Assembly: GCF_036365525.1 (NCBI RefSeq)
Contig: NC_090407.1
Location: forward strand, 12,653,441 to 12,717,440
Reading direction: 5' to 3'
Origin: Heterodontus francisci
Lineage: Eukaryota
Length of the DNA: 64,000 nucleotides
This document shows, piece by piece, positions 1 through 64,000 of this stretch. The position numbers and the translations under genes are program-made. Positions within the stretch are counted from its first letter, which is position 1; every line of letters starts with the position of its first letter. The notes beneath the pieces were generated by a model that was not told where the DNA came from, did not search any database, and saw only the letters and a program-made list of their open reading frames with translations.

Positions 1-67
1 CATGGTTTAAAAATAAAATTTGAAAATTTATATGTAAATAAAAATAATAAACAAAAAATAATGGTGC

Positions 68-1175
68 TCATGGTCTGAAATTGTTGAACTCAATAGTGAG
101 TTCTGACGGATGTAGAGTGCCCAATGGGAAAATTAGGTGCTGTTCCTCAAGCTTGCATTGATGGTCACTGGAACAGTGCAGCAGGCCGAGGACAGAAATG
201 TGGACATAGGAACAAGGTGGAAAATTAAAATGGCAAGCAACTAGAAGCTTGGGATCATGCTTGCAGACCAAGCGAAGGTGTTCTGTAAAGCAGTCACCCA
301 ATCTGTGTTTGGTCTCCCCAATATAGAGGAGACTGCATTGTGAGCAGCAAATACAATATACTAAATTGAAAGAAGTAGAAGTAAATCATTGCTTTACCTG
401 GAAGGAGTGTTTGGGGCCTTGGATGGTAGAAGAGAAGGTAAAAGGACAGGTATTACACCTCCTATGATTGCATGGGAAGGTGCTGTGGGAAAGGGAAGAG
501 GTGTCAGGGTGATGGAGGAGTGGATTGGGGTGTCGCGGAGGGACACACACTTTTGGAATGCTCACACAGAAATTAAGAGCAGGAGTAGGCCCTTTGAGCC
601 TCCTCTGCCATTCATTATGATCATGGCTGATCATCCAACTCAGTAGCCTGTTCCCGCTTTCACCCCATACCCTTTGATCTCTTTAGATCCAAGAGCTATA
701 TCTCACTCCTTGAAAACATACAATGTTTTGGCCTCAACTGCTTTCTGTGGTAGTGAATTCCACAGGCTCACCACTCTGGGTGAAGAAATTTCTCCTCATC
801 TCAGTCCTGAAAGGTTTACCTTGTATCCTTAGACTATGACCCCTGGTTCTGGACTCCCCCACATTCGGGAACATCCTCCTGCATCTACCCTGTCAAGTCA
901 TCAGAATTTTATAGGTTTCTATGAGATTCCCCCTTCACTCTTCTGAACTCCAGCGAATATAATCCTAACCGACTCAATCTCTCCTCATATGTCTGTCCCA
1001 CCATCCTAGGAATCAGTCTGGCAAACCTTCACTGCACTCCCTCTATAGCAAGAACGGGAGGGGAAGATGTGTTTGGTCGTGGCAGATGATCTTTTGGCAT
1101 GGAGGCTGGTGGGTGGAAAGTGAAGACAAGGTGAACAATGTCGCAGTTCTGGGAGGGAGGGGGAAGGGGTGAAAC
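68..1175 (-). mobile_element. Penelope-like retroelement, decayed GIY-YIG endonuclease/3' region, split by a CR1 insertion
   Basis: ORFs 386..634 and 68..301 join across a stop into CNHRRCNTCPF...VYCICCSQCSLLYIGETKHRLGDCFTEHLR...HFN...KLEEQHLIFPLGTL..LTIEF, a PLE-type GIY-YIG signature; related sequence resumes at about 1051-1175. Confidence 0.85.
563..1050 (-). mobile_element. CR1 LINE 3' fragment nested in the Penelope element
   Basis: CR1 3' UTR-type text (gagcaggagtaggcc...gatcatggctgat, gaagaaatttctcctcatctc) shared with many other copies in the window. Confidence 0.8.
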
Positions 1176-1639
1176 CTCATTATTACAATAGGATGACCTG
1201 TTGCACTCTTGAGTCTATATCTCACCTTTTAATGTGGTTGAGATAGGTTTTAAAGGCTTTTGATGGAGGGAAAGGGGGCAACGTAGTTTTTAGCAGGGAA
1301 TTCAAAAGAGCACGGGTAGAGTTACTAGTATTGGCTATTAATAGTGAAGAGGAGGAAGTAGTAACCCAGGGTGGAGTTGAAGGTTGGGTCGACGGCACTC
1401 AAGCAGTGTTTAGCGAGATGGGGGAAATTTGAAGTCAAGGGCTTGGAGGACAAATAAAGCTCGGCAAGGATCGGGGTGAGGAATTTTGAGAGCGAGGACT
1501 CGGGGGATGATCATTAGAGGAAATTTACCTGGGGACTGGTGAAAGGGTGGGCAGTAAACGACGGCCTTTGTCCAATCTCACTAGATTGTACCTCATGCAT
1601 ATGTATCCCTATTCGTTTTTTACACTGTTAGGATACGAC

Positions 1640-2000
1640 AGAGGTGCTTAATTCTAAAGGGTGATTTGTATTTGGGTGCAGAAAGTTGCTGATATAATTA
1701 AATAGTTTATATTCAAGCTTTCGAGCATTGTACACTCTTCACCAGCTACGTAGGCCCCTGTGTGTTCGAAGTGCCTAATCGGGCTAATTAAATACAGCCA
1801 ATTCACATAAATATGAGAAATTACAAATTGGCTCCAAGTCAGAAGCCACTTTGCAACTCATCCATTTTAATGAGTATTTACAAAAAGCAGCATTACATAA
1901 AATCCCTTTATAAGCACAGAATGGTTGTCATATGATTGATAAATCTTTTAAACTGTTACACAGAAATTAAATAAGCAGCATTCATGCTTTTAACAGCATC
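1640..2000. promoter_or_regulatory. candidate enhancer-like non-coding block
   Basis: non-repetitive, TAAT-rich; TGTCA (MEIS-type) at 1926-1930 next to TGATTGAT (PBX/HOX-type) at 1933-1940; conservation not tested. Confidence 0.35.
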
Positions 2001-2651
2001 GATACTGGAGAGCGGCTCTTTGCCAGGGGCGCACGGGATCACAGAATTACTGCGTTCACCTCCCATTATGTTGCTCATGGGCAAAGTTTGTAAAATATTT
2101 ACTAAATTAGACATACTGTAAAATATTTGAATTTTAGCTAGCTGTCATATCAAGTGTATGTATGTGTATGCCCTGCTGGTTTTTCTAACTTTGAGGAGCA
2201 GCTGGGTATTTAAACACCGGACGATCTGGAGAGACGCACAATTGCCCTCAATTTGCATAATCGCTAGTTGATGTCAAGATGTGTCTATTCAAAGCAGGAG
2301 AACCTTATCGGGTTAAAGGGACAGACCAGATTTCACACAGCTCCAGCTGAACAGTACAATAATGAGCATTACACGGTCTAATGGCCACCCTCCTTAAAGC
2401 AGAATATTCACCGAGCAGCAGTAGTGCTAATACATTGCCTGTTATTCCATTGCTCCCTTGCCTACACTAAGCAAATTAGTAACTCCCCATTTATATCCGT
2501 TATGTCTGGGTAACCGGTTTCTGATTAGAACTTGTATCAATGAATAGTATGTCAATGGGATTGTTTGATTTGACGTTATCTCCATTTGAACAGGGTGTCG
2601 TTTCTGCAGTCCAATTGCAGTTGCTAAGTTTTTAAAAAAATAAATACTTAC

Positions 2652-2850
2652 CTCTTTGGATCAGATCAGCTGAGGGTGTTTAAATTCCATCGACATGAGG
2701 CTTTCCTGGACAGGCTCCGCCTTTATCTTTTGAAGCTGCGTGCAACGTGTTTTTGTTTTTTTTAAATTGCAGACTTCGGACTCGATTCCGGAGCTAATCC
2801 GATGTAAGGTGCCTTGCTACCGGGGGTTTTCCCTGTCGCGCGTTGTAACC
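2652..2850 (-). other. putative non-coding first exon of a gene running leftward out of the window
   Basis: consensus donor GAG|GTAAGT at 2652/2651 on minus strand, in locally CpG-rich DNA; contains only a short uORF (2661-2696, MSMEFKHPQLI*); 5' limit approximate. Confidence 0.5.
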
Positions 2851-2975
2851 CCTTTCGCTCCGATACATAATTGCAACCAGCCAGCTGATCGATTTCAGCA
2901 CCACGTGCCTGTCGTTGCCTTGGCTACAAATAAACACAAAGCTGCGCTGGCTTTCCTGGCTGAGCCAAGTTGAGG
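2850..2975 (-). promoter_or_regulatory. CpG-rich promoter with E-box, RFX X-box and forkhead motif
   Basis: CACGTG 2902-2907; GTTGCCTTGGCTAC 2914-2927; AATAAACA 2929-2936. Confidence 0.5.
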
Positions 2976-3074
2976 GTCTGCCATCAGAATCCTAATGGAA
3001 CAAGATCATAGTCTCTATAATTAAATAATGACAACTCATCTTCCTCTATAGTTACATTGGTCGATGAAAGAAAA

Positions 3075-3630
3075 GAACAGGGATGAATAAATATAGCGCC
3101 CTTCACAACCTCAGGACATCCCAAAGCACTTTGCAGTCCTTGAAATATTTTTGAAATGTAGTCACTTCTAATGTAGGAAACCTGGCAGCCATTTTGCACA
3201 CAGCAAGGTCTCACAAATAGCAATTTGATAATGACCAGGTAATTGTTCCGAAGAAGGGTCACTGACCCGAAACGTTAACTCTGCTTCTCTTTCCACAGAT
3301 GCTGCCAGACCTGCTGAGTGATTCCAGCATTTCTTGTACTTGTTTCAGTGATGTTGGGTGAGGGATAAATATTGGCCAGGTCACAGGGGAGAGCTCCCCT
3401 GCTCTTCGAATAGTGGCACAGAATATTTTACGACCATTTAAGACGGCAGATGGGGCTTTCATTTAACGTCCAATCCAAAATATGGCACCTCTGACAGTGC
3501 AGCACTCCCTCAACACTGCACTGGAGTGTCAGGCTATACTTCGTGCTCAAATCCTTGGAGCCTTGGAGTAAGCCACATTCACAACTTTCTGGCTCAGAGT
3601 CAAGTGTGCTACAAACTGAACCACAGCTTG
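3075..3630 (-). mobile_element. Deu-domain tRNA-derived SINE (SacSINE1/AmnSINE1-like), interrupted by a Penelope pLTR fragment
   Basis: Deu-like core and L2-type tail ...aagggcgctatattt on minus strand; many sister copies in the window. Confidence 0.8.
3245..3346 (+). mobile_element. Penelope pLTR fragment with minimal hammerhead motif (family A)
   Basis: gtt-CCGAAGA-a-gggtca/c/tgaccc-GAAA-cgtt-aac; near-identical 5'-truncated copy at 4483-4575. Confidence 0.7.
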
Positions 3631-3719
3631 GTTTTAAAAAAATGAAAAATGACAGTTATTGCCTTCCCATGGCCTCCTGAAAGTGCTGACTCATTGGATA
3701 CAAGTTCCATAGAAGCCTT

Positions 3720-4475
3720 CCTTCCAGTATCTCTTCCAAGTTCCCATCAGACATGCGTCCTTGAAAACTACTGCCACATCTCCAAACTCCCTTTGCTTTC
3801 TAAAATCCTCCCAAATTTGTGCCAATCTTTCCTGGAACTCCAATCAGGTTTCCACACGGCCACAGTACCGAAACTGTTCTTATCAAAGTCACAAATGACA
3901 TCCTATGCGACTCTGAGAAAGGTAAGCTACCCTCTTCATCTTTCGTGACCTGTCTGCAGCCTTTGACAAGGTTGACCATCCATCCTCCTCCAACACCTCT
4001 GCACTGTCTTCCATCTGGGTGGAACTACACTCACGTGGTTCCATTCTTATCTATCTAATCATACCCAAAGAATCAGCTGCAATAGATTCTCTTCCCACTC
4101 CCACAATTACCTCTGATGTCCCTCAACAACCTATCCTTGGCCCCCTTCTATTTCACATCTACATGCTGCTCTTTGGCAACATCATTCAAAAACACAACAC
4201 CAGTTTCCATGTATAGGCTGATGACATCCAGCTCTACATCACTGCCACCTCTCTTGACCCCTGCACTGTCTCTAAATTGCCAGACTTCTTATCTCACATC
4301 CAGTATTGGATGATCAGAAATTTCCTCCAATTGGGAAGACCGAAGCTATTCAGTTCCTGCCTCAAAATCCACTCCCTCGCCACTGACACTATCCTTCTTC
4401 CTGGCAGCTGTCTGAGGCTGAATCAGACTGTTCCCAATCTTGATGTCCTATTTGACCACAAGATGAGCTTCCATG
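3720..4475 (+). mobile_element. L2 LINE RT remnant
   Basis: frameshifted motifs HSTETVLIKVTNDIL, SDVPQQPILGPLLFHIYM, ADDIQL, WMIRNFLQL. Confidence 0.85.
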
Positions 4476-4482
4476 CATGGAA

Positions 4483-4575
4483 AAGAAGGGTCACTGACCC
4501 GAAACGTTAACTCTGCTTCTCTTTCCACAGATGCTGCCAGACCTGCTGAGTGGTTCCAGCATTTCTTGTTTTTAT
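4483..4575 (+). mobile_element. Penelope pLTR fragment (family A), hammerhead core truncated
   Basis: near-identical to 3251-3340. Confidence 0.7.
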
Positions 4576-4957
4576 AACAGGTACTTTATATAGGCACAGT
4601 GTGCTAGCATTCGCTGTCTAGATTCACAGGTACAGTTGGGAAAGGGCAAATGGAGAATATCTGTGGTACTGTGAAACAATATGACTCTTTGGGGTGGGTT
4701 TGGGAGGGGAAAAGAGGGAAACTAAACTGCATTTTAAAAACATAGACACAAGTGCCATTCTCATATATCACACAACAGATTTTATTGCAATGCTGTGTAT
4801 GCTTCTCTGTAATCCACGGTACATTAATATAAACCTACTACAATGATGTGACAACCAAGCAAAATACATTTTTGTATTATAAATATCCAAAGTGAATTTG
4901 AAGCTTATAATTTAATGTAGGATTTACATGGCATTAAGATGGCAGAGTAATGTAACA

Positions 4958-5088
4958 ATAGAGTTCTGACCAAAGGTCATTGAAATGTTAACTCTGTTTC
5001 TCTCTCCACAGATGCTGCCTGACCTGTAGAACATTTCTGGCATTTACTGTTTTTATTTCAGATTTCCAGCATCCACAGTATTTTGCTT
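4958..5088 (+). mobile_element. older Penelope pLTR fragment with degenerate hammerhead
   Basis: agagtt-CTGACCA-aaggtcatt-GAAA-tgtt-aactct followed by ccacagatgctgcctgacctg. Confidence 0.6.
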
Positions 5089-5089
5089 G

Positions 5090-5197
5090 TGATGTTAAAG
5101 GGACAGTGTAACACATTAAAGGGATAATGTAACATGATATTAAAGGGGCAGCATATCACATTATAGGGGCAATGTAACACATCATTAAAGGGGCACT
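5090..5197. repeat. degenerate ~21-24 bp tandem repeat (cattaaagggrcartgtaaca)
   Basis: about five imperfect copies visible. Confidence 0.65.
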
Positions 5198-6439
5198 ATT
5201 CTTTGTGAACTAAGAGAGTGGAGCTTAAGCCACTTTATATCATTTGTGTTGCAAGGGGATCATGCCCCAACTGATACACTAATCTCTGAGCCACAGTGAA
5301 ATATTTGTAGGTAACTGCATCATCACATTACAGTTTTTGCCAGAAAAAAACCTTTTCAATGAAGACAGTATCCCTTTAATTCTTAGCACTCAGTGGACAA
5401 AAGTTGCACTGTGGCAGATGAGGACAGAATTGGGCTTGATTGTGATGCGCTCCATATTTAAATACCCCACCACACTCACCGTCTAAGCTCACAAGAGAAG
5501 ACTAACTACTTAGTTGAGGTGTGGCACAATAGCCAACTCGAGTACAAGCATATCTCAACAGGAACCAGTGCCTTTAGGAGAGGAATGCCAAGAAACTGGG
5601 AAAGGGGAAAACTGCAAAATGTTTAATGGAAAAAATGATTGGCTTTACGATGATGGCATTGCATTACTTGTTACAACCCTGAAAGAATGGCATGCAAGCC
5701 ATTTTATAAAGATGACAATATCACTTTAAGGTTGTTTAATATTCTTCCCAGCACAGTGAAGTAAAGTCAAGATAATAACAGAAAACTATTTATAATTTAA
5801 ACAGTTTCTCACTGTGATCATGCAGATTCAACACTGCAGGGAGCTGCAGTGGATGTCTAGGTCTGCCGGCAGTTTCCTATAGTTACAGTTTGGTGGGATT
5901 CTTTTAGTGCTACAGGAGGTCTCCTACGAGGCTCTCACAGACTCCACCATACTTCTGTCACCCTGAACCAAGCTAACTGTCATTTACTTGGAGCGAGTTG
6001 CAATGCTGAGGATTCAGTTGGAGCCAGAAACAGAGTCAAACATGCAAACAGAGGTTCATTTGGCTGAGAAAGCAGGCAGAGATTGAGAGATCAACCTTCT
6101 CCCAGGCTGTGTCACTACAGACTTTTGGCTCTCAATTGCTTTTCTGCATAAAAATGTCCTGAAGATCAAACAAATGACATCACTATCTTTGTCTGGCTTG
6201 AAATAAAACTTTCAGCTTTGAATTGTATGAAACAATCTGTCATCTGATAATACAAAGTGTTGGTTATATTTGCATATTAAAGATGTGATGAAATGAAAAA
6301 AGAAACAGATACTGGTCATTGTGGGAAAGACAGAATTCTAAATAAACCAATACGGAGGCATTGGATTGCCCAGTGTCATCAAACAAAAGTGTTCCCTTTT
6401 TAGAGGGGCACAACTAACAAGGAACAAAATCATAAAACA

Positions 6440-6685
6440 AAGGAAACTTATAAAGTTAAATAGTATTTCCAGTGTTCAGTATACACTGCAGTCCCTGCAG
6501 TGTCCACCTGTTGTGGAAGGCCTCAAGGGCACTGCATTCTCCTTCTCCACGTCGACCCAGATACAGACAAGAAGCAGACAGCCAGAGTAGCCACTCCCAT
6601 GGGCCGTGTCCATCCTGGATCTGTAGATGGCCGCCTTATCTAGTCCCAGGAGCAGACCTATGAGGAGGTTCTCCAACTTGCCTGT
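6440..6685 (-). mobile_element. Tx1/L1-clade LINE ORF2 C-terminal fragment
   Basis: ENLLIGLLLGLDKAAIYRSR...EKENAV resembles Tx1-type ORF2 ends. Confidence 0.6.
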
Positions 6686-8980
6686 CTGTAGTTAGCAACC
6701 TTGTGGATGTAACTCTGTTACAACTCCTGTTAATCATTATATTGACCTCATCTCTTTGGGTTGTGAGGGTTTACCTGCCCTATCTGGTTATGGCATGTGA
6801 GTCCACAAGAACTTAAAGACCATTAGGCATTTTTCTTAGATTGACTCAATCTACTCTTCTTACTGTATCCCTCAATCCCCTCTCGCCAGAAACACAACCA
6901 CTTATATTGTTCACTTCCCTTGTAACTTACTCGACAAATCTATTACCCCTTGGTAAAACAACTGACCTGACGTAACATCCCCTCTCACTCATAATATCCT
7001 CATTTTCAATTGTTTTTCAAAACCCTTTACTATATCAAAACATTTGCAGATTTTCTTTATATGACCTTGAAAACATCAATTAAGTAATCTTAAGGTTACC
7101 TCTTTTCAAAGTATTGAGAATGCTCAGTTACATGTACTGGAATACATATGCAACCATATCTTATAATGTCATTCCTCTGTGATTTATTCCACTGAAAAAT
7201 TCATGCAAGCTACCCTTGTAACTTAATGCTTTTAAATTGGATTTACTGGTGTCAATGCTGGCCACTCAGCCCTTGCATTTTTCATACAGACCATGAAATG
7301 TATGCCCTAGCACAACTAAGAATGTAGTGCACCAATCAGCTGATTCTTTTGTTTTCCCCCCATTCAGTAAAGTAGGAGCCTGTGGAATCAATGTTTACAA
7401 CATAGCCAGAACCAGACTTCTTCTAAAAAATAAATAACAGACATGGCACTTAAAGTATCACCTTGTTGATATTTCCAGGATATCCGTGTTCTGGTTCTAC
7501 CACGACCTTTCAACAACTTGTATGTTTAATCTGGCGAAAATATGCTGAGATGCTTCACTCAAAGGTGGAAAAAACAGATACCACGCAGGAGTTAGAAGCA
7601 AAGACCAAAGGCTAGGTCAGAGAGGGAGATTTGGAGGAGATTTATGAAGTTATGGAAAAATGTAGCAAGGTGGAAAGATTTAGGAAGTGAATTTCAGAGT
7701 TATGATAAGCGAAGGTTCTGCCAGTGGTAGTATGGAAAAGGGACCAGAGTTGAAAGACTAGCTAGTGAGAACTGGGACATAGATTTGGAAGAGGTTACAG
7801 AGTGGTCATGAAAGATTTGCAAATAAACTATTACAGTATATTAGACTTCTGAGAAACTGGTAAATTCTCAGAAGGGTTGAGGATTATTTCCTATAAAAAT
7901 GGGGTCATCCCTCTTACCGTCACCCTTTTAAAGTTATTTCCTATCCACTCTATCATTATCACTACTACCTAAAAATTTTTCTGTTATCACTTCCTGCTCT
8001 CTGTCCTCTCTTGTTCCTTCCTGTTCTCAATTCCTATTGACAATATTTGCTATCAGCTATTGTTATCATTTCCTCATGATCATTCTGTTGCTGCTAATTA
8101 TCCACTCTTTTATTGCTACTTTCATTTTAGGTTAGTTCCTTGGTTCCATTTTATGTCACAAATGTTTATAATGGAAATTCTTTCAGTCATAATTCTTTAT
8201 TATCATTATGAGAAACCTGGTTGAATGTCCAAGTACATCATCAACATTGAGGAGTGAAGGAAATGATGAGATAAATGCACACCCAGTGATGATGCCATCA
8301 TAAACTTTTATTTTAAAACCTGATGGTTGTAGGAGGAAAAGCAGACTCAAGGAGGTTAGAGGTTCTACCATTTTGCGGTGCTGGAAAAAACTGTTAGACT
8401 AGGAGGTGGTGAGATGAGTCTTCATGTCAATACAATGAGAATATCGAAAAGATTAATTCCTGTATTACAACAGTGACTATACTTGAAAAGTACTGCATTG
8501 GCTGGTAAAGCACGTTGGCATGTCTTGAAGTCATGAAAGGTGCTGTATATGTGCAGGGTTTTCTTACACAAAATGTTCAAAGGAGGAATCGTGTATTTGC
8601 AGATTAGGAAGAACAATAGAAGAAATTCAGAAGACCATTAACCAGTGATATTAATAGAATAGGTTGCAATAGAGAGTAAGAGGTTGAGGGTGGGTGGGGG
8701 AGATGAGAAAGGGATCATCTATCAGAAGACAAGATTTTGATTGTATCCCATAGTGTGAGATAGATGTTAGAAACACCTTTCCGTGTATGGCAAAAGTATT
8801 AAGGTTTGGGTTTTATAGAGGGTTAAGCGATGTTGAGGGGAAAAGAGGAAATCAAGCTTTACCAATGGAGGAGGTGAAGTTAGAGGACATAGTGAGGCCA
8901 AAAATATCAATAACTGGAGAATGATGAAAAGTGGAACCACGTGGGAATGATGATTAGACTTGGAGAGATGCAAAGAAACT

Positions 8981-9152
8981 GAGCTAGATTTTCAACTTGC
9001 TGCCTGGAAGTGAAACTGATGAGGTGGATTGGCTGCATATTATAGAAACTATCCAACTGTCATTTCCAATCAATGGAAATGGGTGGTTGCTATAACAGGC
9101 GGCTGTCTGCAGTGCCAGTTTCATGCCTAGGTGGCAAGTTGAAAATATACCT
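8981..9152. mobile_element. palindromic MITE, probably PIF/Harbinger-derived
   Basis: termini tagattttcaacttgctgcct / aggtggcaagttgaaaatata and central ttcca-atcaa-tggaa give a ~170-bp imperfect hairpin. Confidence 0.65.
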
Positions 9153-9342
9153 CTGTGGAGGATTGAACATGATTTTCATTGTCCATTGAAGGGCATTAGT
9201 AGGATCAAAGTGTGGTGATTCAGCCAGTACATTGCATGAGAATCTGTGGCTGTGTCCACTGAAGGAATGCAATGTGAATGGAAGAATCAATGAACCATGG
9301 CAGCTAATGCTCTTATTCTACAAGGGACAGCATTTTCAATCA

Positions 9343-9348
9343 TTTATT
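9343..9348 (-). terminator. candidate polyadenylation signal of the Ig gene
   Basis: AATAAA on minus strand about 70 nt downstream of the stop codon. Confidence 0.5.
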
Positions 9349-9415
9349 AACAAATCATACAATATTTTTCCAAACACATATTCCACAACCTAGTAAATAT
9401 AGATGCAGTTGCTAT

Positions 9416-10804
9416 CTATTGACTAATAAAAGTTACTGTTGAGCTTGATTTGTCTGGCAGCCAAGGGTTAGATATGACACAGGTGAACCGAGTTCCCTCA
9501 GCCACTGAAACATAGAGGCCACTTCTGAAATTGAAATATTCATCTGTCAACTTCATGACTGTTTTTGAGCGAGAGGTGATGTCTTTGCCATTATCTGCTA
9601 GCCAACTGATGCTTCCGAGGGGAAACCCTCCTTCAGTGTGGCAGATGAGAAACACATTGCGGAAGTTGGGAGAGTGTTTTCCATATGTGATTACTGGATT
9701 ACTATAGGGTGCTGCTACTCGAAGTTCCAAAAGAGCTTCACCAATTAACTTCTCTTTTTTTTTAACCCTACAGATATACTCTCCCATGTCCTCAATTGAG
9801 ATGTTTTTTATCTTCAAGTTTGGAGATCCATGCAAAAAGTCCTCCCAGTACAGGAAAGCCCGGTTCACATATCTTGGATTTTGATCAACTAGATTTTCCT
9901 CTTCATTTATGAAAGAATAGACCAAATACTCCTTGCTATTTGAATCCTTGTTGACCCAGTAGAAACCCAATTCAGCAATGGTGACCGGATCGCTCGCCGG
10001 AATAGAAACATCACATATTAGTTCAACATTACTTCCAACTATTCCCACTATATCCTTATATGGTGTAGAGACTGTGACACTTGGCAAAGGCAACACTGAA
10101 TCTACCAAGAAGTTTTCAATGTATTGATTCCAAACACTGCAGATGTACTTTACTCCCTTCTTGACCCTGACCACAAGAGAACTTTTTACGTCATATGTTT
10201 CGTTGCGTTGTTTTTCCGTAACAGTGTTTGCCTCTTGTGTAATGTCATCACCTGCAGCAATCCACTGAACAAGAGGCTCAGGAAACCCTTCCTTAGCCGC
10301 ACAGTTTATTGATACTTTGTCTCCTTCCACTACTTCTTTGGGTTCATAGTCTACAAAAATGTCCTTGAATGGTATACAAATAAAGAGAGTAACAGCGAGG
10401 CTCTTGATCCCATTAACATAACAAAAATAATCTCCACTGTCCTCAAGTATTGTTGGGTTAATGTTCAAGATGGATAAACTTGCATTGAGATAGCTGCCAC
10501 GCACTCTTGCTTTGAGCCTTTCAGACAGATATTGGACTACTTCCTCATTGGGACTGAATGAGTGATGGAGCACTCTCTCCAAGGTGTGGTCATCTGTGGT
10601 TCGTTCCCACTCAATATCAAAGGTGCCTGATTCTGATACTGTCTCACTTAAACTGCACAGTGCTGTAAATTGGTGACCTTCCTGTACTCCTACAACTGAT
10701 TTATGGCTAATCATAGTCGGATTCTTTAACCTTTCCACTCTTGTGCTTTGGAACCGCAGCAACAGATACAAAGCATGTAGGTAGAAAATTGGAAGCAGTC
10801 TCAT
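9416..10804 (-). CDS. B7-family (CD276/B7-H3-like) protein, signal peptide + IgV-IgC-IgV-IgC, no TM segment, single coding exon, 462 aa
   Basis: uninterrupted ORF; first ATG at 10804 gives a hydrophobic leader MRLLPIFYLHALYLLL; four Ig Cys pairs with Trp; EDSGDYFC and EDMGEYIC V-set motifs; B7-type DQNPRYVNR, LRVAAPYSNP, GFPEP/GGFP; acceptor ttattttcag|G at 10882/10881 upstream. Confidence 0.9.
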   Translation of the reverse strand: MRLLPIFYLHALYLLLRFQSTRVERLKNPTMISHKSVVGVQEGHQFTALCSLSETVSESGTFDIEWERTTDDHTLERVLHHSFSPNEEVVQYLSERLKARVRGSYLNASLSILNINPTILEDSGDYFCYVNGIKSLAVTLFICIPFKDIFVDYEPKEVVEGDKVSINCAAKEGFPEPLVQWIAAGDDITQEANTVTEKQRNETYDVKSSLVVRVKKGVKYICSVWNQYIENFLVDSVLPLPSVTVSTPYKDIVGIVGSNVELICDVSIPASDPVTIAELGFYWVNKDSNSKEYLVYSFINEEENLVDQNPRYVNRAFLYWEDFLHGSPNLKIKNISIEDMGEYICRVKKKEKLIGEALLELRVAAPYSNPVITYGKHSPNFRNVFLICHTEGGFPLGSISWLADNGKDITSRSKTVMKLTDEYFNFRSGLYVSVAEGTRFTCVISNPWLPDKSSSTVTFISQ

Positions 10805-12667
10805 GATCCTGTTGATAGTTGTGGCTTCAATGATTATGTCCACCACCTGGATTTTAAGTTCCCATGTTTTCCACCATTCACCTGAAAATAAACATAGTTG
10901 TCAGGGGAAATATGTTCTTTTGTCATATACATTGGGTTAAAAGGAATATGATATGTACACTACCCTATCTAGAATATAAAAAGATGCAACAAGGAAAGGC
11001 TTTTGGACCCATCAAACTACTTCCACATGCCATGGACAATCTACCCAAACATGGATTCAGCACGATGCATGTAATCTCCCTGAGCGATACTTCTTCAAAC
11101 ATAATCCTTGATCCTCAATGGTAATTGAACAAAATCCAGAATATTCATCACCCTTACATACCTAAAACCTAATCTTGGTCTGCTATCATCCAGCCAACAA
11201 TTCCACCCCCACCCCCCACCCCACCACTCCACAATGCTACCGAACAAAAAAACATTCACTCCATTCTGCTTCTTGACCCCATACTGTCCCACTGAATTTT
11301 AAAAGCAGTGGAGTGGGCTGGGCTAGGCAAACCAGCTGACCACCTTATTTCCCATCTCTCCAACCACTGACCCAAAGGATCACCAAAAAGTGGGGGCACA
11401 TGCTGAGGCAGTGGTTGCTGGTCTAACGATAGAAGAGGTAGGGCCTAGTAGTGATAATCTCTCCTTCTACAATGACTCCCAGCCCTCTTTGCTTGAAAGG
11501 CCTCCTTCCAGTTTGAGATCTTGAATTAAAATTTTTCTGAAATCTTGCCCCCTTTAAAGGTCCCCCTTCTCCACCAAGTTGCTCCGCGACAGGTGTTCCA
11601 CTGAAATGTTTGCATCGTTAGATGATCACAGGAATGCTTACACATAGCACTTACTGATCACTTAGGTTTTAGATGAAAATGCACTGAACAGTATACCCTG
11701 CCATTAAGGGCCAATCTCAAACTAATGATCAAAAAATACTTGCATTTATATAGCACCTTTCACAACTGTAGGACAACCCAAAATGCTTTACAGCCAACAA
11801 AGTACTTTGAAGTGTAGTCATACAAACATATGAATTAAGAGCAGGAATAGGCCACTCGGCCCCTCGAGCCTGCTCCACTATTCAATAAGATCATGGCTGA
11901 TCTGATTTCCGGTCTAGCCCCGATAACCTTTCACCTCCTTGCTTATCAAGAATCTATCCACCTCTGCCTTAAAAATATTCAAAGACTCTGCTTCCACCGC
12001 CTTTTGAGGAAGAGAGTTCCAAAGACTCAAGGCCCTCCGAGAGAAAAAGTTTCTCCTCATTTCTGTCTTAAATGGGTGACCCCTTATTTTTAAACAGTGA
12101 CCCTAATTCTAGATTCTCACACAGAGGAAACATCTTTTCCACATCCACTCTGTCAAGACCCCTCAGGATCTTCTATGTTGCAATCAAGTCACCTCTTACT
12201 CTTCCAAACCCCAGCAGATGCAAGCCTAGCCTGTCCAACCTTTCCTCATAAGACAGCCCGTCCATTCCAGGTATTAGTCTAGTAAACCTTCTCTGAACTG
12301 CTTCCAATGCATTTACATCCTTCCTTAAATAAGGACACAAATACTGTACACTGTACTCCAGGTGTGGTCTCACCAATGCCCTATATAACTGTAGCATAAC
12401 CTCCCTACTTTTGTATTCAATTCCCTTTCAATAAACGATAACACTCCATTAGCTTTCCTAATTACTTATATACCTGCATTCTAACCTTTCGCGATTCATG
12501 CACTAGGACACTCAGATCCCCCTGCATCTCAAAGCTCTGCAATCACTCACCATTTAGATAATATGCTTTTTTATTCTTCCTGCCAAAATGGGCAACTTCA
12601 CATTTTCCCACATTATACTCCATTTGTCAGATTTTTGCCTACTCACTTAGCTAACTATATCCCTTTG

Positions 12668-12917
12668 CCTTGACCAATTAGAGTCAAGCTGCCTGGCTTA
12701 AATTTCAAACAAAGCTTGACAGTTAACTGTCAGTCACTGTAAACTGGTGCATTCTCCATGGCAGCACCTCTACCAATCAGAGTTCACTTGCCAACCAATC
12801 AACACTCTCTTCTCGTGCAGTATAAGTTGTTGATTTATCTTACATTGGTTATTCCTGCGTAGTGTCCTGATGAGTGCAAGACGAAAAGCTTTGACAACAT
12901 GTCTCTATTTTCAGCAA
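12668..12917 (+). mobile_element. Penelope-type pLTR fragment (family B) inserted in the CR1 RT
   Basis: interrupts CR1 just after FADDTKIG; carries CCAAT boxes, a TATA-like tataag and a hammerhead motif. Confidence 0.7.
12863..12896 (+). ncRNA. minimal type I hammerhead ribozyme motif
   Basis: tgtc-CTGATGA-gt(gcaag)ac-GAAA-agct-TT-gaca: intact core, helix I tgtc/gaca, palindromic helix III AAGCTT. Confidence 0.7.
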
Positions 12918-14187
12918 TTTATGACCTATCTTTGTGTCATCAGCAAATGTAGCAACCATACCTTCGATCCCTTCATCCAAGTCAGTTATATAAATTGTAA
13001 AATGTTGAGGCCCCAGCACAGATCCCTGTGGCACATCATTCGTTACATCTTGCCAACCAAAAAACGATCCATTTATGCCTACTCTCTTTTTCCTGTTAGC
13101 TAGCCAATCTTCTATGCATGCCAATATATTACCCCCAACACCATGAGCTTTTATTTTCTGCATTAACCTTTGATGTGGCACCTTATCAAATGCCTTTCGG
13201 AAATCTAAGTACAGTACATTGACTGGTTCTCCTTTATCCACAGCACATATTACTTCTTCAAGGAACTCAAATAAATTGGTTAAACATGATTTCCCTTTCA
13301 CAAATCCACATTGACTCTGCCTGATTACCTTGAATTTTTCACAGTGCCCTGCTATAACATCTTTAACAACAGCTTCTAACATTTTCCCTATGACAGATGT
13401 TAAGCTAACTGGCCTGTAGTTTCCTGCTTTCTGTCTCCCTCCCTTTTTGAATAAAGGAGTTATATTCACTATTTTCCAATCTAATGGAACATTTGGAGTC
13501 TAGGGAATTTTGGAAAATTGAAACCAACGGATCAACTATCTCACAAGCCATTTCTTTTAAGACCCTAGGATGAAGCCCATCAGGAACCAGGGACTTGTTA
13601 GCCCACAGCTCCAACAATTTGCTCGGTACCACTTCCCTGGTGATTGTTGTAACATAGGAAGCCAATTTGCGCACAGCAAGCTCTTACAAATACCAATGTA
13701 AGAATGACCAGATAATCTGTTTTTGTGATGTCAATTGAGGATAAATATTGGCCAGGACACTGAGGATAACTCCCCTACTCTTCTTCAAAATGAGACTATG
13801 GGATCCTGAGAAAGAAGACAGGGCCTCAGTTTAAGGTCATAACCAAAGGTTGGCACTGCCACCAGTACCACACTAGGGCATTAGTCTTGTTTTTTGTGTT
13901 CAATTGGGATTTGAACCCACAACTTTTAAAGTCAGAAGCAACAGTGCTACTAAGTGAGCCATGATATGTACTTGCTGGTGTTTTACATGTTCTCCATTAT
14001 GTAATCATGGTGAATGGTTAACATTGAGAAAAAATAGAATGAAAAGAACTATTTTTGAAAATTGATCTCACTCAGGCCAATAGTTATTGAACTATAATTA
14101 GCCTCAGTCCCTGGACTAGGGAAGCAAAGAGGAAAATTCAGTCAGCAATCTCACTCCTGATCACTATCTAAGAACCGTGTACACATG

Positions 14188-14893
14188 GGGCTGGATTTTG
14201 TGCTGGAGACGGGGCTCCCGCACCGGGCCGAAAAGATGGGGGGGAGCCCTGCGTCTGCTTTTTTGTGCCCCCCAGAGTGATCCTCTGGCCGTTTTGAATC
14301 AAAGTTTTAGGAGGTGTGATCTCCATTCCTTTAAAGATTTTAAAGAGATGGGAATCCTGCCTCCAAGAGCTACTGGCCAATCAGTATTGGCAGCGCCACC
14401 ACAGCAGTGGCCACTGCTGGTCCTGCAAAGCCCTTGGCTCCAGGCCCAGGGGTGGAACCCAGGAATAGAGGTAGGTGAGGCGTGGTCGCCAGGGTCAGTC
14501 TGGAAGGCCCAGGCGAGGTGGGATGGAAGGGTGGTTGTTCAGTCCAGGGGGAGGGGGGTCCTAGGGGATAAAGTTGTTTCCAGTGGTGGTCTTTCGCAGC
14601 CACAAATTGCACATCCTCCCTGTGCGGCAGAGGACCCCCCACTGCTGGCAAGATCCCAGCCGAGGCGGGTAGAGACTTAATAGGCCACTTAAGAGCATCA
14701 ATTGGCCTCTGGGCGGGAAGGCTGTCATTGGCTTATCTGCCCTTGGGAAGATCACTGGGCAACAGGAGGTGACAGGCCTGCAACCTCCTGCAACCACCCC
14801 TCCACCCCCCCGCCCCCCACCGTGCTACCTGTCCCGACTCGCCGTGCTCCCCACCTCCAACCCTTCCTCAGGGGGGCCTGTAAAATCTCAGCC
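14188..14893. mobile_element. GC-rich non-autonomous PIF/Harbinger-type element inserted in a SINE-like repeat
   Basis: termini GGGCTGGATTTT / AAAATCTCAGCC with flanking 3-bp ATG duplication; the host repeat resembles 20835-21250. Confidence 0.7.
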
Positions 14894-15259
14894 ATGATAT
14901 TGGGTCAGGACAGAATTAGGTTCGACTGTGATACCCACCCAGATCAAATAGCATCGTGGCACTCAGTGTCCTGGCTCATACATAGGGAATGGCCACTTGA
15001 GCGAGGCACTGAAGTGTTGCTAACGCCTATGAGCTATACTGCTCCTTCCGGAGAAGAGAGGAGAAACTAAACCACAGCAAAAAACATAAAAATAACTTCA
15101 ACTCCACATAGAATCATATAACGCAGAGGGGGGCCATTTGGCTCATCACGCCTGTGCTAGTGAAATCTAATTAACAAATCAGAAGCACTGGGTGTAACAT
15201 TCCAACTTTGTATTGCCAGCATGAACTTCACATGCCAGCAATGTACGTAAGAAATTCAC

Positions 15260-15640
15260 AGGAACACAAGAAATAGGAGTGGGAGTAGACCGTATGGACT
15301 GTCAAGCCTCCTCCGCCATTCCATAGGATCATGGCTGATCTTTGGGCTTCAACTCCACTTTCCCGCCTGCCCTCCTTTGATTCCCTGAGAGACCAAAAAA
15401 CCCAACCTTAAATATATTCAATGATGGAGCATCCACAACCCTCTGGGGTAGAGAATTCCAAAGATTCACAATCCTTTGAGTGAAGTAATTTCTCCTCATC
15501 TCAGTCCTAAATGATCAGCCCCTTATCCTGAGACTGTGCCTCCATGTTTTAGATTCCCCGACCAGCAGAAGCAATCTTTCAGCATCTACCCTATCAAGCC
15601 ACTTCAGAATCTTGTATGTTTCAATGAGATCACCTCTCGC
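15260..15640 (-). mobile_element. CR1 3' fragment
   Basis: RGDLIETYKILKWLDRVDAERL plus CR1 tail. Confidence 0.85.
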
Positions 15641-15865
15641 GGTGCCTATGATTATGAAAGGATTGACTTTAATGCGTGGGAAATCCTGTCCTAATTTCCA
15701 AGATGATCTATCTACGATCAAGGGGTCTGTCCCTCACTCCTTGAGACACCCCCCAACCTCCAAGCAACACAATCAAAAAAATAACTCCAGTAATTGAGTG
15801 ATGTGAGAGAGAGAGCGATACATAGATAGATAAATATTAATGACGAGAATACATGTTTTTCTGAT

Positions 15866-16521
15866 GGTTGCCTGTGTCCTCAGTACCTTGCTCTACGGCA
15901 GCGAGGTCTGGACAACATATGTCAGCCAAGAGCGATGTCTCAATTCATTCCATCTTCGCTGCCTCCGGAGAATCCTTGGCATCAGGTGGCAGGACTGTAT
16001 CTCCAACACAGAAGTCCTCGAGGCGGCTAACATCCCCAGCTTATACACCCTACTGAGCCAACGGTGCTTGAGATGGCTTGGCCATGTGAGCCGCATGGAA
16101 GATGGCAGGATCCCCAAGGACACATTGTACAGCGAGCTCGTCACTGGTATCAGACCCACCGGCCGTCCATGCCTCCGCTTTAAAGACGTCTGCGAACGCG
16201 ACATGAAGTCCTGTGATATTGATCACAAGTCGTGGGAGTCAGTTGCCAGCGATCACCAGAGCTGGCGGGCAGCCATAAAGGCGGGGCTAAAGTGTGGCGA
16301 GTGGAAGAGACTTAGCAGTTGGCAGGAAAAAAGACAGAAGCGCAAGGGGAGAGCCAACTGTGTAACAACCCCGACAACCAATTTTATCTGCAGCACCTGT
16401 GGAAGAGCCTGTCACTAAAATTGGCCTTTATAACCACTCCAGGCACTGCTCCACAAACCACTGACCACCTCCAGGCGCTTACCCATTGTCTCCCGAGACA
16501 AGGAGGCTAAAGAAGAAGAAG
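15866..16521 (+). mobile_element. RTE LINE, 5'-truncated copy
   Basis: LSTLLYGSEVW...LRWLGHVSRMEDGRIPKDTLY; (GAA)n tail; same family as 23405-26062. Confidence 0.92.
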
Positions 16522-16679
16522 GTTGATGGAAAAATGTTGGCCAGGACACGGAGAAGAACTCCCCTGGCTCTTCCTGGAATAGTGCCACGAAATCATTTAC
16601 ATCTGTCTGAGAAGGCAAACAGAATGTTGGTTAAAAATTTCATCCACAAGATGGATGGCCCACTCAGAGTAGCCTGAAC

Positions 16680-17920
16680 AGTAGCAGAGGAGCATTACGC
16701 CAAGAATGGTCAATGAGACGATCATTAGGGTCTGCAAAGGGTGTTTTTGCTACCTTGCTAAGTCAGAAGGGCCTCTGCAATATGCTACAGTTTATGTGTC
16801 CTGCAAAGGTGAAGCCTGCTACGTCCTGCACAATGTTGCTACATAAAAAGACCTGCACAGGGACAGTGCTTGGGATCTGCCCTTAGCTGCTTTGGAGGCA
16901 GAAGTACATGGAGGAGAGCATCACCATGACCTTCACAGAGAGCTTTCCTCAGTGACTTGCTGCAAGAAGCATCAGAACATGTCTCATCACTGAACTCTTC
17001 CGTTTAACACTGTTCATCTTTAACCCCAGTGCATCACTTCCTTCTTCTTCATCTTCAAATAAAGGAAAAATCCAAAATCGAGTAGGTAGTCTCAAACATA
17101 ATCATAAGTCAGCCATCTATGTTCCTCCATGAACATGCCAATAATCATTACCCGATTGAATAAGTCAGCATCAATAATTGCACCCTTTCCTGTACAACTA
17201 ACCATCTTGTACAACATAAGTGCAGCTTCTATTTTAATACAAGAATGTCTGAAGTGAACACAAGCCAATCTATTTTTTCCTAACATCATGCTTCCCTTGG
17301 GTGTCTATATGTCTCTTTCTTTCACCTAATCTAGTGCTTCTCCTAGGTTGCTCATTTTGTACAAAAGCACTATGGAACTCTTCTTGTGGCAGCTTACTCC
17401 TGGCAGGGTGCTGATGCCAGCTATATCTCTGGAATTTATGCATGACCAGCCTGATGTTACCTCTCATATTCCACGGGTGGTGTGCTCTGAGGGAAAGCCA
17501 GAGGCCTGACATGTACTGCTCTCTGAAGAGTTGACAGTATCGGGCATGTGGAGTCCAGCCATTACCATTCCAGTAGCTCCTGGATCTGTGTCTTCACTGA
17601 TCATTGGAACGACTGTTCTCAGATCTTGAAATACCTGAGAGACAGTAGCATGCATTGTGGCCACCATGGTTATCATGATGACTATTCTCTTCCCTATTCC
17701 AACAGAGCTGTGATCTGTATTTCCATGGAGTTGTAGGTACTGACAGGTCCTTGACCACCTATCAGATTTGATCACCTGCTGCAGATTCCACTGATGTCTA
17801 CAGTGATAAAAGTAAAAGCTTTCCAGATGTTGCCCCAAATGAGAAGTTGGGCACTTAAGTTGTTGCTGTGCTTCCTCAGAAACTGACCTCAAAATCTGCC
17901 TGTAGCTACAATGTTCATCA
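16680..17920 (+). mobile_element. old Harbinger remnant (transposase C-terminus plus downstream sequence)
   Basis: about 16706-16843 reads MVNETIIRVCKGCFCYLAKSEGPLQY...ACYVLHNVA, matching the HARBI1-type C-terminus seen at 40.7 kb; right boundary uncertain. Confidence 0.5.
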
Positions 17921-17929
17921 AACAGTGAC

Positions 17930-18170
17930 AACAGAAACTTGCATTTATCTAGCGCTTTTAATGTAGTAAAACATCCCACGGTATTTCATAGGAGCATTAC
18001 CAAACAAAATTTGACACTGAGCCACATAAGGAGATATTAGAACAGGTGACCAGAAGCTTGGTCAAAGAGTTAGTTTTAAGAAGTATTTTAAAGGAAGATA
18101 GAGATGGAGAGGTTTAGGGAGGAAATTCCAAAGCTTAGGGCCTAGGCAGTTGAAGACCTGACTACTATTG
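17930..18170 (-). mobile_element. L2 LINE 3' end
   Basis: aacttgcatttatctagcgcttttaatgtagtaaaacatccc tail; sister copies at about 7505-7830, 31515-31970 and 63845-64000. Confidence 0.75.
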
Positions 18171-18179
18171 CTGAATCTC

Positions 18180-19005
18180 TCATAGAATCATAGAAAGTTT
18201 ACAGCACAGAAAGAGGTCACTTGGCCCATTGTCTCTGAGCCGGCTGAAAAACGAGCCACCCAGCCTAATCCCACCTTCCAGCATTTGGTCCGTAGCCCTG
18301 CAGATTACGGCACTTGAGCTGCATATCCAGACTCCTTTAAAATGAGTTGAGGGTTTCTGCCTTTACTACCCGTTCAGGCAGTGAGTACCACCCTCTGGGT
18401 GAAAAACGTTTCCTCATCTCCCCTCTAATCTTCTATGAATCACTTTAAATCTATGCCCCCTAGTCACTGACATCTTTATTAAGGTAAATAGGTCCTTCCC
18501 ATCCACTCTATCCAGGCCCCTCACAATTTTGTAAATCTCAATCTAATCTCCCCTCAGCGTCCTCTGTTCCAAGGAGAACAACCCCAGCCTATCCAATCTT
18601 TCCTCAAAGCTGCCTTTTTCCAGTCCTGGCAACATCCTTGTAAATCTCTGTATCCTCTCTAGTGCAATTACATCCTTTCTGTAATGAGGTGACCAGAACT
18701 GCACACAGTACTCAAGTTGTGGCCTAACTAATGATTATACAGTTCCAGCATAGCCTCCCTGCTCTTGTATTCTATACCTCGGCTAATAAAGAAAAGGATT
18801 CCAAATGCCTTCTTAACCACCTTACCGACCTGTCCTGCTACCTTCAGGGATCTGTGGACATTCACTTCAAGGTCCCTCACTTCCTCTACACCTCTCAGTG
18901 TATTCCTTTGCTTTGTTTAACCTCCCCCAGTGCATCACCTCACACTTCTCTGAGTTGGATTCCATTTTTCACTTTTCTGTCCACCTGACCAGTCCATTGA
19001 TATCC
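18180..19005 (-). mobile_element. CR1 3' fragment
   Basis: catagaatcataga tail and CR1 ORF2 C-terminal text. Confidence 0.85.
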
Positions 19006-20834
19006 ATTTTAGGTAAGTTCCCATGTCTCCCCAAGAAATATCAAGTAGGTCACAAATTCCTCATCTCTGTGCCTAATATTTAAATTCTTTGAGTGCCACA
19101 GCCTATTCCCGCAGCCTCCCATGGTAAAATGGCACATATTGAACTATGTTCTACACCCTCCTCATGCTTTGTGAATCCCCTGGTACCACATCCACACTAA
19201 ACCCTATCTAATTTCCACCCCAGGAGAAAGTATTTGAGTTGGTGCATGGAAGTGAAGAAACAAGTGATGCAAGGTATGAATTTGAAGGGTGTCGAGGCAG
19301 AGGAACACAGTGGAGGGGGTTGCAGGAACTCACGGGTGGGCTCCAGTCTAAATTTTCCTTCTTCACTTTCCTGTTCATCATCTTTCTTCTTGCGTTCCTC
19401 ATTATCATCATAGTTCACACGGAGGTAGTTGTGTCTCTCCTCTTGATCATCATCATCCTCTGATAAATTGTTCCTTTTTATCTACTGCTCCCACCCAGCC
19501 CCAGCCTGCTGCTGTAATCTTTAGTCAGAACAGGTTTTATAAAGGCTGCACTCTAATTTCAATGCACTCTAACAGATTTGCTTCATTTTAAATCGGTTTA
19601 CTCCCAATCACCATATCCTGCAGTACTCTTCAACCAGATTCTCTGGGGTAGATTTTACCATTTCACATTCCAGGCTTGGAGAGCTATGTGATAAAAGCAC
19701 TAATTGGAATATTAGCATGCAGGTGAAGAATTTGACCCTACTTCATATTTCACCCCTTAAAATGAATTGGATGGAAAGTCAGGCAGGCTGTGAATTGGGA
19801 GCAGCAATCTCTGGGCTCATTATTCCGATTTGTGCTCCTGCCATGTGACATTCTGTGCTGAGAGTGCTAAATGGGTGAATTTGTCCCATAGATCTCTGCT
19901 GTGAATTGAAATTCACAATGAAATTGTGTAGCTCTTGCAGGTAGTAAAAGGGTGCACCACCTAAATAGAAATAGTTTGACAAACCTTCTCTAATCACGCA
20001 TATGACACGTAGCCTGAAGACATATTGAAACATTACACAATTCTGCATGATGTCATTGTGAACAAAAGGACCAATGGCTCTTCTTCGACACCATGCACAA
20101 AAAAAATTGCCAAATATTTATTTCATGCCCCTTTAAAAATGTAACAACTTTTAAAGCATCTTAAATTGTTCTGAATTGGCTCTAGTGTTAGCAGCTTTTT
20201 GGGTTGATGTCTACGTAGGAATTACATTTTGGATAGAGCTTCATTGTTGACCACTCCAATATCTCTCTCAACCCACTGTGATTTTTCCCTTTAGATAAAA
20301 ATAGTTGCCAAGCTTTGCCGCTATGATCTGATCTAGTTAACACTGTGAATTTCTTTAAACACGCCACTACCCATGTTAGGTATTCATCTCACCTGATGAA
20401 ATGGATCTATATAGAATCATGGAATGCTAGAGCACAGAAGGAGGCCATTCAGCTCATCATGTTTGTGCCAGCTCTCTGCAACAGCAACTCATCTAGTCCC
20501 ACTCCCCTGCCTTTCCCAAAATCTAAGAACAATCACATTGAGCTGGTACAATAAAAGGAAATTGCAGTGACTCACAACATAAAATCTCAGTTGATATATT
20601 TTCATGATGTCGCGGTGTAAGATTGTTTCATCATTGGAACCAAATCCTTTTGCTTGATGACATCATAGGCTTCTTTATGTGGCATCACAGTACCAGAGAA
20701 ATCTATAGTCGGCCAGAGACAGGAACCCATACCCTTCATTATTATCTACATTGAGCTTGCAACTCCTTTATGCTATGGGTTTTGATCAGAGATGAAGGAT
20801 TTATCATCTAATTAAATAGATTCTCACAAGCTTG

Positions 20835-21250
20835 TCCAATTGCTCAGTTGGTAAAGGCAATGAACAACCACAGGTCTGAAATTCAAGTCCTGATTTGTGC
20901 TGAGTTAGTTGATCTCAGCCAGGGTGGCAATGAGGGAACAACAATTTGCCTAATTTCCCCCGAGCAAGAAGGGAAAATAAATATTCACCTGGGAATCATT
21001 CTCCAAATCGCCACCCTGCAGGAGTTGTGCCTGTGTGGACATCAGGTGAGGATAGGCTTGGACTTAGCTTTGTTGTCCACCCATGCCACCACAGCATCCC
21101 TCCCTCCCCCCTGCCCACTCTTCCTGCCCCATCATCATGTAATAGCCATCTACTCACTGTCTGGACTCACACATGAAGAATGCCTATTTGAGATATCAGA
21201 CGAAAAATTACACTGTCCTGCAGTGAAGGTCAGTGTCTTTGAGAGGTGAG
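20835..21250 (+). mobile_element. old tRNA-derived SINE-like repeat (family not identified)
   Basis: A-box-like gctcagttggta; tgtgctgagttagttgatctcagc shared with 49210-49320; related pieces at about 5400-5610, 14060-15070, 42600-42930 and 49440-49680. Confidence 0.55.
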
Positions 21251-21869
21251 AAAATTGGGGATAAAAAATCTTTGAACATTTTTAAGGCAGGGGTAATAGA
21301 TTCTTGATAAGGAAGGTGGTTGTATGGTTATTGGCGGTAGGCAGGAACGTGGAGTTGAGGTTACAATCAAATCAACCATGATCTTGTTGAATGGCGGAGC
21401 AGGCTCAAGGGGCCAAATGGTGTACTCCTGCTCCTAATTTGTATGTTCATATGTTCATAGAATCTGCAACTGATTCTTAATATAGTTACAACCAATAGAA
21501 GAACAATTAAAATCAGTAGTATTAAGTTATACAGCTATTATCAAACAGGTTGAAAATACACAGTTTAAAAGGTTGATGACTTGATCAGTGTTTGGCAAAC
21601 CTTAGTTTAAGCAGAAGAAAAAGCCATGGACCAATTTCAATATGACAAAGGCACACAATACCTGATCTGAAAGTTATTGTGATTTTCAGTAAGATATTTC
21701 CCTCACTGCATTTCCACTGGCACTGCCAATCCTGATCCCACATTCCAGCAATTTTTGTTGTTACGGTCAAATTTAAATGCAAAGTGTCAAGAAAACATGC
21801 TATGCCAAATGTGGAATTTTAATTCATCAGTTGGACACTTACATTAAACTTAAAAAGGAAACCTGGTAT

Positions 21870-22269
21870 ATTACAGACAACTTTTACAAAGACTTTGCCA
21901 CAGCTAAAAATGGCTGCCACCATTTGCATTTGAAAACCTTGCACATTCCAAGGCTTCAAAAGCGGAGACACATGTCTGATTAGCCTGTACCCGAAACAAT
22001 GGCTTGCCCTACTGATTGATCTACCTGAGATTGCTTTCATTAGCAAGACATTCAAAGCCATCCTGGGACATTAACATTGAAAGGGCGAACCCCCAATGGA
22101 AAATATTGGCACCATGAGGCTTGAGAGATGGAAATTCCTAAACTTGAATCTTATTAGAAGGTACCAGAGAATACACTGAGACAGTTATGTCCATCTCTGT
22201 GAAAGTGGAGAGTTTCCCTTGGACAAGCAGACAAGCCAGTGACTCAATCTGTGCAGAAGCCAGAAGGGC

Positions 22270-22311
<42 letters not shown>

Positions 22312-22815
22312 CCTGTCTCTCTCTCCAGAAGACCTGGTGGGGCATGCAAAGCCAAGCTGCCAGCTGCTAGATCCAAGACAAAGACACTGAGAAGGAAGCT
22401 CTCTGCTCAACTGTCTCCAAGGATGACATCAATGCAGAATTTTAGGACCATGAGTTCAACCAGAAGACCACTAAAGTCACCAGACAACACAGACTGTATT
22501 ATTTTTATTTGTTCTGGACTTTAATCCAACACAAATCTATTCCTCATCATTCTGTACTCTATTTGTGCAAGTGTGATTCTCGTGTGCGTGTGTGTGAAAG
22601 TGTAATTTAATTTTATTATTTTTATTTAGATCGGGTTTAGATTTTTATGTATAATAAACTCACCTCTTTCTTGTTTAAACTAAAGAAAACCTGTCTTTTA
22701 TGATTACAACAATGGTAAAAAGTAAAACACTCACTGAAGTGGTAAGCACATCCACTGTTGAAAAAGGAATAAACCCTGTTGCGGTCAAATAAGAGGAAGG
22801 ACAAGAGGGGAGCCT
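21870..22815 (+). mobile_element. solo-LTR-like element with internal (CT)n microsatellite
   Basis: (CT)n at 22274-22325, TG-rich tract, AATAAA; organisation resembles 56696-57476; boundaries approximate. Confidence 0.45.
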
Positions 22816-22949
22816 TTCAGAAAAATAAATGATAAATAATGAAGAAAGCTAGCCCAATGACTAAACTTCATATGTTGTTTGACTGGTGTAAATTAGAAGT
22901 TTAGCTAGTTCATCATTTTGCATCTTTTGTTACCTGTTGTGTTTTTGGA

Positions 22950-23404
22950 TGATACCAGAACTGAGAGGATATACTTATCAGGATAGGCTGAACAGGGTGG
23001 GGCTCTTTTCTCGAGAAAAGAGAAGGCTGGGGGTGACCTATTAGAGGTCTTTAAAATTATGAAGGGATTTGATAAAGTGTAAGTAGAGAAGATGGTTTCC
23101 ACTTATAAGGAATATCAAAATTGGAGCCTTAAATACAAGATAGCCACCAATAAATCTAATGAAGAATTCAATACTTCTTTCCCCAAGGAGTGGTACGAAT
23201 GTATAACTCACTATCACATGGAGTAGTTGAGGTGCATAGATAGCATAGATGCATTTAAAGGGAAACTAGATAAGTACAGGAGAAAGGACTAGAAGGATAT
23301 GCTGATGGGGTTAAATGAAGGGAGGTGGGAGGACGCTCATGTGGAGCATAAACAGCAACGTGGACCTGAATGGCCATAGGCTGAATGGTCTGTTTCTGTG
23401 CTGT
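22950..23404 (+). mobile_element. CR1 3' end, target of the RTE insertion; its last bases continue at 28031-28060
   Basis: ...ggctgaatggtctgtttctgtgctgt | aaattctatataattatgt is a CR1-type tail split by the insertion. Confidence 0.8.
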
Positions 23405-26062
23405 CTTCTTCTTCTTTGGCCTCCTTGTCCCGAGAGACAATGGGTAAGCACCTGGAGGTGGTCAGTGGTTTGTGCAGCAGCGCCTGGAGTGGCTATAAAG
23501 GCCAATTCTAGAGTGACAGACTCTTCCACAGGTGCTGCAGATACAATTGGTTGTCGGGGCTGTTACACAGTTGGCTCTCTCCTTGCGCTTCTGTCTTTTT
23601 TCCTGCCAACTGCTAAGTCTCTTCGACTCGCCACGCTTTAGCCCCACCTTTATGGTTGCCCGCCAGCTCTGGCGATCGCTGGCAACTGACTCCCACGACT
23701 TGTGATCAATGTCACAGGACTTCATGTCATGTTTGCAGACGTCTTTAAAGCGGAGCCATGGATGGCCGGTGGGTCTGGTACCAGTGACGAGCTCGCTGTA
23801 CAATGTGTCCTTGGGGATCCTGCCATCTTCCATGCGGCTCACATGGCCAAGCCATCTCAGGTGCCGCTGGCTTAGTAGGGTGTATATGCTGGGGATGTTG
23901 GCCGCCTCGAGGACTTCTGTGTTGGTAGTACGGTCCTGCCACCTGATGCCAAGGATTCTCCAGAGGCAGCGAAGAAGGAATGAATTGGGACGTCGCTCTT
24001 GGCTGATGTACGTTATCCAGGCCTCGCTGCTGTAGAGCAAGGTACTGAGGACACAGGCTTGATACACTTGGACTTTTGTGTTCTGTGTCAGTGCGCCATT
24101 TTTCCACACTCTCTTGGCCAGTCTGGACATAGCAGAGGAAGCCTTTCCCATGCGCTTGTTTAATTCTGCATCGAGAGACAGGTTACTGGTGATAGTTGAG
24201 CCTAGGTAGGTGAACTCTTGAACCACTTCCAGAGTGTGGTTGCCGATATTGATAGATGGGGCATTTCTGACGTCCTGTCCCATGATGTTCATTTTCTTGA
24301 GGCTGATGGTTAGGCCAAATTCATTGCAGGCAGCCGCAAACCTGTCGATGTGTCTCTGCAGACACTCTTCAGTGTGAGATGTTAATGCAGCATCGTCAGC
24401 AAAGAGGAGTTCCCTGATGAGGACTTTGGTCTTCGCTTTTAGACGGGCAAGGTTGAGCAACCTGCCACCTGATCTTGTGTGGAGGAAAATTCCTTCTTCT
24501 GAGGACTTAAATGCATGTGAGAGCAGCAAGGAGAAGAAGATCCCAAACAGTGTAGGTGCAAGAACACAGCCCTGTTTCACGCCGCTCAGGATTGGAAAGG
24601 GGTCTGATGAGGCGCTGCTATGCTGAATTGTGCCTTTCATATTGTCATGGAATGAGGTGATGATACTTAGTAGCTTTGATGGACATCTGATCTTTTCTAG
24701 TAGTCTGAAGAGACCACTTCTGCTGACGAGGTCAAAGGCTTTGGTGAGATCAATGAAAGCAACATAGAGGGGCATCTGTTGTTCACGGCATTTCTCCTGT
24801 AGCTGGCGAAGGGAGAACAGCATGTCAATGGTGGATCTCTCTGCAGGAAAGCCACACTGTGCCTCAGGGTAGACACACTCAGCCAGCTTCTGGAGCCTGT
24901 TTAAAGCGACACGAGCGAAGACTTACCCCACTATGCTGAGCAGGGAGATTCCACGGTAGTTGTTGCAGTCACCGCGGTCACCCTTGTTCTTATAGAGGGT
25001 GATGATATTGGCATCGCGCATGTCCTGTGGTACTGCTCCCTCATCCCAGCACAGGCAAAGCAGTTCGTAGAGTGCTGAACGTATAGCAGGCTTGGCACTC
25101 TTGATGATTTCAGGGGTAATGCTGTCCTTCCCAGGGGCTTTTCCACTGGCTAGAGAATCAATGGCATCACTGAGTTCCGATTTTGTTGGCTGTATGTCCA
25201 GCTCATCCATGACTGGCAGAGACTGGGCTGCATTGAGGGCGGTCTCAGTGACAACATTTTCCCTGGAGTACAGTTCTAGGTAGTGCTCCACCCAGCGGTC
25301 CATTTGCTTGCGTTGGTCAGTGATTGTGTCCCCTAATTTAGATTTGAGGGGGGCGATCTTCTTGATGGTCAGCCCAAAAGCTCTCTTAATGCCATCATAC
25401 ATCCCTCTGATATTTCCTGTGTCAGAGGCCAGCTGAATATGACTGCATAGGTGTTGCCAGTAGTCATTTGCGCAGCGCCTGGCTGTTCTTTGTGCAGTGC
25501 TTCTGGCTAATTTAAGTGCTACGGATGTTAACTCTCTGGGGGCTTTCTTGTAGTTCAGCAGTGCGATGCGCTTAGCGGCTATGACAGGTTCCAGCTCTTC
25601 AATGTGAGATTGAAACCAGACTGCATTCCGCTTCACACAATTTCCATAGGTGGTCATTGCTGAGTCATAGATGGCGTCTCTAATGTGGGCCCACTTGGTC
25701 TCTGCATCCCCTGTGGGAGTGTTTTGAAGGGCTTTTTCAAGTGAATTTAGAAACTTGCGTGACAGCTGTGGATGAGAAATTCTGCTAGTGTTGATGCGTG
25801 GGCGGCCCTTCTGCTTGGAGTGATGCAGCTTCTTTGGTTTGAGGCTAACCTTGCTGCACACCAGGGGATGGTCGGTGTCGCAGCCCACACTGTGGAAGCT
25901 GCGTGTGACTTGAACACTGTTTAAAGAGGCTCGCCTTGTGATGATGAGGATCGGCTGGTGCCAACGACATGATCTTGGGTGCCTCCAAGAAACCTGGTGA
26001 CAGGGTTTAGTGTGAAAGAATGAGTTGGTGATGCAGAGGTTATGATAGGTACACAACTCAAG
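23405..26062 (-). mobile_element. RTE LINE, non-inverted 3' part (end of APE, RT, C-terminal C2H2-like motif)
   Basis: ORFs 24923..26098 and 23462..24823 are in frame, separated by one TAA; NYRGISLLS, FIDLTKAFD, GVKQGCVLAP, LFADD; (GAA)n tail at 23405. Confidence 0.95.
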
Positions 26063-26131
26063 AAGCGTGTGTGTGCGCGTCTGTGTGTGAGTGAGCACTG
26101 AAACTGCTGGCGAGAAAAACCTCTTATCAAC

Positions 26132-26200
26132 ATGCCTAAGTCAAGGGAAGTTGTTTCTATGAGCTCAGACAGCGAATTGGATAGTGAAGTTGATCAAAAG
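26132..26200 (+). pseudogene. SUB1: transduced first coding exon of a SUB1/PC4-like gene
   Basis: MPKSREVVSMSSDSELDSEVDQK then phase-0 donor AAG|GTACAG; matches the vertebrate PC4 N-terminus [24 protein letters not shown]; no further SUB1 exons recognised in the window. Confidence 0.85.
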
Positions 26201-26659
26201 GTACAGGCAAATAAGATGGCGACGTCCAGGACGGTGGTCGAGTAAGGCCGGGAGAGGAACTCACCGCAGAGAGAGGGTGAACGGCTGGCAATCCGGGTAA
26301 GGACTGCTGATGAAGACCCTGCCAGTTGTGGCCAAGCTTGGAAGGCCACTTGGTTGTGTTCGGGGAGCCCGTCCATGGCGACGATCAGGAGGAGGAGCGG
26401 CCACATGGTCCCGGCAGCAGCTCCCGCTCACTCGGCGACTCGTCAATCAATTTCAATTATATTGGACATTTAAGAACGAGTAACGCTGTGGACTCTATAT
26501 TGCACTGTAGAGAATATTAACTGTTCTGCCTGCATCACTCGTTATTTAAAAGCATGGGCGGCTGGAAAGGGGAATGGAAGCTGATGAATATAGCATTTCT
26601 ACGATGAGCACCATTGTGAAAAGGACAATGGTGGGAGCTGATGCAATGTTTTATTACCT

Positions 26660-26890
26660 GCACCCCCTGCTCCCAGCTCACCCCCTCGCACCCCTTTCCC
26701 CCTACCCCCCTCGCACCCCCTTCCCAGCTCCCCCCTTGCACCATCTTTCCCCCGCACCCCTCTCCCCTACCCCCTGCAGCCCCCCTCTCAGCTCCCCCTG
26801 CACCCACTTCCCTCCACCCCTTCCCACCGCACTCCTCCTCCTCGCACCCCCCCCCGCCACCCCCTTCCCTCCACCTCCTCCCACCGGCAT
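26660..26890. repeat. C-rich low-complexity tract (G-runs on minus strand)
   Basis: repeated gcacccc/ctcccc units. Confidence 0.8.
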
Positions 26891-26899
26891 CCACCTACT

Positions 26900-28030
26900 C
26901 CTGTGTAGGGGCCCCATCAACCCCACTGCCTAGTGGGTGTCGCGGGAGAGACCAAGGCTAAGGGAGTCAACCCTAACAGAAAATCCGGAGCGGAACCCCA
27001 AAGGCGGTCATGTGTCACCTTTGGCATGTTTCCAGCAGTTCCTGCAGCCACACTGGTGCCAAACGTCGTGCTTTGCACTCCTTTGGACCCCACCAGGAAG
27101 GCCGAGAGAGGAGTTTTGTCACTTGGGCAACTCACAACCTCCATACATCCGCCCAGGCATGTGCCATGGAGAGGTCACTCCATAGTCGCCTCACAGCGAC
27201 CAAATCAACACGGAAGGCAGCAGTTACGGGTTATAAGTCCAGCTCAATTGGCGTAGAGATTGGCCTTTGACGGTGGGAGAGGTCATCGCATCTCACTGGA
27301 CAGCTACCGCCCGCCTCAAACCGGGCAGCCCCTGGTCAGTAAGGTTCTGTCCCGCCACAGTCCACCTGCTTCAATGGGTCTTGGAGCTCAGGGTCATTGC
27401 CCGACAAGTGGACTGTAACACCGCACCAAACAGCACGACCAAAAAAGGAAAGAAGGTACCAGCCCTTCGTTTTGCAAGCTGGAACGTCAGAACCATGTGT
27501 CCTGGCCTGTCGGAAGACTTTACACAAATCAACGATTCTCGGAAGACCGCCATCATCAACAACGAGCTCAGTAGACTCAATGTGGACATTGCGGCACTTC
27601 AGGAGACACGCCTCCCTGTAAGCGGATCTCTAAGAGAGCAAGACTACACCTTCTTCTGGCAGGGTAGGGATCCTGAAGAACCAAGACAGCACGGAGTGGG
27701 CTTCGCCATCAGAAACTCTTTGCTCAGCATGATAGAGCCACCCTCAAATGGCTGGGAACGCATACTGTCCATCCGACTGTTCACCGCCTCTGGTCTAGTA
27801 CACCTACTCAGCATCTATGCACCAACACTCTGCTCCCCACCTGACGCTAAAGACCAGTTCTATGAGGAACTCCATAATATCATTAGTAGCATCCTCAACA
27901 CCGAACACCTTTTCCTGCTGGGGGACTTTTATGCCAGGGTTGGGGCTGACCATGACTCATGGCCCTCTTGCATTGGGCGCTATGGCATTGGAAGGATGAA
28001 TGAGAATGGACAGAGACTGCTTGAGTTGTG
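26900..28030 (+). mobile_element. RTE LINE, inverted 5' part (5' UTR + APE endonuclease)
   Basis: ASWNVRT, DIAALQETR, HGVGF, IYAPT, LLGDF, NENGQRLLELC; ends where the minus-strand half begins. Confidence 0.93.
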
Positions 28031-29299
28031 TTCTGTGCTGTAAATTCTATATAATTATGTGTACTTATCTCCCAAATAAATAACAATTTAGCAGTTCCAG
28101 AGCCTCATTTCAGGTTATCTCAAACTACTCAGATAAACAATGATTATGGTGAGATTGACTCTGAGCCTGTTGAACCCGGGTTGGTTTTATCTTTGCATTA
28201 GCTGATAACCTCAGGTCAGCTCTATCTTTCACTTTACTAACCTTGGGCCAGCTTGTTGCTGGATTTATGTCTGGGTTTGGAGATTTTAGATTTCTCTGAG
28301 TTTGATGAGTTGAGTTGTATCTGACTCTTGAGTTTGGTTGTGGGTTGATCTATCTGTGGATTTACTGAGGTTGCATTGGGTCTTTCTCTGGATTATGGGT
28401 TTTCAATTTTTTCCAGTTTGACATGAAAATTATTTGTACAACTTTGATACAAATTTAAATGTAAATTAAGGAGGCAAACATACAATGTTCATTCAGTTTT
28501 TGTGCCTAATTTTTAGAGTTTTTTCACATTTTGTTTTTAGTTTTCTTTTTATTTATGGGGTGTAGGTGTCACTGGCAAGGCCAGTATTTATAATGAAAAG
28601 TAAAAACTTCAGCATAATTACAACCTCGAAAGATTGCTAATATAGAATGTTGATGGTGTATGGAATGCAGAACTTAGAACTTTGGCTATCACCTCATGCT
28701 TTTGACTAGTTTGGGCCCAGATTCTAGTTCAGACCAGTTACCCTCCCATCCTGTAACCTCTACAATAGCCACGATAGTTAAACAAGTCATGGGAAAATCT
28801 ATTGAAGAGATACCAAGTCTATTGCCTGCTATTAAGATGATACTGAGAATCCCTAATTGCCCTTAAGTGTAAAAATAGGAGAAAATAACTGAGGAAAAAT
28901 CGACCCCAAAAACCTGGGATCAATTCAGAGATAATTAGTTTTTTTTACTTTGTACGTTACTCAGACGCAAGAAAAAAGAGACTTAAAAAACAGTCAATCT
29001 AAATCACAAGCCACAATTATTTACAAGGTTCACCATCACCACTTTTATGGAGTTCATCATCAAACCCTCAACCTTTAGTAGTTTCCTTCTGCCTGTGTAT
29101 GCTGGAGTGTTTAAGTGCCCTTCATTCCAAATGTAGCTGCAATGTCTTTAATCTCAATCAAGATGTGCCCCTTGGATGTTATCTGAAGCCCAATTATTAT
29201 ACCACAGAGTTTATCATCATTGGATAAAGTAAATTGCACATCAAAATGTTTGATGTAACTTCATTATCTTAGCCACTAGCTATAAAAATTAAACTAAAA

Positions 29300-29630
29300 A
29301 AGTTTTTTTTTCCCAAAATGTCATTTGGATAATTATCTGATTGCCCATTAAAACAAATGCCACCATTCATAATTGTGATGTTTTGGTATTCAGGCACTAA
29401 TTAAATCAGTTTGCAGACGTTTGAGAGCGGAGGACCCCTGTGACTTTGTTCCCCTGAGGTAATTTGCATGTTAATTATCATGGCGGCTGTTGGCTTAGAT
29501 CGAGAGAAACAGGTTATAAACAGCTTTAATTAGCAGCTTAATCATTTTTACAAGAAATTGCAAAGCACCGTGATACATTAGTATGCATAAAATTAAACCA
29601 GATCAGCATGGATGCTCATGTTAAATCTTC
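29300..29630. promoter_or_regulatory. candidate enhancer-like non-coding block
   Basis: non-repetitive; several TAATTA motifs, SOX-like CTTTGTT 29444-29450, octamer ATTTGCAT 29462-29469; conservation not tested. Confidence 0.4.
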
Positions 29631-31514
29631 AACACAGAGCTGAGGTGACAAGATGGCTGACTAAGCCCCCATCTTACAAAGCTTTTGCTGAAAGACCATT
29701 TAAATAATAATCTCAGAATCCTACATTTTAGCAGATAATTAGAAGTTTTATGCATTGGCTGCAGGCATGGTGCCCATGTATCATCCTGGCACAGTTGTAC
29801 AATTGAGGGAAATGCTTAGAGATCACTAAATCCAAGGGTTAAATGAAACAAGTTCATTACAAAAAACATTCAATGCAGAAATCCTGATACAGTTTACTCC
29901 TCTTTGTTTGAAGTCTCTTAATTTAATTGATTCAATTTTCTACCACGAAATTCTTATTTCATCGCGTTATAAACGTTGATAATTCAAAAATGTTTAGCAC
30001 AAAAAATGCCGTTGATTTATCAGGAGTGGACACTAAAGTAGATTAGGAACTGAGTGGTCTTTTTCCATCACAGTTTTGAACTGAACAATTTGCATCTTGA
30101 CTGAGCTGACCAAAAAATTCTTTAAAAAGCAGTCACAAAAGCTTCGAGTTTGATCTAGAGCTTAGTGCTGTCTAACAAAGGCCTATCTCCATGTTTAGGT
30201 GATTATAAAAGATTCCATAATTTTGAGATTCTCCTGGTGTTTTAAATAATATTCCAACCTTAACTGACAGGACCAAAAATAAGCAGATTTACTCATCATT
30301 CATCTTGCTTGCTGCCTATGAACCTTGCTGTGTGCTGTTGACTGCTGTGTTTGCTGGCTTAATAACAAAAGACTAAATTTCAATAGTAATTCACTGATTG
30401 CAAAGTCACTGATATTTAAAAACATAGCAAATCTCTGAAGCTGTTACTGACTGTAGATTGATATGGTTCACCTTCCTGCTGTCTTAGCAATTGCGACTTT
30501 CTCTTCAGGGTACTTCCTTCTACAAACTTCCCATATAAATGTAAGTTCTTCCCAAGGTCTGATATCTAAACTTTAAGGGGTAAAAATTTGACTAAGGATG
30601 GTATTGGATCGGCTGCCCATTAAACACAATGCCTGACACTCAGCTCTATTGCAGTCAATGGAATTAAATATCGGTAATCAGTATTAAAAATCAGATGCAT
30701 TTCTACCGCTAAATCCCTTTTATTCCACTTATATCTTCTGATGTGGAGATGTTATTTATTTAATGATGTTCCATTCATTTATACCATTAAAACAAATATC
30801 ACAATACAAGCCATAACTACCACCACCCCCCACATCCCCCCCCCCCCCACCCCCACACCACCCCACACAACCCCTCAACTTACTTTACCGCTGTCCTGCT
30901 TCCTGTCCAGATTTGGGCTTGACAAAGGTGGCAACCCTACCTGAGATCGTAAAGTTTGACAAAAGCCTTTTATAAATGCATCTTTTGGGTTGTATTGCAA
31001 TATTAGCAATATCATCTTCAAGCCATTATAAAGTGTATGGCAACATACAACAAGTAATAGTTTACAGTGAGGCCTGCAATTAACAAACAAGCTAATTCTT
31101 GTGGGAAGCCCCTGTCTAATGAATAACCTGGTGTGGTGTCTGTTGTATTGAGGTCTGTGTGTAATGAACAAGGTGGATTTGGTACAACCCTCAAGTGAAT
31201 TTCCTTGTGATTGATAACCTGGTTTCGATATTGCAAATCATCTTTCTATATGTACAGAAGGATCTTGGCGATGTTTTCAGTAATGTCTAACCTCAGTGTT
31301 TTTAATTTTTCTTCTCAATCTTTCTGAGGATGTGACAGATACGAGGTTAAACCTCTACACACCTGTTGATGTTGACTAAAAGCACATTTGTGTTCCTTCC
31401 ATACTCTATTGCTTGGTCTTGTTAACATTCAGGATCTGCTGGGGAAGAGGGTTATAAAAGAGTCAAAAGATGTCAGCATCTTGTAATGAAAAACCTAAGA
31501 TGTAATTCCAACAA

Positions 31515-31970
31515 TAACAACTTGCATTTATGTAGCATCTTTAACGCAATAAAATGTCCCAAGGAGCCTCACAGGAGGGTAATTAGCAATAAATTAACAC
31601 AGAACCAAAGACAGAGACAATTATAACAGGTAATCAAAAGCTTGGGTGAAAGAGGAAGGTTGTAAGAAGCAGCTTAAAGGAAGAGAGCAGTGGAGAGACA
31701 GAGAAGTTTAGGGAGGGAATTTAAGAGCTTAGGCCCTGATGGCTGAAGGCACAACTGCCAATAGTGGTGCAAAGGAAGAGCGAGATACACAAGAGATCAA
31801 ACTCGGAAGGTTGTAGGGCTGGAGGAGTTTACAGAGGTAGGGAGGTGTGAGGCCATGGGAGGATTTGAACATGAGGATGAGAATTTTAAAATCGAGGTGT
31901 TAATAGACCAGGAGTCAATGTAAGTCAGCGAGCACAAAGGGTGAATGGGACTTGGTGCCAGTTAGGATAC
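31515..31970 (-). mobile_element. L2 LINE 3' end
   Basis: aacaacttgcatttatgtagcatctttaacg tail and L2 3' region. Confidence 0.8.
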
Positions 31971-32324
31971 TCCACCTTCAGCTTCTTTTCAACATTGACA
32001 CAATACCAATCCCCTCCACTGATAACACTGTTCCTAAGCATCTTGGTTTCCTCCCTTACAGAAATTGTGCCTTTTTCTTGTTTTCAACCTATATAGTGAA
32101 GGCCTTGGTTTCGCAGTCAAAATAAAATTCCTGTGCAATCCCCGGTTGGTAGTGGCTGAACTCTGAACCATCTACCATATCTGAGACAGGCTTTGCCATT
32201 TCTAATTGAAACCATTTAGGGGTGCTGAGGAGAAATAGGGGGAGAAATTGGTATACATTGCACCCATTTTCCGGGCACAAAATGTACCAATTTAGCACCT
32301 ATACAGGTGTTGGTCCCACTGCTA

Positions 32325-32676
32325 GATTTGATTTGATTTGATTTAGAGATACAGCACTGAAACAGGCCCTTTGGCCCACCGAGTCTGTGCCGACCATCAA
32401 CCACCCATTTATACTAATCCTATACTAATTCCATATTCCTACCACATCCCCATCTGTCCCTATATTTCCCTACCACCTACCTATACTAGGGGCAATTTAT
32501 AATGGCCAATTTACCTATCAACCTGCAAGTCTTTGGCATGTGGGAGGAAACCGGAGCACCCAGAGGAAACCCACGCAGACACAGGGAGAACTTGCAAACT
32601 CCACACAGGCAGTACCCAGAATTGAACCCAGGTCCCTGGAGCTGTGAGGCTGCGGTGCTAACCACTGCGCCGCCCT
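32325..32676 (-). mobile_element. HE1-type V-SINE, full length
   Basis: tRNA-like head ggcggcgcagtggttagc...gggttcaattc, V-domain gtggagtttgcaagttctccc...gctccggtttcctcccaca, CR1-like tail with (AAATC)n. Confidence 0.9.
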
Positions 32677-34669
32677 TTATGACATCACTACACATACCAA
32701 TCACAGTAAACCCCTCTGTGTAATGTTAAAATATTTTACAGCATTCCTACCCTTCAAAAGGAAAATGGATGGGCACTTGAGGGAAATAACTTGCAGGGCT
32801 ACAGGGCTGGGGCAGGGGAGTGGGACTGACTGGATTGCTCTACAGAGAACCAGCATGGACTCATTGGGCCAAATGGCCTCCTTCTGTGCTGTGATGATTC
32901 TATCACTTCTAATGCACTATCTGCAAAAAATCTAAGGAACTGCAGGTTCAGATTTGCCTGACAAATAGGCTAAGAAAAAAAAAAACAGGCACTCATTTCT
33001 CAACCTCTTCCCCCCCTCCCCCCCACACCCTTTTCCAAATGTCTCTTCCTATCTTGTGAATAAATACTAAAAGAAAATTCCTTCAAAGGAATTCAAGTTT
33101 CAATTGGAAGCTGTCAGCAGAAGGGGCCAGAAATCCAGAAAAGACAAGGGACACACAATGTGCCTAAATGGAATGGCGAGGGGCCTATTTTTAGGCAGCC
33201 CAGGCAGATGCCTAAAACAAGCATTAGGCCTCTTGAATATGTTAATTGGAGGCCCAATGCCAGTTGAAGGACTTCTTGGAGAAATTTGATTTTGATGAGC
33301 AGGACAGACATCAGGACAGGCTTCATCAGTGCCCCCTGTGACCATCAACTGAAGATGAGTTTAATCGCAGTCACCACATCCAACCTATTCCTCGGCATAG
33401 CCCATTCCAACCCCACTCCTGGGACTTAACTGTGGTTTGCTGTTGGCCTGAAAGTTATGGTTTACTGACAAGATGCCTGGAGGTGCTAAGTATGCATCTA
33501 CATCTCCTGATCTAATTTAAACGAGGCCTGAAACCCAATTTCAGTTGGGCCTGCTTGTTCTAATGCAGAGATTGTTCTGTGTTCCCAGTTAGTATTGGCA
33601 GGACAGCACTATCTCATTTCCACCCTCTAAACTCTGCTCTGGCATTTACTCAGAGTGCTTACCTCTGGCTGGATTTCTACATTACCAGTATTATCCTGTA
33701 GGAGCCAGTAAATAGTTTTAAGCTGTCCAGACAGCCTCCCTTTTACTGTTTCATGATCTTTTTTGATAACATTACACCAAAGTAGATTTTGCACTAAGCT
33801 ATTTATTTCAAATACTGCTACAACTAAGATTAACCCTTCCTCTGTGCACCAAACAGGCACTCTGTGTATCAGTAAGTATTTAATCATAATGAGTAACAGA
33901 AGGGACAGGATGCCTCCAGTTCTGAGTAAAATGGACAGGCTGTCTTTCAGGTTTGAGTGAGGCAATCTTGGCAGCAATCAAAGGGATATTATTCAGCCTA
34001 ATTAAGGGAGCCAGCCTCTTTTATACAGTAAAAGGTGGATGTAAATACAATGGTTTTATTTGTTCAGAATTCACTGCTCTATAACATGTCAGGCCACAAG
34101 CATATCATGCAAAGTAAGCTCAATTCCCTGCCAGCTCTATGCAATTGGCCATAATGAAGACTTTTCATAATTGGTTGCTCAAAGCTTCAATATCACTAAG
34201 CTTTAAAAGGAGTAAATTCTGGTGCAAATTCCCATACTGCCCAAGAGCAAATTCCAAACTAAATTACAATCATACAATAGATCTGATATCTAGGATGGGA
34301 GGTTAGGGGCCAGACACTTGGCAAAGACAGTTGTTGCCCCCTCCCTCCCACATTATCGCAAAATGTCATCAGAAAAGTTGTAATTACAGTTCCCTGGGAT
34401 TTAATTTAAAATAAGATAATGAACACTTATGTGCTTTGATTTCTAGGTTGACTTAAAAAGCAAGGAGTTGTGGTAGAAAGAAATATAAATTAATGGCAGT
34501 TGTTTAATATATATGTTCCAATAAACACATTCAAAATAAACTAAATTATTTTAATACTTCATGAAAATGAAGATTATGCATAAATATAGGAGACTAATAA
34601 AGCATAGAACAGAATGGGATTAGATTGGGAGTTTATTTAACTAAAAATCTGTACATAAAAATAAAAAAA

Positions 34670-34900
34670 TACTTGCATTTATATAGTGCATCTCATGACC
34701 ACCAGACATCTCAAAGTGCTTTACAGCCAATGAATTATTTTTGAAGTGTAGTCACTGTTGTAATGTAGGAAATGCAGCAGCCAATTTGCACACAGCAAAC
34801 ACCCACAAACAGCAATGTGATAATCACCAGATTATCTGTTTTTGTGATATTGGATTGAGGGATAAATATTGGACAGGACTCCCCTGCTCTTTTTGAAATA
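34670..34900 (-). mobile_element. Deu SINE 3' half
   Basis: same tail and core as other copies; another plus-strand copy at about 35735-36000. Confidence 0.8.
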
Positions 34901-37169
34901 ATGCTTTATATGATATCTGCTACTTTTGTGTATTTTCTGAAGGATGACATTAGTGGAATCCTGGATTCACGTAGCTTGTCTGACCTACTGACAGTGATTG
35001 GTACCCATCCTAGGAAGAGTAGAAGAGGTGGGGGGCTAATTTAGAAGGAAACAGAGAGCTACATATTCTCAAAATAAGTGAAATACTCCAAAATTAGAAA
35101 ATGTGTTTTAATTTCTAATGTGGTTCAATGCAAAACTACAGAGCTGAAAAAGGAAAGGCCCAGATGAAGACCCCACTGCCTGATCCTGGCAACCAAATGT
35201 GCAAAGCTGGCTATCCTACATAAAATAGTCAGGTCCATACCGCTCTTGTTTCTCAGCTGTCCACTTTTCTTGAAATGGAAGAAAGTCTCCAGGAATCCAA
35301 GAGAAACAACTGAGGAGAATAATGTCCAAAGCCAAAAATATATGTAAAACTTTAGGGAAGAAAGTTCATCTGGATTTCAAACCCTGACATATCATTCTGC
35401 TGCAAATATCCTCAGTATTTAACTCACTTGAATGTAGTCAACTTGCTTCTTTGTTCTACTTCATTAAGGCAAGGGAACATAAAGGATTGTGGGATATAAT
35501 AAGCAGGTGGGTCACTGAGGTTGGTCCCTGAAAGGGAATGGGCTTGTTGAGCTATGGCCTTTACCTGTTCATAAGGATCTTCAAGTTCATAAAAATGTCA
35601 AAGTGTTAATTTGAACAGAGTTTAATCTGTTCCTGTGCAGGGTCATCAATTAACAACCTGTCATTTAATCCAGGCTGACACTCCAGCTGGAGATGACAGG
35701 TTTTGGACTTGCTAAACCAAGGTTGCCTTAGGTATACATAAAAGATCCCATGGCACAATAAAAAAAAGAGCGTTCTACTGAAATTTTGGCCAACAATTAT
35801 CTCTCAAATAACACTAAGAACAGATTATCTGGTTATTTATCTCTTTGTTGTATGTGGTATCATACTGTGGGCCAATTGACTGCTGCGTTTTTCTATATTA
35901 CAACAGTGAGTATATTTTAAATTAAGCACTGCACTTCATTGGCTGTGAAGCACTTTGGACAACCTGAGGACATGAAAGGCACTAAGTAAATGCAAGTTCT
36001 TTTTACCAGCCCTTAGATCAATGAAGATGTGAACCAGATCACATCCTCAAATAGCACCAAGGTTCAAAGTAATTTTGCCCTTAGAAATGCCGATTGAGGG
36101 AGATTCAAAAAAACATTTGATCACTGATATGGGGAAAAGGCAGTGAGTGGATTTAGAGTGGGCAGCGCCTCTTGAAGAGCCAGGATTGCTACAAGCATGA
36201 TGGGTAAATGGCCTCCTTCTGTGAACCTATGAAGCAAGTGCGGCAGTGAAAGATGTGTGAGTCACTGCATTGGAAAGACTGTTATGCTAGAAATTTTCTC
36301 AGGGCTTTCCCCGTTCTCCCACTGGAAACTGCACTGAAGCCCCATGGGTAGCTTTCACTTAGACTGGCAGCATCAAATTGGCTGCTCATTATTCATCCTG
36401 CTTGATTTACTATTCAATTGGCTTCAACAGAACAGAAAAATCGAGCAGGCTGTACAAACAGGCAACCAATCTGATAGCGCCAGTTTTTAGTCCCCCACCA
36501 ATGTTGAAAGTTGCCTTAGAACTTTCCTCCAAATGTATGGGAGTGGAACAGGAGAAGTTCCGAGGAAATTCACCATTGTCATATTTTCATGTTCAAATCA
36601 ACAGAATACTTCAGTTTTGTAGAAAACATAAGATAATCTAAGAAAGCACTCCAGGAAAGATCCATCCCCGTTTTACCAAATCTTGCTGCCTATGATTGGT
36701 GAAAGGCTCTTCCTCTCTCTCTATGTAGCATATATCACTATGGGGCAAGGCGAGAAGGTAGGCCCCAAGAACTCAGCCAGTACAGGGATTGAACTCATGT
36801 TGTTGGTGTTAATCCACATCACACTCTACCCAACTGAGCAAACCAGCTCCTGAAAGGCTCTTTACTGGAAGCCAATTTATTAAACAAGACACTTTGCTGC
36901 AGCAGCCTTGAACTGGGGTTGTGGGCTCTCATTTGAAATAATAGGTAATCTTGTAATTTTCCTGCAGAGGGTGCTGGTGCATTGAGGTTGGTTGCAACAA
37001 GTGGGACAATGTTAGTGCTTTTTTTGGTTGGAGACTTGGGTTGGATCAACTGCAATGTAACATGTAACAGACAAAAAAAAAGTGATTCATTCATTAGCAA
37101 GTAGTTACTGAAATTCTTTATTAAAGTTACTTTTTTTATATGGAGGAAAATAATGATAGATTTTGGCAA

Positions 37170-37302
37170 AGACAAAATAGTGTGGATGTTGGAAATCTTA
37201 AATATAAACAGAAAATGCAGGAAATAACCAGCAGGTCTGGCAGCCCGTGTGGAGGGAGAAACAGTTAACATTTCAGGTCCGTGACCTTTTGTCAGAACTG
37301 GA
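37170..37302 (-). mobile_element. Penelope pLTR fragment with CpG-decayed hammerhead
   Basis: minus strand cagtt-CTGACAA-aaggtc(acg)gacct-GAAA-tgtt-aactg. Confidence 0.65.
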
Positions 37303-37329
37303 AAATGTTACAGGTGAAATGATAAATTT

Positions 37330-37780
37330 TGTAATTCTATCCAAGGAAGGATGTAAATGCAATGGGAAAGGTGTGGAGTACATTTACCAGGAGGCTACCA
37401 GGAATGAGGGAGGCTACATTTATTAAGAGTCACTTGAGAAGTCAGCGATTTTCAGGGAGGGGAGACCTAATAGAGGCCCTGTTAGGATAAATAATGATAG
37501 TGTTTCCAATGGTCAGCTAGACAGTAATAAGAGGGCACACATTTCAAATAATCATAAAAAGAATTAAAGGACAGGTTAGAAAGAAAAACCTTACATGGAG
37601 GGCTGTAAATTCCTTTAAAAGAGAATTAGATAATTGCTTGAAAAGTGGGAATATTACAGGGTGTGGGGATCAAACAGAATAATGGGATCAGAATAGTTGA
37701 CTCATGGAGAGAAAAACCTCTGTACAAACTCGATGGGCCCACTGGCTTGTCTCTGAGCTGCAATATTCTGTGGTTCTATA
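37330..37780 (+). mobile_element. degraded CR1 3' fragment
   Basis: ggagacctaatagagg, aattagataattgcttg and CR1-like tail. Confidence 0.65.
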
Positions 37781-39336
37781 ACCAACTGATATGGTATTGT
37801 CGTGGTTAAACTCCTGGGATAATAATCCAGACTTATCCAAGTACCTGAAGCCCTGTTTCAGCATGTCAGTGGTGTGCTCTGTAACTACACTGATGGGTGC
37901 CAGCACCTAATTAGAACAGTTTTAATTGGTGATCTTGGATGTTGCAAAGATGTCATGATCACCCAGTAGCTACCCTGCCACTTGTCTTTGTGGGTTAACT
38001 TTGTTGGGATGATGGATGGCCTTAAAATGAAAGCACTGTGAGATCTACCTGAGACAATATATTGGTTTACATAATCCTGTGAGGATGGCTGCAAACAAGC
38101 TAAACATTCAGGGAGTAGGATAATTTGTGAGTTATCTCGGTCATGTACAATTTGTGCAACAGATTGTGCCACATGGGTACAATCTATAAACTCTTGACTA
38201 TAGGTTACTGTAAAATTCTCTGATGCTGCTGCCAGTTTTCCATAGGAGGAGATTAAATTATTTTCTTGAGTAAATGAGGTATCCATCACTTATTTGATAC
38301 ATCTATCCACTCTAGATCGATGCCTTGCAATGATCCAGTTGCATTAGGAGTTAGGTGTTGTGTCTGTGGATGAGTTAGTTTGCAGGTCACTTTGCAGTCC
38401 ATGACACAACTCAGGCAGGGAAGGTCAGAGTGCTAATCCAACTCACCACCAGGTCAGTTCCATTTTAAAACAAACCACACATTTATAGAATTTAATAGCT
38501 AACAGAAAGACAATGGTTTCACAAAAATCTCTCAGAAAGATCATGGTATCAGAATATGTATTTTAATTTTAAACTTTAACATAATAAGCATAGATGCAGG
38601 CCCTGGAGGTCTGTTAGTTATCAAGCAATGTGTCGTAGTTGTGAGGCTCCCTATATATTTTGTTACACTGGTACTATTAGTACGTAATACCTTTTAATAC
38701 TTCAGAAGGAATTATCTTATACATATGTTCCTGATAAGTGCATAAAAATCCATGGAAAGGGGATTACACACTTGAAAAGGGACTAACTTTACAGGCATAA
38801 CAAGCACATTGACTGGAGTGTGCACTTAACTGTTGCAGTGTTTCAGAAACCTAACATTGCCATAACCTCATTTTCTTTGGGAGGAGCTAGGTCTCTTCAA
38901 GTTTTAGCCCAACCAGTGACATTCTAAAAAATGTTCCTATCAAGGTGGAGGATGTCAGGGCTGGGAATTAGGAGACCTTTTTCCACTCAGTGTCAGAATT
39001 TGGGCATTCACAGTTGAGTAACAGAATGACCAATTGCAAACTAAAGCTTCTTCTACTGTCACGATACGTGCCTTCACACAAACCTCAGCAGAGCATCAGC
39101 TCACAGAGTCCAAATGAGTAAAATGGCCAATTCATGAATTTATGGTTGCTTTTGTGCTGTGGGCTCATAATTTCTGAGAACTGAGTGAGACTGCCCTTAT
39201 AACTATCTCCTAAAAAGCTTATATAGTCAGCATAGAGAGGAGGCATCAATGAAAGGCCAAAATATGAAGGGATTAATTTCCTCATGGCTTCTCCCTCTCT
39301 ACTGATGTCACCTTGGCAGAACGTTGTCAGAAACCC

Positions 39337-42297
39337 GGCCTGAATATTTTGGGGCCCCGAAGTTGGGAACAGAGGTGGGGTGGGGGCGGGGGCGGTGGTT
39401 GGGAGGGCCGAAAAGACTGGTGCTGGGCAGCTTGTCAATTTCAAGATGCCGATCCCGGCACCAGCAATAATCACCGGGGCTGGGGGATGGCAAGGCAGGA
39501 ATCTTGCTCTCCTCCCAATTGAGGCCAATTAATAGTATTGAAAAGCTCATTAAAAGCTTGTCAGGATTGAAGTTCAAATTTTTCAAGGGGCAGAGAGGTA
39601 ACACTCCCTTCTGAAACAGATCAGCTGAGAGGAGGCAGGTACAGAGTGTGGAGATAGTCATGGCTGCTCCAGGGCATCACTCTGGCCCAAAGAGGGTTAG
39701 TGAGGCATAGGGGGACTCAGCTCTTGGTAAGTGAATGCCTTTGGCACAGTGCAGGTGGCAGGGAAAGTGGGCATGCACCACCCAGGCATTGAATGGGGTC
39801 AGCACCCCCCTGACATTACAGGGACAGAAGAGCAGGAGACAAGGCTGCCAAGGAAAATTGTGTGGCTGCCTCCCCAGAAGGAAGGCTCCAGCTGGCAATG
39901 ATAGGCAACATGCTCCATAGGAAGGGCAGAACCCTGGGTATCAGGAGAGCTTGGGAGAAGAAAGAGGGGCAGGAAGGCAACGGAGGCCAAACCCTCAACA
40001 CAGGATCTACAGCTGAAGACAGAGCTACCTGGAGAAGGATGAGAATCAGTGCTGCAGGAGACTGCGACTCTCCAGGCAGATGGCCACAGACATCTGTGCC
40101 CTCATTGCCAAAGACTTCGCACCTCACAGCACTGGTCGCCATGCCCTGCCAGTGGCCGTCAAATTCACTGTGGCCTTGAACTTCTTTGCTTCTGGCTCCT
40201 TCCAAGGATCAGTTGCAGACCTTAGTGGCATCTCGCAAATGGCTGCACTCCACTGCATCTCTCTGGTCACTGATGCCCTCTTTGCCAGAGCTGGACAGCA
40301 CATTCATTTAGTGACAACACCGAGCTTCACAGCGATAGAGGTATTGCCTCCATCACTGGATTCTCCCAGGTGCAGAGCATCATCAATTGCACCCATGTGG
40401 CCATCAAGGTACCCAATGAACAGCCAATCAGATCCATCAACAGGAAGGGCTTCCACTCCCTCAACATCCAACTGGTCTGTGACCACAACAAGAGCTTCCG
40501 CCGTGTGTGTTCACTTTCCTGGCAGCTGCCATGACACCTTCATCCTGTGCCAGTCCAAGCTGCTGCAGATCTTCAGTCCAACTCCCAAAGTGCATGTATG
40601 GATCCTAGAGGACAAGGGATATCTCTTGAAGAGATGGCTACTGACCCCTCTGCAGGAGCCCCAGATAGAGGCACAGAGGCGATACAACCAATGCCACCTG
40701 TCAGTAGGACAACCATTGAGCTGGCCATCGGGCTTCTGAAAATGCGATTCCAGTGCCTGAACTGGTCAAGTGATGCCCTCCAATATCCTCCTGCAAGGGT
40801 TTCGGTCATTGTGGTGGTCTGCTGTGCTCTCCATAACATGGCTCTCCAGAGATGTGTGGACTTGAGGACAATGAGGCCTTGGAAGGAGTCAGTTCATCTG
40901 TGCAGGAGGAGGAGATGCGAGAGGAGGAAGAAGCAGAGGGAGATGACGCTGAATAGAGAGGTAGGGGTTGGCAACATGTCCATATATGGACACCGGTGTC
41001 CGTAGTAAAAATTGAGATCTGTGGTAATTTATTCAAAAACTTATGACTTATAAACTGTCGATAAAAGACATAATTTGTCTTTGCACATATTGCAATTGTG
41101 ATGCAGATGGGCCAAATTTGGCTTCTGCTTCACCCGCAAACTGACAATGACACAAAGATTCTACGGTAACAACAGTTAACAGTAACAATAGTTACTGTAG
41201 AATCTTGATGACACTGAACCAAAGAAGCTTTGTTATCCAATCAGACAAAGTGTTAGTTATGTTTGCATTTTTCGTGTTTTTTTCTTATCCGTGGGAAAAA
41301 AACATGGCGTCGAATTCATATAAAGTTTGGGAAAGAGAATTTGTTTTGTAGCTGTGACAGCGAGGTACTTTCGAAAACATTAGAGCGACTTGAATTTATT
41401 ATTATTAGCTTGCTAGCTGACTAGGACAGCTATCCAATCGCTTTTTCCAGTGTGGAAAATTATTTGCTGTTTTACTGTTTGAATGACAGAAAGTCACTTC
41501 TCAGTTCTGGTTTTTATCATGTAATGGTTTAGCTAGTTGGCTACATGCTAACACAGCATTAGCACATGGTGTAGCTAGCTCTATACTATCTACAAAATAA
41601 TTCGCATTGGCATTACATACTGTTTTGCTTGCTAGCTAGCTAATACAGTTGTGCTGCTCTCCATTGATGTTTGTATGCTTAGCTACTTTATTTATAGGGA
41701 CAAATGTGTTTTAAATTGGACTGTGTTTTGATGGCATTAAGTTGGCTATCACTTTATATACAGATTAATTGCCCCCATGTCTGTGGCTGAGTCAATAATT
41801 TTGGTAAGTGTCTGTGGTGCAACATGTTAGTGCCGATCCCTGCAGAGAGGTGCCCATGCTGCATGATGAGGTGGTCTCCTCCTGCCACCTTCGGGGAAGA
41901 GGACCTCTGCCTCATGCCCTCCAGCATTAGATCCAGGTTGGCATCAATGAAGCAAAGGGCTGCCCTGCCCCAGGTGCCAGGCCTCCTCCTCCCCTGTGAC
42001 ATCTCACTTTCCTCTGGTGCAGTGGAAGACTTTGGCACAAACCACAGATCTCTCCCTCAGGACAACCAGCAGCCTCAGTGATGACTGCCATGGGAATCTA
42101 AATGAGTCCCACACTTCATCTTACCTGCCTCCGATCCCACTCCAGTGGCTCTAAGTGGACAGGAAACCTGTCTCCATACTAATTAAGGGCTTTCCCACAC
42201 AAAAATCTGAATTTTAATCAGTTTCCCACTTGAGGCGGTTTCTGACCAAATACAAACACAGCTCCTATTTCCCACCTCCATGACAAAAATTCAGCCC
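39337..42297 (+). mobile_element. PIF/Harbinger transposon, internally deleted: transposase pseudogene (+, about 39900-40950) and Myb/SANT partner 5' part (-, about 41850-42040)
   Basis: VALNFFASGSFQ, FPGSCHDTFIL, EDKGYLLKRWLLTP, IELAIGLLKMRFQCL, CCALHNMAL; termini ggcctgaatatttt / aaaaattcagccc. Confidence 0.9.
40962..41842. mobile_element. non-autonomous hAT-type element nested in the Harbinger
   Basis: TIRs TAGGGGTTGGCA / TGCCGATCCCTG; 8-bp TSD tagagagg (40954-40961) / cagagagg (41843-41850). Confidence 0.8.
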
Positions 42298-44082
42298 CCT
42301 ATTTACACTTGTAAAGGGATTTCCCTCAAAGTTATGATGGTAGAACAGGAGAGGCCCTGAGGAAATTCAAACTCCTAGGGTAACGTTCTAATACTGTTGT
42401 AATTCATTGCACCACCCAGTGCCCAACACTACACCTGCAAGTAAATGAGTTCAGCCAAATCCTATCAAACCAGCTCTTTCCAGCCCACTGTACATTGGAA
42501 AAGGCAGTGGGAACCATAAGGAATGTATGTGCAGTTTTATTCTTCTACAATAAATTGACAACATGTTCTAAATTGATCAAATCTTGATGCCATTCCCTAA
42601 TATTCTCCCCTGCTCTAGGCACTGACTCTGTATAATTCAACAGATGCCAGCAGTTCTTTGATATCTCACATAAGTGCCCATTATTCACGAGTTTGTAGGA
42701 TATTCAGCTGGCGCTGAACTTAATCCATTGTCGACCTGATGGCCCTGCACATGCACTTCTCTAAAAAGCCCACTTGATTTTTCTGTTGCCTAGCCTAGAA
42801 GTGGTGCAGGACCCCAAATGCCACCCTCAAATAGGCCAGTTAATTTGTCAAAGATCAGCGATCAAATCTGGGGATTCCTTCAGGCTTCCATTGCTCAGTA
42901 GCATATCGAATGGTGAATTAACTCACTAAATTTCTGAGGCCCCTGAGTTTTGGGACAGATTGGTATTTTACCTCAATTATCCCATAGTGCCAAAAACAAT
43001 TTTAAAAGAAAATTGGACCATGGGAACATATCTGAACAAGGACAGGAGCCAACACTCAGCCAATAGCTTCTTTATATTTCTAACAGTGGTCTTTGTGGTT
43101 TCATAATCCAACTCTTAATGTAAATATTGACAGTCTTCTCTTTGATCAAATTTGTATGAAGTGCTGGACCGTTGAATGAAACAAAAGCAGTTTGTTGCAA
43201 TGTCACAGTCTGGCAGTCATCAGAACCACAGCATATGCAATGTTGGAATCACAATCAACAATACACATAATCTTGTCTCAGCAAACCAAGTTCCATGTAC
43301 AATTAACCAAGACCGTTTGGATGAATGGGCTGTTACATGACAGAAGCTACACCAGATGCCAAAAGAATATAGTCCCCCATTTTCTCCAAAGGTCACCAGC
43401 AAGCTGAGGAAAATTGGTTTTGGAACCAATTTGAAGAAAATTTGGTTTCTCTCCTGGACACAGTTGAAATGGAAAGAGCTATGTATGGAATTGGTCCATC
43501 AACTTAACCCAGCTTTTATGCACTATTTTCAAACAGAGAGACCATCTCTTTATCCAATCAGCCTGTCAACCAGCCTGTTTCAGCTAGCTCCTCCCCAGTG
43601 ACTAACCTCTTGCTTTTTCAGTGTTCCTTTCACTGTAGTAATTGTGGGGTCTTTCCAATCTAGCCTGAAATATCCCAATGCCAAAGTAATAGCCACTTAT
43701 CCATTAACTCATCATGGAGATTGTTGGGTTTTACCGCTGAGACTCAACATCCCAACTCCAGTGGATTTTAGCCTTAGTAGGATGTGACACACAACAGGTC
43801 ATTATGTGCAATATTATACTCAGCTTCTAAACATTCAACTCTTCTCTTCCCAACAATATAACTTTTAACCCATTGCAATCAGTAGGATTTTCCAATGTTA
43901 TATTTCTTTTAACACTTGAGACTGATCTTTCTTGTACAAAGTCTATTATGTTCCACTCTCCTTTCAACATCCTTGTTCTTATAGTGTCCAGTATATTATT
44001 TCTGTTCCTTTAAGGATGTTCTGAGATCATTACATCCTGTTTAGCTGCTATATAGGTAATCTGTGTGCTTTGGTTAATAGAG

Positions 44083-44346
44083 TGTGGTAGTAAAGTGGTT
44101 ATGTTACTGAACTCATAAGTTCAAATCCTACCATGGCAACAAGGGAATTTAAATTCAATTAATTAAATACATCGGGAATAAAAGCCAGTCTCAGAAATGA
44201 TGAACATAAAGCTACTAGATTGTTGTAAAATTCCATTTGGTTCACTAATGTTCTGTAGGGAAGGAAATCTAGTGTCCTTACCTGGTCTGAACTACATGTG
44301 GCTCCAGGGCCCACAGCAATGTGGTTGACTCTTAACTGCCCTCTGA
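44083..44346 (+). mobile_element. tRNA-derived SINE homologous to the head of the LINE at 50306-53497
   Basis: ggttcactaatg...agggaaggaaatct...ctacatgtggctccag...cccacagcaatgtggttgactctt; degraded copy with tail at about 47790-48030. Confidence 0.75.
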
Positions 44347-44779
44347 GACGGAGGACTTGTTGAAAGTAGCTGTACAGGGTTTGCAGAAAATAATAGCTTC
44401 AACCTTGACAACATGCAAACTCTCTAAAAGACACACATTGCAATCCTTCAAATTTAAAATCTACATTTTCCACAAGAATGAGGGTACAGAGGTTTATTCA
44501 GTCTTCTTGAAGACTCTGTACATCTTTGGTACCTCATAGCTTGATTCTCCAGGCTTAACTTTGCCCTTTCACTTCACCACATTTCTACTGAGACCAATAT
44601 GGAAGATATAAAGATTGGCCCTCAGTGCAGCCAGATATTGGGCTCAAACTCTCAACAATACATTTTCTGTGCTTGGTTAAGAAGAGAACCCGTAGCCAAG
44701 ACTAAGACATACAATTTACTCATCAGCACATATATACATTTCCCCCCAATATATAATTACTTTATAAAAGATTTGCTGC

Positions 44780-45115
44780 ACTGACACAAATTTTAATGTT
44801 AACGATTCATTTTATAAATCTGCCTGCCAACTGTTGGATCAATACTTTTATAAACGCACTTGATTATCCACCAGAAGTAATCAACTGTACATTCAATTAA
44901 TTACCAGTCCCTTTCTTTTATCAGCCAAATAAGCTTTTTCGGGGGGATTAAATAAATCCACTCCATTTAATGAACACACGCTCTGTGTCTGTCACAAAAG
45001 GCAATGAAGTGGAGAGAATAATTTAATTTTTTCATTAAATAGAATTACAGCTGGTTACTTGAGGCTACTGCACACTTAATTGAAAGGAAACCATTTTGTC
45101 TTAATTTACTTCCGT
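44780..45115. promoter_or_regulatory. candidate enhancer-like non-coding block
   Basis: non-repetitive, dense TAAT/TTTAT homeodomain-type motifs; conservation not tested. Confidence 0.3.
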
Positions 45116-45449
45116 AGTTATGAATTACAGTCAGCTTGGCAGAAAACATATTGAGAAAGGATTATAGTGGTCCTGAAACTTTTTTTTTGATAAAAATAGC
45201 TGATTACTAAATGAGACAGCAAATACATGTAAAGGAGTTTATTTTGAGGCCTTCTTGCTGGCTTAAATGTTGGGGCAGTACTTACCGCTTTGGTACCATT
45301 GACCCTAAACATGTGGCAATTCTGCCCCCCTCCTCCTCACCACTGGGCCAACTGTGGGTGGCTGGAGCACCCCCTCCCTCCAACTCAGGCAGTAGATCCA
45401 TATGAAATACAACTGATGTACATCGGACCCTGGGAGCCATTTTAGGAGA

Positions 45450-46495
45450 GTACTTGGTTCAGTGTTATCACTCGAGTCAGAAAGTTGTGGTTTCGAGTCC
45501 CATTTCAAGGACTTGAGCACATAGCCTAGGTTGGTACTTCTTTGCAACACTGAGGCAGTGCTGCACTGTCAGAGGTGCAGTATTTCAAAAGCGACATTAA
45601 ATTTAAAAAAAACTTGCATTTATGTAGCACCATTCATGAGCATAGAATATCCCAAAGCATTTGAAGTGTAGTCACTGTTATAATGTAGGAAACATGACAG
45701 CCAATTTATGCACAGCAAGGGCCCACAAACAATAATGTAATACTGACCAGACAAACTGTATTTTTTGTGATGTTGATTGAGGGATAAATATTGACCAGAA
45801 CACCAGGGATAACTCCCCTACTCTTCTTCAAAACAGTGCCATGGGATCTTATGTCTACTTGAGAATACAGACAGGGTCTTGGTTTAATATCTCACCTGAA
45901 AAACAGCACCTCTGATAGTGCAATAATATAAAAGTAAAATACTGCAGATGCTGGAAATCTGAAACAAAAACAAAAAGTGCTGGAAATACTCAGCAGGTCT
46001 GGCAGCATCTGTGGAGAGAGAAGCAAAGTTAATGTTTCGGGCCTGTGACCTCACAGATGCTGCCAGGCCTGCTGAGTATTTCCAGCACTTTTTGTTTTTG
46101 CCTCTGATAGTGCAGTTGCCTCTCAGTAGTCTACTAGAGCATTAACCTTGATTTTTGTACTTATGTCGTGGAGTGAACGCATAACCTTCTGACTCACAGG
46201 TAAGAATGCCACCAACCAAGCCACAGCTGACACCCAAGACCCTTGCTGCTCTCTCAGGTGATTGTGAAAGATCCCTTGTGACTAAGCCGAGCAAGTAAGT
46301 TCTCCTCTGTGTCCTGGCCAATATTTTTCACCAAACGAGATTATCTGCTCATTATCAGATTTTTGTGGGAGCTTGCTGATGTTGCCTCATATCCTGCACT
46401 ACAACAGTGACTACACTTTTAAATCAATGGTTGTAAAGTGCTTTGAAATGTCTCGAGCTCAGGAAAGGCACTATGAAAATGCAAGTCTTCTTCCT
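45450..46495. mobile_element. nested Deu SINEs: minus copy (about 45610-46231) inside a plus copy
   Basis: plus copy breaks at gacattaaa and resumes at cccaagaccc...ctctcaggtg. Confidence 0.8.
45923..46100 (-). mobile_element. Penelope pLTR fragment with an inverted partial copy
   Basis: 14-bp TSD cctctgatagtgca at 45909-45922 and 46101-46114; ~49-bp inverted repeat 45965-46013 / 46052-46100. Confidence 0.8.
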
Positions 46496-49400
46496 TTTTA
46501 CTGGGTAGAACATGCTCCCCCCCAGTATCAGCTGATGGTCCTGCCAAAGAGGATTGCGCAACCTCTCAACCTGCCTGCTTCAGGCCCAGAACTGATGGGC
46601 TGCCCTGGGGTGCTCCATTTCTGCTATCAGTCCACTGGCATTATTCTAATGAGACCAGACAGCCAAATGGACCAGGACTTCCATCGACAGTGCTGGTCAG
46701 TCACCTGGTAGTTAAAATCCAGCCCAGCGTCTCAAATGAGCTCATGCAGCCTTGGAATTGAAAGACACACAGATGAAGCAATCCTATACAAAGCAATTCA
46801 AGTTGTGTATTTTTGTTGGGCACTTGTCACACAAAGCAGCTTGGCAAAGTTAAAGGAGCGGTTGCATAAATTAAAAGGCTCAATTTAAACTGAATGGATC
46901 ACTTGCATGAAGATGAACTAGCAGAATGGGGAGAGACCATTCAACCTATTGAGCTTACTACTTCCACAAAACCATGGAAGCATTCAGTCTCCTGAGGGAA
47001 CATTCTATATAAATACTCCCTGACCTACAAAAGTAATCAAGCAAAACTCCAGGGTATTCATCCATTTTTTTTCAACCCTGATGTATTTCCCACGTAACCA
47101 TTCTCTGCATTATCCTTACCCTCCACTCCTCCCTGCCCAGCATATTCCTTGACATGTTGAATTGTCCCAGTCGACATGTCCCCCAGCCTGTTTCCAATCA
47201 GACCTCTTTCTAGCTCCTTTTTAAACAGGTTGATCAGCTCATCTTCAATTAATTTTGGCTGGGTGTTCTGGGAAGTAGGGCAGTAAGTGAGCTGGTAAAA
47301 ATGGAGATGCATGAAACCTCATATGAAAAATAATGAACCTTATTAATGCCACATGTAGCTCCATGCTCACTAACTGCCAGTACTAATGAGAAGCTCTGAG
47401 GTTCACTCAAAAGTAACGAAGGCTGTTTCTCTTTTTCAGGTCTGGCAATTCCTGTATTTGCTCCTACGGGGAAAATAGGGACATTCTGCACTTTACTACA
47501 AGTGAATTTATTTTGTGGTTTCCTCTACCAATAATATAATAAAATGACAATGTTGCAATAAAAACCATGGCTGCAAGTGCAATTCTCTGCTCAGTCTCAG
47601 GACAAATTGGGGTGAAATTCATCGCCGGATGGGGAGGTAGTACAAAATGGGTGATCATAAATCGACAGTTTCACATCCTGCCTGATTTTCTTTTCCATTG
47701 GCTTTAATAGAAAATGAGAGAGGGATAATGGAAGTCAGGTAGCAGTATAGGAATAAACTAAGGAAAAGACAAGGAGCAGCAAGGAAACAACAGGTAGTAG
47801 CCTAATGATTATGATACTGAACTAGTAAAAATGTCCGATCATAACAATTTTTGAAATTGGACTGGCATCAGAAAAATTGGGTTGGATTTAGAATCTCCTA
47901 CCTTTACCTCTGGTCTGGCCTCCATGTAACTCCAGTCCCAGTGTGTGACTGATTTCTACTACCTGCAGGACAATTAGAAATGGCAATAAAAACTGCCTTG
48001 CCAATGTTGCTCATGTATCAAGAATAGCTCTATCACCATTAAAACTGGCTGGAAAACATGTCCTGACCAGTTCTATCCTAAAATAGCAATCTTTGCATAC
48101 TAAAATTTGCATACTAGAAGGGGCCATTGTGGGTCGTTTGGCTGCCCAGTGATTGTCATTTTTAAAAGAGTTCTATGACTGTAGCACTGGCATTAACTGG
48201 GTGCTAAGTCTACCCACCCCATTTTGAGGCCTTTACTGCCCCGTTAAATGGAATTTCAGAAAGTTAAGAATCAGCCTCCTGGGAATTTTCTTTGTTTTCC
48301 TCCTTTTGTCCTGAAGGTAGGCCCCACAGCAACATTCACCATCCACCAGTTTCATCCAATTGGCCTTGATGTGCTAACCTAGAAAACCAGCTATTTGACT
48401 CTGGAGAACATCAAATTTAGCAGACCCAGGATCTATAACTTGATGTTAAATGTTTATCAGTCTCATTCCCCCACCAGTAGAACTAGTGACAACCACCTAC
48501 TCTCCTCAGTCTACAGACCATCCATTAAGGCAGATTGCACCCAAATACCAACAATTTCAATACAAGGTAGCAAAGAATGGCTGTTGAAAGGCTAGACCTA
48601 GAACGTAATGAGAATAAATTACACGGTGTACATTTCAGTACTTGCAGAGTGTCTGATCATTGTGCTGGTGGAGGGAAAATGTTAAACAGAACTAGTAAGA
48701 TGCAGAGGCCTAAGAGAATCCCTATGGCTTCAGTGACAGACTAAAAGTGCAACGGTTATGACTTGTGCATATCTGCATCCACCCCAATCTGAATAGGCAG
48801 CTGATTGGGGACAATGCCTGCCTTTTCTGTTGATAGGCAACAGGCAGAAGAGGGAAAACCATGTGTGTCTTCAAATACAATACAAGAGACTGAATGATGA
48901 GTTTAACTCAAACAGCAGCCCCCATAAGTAAATGTTCCTTAATGAACTAGGCAAGAGAAACTATCTGCTGCATACAATGTCAAAATGGTTTATGTTTTCT
49001 AGTCTGATTCATATAGAGAATGACAGGCAGGAATGAGAAACAGCTTGCTATGCAAACAGATCCTATTAATAGTGGGTTGTAAGTTTCAGTGAGGGAGAGA
49101 AAAGCATGTTTAAAATATTCTTTTTCCCAGCATCTGCATCACTCCTTTGTGCTAACCGTGCAAAGGTGTCAGTGGGACTAGTACAATAAAATAAAAACAC
49201 TCTACGGATACGTAGCCCTGATAGGCCAGTTGGTAAATGCACAGCTCAAAGTGGTATAGATGCCAGATCCAATCCTTGGACTGTGTTGAGTTAGCTGATC
49301 TCAGCTCAGGTGGTAGGACGCCAGATGCCTATCTAATATTCGTCCCAATTTCCTTTTCTATTGGTCAATGCTACTACCCAAGATGAATTTCAGCCCCTAA

Positions 49401-50305
49401 GGCTTTCTTCTCCTGTGATTTTTGTGCCTGGTTCCACCAGGGAATTCATCCCTTCAAGACCTCATTCAAGTAGCCATTCCTAATATATGAGCCCAGGCAG
49501 TGAGTGTGAGCAGGCAATTTGGCTCTGGAAGGCAGAGCCTAATCCAGCCCTCACCTGCCATCCATGCAAATATAGTATTAGTAATCCATTAGATAGCAAC
49601 CAAGGGATTTTCCCCCCACACCCTCCTTTTGGAGACAAACTAAGCTAATGAGAGTGTCTCTTGCTTACTTGGCCATCAGGGACTCTCTCGGCTGAATTTT
49701 CGTGTCGGGGGGTGGGAAACGGGACTGTTTCCAGGTCCTGAACTTGCCCCTGGGGGACACTGATTTACTTTACAATTTCAAGGGAGTGACCCCTTTGTTT
49801 ATATGGAGATGGGTTTAGTGTCCAATTGGAGCCCACAGGGGCGAGAATGGAGGTGGGTCAGAGGAAGTTCGGGCCCAATTTAAACTCACTACAGCAGCTA
49901 TTACTGAGGCTGTTGTTTGAATGAAGGAGGAACGCTGCATAGATTGTCAGAGCCTTGGACAGCAATGGTGTCAAGCTAGATTTCAAGGGGAAACCGGAAG
50001 CCTGACTGAGTTGGGAGGCGAGGAGGTGGCGGGGTGGTTGCTGGGCGCAGGACTGACCCTAGGTTTTTAGATACGGGCCTGGAGGTCATGTTCGAGGCCA
50101 TGATGGAGAGGAGGGAGGTCCTCTTCCTGGAGGGAGGCCAGAAGAGGCCACCCATCCAGACCAAGGAGACATGGGTGAAGGTGGCAGCCACACTGGGCAG
50201 CTGGAACATGGCTAGAAGGACATGGATCCAGGGTTAGAAGAGGTTCAATGACTTCATATGCTCTGGCAACGTTGAGTGCAATCCCCAACCCTGAGAACAG
50301 GCCTC

Positions 50306-53300
50306 GTTTTTTTTTATTCATTCATGGGATATGGGCGTTGCTGGCTATGCCAGCATTTATTGCCCATCCCTAATTGCCCTTGAGTAGGTGGTGGTGAGCT
50401 GCCTTCTTGAACTGCTGCAGTCCATGTGGGGTAGGTACACCCACAGTGCTGTAGGGAAGGGTGCCAGGATTTTGACCCAGCGACAGTGAAGCAACGGCAA
50501 TATCGTTCCGTCAGGATGGTGTGTGATTGGGAAGGGAACTTGAAGGTGGTGGTGTTTCCATGCATTTGCTGCCCTTGTCCTTCTAGTTGGTAGAGCCCGC
50601 GGGTTTGGAAGGTGCTGTCTAAGGAGCCTTTGTGCGTTGCTGAAGTGCATCTTGTAGATGGTACACACTGCTGCCACTGTGCGTCGGTGGTGGAGGGCGT
50701 GAATGTGAGTGCATGGGATAGCAATCAAGCGGGCTGCTTTGTTCTGGATGGTGTCGAGCTTCTTGAGTGTTTTTGGAAATGCACCCATTCAGGCAAGTGG
50801 AGAGTATTCCATCACACTCCTGACTTGTGCCTTGTAGATTGTGGCAGGCTGTGGGGAGTCAGGAGGTGAGTTACTCACAGCAGGATTCCTAGTCAAAACC
50901 TGCTCTTGTAGCTACAGTATTTTTATATGGCTACAATTCAGTTTCTGGACAATGGTAGCCCCTAGGATGTTGATAGTGGGGGATTCAGCGATGGTAATGC
51001 CATTGAATGTCAAGGGCAGATGGTTAGATTCCCTCTTGTTGGAGATGGTCATTGCCTGGCACTTGTGTGGCGCAAATGTTAATTGCCATTTATCAGCCCA
51101 AGCCTGGATATTGTCCAAGTCTTGCTGCATTTCTACACGGACTGCTTCAGTATCTGAGGAGTCACAAATGGTGCTGAACATTGTGCAATCATCAGCGAAC
51201 ATCCCCACTTCTGACCTTATGATTGAAGGAAGGTCATTGATGAAGCAGCTCAAGATGGTTGGGCCTAGGACACTACCCTGAGGAACTCCTGCAGTGATGT
51301 CCTGGAGCTGAGTTGATTGACCTCCAACAACCACAACCATCTTCCTTTGCACTAGGTATGACTCCAACCAGCGAAGAGTTTTCCCCCCGATTCCCATTGA
51401 CTTGAGTTTTGCTGGGGCTCCTTGATGCCATACTCAGTCAAATGCTGCCTTAATGTCACTCGCACCTCACCTCGAGTTCAGCTCTTTTGTCCATGTCTGA
51501 ACCAAGGCTATAATGAGGTCAGGAGCTGAGTGGCCCTGGCAGAACCCAAACTAAGCATCGCTGAGCAGGTTATTGTTAAGCAAGTGCTGCTTGATGGCAC
51601 TGTTAATGACACCTTCCATCACTTTACTGATGATTGGCAGTGGACTGATGGGACAATAGTTGGCTGGGTTGGACTTGTCCTGCTTTTTGTGTACAGGACA
51701 TACCTGGGCAATTTTCCATATTGCCGGAGAGATGCCGCTGTTGTAGCTGTACTGGAACAGCTTGGCTAGGGGCGCAGCAAGTTCTGGAGTACAGGTCTTC
51801 AGTACTATTGCAGAAATGTTGTCAGGGCACATAGCTTTTGCAGTATCCAGTGCCTTCAGTCATTTCTTGATATCACGCAGAGTGAATCGAATTGGCTGAG
51901 GTCTGGCATCTATGATGCAGGGGACTTCAGGATGAGGCCGAGATGAATCATCAACTTGGCAGTTCTGGCTGAAGATTGTTGCAAATGCTTCTGCCGTATC
52001 TTTTGCACTGATGTGCTGGGCTCCCCCATCATTGAGGATAGGGATATTTGTGGAGCCACCTCCTCCAGTTAGTTGTTTAATTGTCCACCATCAGTCATGA
52101 CTGGATGTGGCAGGACTGCAAAGCTTAGATCTGATCCGTTGGTTATGGGATCGCTTAGCTCTGTCTATCGCATGCTGCTTACGCAGTTTGGCACGCAAGT
52201 AGTCCTGTGTTGTAGCTTCACCAGGTTGACACCTCATTTTGAGGTATGCCTGCTGCTGCTGCTGGCATGCCCTCCTTCACTCTTCATTGAACCAGGGTTG
52301 GTCCCCTGGCTTGATGGTAATGGTAGAGTGGGGAATATGCCAGGCCATGAGGTTAGATTGTGTTTGAGTACAATTCTGCTGCTGCTGATGGCCCACAGCG
52401 CCTCATGGATGCCCTGTTTTGCATTGCTAGATCTGTTCGAAATCTATCCCATTTAGCACAGTGGTAGTGCCACACATCATGATGGAGGGTCTTCACAAGG
52501 ACTGTGCGGTGGTCATTCCTACCACTACTGTCATGGACAGATGCATCCACAGCAGGCAGATTGGTGAGGATGAGGTTAAGTATGTTTTTCCCTCACCAAC
52601 TGCCGCATACCTGGTCTAGCACCTATGTCCTTTAGGACTCGGCCAGCTTGGTCTGTAGTAGTACTATCGAGCCACTCTTGGTAATGGACATTGAAGTCCC
52701 CCACCCAGAATACATTCTGCACCCTTGGTGTTCACCATGGAGGAATACTGACTCATCAGCTGAGAGAGGGCAGTACTTGGAATTAGCAGGAGGTTTCCTT
52801 GCCCATGTTTGGCCTGATGCCATGAGACTTCATGGGGTATGAAGTCGATGTTGAGGACAACCAGGGCAACTCCCTCCCGCCTGTATACAACTGTGCCACC
52901 ACCTCTGTCCTGCTAGTGGGACAGGACATATCCGGGGATGGTGATGGCAGTGTCTGGGACATTGTCTGTCAGGTATGATTCCGTATGTATGTCTATGGCA
53001 GGCTGTTGCTTGACTAGTCTGTGGGACAGCTCTTCCAACTTTGGCACAAGTCCCAGATGTTAGTAAGGAGGATTTTGCAGGGTTGACAGGGCTGGATTTG
53101 CCACTGTCATTTCCTGTGCCTAGGGTCGATGCTGTGTGGTCCATCCGGTTTCATTCTTTTTTTTATTGACTTCATAGCAGTTAGATGCAGCTAAGTGGCT
53201 TACCCATTTCAGAGTACATGTAAGAGTCGACCACATTGCTGTGGGTCTGGAGTCACATGTAGTCCAGCCGAGGTAAGGACAACAGATTTCTTTCCCTAGA

Positions 53301-53497
53301 GGGCATTAATAAACCAGATGGTTTTTTTACAACATTGGTTGCATGGCCATCATTAGACTAGCTTTTTTTTAAAATCCCAGATTTATTAATTGAATTCAAA
53401 TTCCACCTTCTGCTGTGGTGGAATTCAATCCCATGTCCCCAGAGCAATACCCTGGGGTGTTAGTCCAGTGACAATACCAGTGTGCCACCGTCTCCCC
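50306..53497 (-). mobile_element. near full-length decayed CR1/L2-group LINE (second family) with tRNA-derived head
   Basis: APE start near 53070; NPANYCPISPL, GVPQGSVLGP, MFADD; tail ctcaagggcaattagggatgggcaataaatgc...(A)n; A/B-box-like motifs at 53477-53487 and 53420-53431. Confidence 0.88.
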
Positions 53498-53727
53498 TGT
53501 ATTCACCTGAGGAATATCATGGTGCATGCTGCTCCTGGACATGGGAGGGGTGTGTGCCCAGGGCACTCACTCACCTCTCAGAATGGCTCAGAGCCATAGT
53601 GCTGCTGAGGACCTGTAACCACTGATATGTGCACCTTCTAATGAATTGAGGCACATGACAGTAGATACAGGACAGCAGTGCCTTATCTCGCTCCCTTTTG
53701 TCCTTGCAGGAGAAACAGGCACATAAT

Positions 53728-54424
53728 GGGCAGGATTTTATCCTGCCTTTGGAGACGGGAATGAAGGTGGGGGGGCCACACAAAATGGCAAGGAGTGGTG
53801 TTGGGCAGCGTGCCCGATGTCGTCCTGCTCCCATGCCATTTTGTGCATGGCAGGGATGTTGGAGGATGGGCCTCCCGCCGAAGGCCAATTGGGCCACTTA
53901 AGGTCAACTTCCCGGCTCCATTTTGATTTTACCAATACTGGAGGGGCCACCGCATGGAGATGCCACCAGGTGAGAACTGGCGGCCTCCTAGTGGGCTCCG
54001 GGTGGGGGGGGGGGAGGTTCCCTTCTTTGGGGCAACCCATGGCCCATGCATGGACCCCTGGTGGTGATAACTGCTCCCATGGCAAGACTGCCCTCCCACC
54101 CAAACCAAACACCTTCCCACCTCTCACTGGGGCCTGCCCTGACTGGCCCCAGTGACCCTAAACCCACTTAACTGCCTCCTGGAGTCTCCAACATCTTCGC
54201 CAAAGCAGTCTTCCTGCAGTACCAGCAGTGGCCACCCCCCCAGTGGCACTGCTGGTACTGCAGAGCTGCTGGCTAATCGGAGGCGGGAGCTTGTCCCTTA
54301 AAGGCATGGCATTCCCGACAGCAAGTCGTAAATTGGCTGCCTGCTGTGGATTTTCACAGAGGGCATTGCCCCTTGCCTTCTGGCTCCCACTGGGATCCCC
54401 TGTCGCTGGGATAAAATCTGTCCC
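53728..54424. mobile_element. non-autonomous PIF/Harbinger-type MITE
   Basis: TIRs GGGCAGGATTTTATCC / GGATAAAATCTGTCCC with 3-bp AAT duplication; internal similarity to 14188-14893. Confidence 0.85.
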
Positions 54425-55537
54425 AATGCCCAAGAAAGGGCCCAGATGGGAGGAGGGGTGCCATTTTTCTACCACATTACCCCAATGGAGGAGACAGCCA
54501 TGTACATAGCCTCAGGAGTCACATGAAATAATCCTCTACCTTGAGCAGCAGCAGGAGATGTGCTCCCATATGTTGGAGTTCCCTGAAGCAGTGCGGGGTC
54601 TTGGGCAGAGGATGTATGAGTCCATCCAGCTCATGTGTGCCACCATGGCTCAGAGCTATGGGTGCAGGAACTCCTCCATAGAGAGAATGGTCAGCCTCTT
54701 GGAGAGCCATATGCAGCAGCACTTGGAGTGAATGCGGGAACGGTGTACTGACGTCCACAGGGTGCATGAGACGCCGTGTCGCATGGACTGGTCAGTGGTG
54801 CTGGTGGTGCAGAGATCTTTGGAGGGGATACCAGCTCTGCCCCAGCTGGTGCTGTTCTCCAGGCATCCAGAGCACCTGAGGATGTCACAGAGGAGGATGA
54901 GGGTGCCACCCCTCACAGGGCGCCCTCATTTTCCTCGGTGTACTTGGCTCCACTGAGGGACCATCTGTACAGCAAGGCCAAGTGTCAAAGGCTGCCCCTG
55001 CAATGCTGCAGGTGCAGCAGCTTCTGGAGATCCCCCCACAGGCACCTCCACGACGAGGAAGACTGCCACAAGCCGAGATGAGTGATCAGGCAGCTTTCAC
55101 TTCCTCCGAGGCCACAAGGGGAGCACTGTGTAGAAGTGGCCGAGTGCTGAGGCCACCACATTGCGCGGAACACTAAGAGGGTCACTGGGGTGTATTCTTA
55201 CTGTCTGTCCACTTCTTTCCACTGTTTTCACTGTGTAAATGACGACACTTTATGCCACTAGTCGGGGACTCGTTTTATTGCTGCTGTGACAGGAAAGGCA
55301 GTATGAGGTGGTGATGGAGATAACGACAGCAAAGTCTCAGTCCACAGTGACAGCAAAGTCTCTGGGCAGATGTGCTTCCGTCATTAGCAGTAAGTGATTA
55401 GATGTTTCAGGCTGCATCTTGCATGGATGTGTTAGCACAAGTATCTCAGACTCATTTCCATGCCACAACCCTTAACCTGTGTCAGAAGGACCCAAGTGAA
55501 ACGCTCCTGAGATGAGATAATCCCTGACATTCATACA

Positions 55538-56170
55538 GTTCATGGAGTCAGAGTCATTACGACACAGAAGGAGACCATTCGGTCCAACGAGTCCATGCCG
55601 ACTCTCCATACAGCAATCCAGTTAGTCCCATTCTCCCGCTCTATCCCTGTACAACTGCAAGTTTATTTCCCTCAAGTGCCCATCCAACTTCCTTTTGAAA
55701 TTATTCATAGTTTCTGCTTCCACCACCCTTGTAGGCAGCGAGTTCCAGGTCATTACCACTCGCTGCATAAAAATGTTCTTCCTCAAATTCCCCCTGCATC
55801 TCTTGCCTAAAGCCTTAAATCTGTGTCACCTAGTCCTTGTACCATCAGCTAATGGGAACAGCTTTTCTTTGCCTATCTTATCTAAACCGGTCATAATCCT
55901 GTACACCTCTATCAAATCTCCCCTCAATTTCCTTTGCTCCAAGGAGAACAACCCCACCTTTTCCAACCTAACCTTGTAGCTAAAAATCCTCATCCCTGGA
56001 ACAACTCTGGTAAAATACCCTCTGCACCCTCTCAAGGACCCTCACATCCTTCCTGAAGTATGGTGACCAAAACTGGATGCAATACTCCAGTTGTGGCCTA
56101 ACCAGAGCTTTAGAAAGGTTCAGCATAACTTTTCTGCTTTTGTACTCAATATCTCTAATTATGCAGCCCA
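55538..56170 (-). mobile_element. CR1 3' fragment
   Basis: [29 protein letters not shown]. Confidence 0.9.
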
Positions 56171-56695
56171 TGCTGATGAGCCCTTTGTGCCCCGAGCCAT
56201 GCCCGGTTACCTCTTTGTGCAGCTGGGGCACCTCTCTATGCAGCAGCATCTTCCTCCACATCCATTTCCTCACCCTCGCTCACCTCCTGCTCCTGCTCAT
56301 CCCCCAGTGAGCTGTCTCCTTCCAGGGCCTCACCATCCTCAAGGTCTACACCTCCCTGGAGGGCCATGTTATGGAGAAAGCAGCAGACCACCACAATGAC
56401 TGAGACCCTTGCAGGAGGTTATTGCAGGGCACCAACCGACTGGCCCAGGCTCCGGAATCACATCTTCAGAAGCCCAATGGCCTGCTCAATGATTGACCTA
56501 GTGAGCGGGTAGCATTGGTTGTACTGCCTCAGTGCCCCTGTCTGGGGCTACTTTACAGCAGTCAGTAGCCATCTCTTCAAGGGATATCCCTTGTCTCCTA
56601 ACTCCATCCACACACTTTGGGGGTTGAAGTGGAATTCTGCAGCAGCCTGGACTGGAGGAGAATGAAGGAATCATGGCAGCTGCCAGGAAAGCAAG

Positions 56696-57476
56696 TCCTA
56701 CAGCTGTACCCAACCAGAAGTCAGGCAGTTGCCTTTCTGTTTGGGTTTGGATATTGTTTTCAAGTCAGTTGGGGTATGAACTGTTTTGATGACAATTGGT
56801 GTTTTGCCTGCCAAGAAAAAAGAAACCCCAGCTCAGTTTGCCTGCACCTCTCTAAGAGACCCTGAGAAAGCCAGTGTGTCAGCTCCTCTTTTCTCCTGTC
56901 TTTGGAAAATCCCTGCGATTCAAGAATGTGTTGGCTGAAACTCCTGATGCCACATGTCCTGGAAAGCCTACCAGACGATTTCTTGGCATCTCCAGAATGA
57001 ATCGCTTCTGAAAAGTGAAAAACCAGTGACCCATCTCCATAGACCCAGACGCCAGAGCAAAAGGGACAACTGCCTTCCTTCCATATCTTTTTTTCCTTCA
57101 AGAATTAGCAAGCAATTATTTGGCCAAGGTATTCTTTTTTTAGTCTTTTTTTTGTAACAGACCTCTACAGAGAGAATTTCTGTATTTTTTTCAGTGTGTG
57201 TCTGAGTGTATGTGAGGGGAATTTAAAAAGGGAACTTCCATATTTCAAGCTGTGTGTTAATGCTTTGTTTCATTCCTGGATAAGTCTTGTTTTATAATAA
57301 ACTGATAATTTTGTTGTTTATTAAATAAACCAGGTTGGTGTATTGTATTCTGGGATAAAGAGTAGAGTATATGATTGATAGCATTGGTAACTGGGTAAAC
57401 ATTTAAATATATGTTCTGACCTGTGGTGAAGTGGAACTAGAAAAGACAGTGCACTCCTCCCACCTTGGTTGTAACA
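56696..57476 (+). mobile_element. LTR-like fragment
   Basis: ends in ...tgtaaca; AATAAA and TG-rich tract; replaces the 5' part of the Harbinger transposase. Confidence 0.5.
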
Positions 57477-57477
57477 T

Positions 57478-58425
57478 ATTCAATATGATCATGGCTGATC
57501 TTAGGCTTCAACTCCACTTTTCCACCTGCTCGCTATATCCCTTGATTTCCTGAGAGACCAAAATTCTGTCTATCCCAACCTTAAATGTATTCAATGATGG
57601 AGCATTCACAACCCTCTGGGGTAGAGAATTCCAAAGATTCACAACCCGTTGAGTGAAGTAATTTATCCTCACCTCAGTCCTAAATGATCAGCCCCTTATC
57701 CTGAGACTGTGCCCCCGTGTTTTAGATTCCTACAGCAGCTGAAACAATCTCACTGTCTACGCTATATAGCCCCTTCAGAATCTTGTATTTTCAATGAGAT
57801 CACCTCTCATTCTTCTAAACTCCAGAGAATATAGACTGGATTTTCTCAGCCTCTCATCATAGGACAACCCCTTCATCCCAGGGACCAATTTAGTAAACCT
57901 TCGCTGTACTGCCTCAAATGCAAGTACTCCAGATGTGGTCTCACCAAAACCCTGTACAACTGTAGCAAGATTTCTTTATTCCTGTACTCTAATCCCCTTG
58001 CAATAAAGGCCAACACGCCATTTGCCTACCTAATTGCTTGCTGTACCTGCATGCTAACTTTCTGCGTTCCTTGTACAAGAACACCCAAGTCTCTTTGAAC
58101 ATCAACACTTACAAGTTTCACATTTTTAAAAAAATATTCTGCCTTTCTATTAGGACCAAAGTGAATAACTTCACACTTCCCTACATTATTCTCCATCTGC
58201 CATCTTGTTGCCCATTCACTTAACCTGCCTATATCTCTTTGCAGCCTCTGTGTCCTCCCCACAGTTTACCTTTCCACCTGCCTTTATATCATCAGCAAAC
58301 TTAGATACATTACTCTCTATCGCTTCATCTAAGTCATTAATATAGATTGTAAATAGCTGAGGCCCCAGCACTGATCCTCACGGCACACCACTATTCCCTG
58401 CTGGCCAACTTGAAAATGCCCCTTT
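57478..58425 (-). mobile_element. CR1 RT/3' fragment
   Basis: LQRDIGRLSEWATRWQM, QRDLGVLV; same subfamily as 15260-15640. Confidence 0.9.
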
Positions 58426-58429
58426 TATC

Positions 58430-60570
58430 ACTTGCCTGGATGAGTGCAGCTCCAACAACACTCAAGAAGCTCAACACCATCCAAGACAAAGCAGCCTGAT
58501 TGATCAGCACCCCATCCACCACCTTAAGCATTCACTCCCTCCACCATCAGCACACAGTGGCAGCAGTGTGTACCATCTACAGGATGCACTGCAGCAACTC
58601 ACCAAGCCTCTGTTGACAGCACCTTCCAAACCCACAAAGTCTACCACCTAGAAGTTCATGGACAGCAAATGCATGGAAGCACCACCACCTGCAGGTTCCC
58701 CACCAAGTCACACAACATCCTGACTTGGAACTATCTAATTGTTAATTCACTATAACTGGGTCAGTGGTTAAAAAGGGCAGCCCACCACGACATTTTCAAG
58801 GGCAATTAGGGTTGGGCAAAAATGCTGGTATTGCCAGCGATGCTCACAACCCATAAATGAATAATTTAAAAAAAATACGTGACGGATCCTCCAGCATTGA
58901 TCTGGCACTAGACACAACAAAGGCACACCCAGCCCAGTTAACCCTGTAAAGTTCCTCAGTAATATCTGGGGACCTGCTAAAATGGGAGAGCTGTCCCACA
59001 AAATAGTCAAGCACAGCCTGACATAGATATACTCACAGAATTATACCTTTCAGTCAAAGTCCAGATTCCTCCATCACCATCCTTTCTCACTGGCAGGGCA
59101 GACCCACCAGAGGACAATGGTTTACAGTTGGAAGGGAATAATGGCCCTGAGAATCCTCAGAATTGATTCTGGACTCCATGATGTCTCATGGCATCAGGTC
59201 AAACACAGGGAAGAAAATTCCCCTCCTGATAATCACCTACTGCCCTCCCACAGCAGATGAATCAATACTCCATGTTGAACACCACTTGGAAGAAGCACTG
59301 AGGGTCGTAAGGGCACAGAATGTACTCTGGGTGGGTGATTTCAATGTCCTAGCCAGATTCGCCCACATTCCATGTCCATCATCAAGAGTGGCTTGTTAAC
59401 ACTACTACTGACTGAGGTGGCTGCATCCTGAAGGACAAAACTGGGCCTGTGGCAGCGGATGAGAGAAACAACATGAGGGAAAAACCTACTTGACCTCATC
59501 CTCACCAATCTACCTGACACAGATACATCTGTCCATGACAGTATTGGTGGAATGATCACCACACAGTCCCATTTTCATACTGAGGCCACACTCTATCATG
59601 TTGTATGGGGCTACCACTGTGCTAAATGGGATAGATTCAGAACAGATCTCGCAGCTCAAAAATGGGCATCCATGAGGCACTGCGACCATCAGCAGCAGCA
59701 GAATAGTATTCCACTACACTTTGTAACTTCATTGGCCAGCATATCCCTCTCTCTACCATTACCAACAGTTCAGGGGATCAACCCTCGTTCATTGAGATAT
59801 ATAGAAGAACATGCCAGGTGCAGCACCTGCCATATCTAAAAATGAAGTCCCAACCTGAAGAAGTACAGCTCAGGCTAAAAGCAAGCTATGGACAGAGCTA
59901 AGTGATCCCACAACCTATGGTAAAATCAAAGCTCTGCAGTCCTGCCATGTCCAGTTGTGAATGGTGGTGGACATGTAAACAACTAACAGGAGGAAGAGGT
60001 TGCATGAACATTGCCATCCTCAATGATGGCAGAGCCCAGCACGCGAGTGGAAGTGACAAGGCTAAAGCATTTGCAACCATCTTCAGCCAGAAGTGCCAAG
60101 CGGATAATCCATCTCAGCCTCCTCCTGAGGTTCTGACCATCACAGAAGCCAGTCTTCAGCCAATTCAATCCACTGCATGTGATATTAAGAAATAGCTGAG
60201 TCCACTGGATACAGCAAAAACTATGGGCCCTGACACCATCCTGGCTGCAGTGCTAAAGATTTGTGCTCCAGAACTAGCCATGCTTCTAGCCAAGCTTTTT
60301 CAGTACAATTATAACACTGGTATCTACCCAACAAAGTGAAATATTGCCCAGATATATCCTTTCCACAAAAAGCAGGACAAATCCAATCTGGCCAATTACC
60401 ACCCTATCAGTCTACTCTCAATCATCAACAAAGTGATGGAAGGGGTCATCAATATTGCTATCAAGTGGCACTTACTCATCAATAACCTGCTCATCCCTAA
60501 TTGCCCTTGAGATGGGCAATATATGCTGGCCTAGTCAGCGATGCCCACATCCCAGCAACTAATAAAAATA
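58430..60570 (+). mobile_element. second-family LINE pieces in permuted order (3' end 58430-58875, APE/RT start 58880-60490, short tail to 60570)
   Basis: reverse-complement homology to 50306-53150; VLWVGDFNV, KAKAFATIFSQKC. Confidence 0.85.
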
Positions 60571-61114
60571 AGGTGGATAACAGGGACAGAGTCCCAGACA
60601 TGGACAGGGTGGAGTTGGATTGAAAACAGTAGCAGTGAGTCTCACAGGTTTACAGGGTGGGACTTACTGCCCCTATATCAAACCTTCTCATCTTTCTACA
60701 ACTAAAACTAGCATCACCAGTTGCTTTATTATCTCCACTTAACCCCTCACGTTTGGTGTGACAAGTGAGAAAGGTCAATCACACATTTCATTTCAGTTTC
60801 AACTTCAACCCATTCCAGTGGTTCTATCGCAAGTATTTTTAATTGTGTATATTTTGTTATGTTATTTCCTATGTATAAAGTACTCCATCTATATTCCTGG
60901 AGTGAGATGGCTGTGAATGCTTATGACACAAGCTACAAAATTTTAAATTGAAACCAATAAACACCAGAATTACCTACTGACCCATTAATCTGCCTTGTCT
61001 ACGGTCTCCAACTTACTAGCATGAATACTATGAGGTAGACTAGCAACTTGCCAAGTTGTAAAACTTGTGATAGTTTCTTTAATAGGTGGCAATTCCTCAA
61101 TGCCAGTTTTATTC

Positions 61115-61660
61115 CTGGGTGACATATTGAACATTTACCCACCATCTGTCCTGACAAGTCTTGGTCATCAATAACTTGGTATGGGTCTCGGCAGGGCTGG
61201 CAAATTTCAACCACCAAAGTACTGTCATTGGTACTGGAAGGCTTGACAAGACTAACTTACAAGTAAATTAGCAAAGATATTGGCAGTTTTGTCACTTTTC
61301 ACTCATCAATATATTAGTACTTGCAAGCTTAAGGTGTTTCACTGACCAATATATTATCTTTGGGCTGGCAGATTTGGTAAGTCTTAGTGACCAATATATT
61401 GTGACTGTCATTGTGAGGCTTTGAGTCTAACATAGTGAAATATTTGACATCTTGGCAGATCTACCTACTTTCACTGCCCTATATATTGCCATTGAAATAT
61501 GCAAGCTTGAGCAGAATCATTGACCAGTCTATTGTCATCGATACTGGCAGGCTTAGCAAGTCTCATTGACCAGTATATTGTCATTGGCAGTAATGAGTTT
61601 ATGAGTCTCACTTACTAAAATATTCTGTGGATTTCTGAAGGCCTGTTGAGCTTCACACAT
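61115..61660. repeat. highly diverged ~46-bp tandem array
   Basis: unit approx. cactgaccaatatattgtcattgatactggcaggcttagcaagtct, starts near 61208, 61254, 61300, 61340, 61385, 61472, 61518, 61564 and 61609. Confidence 0.75.
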
Positions 61661-61729
61661 TTTGAATGTACCTTGGCTAAAATGTGATCTTTTTTCTAAT
61701 GTCTTCCACTTTGAATATTGAAAAAATCT

Positions 61730-61882
61730 TTATATTTAAGTGAATGTGGCATTGGTTTTCTCTTTGTTCTTGCAGAATCACAAAGGCGAATCATGTAGCC
61801 TTGATGTCTCTACAGTGAAGGTCTAAAATATGTGACCCACTTTAACTGGAAGAGGCTGGTGCAAAGGTCACAGTGGTATACC
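61730..61882 (+). repeat. copy 1 of a ~155-bp direct duplication containing a splice-acceptor-like site
   Basis: ttggttttctctttgttcttgcag|aatcacaaaggcgaatcatgtagccttgat. Confidence 0.85.
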
Positions 61883-62477
61883 TTGCAGCACCTTAACCCA
61901 GCACTACATGCATGGAGAACCTGTTTGGTTAAAGTTTGCACATCAAATCAAATAGCCTGTGGCGTTGGATATTTCACATCAAAACCATAGGTTCCCTTAC
62001 CATGCCATGTTAGTGTATTACAGACAGGGTCAACACTCAGCCAAAGTTAAAAATCAAACGAGAGTAAACGGATATGACATGGATTAGGGAGAACTAGTGT
62101 CTTGCTCAGATTCACCTTAGTGTTTGTTTAATTGCTTGTAGACTGTGCCTACACATACAGGCCATGTGTTGTGATTCTCTGGCAATGGGATGCACATGTT
62201 ACAAACTATGGTCTGGCTCAGAGCTCTTGAGGCAATCAAAGGCAGATGTGCAACACATTGTTTCTGGGAGAAGTGGTTTGGCCACTAAGACACATGGACT
62301 ACAGAGTAAGTGTTGTTCATTGTACTGAAAATGGTCTCAGAGAACTCAACCCATTTAAAGAAACTGGTGTCTGTGATGTTGTCCCATTCGGCTTGGGTTT
62401 TATATTAGGCTGCTCATTAAAATGAGATGTAGCTGGTGTAAGAGGTAAGCAGTTGTTCTTTAAAGCATTCCAAGGTT

Positions 62478-62705
62478 ACATACGAACATTCGAATTTGGA
62501 GCAGGAGTAGGCCACTCGGCCCCTTTGAGCCTGCTCCGCCATTCAATAAGATCATGGCTGATTTGATTGTAACCTTGACTCCACATTCCTGCCTACCCCC
62601 AATAACCTTTCATCCCCTTGCTTATCAAGAATCTATCTATCTCTGCCTTAAAAATATTTAAAGACTCTGCTTCCACTGCCTTTTGAAGAACAGAGTTATA
62701 AAGAG
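62478..62705 (-). mobile_element. CR1 3' end
   Basis: closely similar to 11821-12020. Confidence 0.85.
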
Positions 62706-63153
62706 TAAAGCAACCGAAGTAATGTTTTATCTATAAGCCTAAGTTAAGCCACATTACATATTATAAAGGATACTTTCCCCTGTTTAGTTATATTGCCCTG
62801 TTTCTCTCCCACACTCTCTTAATGGTGTTGATCCATGCTGAGATATGGCTTCATGGATGCCTACCAGAACCTCATTAAAGTGTCTATTCTTCAGTGAGTG
62901 TTATCAGGCTATTTACCTGTGGCCTTATCCTTTCTTTACCAACAGATGCTTCCTAGCAAGGGGATCTCTGGCTGATTTTTCTCTCCATAGCCCAGAGCCT
63001 CATGCAGTGATATATGAGGTTCCCTATGTGTTTGGGGAAGGGAAGGTATGCAGGATGGAGGCGGTGGGGGTGGTGTGGGTGAGGGGAAGGAATTTCTGGA
63101 CAATCGATTGATGATTTGACCAACTGTATTATAAGGCAATTAATTTTAAAAAC

Positions 63154-63309
63154 TTATATTTAAGTGAATGTGAGAATTGGTTTTCTCTTTGTTCTTACAG
63201 AATCTCAAAGGCGAATCATGTAGCCTTGATCTGTCCACAGTGAAGGCTTCAAATATGTGGCAGGCCTTTTAACTGGAAGAGGCTGGTACAAAGGACACAG
63301 TGATTACCA
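63154..63309 (+). repeat. copy 2 of the ~155-bp direct duplication
   Basis: ttggttttctctttgttcttacag|aatctcaaaggcgaatcatgtagccttgat, 1425 bp after copy 1. Confidence 0.85.
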
Positions 63310-63580
63310 TTCAGAGCTGTACACATGTTTCAGTGAAAACAAGTTTAGACCCCCTTCCTCACGTTCAAATTGCTTGCCAATATGCACTGTGTAGGTTCTT
63401 GGATATAGAATATTGAGGACAATTGTACTTTCCCTCTGCCATTAGCCTGGCTCAGACAGTTCACCCAGTCTGAGGTTTTTGGCCCGTGGGGTTTGGGTTT
63501 ACACTGAGTCATCAGGAAATGATCAGTTGCAGAATGACTCCCAGCACCTGTTCCACCCACAACACACCTCCCCTCTAAGA

Positions 63581-63650
63581 GGTGCAGGCTAGCTTTAAGC
63601 AGTACAGGCTGACTTTAAGCAGTGCAGGGTTGCTTTAAGTAGTGCAAGTT
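63581..63650. repeat. 20-bp minisatellite, about 3.5 copies
   Basis: agtgcaggct..ctttaagc repeated at 63581, 63601, 63621 and 63641. Confidence 0.8.
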
Positions 63651-64000
63651 ACTGACGATATTGAGCCCCCCGCTAATGTGAGAAGCCAATATACATCTGG
63701 TTAGTGCTGGTTGAATTCAGAAATCATAATGAGCAGGCAGCACAAAGGTGACATGCTGCCTGCATTACACTGAACGGGCATGGGTTAATCGTGCATCGCA
63801 ATCCCCGTGCCCGTTTTTGGGGGCTATCCAATTTAACCCCCAACATGTCTCAAGATGCTTCACAGGTATATAATCAGACAAAAATTGGCACCGAGCCAAA
63901 GAAGTTAGTACAGGTGACTTAAAATTTGATCAAAGAATAGGTTAGAAGCCGGGTCATAAAGGAGCAGAGAGAAGTACAGAAGTGAATAGGTTTTGGGAGG

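What the first reader, a model, noticed from the sequence alone, without database searches (positions are those of the whole stretch)
9416..10881. Intronless, apparently secreted four-Ig (VCVC) B7/CD276-like gene
Seen: leader and four Ig domains lie in one exon, the stop follows the last C-domain strand (TVTFISQ*), AATAAA lies about 70 nt downstream, and an acceptor at 10881 implies a separate non-coding upstream exon. Known: B7-family genes normally encode one Ig domain per exon plus TM and tail exons; mammalian 4Ig-B7-H3 has two nearly identical VC pairs. Here V2-C2 is clearly CD276-like while V1-C1 is strongly diverged. Inference: an old, conserved retrogene or intron-loss product encoding a soluble B7-like ligand or decoy, from an independent VC duplication. 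It could be an uncharacterised humoral immune regulator of cartilaginous fish.
Basis: partly seen in the sequence, partly recalled or inferred. Interest (0 to 1): 0.8.

Follow-up and report, generated by a model that had tools for sequence, protein, structure and literature searches.

The report
Single-exon secreted four-Ig B7 gene
The window holds an intact gene, with its coding part in one exon, for a secreted protein of four immunoglobulin domains; it is an ancient cousin of the immune-checkpoint ligand B7-H3 (CD276), shared by sharks, rays, chimaeras, sturgeons and the coelacanth, and I found it named only by automatic annotation, with no paper on it.

Summary
On the minus strand, 10804-9416 is one uninterrupted ORF of 462 codons. 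It encodes a signal peptide and V1-C1-V2-C2 Ig domains. The stop falls two residues after the last strand, there is no transmembrane or GPI-type tail, and AATAAA lies 67 nt downstream.

CD276/B7-H3 is the best match by sequence (E 4e-45) and by fold (human 4Ig B7-H3, E 3e-28).

The gene is not confined to cartilaginous fish. Colinear orthologues of 457-493 aa, all ending 1-4 residues after the same strand, occur in sharks, rays and chimaera (56-80% identity), and also in paddlefish and sturgeons and in the coelacanth (35-39%). Sharks have a separate, membrane-anchored CD276 as well.

In a tree of V-C units, all V1C1 units form one clade and all V2C2 units another (both 100/100). The internal duplication therefore predates the split of cartilaginous and bony fishes. 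It is independent of the recent duplications in mammalian 4Ig-B7-H3 and in BTNL2.

Not shown here:
- expression
- the proposed upstream exon and acceptor
- retrogene origin
- intron state of the orthologues
- function

My best reading is a dedicated, germline-encoded soluble B7-type ligand. I found no paper describing it.

The parts
10745..10804 (-). Start codon and predicted signal peptide (residues 1-20, MRLLPIFYLHALYLLLRFQS)
   Evidence: It aligns with the canonical ..AYS|A and ..AQS|K leaders of paddlefish and coelacanth. The AF2 model shows a helix at 5-16 followed by a disordered stretch. The cleavage site was judged by eye; no SignalP was available.
10709..10744 (-). Poorly conserved linker between the leader and V1 (residues 21-32)
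   Evidence: 0-50% identity among orthologues; pLDDT below 50.
10379..10708 (-). V1, a diverged IgV domain (residues 33-142; Cys50-Cys128)
   Evidence: Pfam V-set. 28-30% identity to the bony-fish orthologues. The V1C1 clade has 100/100 support.
10091..10378 (-). C1, an IgC domain (residues 143-238; Cys168-Cys222), with the unpaired Cys143 (10376-10378) in the V1-C1 linker
   Evidence: Pfam C2-set_3, C1-set and Ig_3. Cys143 is invariant in 7 cartilaginous-fish sequences and absent in paddlefish, sturgeon and coelacanth.
9713..10090 (-). V2, a CD276-like IgV domain (residues 239-364; Cys264-Cys345)
   Evidence: It is the most conserved domain (63% identity to chimaera, 37-40% to the bony-fish orthologues).
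9419..9712 (-). C2, an IgC domain (residues 365-462; Cys388-Cys442; SNPWL motif), ending TVTFISQ
   Evidence: N446, P447, W448 and L449 are invariant in all ten species.
9416..9418 (-). Stop codon TAG, two residues after the last beta-strand
   Evidence: All ten orthologues stop 1-4 residues after the same strand.
9343..9348 (-). AATAAA polyadenylation signal, 67 nt after the stop
   Evidence: It is a motif only; its use was not tested.
10881..10895 (-). Candidate 3' splice site (TGTTTATTTTCAG|G; AG at 10883-10882), unverified
   Evidence: Searches show the motif. The orthologue models P0001 and P0002 read through its equivalent. No RNA data were obtained.
10854..10877 (-). Short upstream ORF (MVENMGT*) in the 5' leader. 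The same ATG is the start of the electric-ray gene model
   Evidence: The Narcine model P0005 starts MVEKWEVKI...

Best explanation
This is a functional gene whose whole coding sequence is one exon. It encodes a secreted glycoprotein of about 440 residues after leader removal, built as IgV-IgC-IgV-IgC.

It belongs to the B7 family and is a distinct, ancient paralogue of CD276/B7-H3, not its orthologue. The V-C-V-C layout and the loss of the membrane anchor were already in place in the common ancestor of cartilaginous and bony fishes. The gene survives in cartilaginous fishes, in sturgeons and paddlefish, and in the coelacanth. It was not detected in teleosts, holosteans or tetrapods.

Shown here:
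- the gene anatomy
- the family placement
- the conserved stop and the lack of an anchor
- the deep conservation

Inferred:
- It is released into body fluids. There it acts as a soluble B7-type ligand or competitor, engaging a still unknown IgSF receptor through its V-domain faces.
- The two V domains make it at least bivalent.
- In cartilaginous fishes the invariant unpaired Cys143 may link it into covalent dimers.
- All domain-boundary introns are missing at once, so the most economical origin is retroposition of an mRNA for a soluble form.
For: Anatomy:
- One 462-codon ORF with four Ig domains and four canonical disulfide pairs.
- AF2 with a 23-sequence alignment gives four confident Ig folds, mean pLDDT 85.7.

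Family:
- The best solved-structure match by sequence is CD276, E 3.7e-45. V1C1 searched alone also hits CD276 best, E 6e-21.
- The best fold match is human 4Ig B7-H3, 9ly6_A, E 2.8e-28 over 439 columns.

No anchor:
- Maximum 19-residue hydropathy in the last 120 residues is at most 1.05 in all ten orthologues. The transmembrane segments of canonical CD276 from shark, bowfin and snake score 2.6-2.9.
- Every orthologue ends 1-4 residues after the same strand.
- AATAAA lies 67 nt after the stop.

Conservation:
- 80-56% identity within cartilaginous fishes, 35-39% to paddlefish, sturgeon and coelacanth, colinear over all four domains.
- Several intact copies are listed in sturgeon species.

Paralogy:
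- Sharks also have a 299-325 aa CD276 with a transmembrane segment.
- In the V-C unit tree, V1C1 and V2C2 each form a 100/100 clade with a species-like topology.
- V2C2 joins canonical CD276 (92/79), apart from the BTN/BTNL clade (96/93).
Against: - No expression evidence for this locus. The run search found no RNA holder. The three runs laid are low-depth contig sets with a single 161-nt exact contig inside the ORF and traces in flanking DNA. That looks like genomic DNA rather than RNA.
- The secreted state rests on sequence and on gene models, not on protein data.
- The names CD276 and butyrophilin do not occur in the held supplements of a nurse-shark plasma proteome or a shark skin-mucus proteome.
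- No retroposition hallmarks (poly(A) tract, target-site duplication) were seen. That is expected for a very old insertion but leaves the origin open.
- The receptor and the function are pure inference. Even CD276's own receptor is unsettled.
- The predicted leader has Phe at position -3, which is unusual for a cleavage site.
Confidence: 0.62

Rival explanations
1. The protein has the same gene and the same secreted four-Ig form, but its role is not immune regulation. It could be an extracellular adhesion, matrix, reproductive or sensory-organ component. On this reading the B7 fold is only ancestry.
For: - No expression or binding data tie it to immunity.
- The lineage distribution (cartilaginous fishes, sturgeons and paddlefish, coelacanth) matches slowly evolving lineages that keep many ancestral traits, not any particular immune feature.
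- It is not listed under its database names in the shark plasma or skin-mucus proteome supplements.
Against: - Its nearest relatives by sequence, fold and tree are all immune co-signalling ligands: CD276, then PD-L1, ICOSL and BTN.
- A paddlefish lateral-line-enriched gene list holds no matching entry.
Confidence: 0.2
2. The gene really encodes a membrane protein. Some or most transcripts would splice from near the end of C2 to an unrecognised downstream transmembrane exon, and the stop after C2 would serve only a minor soluble isoform.
For: - A GT lies in the last Ser codon (ATTA|GTCAAT).
- A hydrophobic reading frame (HVVPLFIILQLLIFLASLCPL), followed by GTAAAG, lies about 470 nt downstream at about 8943-8881.
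Against: - The donor matches the consensus at only 2 of 7 positions outside the GT. It cannot exist at that codon in Chiloscyllium, Rhinoraja or Callorhinchus, where the residue is Asn or Asp.
- The hydrophobic frame lies beyond the AATAAA. It has no pyrimidine-rich acceptor, and an in-frame TGA stands just upstream of it.
- Ten gene models from independent pipelines and lineages all stop right after C2.
Confidence: 0.08
3. In this species the locus is a silent relic: an intact-looking but untranscribed processed copy.
For: - No RNA holder was found for the locus.
- It sits in a gene-poor neighbourhood rich in transposable elements.
Against: - A 462-codon frame is kept open and colinear in at least ten species that diverged up to about 450 million years ago. 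All eight Ig cysteines and 75 other columns are invariant. That is not compatible with neutral decay.
- The horn-shark copy has no frameshift or stop and keeps every invariant residue.
Confidence: 0.05

Closest known systems
CD276 / B7-H3 (human 4Ig isoform, PDB 9ly5/9ly6; 2Ig form in most vertebrates)
   Same: - The same IgV-IgC(-IgV-IgC) ectodomain.
- Best sequence and fold match.
- V2C2 groups with canonical CD276 in the tree (92/79).
   Different: - CD276 is a type I membrane protein with a transmembrane segment and tail. By established knowledge, it has one exon per domain.
- The two mammalian V-C pairs are near-identical sisters within a species (98/100), so that duplication is recent.
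- Here there is no anchor, the coding sequence is a single exon, and the two halves are only 26% identical. They were already separate before cartilaginous and bony fishes split.
- Sharks carry a separate true CD276, so this gene is a paralogue.
BTNL2 (butyrophilin-like 2), the name RefSeq gives several orthologues
   Same: A V-C-V-C ectodomain without a B30.2 domain.
   Different: - BTNL2 is membrane-anchored.
- In the unit tree, the BTN/BTNL proteins form their own clade (96/93) that excludes both halves of this protein. Their two V-C units are sisters within each species.
Soluble B7 isoforms (sB7-H3, sPD-L1, sCD80/sCD86)
   Same: A circulating B7 ectodomain that can engage or block the receptor. 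This is what the present protein most probably works like (inference).
   Different: By established knowledge, those are by-products of membrane genes, made by alternative splicing or shedding. Here the soluble form is the only product that the gene can encode, and it has been so since the jawed-vertebrate ancestor.

Membership tests
B7 family (CD276 / PD-L / ICOSL group) | Ectodomain of paired IgV and IgC domains with canonical intradomain disulfides | tested here: met
   Pfam V-set plus C2-set_3/C1-set, each found twice. Cys pairs 50/128, 168/222, 264/345 and 388/442. AF2 gives four Ig folds.
B7 family (CD276 / PD-L / ICOSL group) | Closest similarity to B7 members rather than to other IgSF groups | tested here: met
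   Top PDB sequence hits are CD276, ICOSL, PD-L1 and BTN. The top fold hit is 4Ig B7-H3. V2C2 groups with CD276 at 92/79. VTCN1 and HHLA2 sequences were not in the tree.
B7 family (CD276 / PD-L / ICOSL group) | Type I membrane anchor (transmembrane segment plus cytoplasmic tail) | tested here: not met
   No hydrophobic segment follows C2 in any of the ten orthologues, whereas canonical CD276 has a clear transmembrane segment.
B7 family (CD276 / PD-L / ICOSL group) | One exon per Ig domain with phase-1 introns | tested here: not met
   The leader and all four domains are one uninterrupted ORF in the window.
CD276 orthologue | It is the species' single counterpart of CD276 (one-to-one orthology) | tested here: not met
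   Sharks have a separate 'CD276 antigen homolog' of 299-325 aa with a transmembrane segment (P0145, P0116). It clusters with tetrapod CD276, apart from this family's V2C2 clade.
BTNL2 / butyrophilin-like | Falls in the BTN/BTNL clade | tested here: not met
   The BTN/BTNL units form a 96/93 clade that excludes both halves of this protein.
Processed retrogene | Lacks the introns that the parent family has | tested here: met
   The coding sequence is a single exon in this window. That B7 genes are split by domain is established knowledge.
Processed retrogene | Poly(A) remnant and flanking target-site duplication | tested here: not met
   There is no A-run after the AATAAA, and no flanking direct repeat beyond chance matches of 15-21 nt. 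Such marks would not be expected to survive about 450 million years, so this does not exclude the origin.
Processed retrogene | Orthologues share the intronless state, and an intron-bearing parent gene can be named | not testable with these tools
The other collections hold no vertebrate genomes. A metagenome scan gave only one weak, unrelated V-domain contig.

The most novel reading that the evidence does not exclude
A dedicated 'humoral B7'. A retroposed copy of an mRNA for a soluble B7-H3-like protein became fixed before cartilaginous and bony fishes diverged. It has served ever since as a circulating checkpoint ligand or antagonist.

Its partner could be one of the orphan CD28-family receptors (CD28H-like or CD28X). 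PMC11599192 reports these in cartilaginous and basal bony fishes and finds them absent in human.

The loss of this gene in teleosts and tetrapods would then be part of the same pruning of the ancestral co-signalling network.
Probability: 0.15. Interest if true: 0.75.

Novelty: new variant of a known kind. Interest (0 to 1): 0.55.

Why it matters
In mammals, soluble B7 molecules are side products of membrane genes, and their physiological role is debated. This gene can only make a soluble four-domain B7-H3-like protein. It has been kept for roughly 450 million years in the slowly evolving fish lineages and was lost elsewhere.

If it is expressed and binds an immune receptor, secreted co-signalling ligands would belong to the ancestral jawed-vertebrate toolkit. 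It would also give a natural handle on the still unidentified receptor biology of the B7-H3 branch.

It adds a B7-side example to the 'early diversification, later pruning' pattern already described for the CD28 receptor family (PMC11599192). It also corrects database names: these proteins are neither CD276 orthologues nor BTNL2.

Tried and rejected
- **Orthologue DNA.** So there is no orthologue DNA, no dN/dS, no synteny and no check of orthologue intron structure.
- **RNA evidence.** The run search found no RNA holder. The three runs laid gave only one 161-nt exact contig inside the ORF, plus huge depth on the flanking repeats. I read this as low-pass genomic DNA, so expression stays untested.
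- **Odd joint in the laid runs.** A contig joint 8494->11826 that skips the gene is explained by inverted copies of one repeat on both sides. I do not take it as evidence of an insertion.
- **First structure model.** AF2 with 7 sequences was too poor to use (pLDDT 57). A 23-sequence alignment fixed it.
- **Word-based search with V2C2 alone.** It found only fragments of the same family.
- **Protein Atlas.** It was closed for new sequences.
- **Metagenome scan.** One weak V-domain contig, L001, irrelevant.
- **Downstream transmembrane exon.** Two hydrophobic frames were found. The nearer one lies beyond the poly(A) signal and has no usable acceptor. Rejected as unlikely.
- **Paralogous Ig exons in the window.** None.
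- **Origin of V1C1.** I asked whether V1C1 came from a different B7 gene than V2C2. The ML tree separates them, but the AU test does not reject V1C1 and V2C2 as sisters (p 0.36). This stays unresolved.
- **Electroreceptor idea.** The host lineages all keep ampullary organs. A paddlefish lateral-line-enriched list and a sturgeon study hold no matching gene. Dropped.
- **Literature.** Seven searches and several papers gave no description of this gene. Flajnik et al. 2012 (PMC3709836) is not held.
Full report
**What is there**

On the minus strand the only long ORF between 8.5 and 12 kb runs 10846-9416. The first ATG is at 10804. From it the frame reads 462 codons to TAG at 9418-9416 and ends ...SNPWLPDKSSSTVTFISQ*.

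- Pfam finds two V-set and two C-type Ig stretches, far above the curated cut-offs.
- The nine cysteines make four pairs at canonical Ig spacing (50/128, 168/222, 264/345, 388/442), plus one unpaired Cys143 in the V1-C1 linker.
- There are three N-X-S/T sites.
- The N-terminus (MR + LLPIFYLHALYLLL + RFQS) looks like a cleavable leader. It aligns with the textbook leaders of the paddlefish and coelacanth orthologues. I had no signal-peptide predictor, and Phe at position -3 is unusual.
- AATAAA lies at 9348-9343, 67 nt after the stop.

**Fold and family**

- Against all solved structures, the whole protein hits CD276 best, E 3.7e-45. The alignment runs C1-V2-C2 against C1-V2-C2 of human 4Ig-B7-H3.
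- V1C1 searched alone also hits CD276 first (E 6e-21), ahead of PD-L1 and BTN3A.
- The two halves are 26% identical to each other.
- AlphaFold with only the seven cartilaginous-fish sequences failed (pLDDT 57). With 23 full-length V-C-V-C relatives it gave four confident Ig domains (mean pLDDT 85.7) and a disordered stretch at residues 17-34.
- Foldseek puts human 4Ig B7-H3 (9ly6_A) first, E 2.8e-28 over 439 columns. Two-domain PD-L1, BTN and B7-H6 match either half at TM 0.7-0.8.

**Distribution**

The word-indexed search found orthologues at 56-80% identity in these species:
- Pristiophorus
- Scyliorhinus
- Chiloscyllium
- Rhinoraja
- Narcine
- Callorhinchus

I then ran an exhaustive profile search of 1.84 billion cluster representatives. 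It added only two more full-length colinear clusters:
- P0010, with 14 members in paddlefish and four sturgeon species, most of them 463 aa.
- P0012/P0171 in the coelacanth, 474 aa.

Every weaker hit was one of these:
- canonical CD276
- a butyrophilin-like protein
- a long multi-Ig protein scoring by summed repeats

The ten-species alignment is colinear over all four domains. Identity of the window protein to the paddlefish, sturgeon and coelacanth orthologues:

| Domain | Identity |
|---|---|
| V1 | 28-30% |
| C1 | 38-51% |
| V2 | 37-40% |
| C2 | 39-40% |

Eighty-three columns are invariant, including the eight Ig cysteines and the SNPWL motif. The gene is therefore not a cartilaginous-fish invention. 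It dates to the jawed-vertebrate ancestor. As far as predicted proteomes show, it is missing from teleosts, holosteans, bichirs, lungfish and tetrapods. Missed single-exon genes in some annotations cannot be excluded.

**No membrane anchor**

- In all ten species the protein ends 1-4 residues after the last strand. The tails are SQ, S, SE, NE, DD, GD, DQ, NKNR, NKNM and VW.
- The highest 19-residue hydropathy in the last 120 residues is at most 1.05. The transmembrane segments of canonical CD276 from catshark, basking shark, bowfin and a snake score 2.6-2.9.
- There is no hydrophobic C-terminal tail for a GPI signal.
- The weak donor ATTA|GTCAAT uses the GT of a Ser codon. Chiloscyllium (Asn), Rhinoraja and Callorhinchus (Asp) cannot have that GT (genetic code).
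- Two hydrophobic frames lie downstream. The nearer one (about 8943-8881) is beyond the poly(A) signal, has no pyrimidine-rich acceptor, and has an in-frame TGA just upstream.

I put a hidden transmembrane exon at under 10%.

**Relationship to CD276 and the age of the internal duplication**

I cut 50 V-C units out of 34 proteins with an HMM and built an IQ-TREE tree.

- All ten V1C1 units form one clade (100/100), and so do all ten V2C2 units (100/100).
- Each clade has the topology coelacanth / sturgeon + paddlefish / (chimaera, (sharks, rays)).
- V2C2 joins canonical CD276 (92/79), which includes a separate shark CD276. The butyrophilin-like proteins form their own clade (96/93).
- V1C1 sits alone on a long stem.
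- By contrast, the two units of mouse-lemur 4Ig-CD276 and of every BTNL2-like protein are sisters within the species.

So this family's duplication predates the split of cartilaginous and bony fishes.

Whether V1C1 arose by duplication of V2C2 or came from another B7 gene is open. An AU test does not reject V1C1+V2C2 as one clade (p 0.36).

**Intronless state, retrogene idea and the 5' end**

The single-exon coding sequence is a direct reading of this window. B7 and butyrophilin genes have one exon per domain (established knowledge). Loss of at least four introns at once is most simply explained by retroposition, but nothing here proves it:
- There is no poly(A) remnant and no target-site duplication.
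- No parent gene was identified.
- The orthologue genes could not be inspected.

The proposed upstream non-coding exon is also unproven.
- Three orthologue models carry N-terminal extensions that are simply translations of the DNA upstream of the conserved MR(L/P)L start.
- The Scyliorhinus model begins MFIFR.., the window's ATG at 10895 read through the 'acceptor'.
- The Pristiophorus model reads ..FNHGEWW.. where the window has ..FSGEWW... Asn-His codons cannot supply the AG.
- The Narcine model starts at the equivalent of the uATG at 10877.

So either these models are ab initio there, or the leader is contiguous with the gene. TATA-like elements are at 10978 and 10929.

These pseudo-translations also show that the leader is less conserved than the protein at larger distances (about 48% against 69% for the electric ray, by my count). 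The leader is still strikingly similar among sharks.

**Expression**

The three runs of one sample that I laid are contig sets dominated by repeats. They gave one 161-nt exact contig at 9853-10013 and traces at 11080-11347 outside the gene. This looks like low-pass genomic DNA and says nothing about transcription.

The held supplements of a nurse-shark plasma proteome and a shark skin-mucus proteome do not contain the names CD276 or butyrophilin. That is weak negative evidence at most.

The argument that the gene is functional therefore rests on conservation. An open, colinear 1.4-kb frame in ten or more species, with several intact copies listed per sturgeon species, cannot be neutral.

**Mechanism**

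*Shown:* a secretory-type, four-Ig, B7-H3-like protein.

*Inferred:*
- It acts as a soluble ligand or competitor for an IgSF receptor, using the V-domain faces as other B7 proteins do.
- Two V domains give bivalency.
- The unpaired Cys143 is invariant in the seven cartilaginous-fish sequences but absent in bony-fish orthologues. It could add covalent dimerisation in that lineage only.
- PMC11599192 describes extra CD28-family receptors that are present in cartilaginous and basal bony fishes and absent in human. They are candidate partners, but their lineage ranges do not match this gene's exactly. This is a lead, not evidence.

**Novelty**

The proteins are already in RefSeq and UniProt under automatic and inconsistent names: 'CD276 antigen-like', 'butyrophilin-like protein 2', 'uncharacterized protein LOC102356954/LOC103184258', 'hypothetical protein scyTo_0009958'. 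None of these identifiers, and no description of a secreted four-Ig B7, turned up in seven full-text searches. The key B7-evolution paper of 2012 is not in the library, so prior mention there cannot be excluded.

I class it as a new variant of a known kind: a B7-family paralogue that is constitutively soluble, has a single-exon coding sequence, and carries an ancient V-C-V-C layout.

**Limits**

- Earlier notes of this scan call the genome horn-shark-like. I used that as a label only and did not verify it.

Noticed in passing
window 8400-8565 and 11616-12400: The unique 3-kb block holding the gene is bracketed by high-copy repeats, with depth in the thousands to 170,000 in the contig sets. Inverted 61-nt arms lie at 8505-8565 and 11731-11791. 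Repeat contigs from elsewhere join 8494 to 11826, which mimics a 3.3-kb insertion.
   Followed up: partly
window 10805-10895 (minus strand): The 5' leader is so similar among sharks and a ray that three orthologue gene models translate it as an N-terminal extension. It contains conserved upstream ATGs at 10895 and 10877. It may be a regulated leader with uORFs, or simply an effect of slow shark evolution.
   Followed up: partly
window 40080-41005 (+): Two overlapping ORFs match the DDE_Tnp_4 (PIF/Harbinger-type) transposase. They are split by a frameshift, so this is a decayed DNA transposon.
   Followed up: partly
window 12852-13469(-), 23465-24823(-), 27267-28040(+), 50915-51397(-): LINE remnants: three reverse-transcriptase fragments (RVT_1) and one apurinic-type endonuclease (Exo_endo_phos). 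Apart from the B7-like gene, I recognised no host gene in the 64 kb.
   Followed up: partly
proteins P0159-P0169 (sturgeons): Acipenser oxyrinchus and Huso huso each list two intact 463-466 aa copies, and A. ruthenus and A. sinensis each list three or more. This would fit retention of duplicates after the sturgeon-paddlefish genome duplication.
   Followed up: no
proteins P0080 and P0094 (bichir and reedfish): The polypterid 'CD276 homolog' proteins have a V + V-C layout. They form their own long-branch clade (100/99), outside both canonical CD276 and the family studied here. This may be yet another unnamed B7 lineage.
   Followed up: no
L001 175-501: A 1-kb JGI metagenome contig encodes an Ig V-like stretch 30% identical to V1 (E 3e-7). 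It is probably host or eukaryote DNA in a metagenome and is not an orthologue.
   Followed up: no

What the first reader, a model, noticed from the sequence alone, without database searches (positions are those of the whole stretch)
26063..26900. RTE retrotransposon has captured the 5' UTR, first coding exon and intron of a SUB1/PC4-like gene (5' transduction)
Seen: about 840 bp of non-RTE DNA lies between the two RTE halves and inside the TSD pair. It encodes MPKSREVVSMSSDSELDSEVDQK (26132-26200) ending at a phase-0 GT donor, followed by CpG-rich intron-like DNA with a YY1-type AAGATGGCG (26213-26221) that runs into the RTE 5' UTR in the same orientation. The exon is too short for the ORF track. 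Known: this matches the Ser/acidic N-terminus of the coactivator PC4 (SUB1); 5' transduction from upstream host promoters is described mainly for L1/SVA. Inference: a source RTE sits sense-oriented in the intron after this exon, is transcribed from the host housekeeping promoter, and the chimeric unspliced RNA was retrotransposed. The junction at 26063 would approximate the host TSS. The copy drops a portable ATG exon with a donor into a new locus.
Basis: partly seen in the sequence, partly recalled or inferred. Interest (0 to 1): 0.9.

Follow-up and report, generated by a model that had tools for sequence, protein, structure and literature searches.

The report
Shark RTE carrying SUB1-like first exon
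A dead jumping gene (an RTE-type LINE) in a horn-shark-like genome took the start of a highly expressed, PC4/SUB1-like host gene with it when it copied itself, which is a clean non-mammalian example of a process already known from human L1 elements.

Summary
One insertion (23405-28030) is flanked by an 11-bp target duplication and holds an RTE LINE in two opposed halves that overlap by 12 bp, the twin-priming signature. Between the halves lie 855 bp that most family copies lack.

RNA contigs from two species cover 26063-26200 heavily and leave the window exactly at the GT donor. They continue with codons for AKRK, so this is a real, spliced first exon. All RNA contigs and the only DNA contig at 26160 read C where the window reads T. 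At least one other genomic version therefore exists, and that is the expressed one. No other PC4 exon lies in the window.

The "intron" reading is only partly right. Only 26201-26241 is low-copy. 26242-~26460 is a repeat of about 500 copy-equivalents. ~26461-26655 has about 12-15 near-identical copies. 26656-26917 is a C-rich minisatellite shared by many copies.

Best reading (0.6): host-promoter read-through RNA, retrotransposed once. Template switching remains possible. The PC4 identity rests on layout and memory, not a database hit. The scan noted a similar RTE-host chimera (SNTB1) elsewhere in this genome.

The parts
23394..23404 (.). Left copy of the 11-bp target-site duplication TTCTGTGCTGT
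   Evidence: Read directly. It is identical to 28031-28041. Paralogous copies of the host repeat run uninterrupted across this site (joints 23354->28031 and 23349->28033).
23405..26062 (-). RTE 3' segment in direct orientation: end of the endonuclease domain, the reverse transcriptase, a C-terminal CCHC motif, the 3' UTR and an (AAG)4 tail. It has an in-frame stop at 24923-24925.
   Evidence: Pfam RVT_1, E 3.5e-21. The stop is seen. It matches P0001 residues 223-279 at 88%. DNA depth is about 1e6 against about 4 for single copy. Family homology ends at 26062 (loose ends).
26051..26062 (-). 12-nt CTTGAGTTGTGT, duplicated at the inner end of the direct segment. The other copy is at 28020-28031 on the plus strand.
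   Evidence: inverted repeat I2. Read. Normal copies join 26050 and 28031 on opposite strands with 12 shared letters (joints).
26063..26131 (+). Host-gene 5' UTR. Its 5' end marks where the second cDNA stopped, so it approximates the transcription start.
   Evidence: It is low-copy in DNA. The RNA run X5 holds 0.13 of the sampled words of 26063-26900. That share needs the UTR as well as the coding part to be present in RNA (inference).
26132..26200 (+). First coding exon of a PC4/SUB1-like gene (23 codons), ending at a phase-0 AAG|GT donor.
   Evidence: Translation. RNA contigs of organisms A and B cover it and continue after 26201 with CGAAGAGAAAG, giving DQK-AKRK (table 7). At 26160 the window has T; all RNA contigs and the only DNA contig have C (table 3).
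26201..26241 (+). Retained start of the host intron. It is low-copy and contains the YY1-type AAGATGGCG at 26213-26221.
   Evidence: RNA leaves the window here. Depth arithmetic on bin 26077-26257 places the start of multi-copy DNA at about 26242-26245.
26242..26460 (+). Unclassified interspersed repeat of about 220 bp, about 500 copy-equivalents. It is either a repeat inside the host intron or the 5' module of a long-UTR RTE subfamily.
   Evidence: Depth 2172 against about 4. 16-29 variant contigs at 26298 and 26354. An organism-B RNA contig aligns at 26242-26441. No Rfam or tRNA match.
26461..26655 (+). AT-rich segment present in roughly 12-15 near-identical copies.
   Evidence: A single DNA contig of depth 49.6 differs from the window at 26567, 26584 and 26605 (table 3). 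RNA depth is below 1.
26656..26917 (+). C-rich minisatellite (units of about 25 and 14 nt) that precedes the RTE 5' end in hundreds to thousands of copies, with varying unit number.
   Evidence: Tandem-repeat finder and repeat families. Depth is 2,381 at 26680 and 13,900 for the bin. Joints skip 65 nt within the array.
26918..28030 (+). RTE 5' segment, inverted relative to the 3' segment: short 5' UTR plus the N-terminal endonuclease domain. The GDFN motif reads GDFY in this copy.
   Evidence: Pfam Exo_endo_phos, E 6.6e-9. 90% identity to Heterodontus francisci P0001. Family contigs begin to align at 26918/26919 (table 8).
28031..28041 (.). Right copy of the 11-bp target-site duplication
   Evidence: Read directly. 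The flank beyond it is single-copy, with a 587-nt DNA contig showing 0 differences (records 8 and 16).

Best explanation
A full-length RTE-clade LINE lay in sense orientation just downstream of the first exon of a highly expressed PC4/SUB1-like gene. Transcription from the host promoter made an unspliced read-through RNA, in this order: 5' UTR; first coding exon; start of intron 1; repeat-rich sequence; RTE.

The RTE machinery copied that RNA into a new site in one event. First-strand synthesis from the (AAG)n tail produced the direct 3' segment. A second priming from the other target overhang, inside the endonuclease region, ran to the 5' end of the RNA and produced the inverted 5' segment, which carries the host sequence (twin priming).

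The copy is now dead. There is no sign that the transferred exon is used here.

Shown: the anatomy, the single-event signature, that the exon is real, and that another, expressed version exists.

Inferred: that the chimera arose by co-transcription at the host locus, and where the host-derived part ends (26241 or 26917).
For: - Single event: an 11-bp TSD flanks the whole 4.6-kb structure and the element ends in an (AAG)4 tail. Paralogous copies of the host repeat are uninterrupted at the site.
- Twin priming: the two halves are adjacent parts of one ORF, with a 12-nt overlap. An uninverted horn-shark copy, P0001, spans both, and normal copies join 26050 to 28031.
- Orientation: the extra DNA is colinear and in sense with the RTE 5' segment.
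- Real exon: RNA depth is 6,340-8,999 in two species, with a splice-type break at 26201 that continues with AKRK codons.
- No splicing at this junction: the donor GT and 41 low-copy nt behind it are retained. This fits unspliced read-through and not a spliced exon-LINE junction or a mature mRNA template.
- A second version exists: 26160 is C in all RNA contigs and in a DNA contig of depth 14 (single copy is about 3-4).
- Not the gene in place: no further PC4 exon motifs were found in the window.
- PC4-like layout: Ser/acidic residues followed by a K-rich stretch match the published PC4 layout (PMC10134458).
Against: - The parental locus was not seen, so colinearity of 26201-26917 with a SUB1 intron is untested.
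- 26242-26917 is multi-copy, and the copy number is not monotonic (2172, then 342, then 13,900). The true 5' end of the source element may therefore be at about 26242. A source only 41 bp behind a donor site is somewhat awkward and fits template switching equally well.
- PC4 identity is not backed by any database hit.
- Depths come from contigs, not raw reads, so copy numbers are rough.
Confidence: 0.6

Rival explanations
1. RNA-level or RT-level recombination. The RTE reverse transcriptase, in the twin-primed second reaction, reached the 5' end of a long-5'UTR RTE RNA at about 26242. It then switched to a SUB1 pre-mRNA 41 nt into intron 1 and copied it to its cap. RNA ligation before reverse transcription would give the same result. 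No RTE need ever have sat in the SUB1 gene.
For: - The boundary between low-copy and multi-copy DNA at about 26242 is sharp. With 26461-26655 as a lineage-specific insert, copy numbers fall towards a possible element 5' end at 26242 (body about 1e5, C-rich array about 600-3,500, 26242-26460 about 540 copy-equivalents).
- Another RTE in this genome was noted with the 5' end of SNTB1 mRNA at its front (s1-872199; not checked here).
- In the human L1 survey, 15 of the 17 gene loci that formed mRNA/L1 chimeras hold no intronic L1 (PMC13174262).
Against: - The template would have to be unspliced pre-mRNA of a gene whose mature mRNA is far more abundant.
- The switch point would have to fall by chance just behind the first donor.
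- Most family copies lose homology to the window at 26918, not 26242 (table 8). A family 5' end at 26242 is therefore unproven.
Confidence: 0.2
2. Spliced exon-LINE chimera, by cis- or trans-splicing of exon 1 to an acceptor at the RTE, as described for most human mRNA/L1 chimeras.
For: First exons in sense orientation are the typical cargo of such chimeras (PMC13174262).
Against: The donor GT and the sequence behind it are retained after 26200, while RNA of the host gene leaves the window exactly there. This junction was therefore not spliced.
Confidence: 0.03
3. This is the true SUB1-like gene in place, with its first exon merely surrounded or rearranged by an RTE insertion and a later inversion.
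For: The exon, its donor and a YY1-type motif are intact. Introns in large shark genomes can exceed the 38 kb of window downstream.
Against: - The exon lies inside a TSD-bounded retrotransposon insertion whose halves overlap by 12 nt.
- Antisense RTE coding sequence sits where the promoter should be.
- All RNA contigs, including those from the same sample as the DNA, read C at 26160, not the window's T. The C version has several times single-copy depth.
- No PC4 exon motifs were found downstream.
Confidence: 0.03
4. Assembly artefact: repeats collapsed or mis-joined so that a SUB1 fragment appears between two RTE pieces.
For: The DNA runs hold only 0.35 of the stretch's sampled words. No listed contig spans 26062|26063.
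Against: A mis-join would not produce a perfect 11-bp TSD, a simple-repeat tail at the correct end, and breakpoints that are adjacent in the LINE with a 12-nt overlap. The low word share is expected where the contig builder drops minority variants of repeats.
Confidence: 0.04

Closest known systems
L1 5' transduction and mRNA/LINE-1 chimeric insertions (human survey in PMC13174262: 17 cases, mostly first exons in sense; RAP1GDS1/L1PA2 promoter co-option)
   Same: A host first exon in sense orientation sits at the front of a near full-length LINE. It was inserted as one TPRT event with a TSD. The cargo comes from an actively transcribed gene.
   Different: The element belongs to the RTE clade (single ORF, simple-repeat tail), not L1, and the host is a shark. 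The exon-LINE junction is not a splice junction, because the donor and at least 41 nt of intron are retained. The 5' part was also inverted by twin priming. The source locus was not identified.
Twin priming (L1 5' inversion; Ostertag and Kazazian 2001, cited from memory)
   Same: The 5' segment is inverted. The breakpoints are adjacent in the element with a small duplication (12 nt). One TSD flanks the whole structure.
   Different: It is seen here in an RTE-clade LINE. The inverted arm reaches the RNA 5' end and so carries non-LINE cargo.
Template-switch chimeric retrocopies (U6/L1 and similar; tripartite chimeras in Magnaporthe, PMC2104539)
   Same: A cellular RNA 5' part is fused in sense upstream of a LINE sequence inside one TSD.
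   Different: Those chimeras use mature, abundant RNAs and usually 5'-truncated LINE parts. Here the host part is unspliced and the LINE part is full-length.
Earlier scan note s1-872199 (RTE capped by about 415 nt of SNTB1 mRNA, same genome)
   Same: The same LINE clade and the same genome, with the 5' end of a host mRNA at the front of the element in a single insertion.
   Different: A different host gene. I could not see that sequence, so the type of junction cannot be compared.

Membership tests
LINE 5' transduction (read-through from an upstream host promoter) | Non-LINE DNA is contiguous with the LINE 5' end, in sense, inside the TSDs of a single insertion | tested here: met
   26063-26917 lies between 26062 and 26918 in sense with the 5' segment. 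The TSD is at 23394-23404 and 28031-28041.
LINE 5' transduction (read-through from an upstream host promoter) | The extra DNA maps to another locus that lies directly upstream of a source element | tested here: inconclusive
LINE 5' transduction (read-through from an upstream host promoter) | The cargo is unspliced genomic sequence, not a spliced junction to the LINE | tested here: met
   GTACAG and 41 low-copy nt follow the exon, while the host mRNA leaves the window at 26200/26201.
Twin-priming 5' inversion | The 5' part is inverted, the breakpoints are adjacent in the element with a small duplication or deletion, and one TSD flanks the whole | tested here: met
   The 12-nt CTTGAGTTGTGT is present at both inner and outer breakpoints (I2). 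P0001 spans both halves with residues 223-228 shared. TSD.
Twin-priming 5' inversion | Microhomology between the target overhang and the internal priming site | tested here: inconclusive
   Only 1 nt (T at 28031) is shared unambiguously between the LINE and the TSD.
RTE-clade LINE | A single ORF with an APE-type endonuclease and a reverse transcriptase, and a simple-repeat rather than poly(A) tail | tested here: met
   Pfam Exo_endo_phos and RVT_1. The tail is (AAG)4. The joined length is about 3.76 kb.
RTE-clade LINE | Phylogenetic placement of the RT within the RTE clade | not tested
   There is only indirect support. The best named homologues are 'craniofacial development protein 2-like'; that this name marks a BovB/RTE-derived endonuclease is my own knowledge.
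PC4/SUB1 transcriptional coactivator | N-terminal Ser/acidic (SEAC) segment followed by a Lys-rich segment | tested here: met
   The window peptide has Ser at positions 9, 11, 12, 14 and 18 among D and E residues, and RNA continues with AKRK. Human PC4 has Ser at 9-13, 15, 17 and 19 followed by a K-rich segment (PMC10134458). The residue-level match to human PC4 is recalled from memory.
PC4/SUB1 transcriptional coactivator | C-terminal PC4 ssDNA-binding domain (Pfam PF02229) | not testable with these tools
   Only the first exon is present. A motif scan of all six frames found no PC4-domain exon in the window.
PC4/SUB1 transcriptional coactivator | Significant sequence-search hit to a named PC4 protein | tested here: inconclusive
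   The 23-47 aa queries were too short or too low in complexity: PDB, Atlas, representatives (one spurious hit), homologue search (no candidates).
Spliced mRNA/LINE chimera (cis- or trans-splicing) | The exon ends at its donor and is joined directly to the LINE or to an acceptor, with the donor GT absent | tested here: not met
   GT is retained at 26201-26202 with 41 further low-copy nt.

The most novel reading that the evidence does not exclude
The SUB1-tagged element was not a one-off. It was a productive source driven by a housekeeping promoter. The roughly 12-15 near-identical copies of 26461-26655 and the several copies of the exon would then be its progeny. Together with the SNTB1-capped RTE in the same genome, this would mean that promoter-poor shark RTEs routinely renew their 5' ends by hijacking host first exons.
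Probability: 0.25. Interest if true: 0.65.

Novelty: new member of a known kind. Interest (0 to 1): 0.4.

Why it matters
This case suggests that two behaviours described mainly for mammalian L1 also occur in an RTE-clade LINE of a cartilaginous fish: capture of a host first exon at the 5' end, and twin-priming inversion. If the read-through reading is right, it is a concrete case of a LINE transcribed from a housekeeping promoter, which is one proposed route by which LINEs acquire new 5' regulatory sequence. The inverted arm also approximately marks the transcription start of the host gene. The copy itself is dead and shows no sign of use, so its local functional impact is probably nil.

Tried and rejected
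- **Reaching other copies through incidental ORFs.** The 70-aa frame 26197-26406(-) gave no hit.
- **Naming the exon by search.** PDB phmmer found only designed repeat proteins. The Atlas gave no usable hit. The representative library gave one spurious low-complexity hit. Searches of papers for the recalled human N-terminus found nothing.
- **Classifying 26242-26460.** There was no Rfam family (only a sub-threshold miRNA match in the C-rich array), no tRNA, and no second copy in the window.
- **Findings index by sequence.** It returned nothing even for the canonical RTE 5' UTR, which served as a positive control. Its blanks therefore carry no weight.
- **Ideas rejected.**
  - A later, independent retrocopy inserted at the inversion junction: the segment has no tail and no TSD of its own.
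  - The YY1 box as the start of the LINE: it lies in the low-copy part.
  - The real gene in place: see the rival explanations.

Full report
**Anatomy**

The window is repeat-rich vertebrate DNA. The best named relatives of the element's endonuclease are two Heterodontus francisci proteins (90% and 89% identity). The genome is therefore a horn shark or close kin.

Between 23405 and 28030 lies one insertion. It is flanked by the direct repeat TTCTGTGCTGT at 23394-23404 and 28031-28041. It interrupts an older interspersed repeat, and other copies of that repeat run straight across the site (joints 23354->28031 and 23349->28033). These act as paralogous empty sites.

The insertion holds a LINE in two opposed pieces.

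- On the minus strand, 26062 down to 23405 encodes the end of the endonuclease domain, the reverse transcriptase (Pfam RVT_1) and a C-terminal CCHC motif. It ends in (AAG)4.
- On the plus strand, 26918-28030 holds a short 5' UTR and the N-terminal endonuclease domain (Exo_endo_phos).

The two pieces are adjacent parts of one ORF and share 12 nt, CTTGAGTTGTGT (26051-26062 reverse-complemented = 28020-28031, I2). An uninverted horn-shark copy, P0001, spans both, with residues 223-228 common to the two alignments. DNA contigs of normal copies join 26050 to 28031 on opposite strands.

This is the twin-priming signature. It agrees with the scan's own separate note on this element (s1-873637).

The copy is dead. 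It has an in-frame stop at 24923-24925, and GDFN reads GDFY in the endonuclease.

**The extra DNA**

Family homology stops exactly at 26062 and, for most copies, resumes at 26918/26919 (loose ends and table 8). The 855 bp in between run in sense into the RTE 5' segment.

In a twin-primed insertion, the inner end of the inverted arm is where the second cDNA stopped. That point is the 5' end of the RNA template. The RNA therefore began at about 26063.

**The exon is real**

26132-26200 translates to MPKSREVVSMSSDSELDSEVDQK and is followed by GTACAG.

Two runs behave as RNA: X5, from the same sample as the DNA, and X6, from a second species. Both have zero depth on the single-copy flank. Both cover the exon bin at 8,999 and 6,340.

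In X5, two contigs leave the window at 26201 and continue with CGAAGAGAAAG. The message therefore reads ...GAT CAA AAG GCG AAG AGA AAG, which is DQK-AKRK (table 7). So 26200 is a used splice donor of an abundant mRNA.

X5 holds 0.13 of the sampled words of 26063-26900. That share is only reachable if the 69-nt leader is in the RNA as well (inference).

The peptide's layout is Ser/acidic followed by Lys-rich. This matches the published description of the PC4 N-terminus (PMC10134458) and my recollection of the human sequence. No search tool could confirm the name, because the exon is too short.

**A second version exists**

At 26160 the window reads T (codon ATG, Met). Every RNA contig in both species reads C (ACG, Thr). 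So does the only DNA contig covering the site, at depth 14 against 3-4 for single copy (table 3).

That contig ends about 30 nt from the variant. This is what an assembly-graph bubble gives, so both versions are probably present in that individual (inference). The expressed gene is therefore elsewhere, and the window holds a slightly diverged copy.

A six-frame motif scan found no PC4-domain exon anywhere in the window.

**What lies between the exon and the RTE**

Single-copy depth is about 4.

| Stretch | DNA depth | Reading |
|---|---|---|
| 26077-26257 (bin) | 162 | This is what about 14 up to ~26242-26245 plus about 2,170 beyond would give, so 26201-26241 is low-copy like the exon |
| 26242-~26460 | about 2,170, with 16-29 variant contigs and a 95%-identical RNA contig in the second species | Interspersed repeat of about 500 copy-equivalents |
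| ~26461-26655 | one contig of depth 49.6, three differences | About 12-15 near-identical copies |
| 26656-26917 | 2,381 at 26680; 13,900 for the bin; joints that skip units | C-rich minisatellite shared by many copies |

The repeat at 26242-~26460 has no Rfam or tRNA match.

Two readings fit these depths.

- These are ordinary repeats and unique sequence of the host intron, with the source RTE about 700 bp in, and the near-identical copies are sibling transductions.
- The source belonged to a long-5'UTR RTE subfamily that begins at about 26242, so only 179 nt (26063-26241) are host-derived.

Contig depths cannot separate these two readings.

**Mechanism**

The retained donor and intron start argue against a spliced exon-LINE junction, which is the commonest form among human mRNA/L1 chimeras (PMC13174262). 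They also argue against a mature mRNA as template.

The simplest account is an unspliced read-through RNA from the host promoter across an intronic, sense-oriented RTE. I put this at about 0.6.

Template switching onto a pre-mRNA, or RNA ligation, stays at about 0.2. Three things support it:

- the boundary at 26242 is sharp;
- in the human L1 survey, 15 of the 17 gene loci that formed chimeras hold no intronic L1;
- the scan noted another RTE in this genome capped by the 5' end of SNTB1 mRNA (s1-872199; unchecked here).

**Limits**

- All laid runs were contigs, so depths are rough and rare variants are dropped.
- The sequence index of earlier findings failed a positive control.

**Verdict**

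This is a new example, in an RTE-clade LINE of a shark, of a process known from L1. It is well documented by RNA and TSD evidence, and of moderate interest.

Noticed in passing
window 9416-10846 (-): An uninterrupted 476-aa ORF with V-set and C2-set immunoglobulin domains (B7/butyrophilin-like), apparently intronless. The scan also noted it, as s1-873606.
   Followed up: partly
window 26242-26460 (+): An unclassified repeat of about 220 bp with about 500 copy-equivalents and sharp boundaries. It is transcribed at a low level in two species and has no Rfam or tRNA match. It may be a 5' module of an RTE subfamily.
   Followed up: partly
window 22950-23404 and 28031-28070: An older interspersed repeat (depth about 18,000-30,000) was the target of the RTE insertion. 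Its paralogues are continuous across the 11-bp target site.
   Followed up: partly
window 15870-16521 (+): A 654-bp 3' fragment of the same RTE family, 92.8% identical to 23405-24058 and in the opposite orientation. It is the only other copy in the window.
   Followed up: yes
window 40080-41005 (+): Two overlapping frames match the PIF/Harbinger-type DDE_Tnp_4 transposase domain, so this is a decayed DNA transposon.
   Followed up: partly
window 12849-13469 (-) and 50912-51397 (-): Reverse-transcriptase fragments of other LINE families (RVT_1).
   Followed up: no
P0001 and P0004 (Heterodontus francisci, NCBI): Public gene models named 'craniofacial development protein 2-like' or 'uncharacterized protein' are RTE endonuclease ORFs. 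P0001 joins the 27010-type upstream frame to the endonuclease frame. P0004 joins unrelated N-terminal sequence to the endonuclease. They are probably annotation artefacts of repeats.
   Followed up: no
window 22269-22325: A (CT)n microsatellite that gives rise to spurious ORFs on both strands.
   Followed up: no
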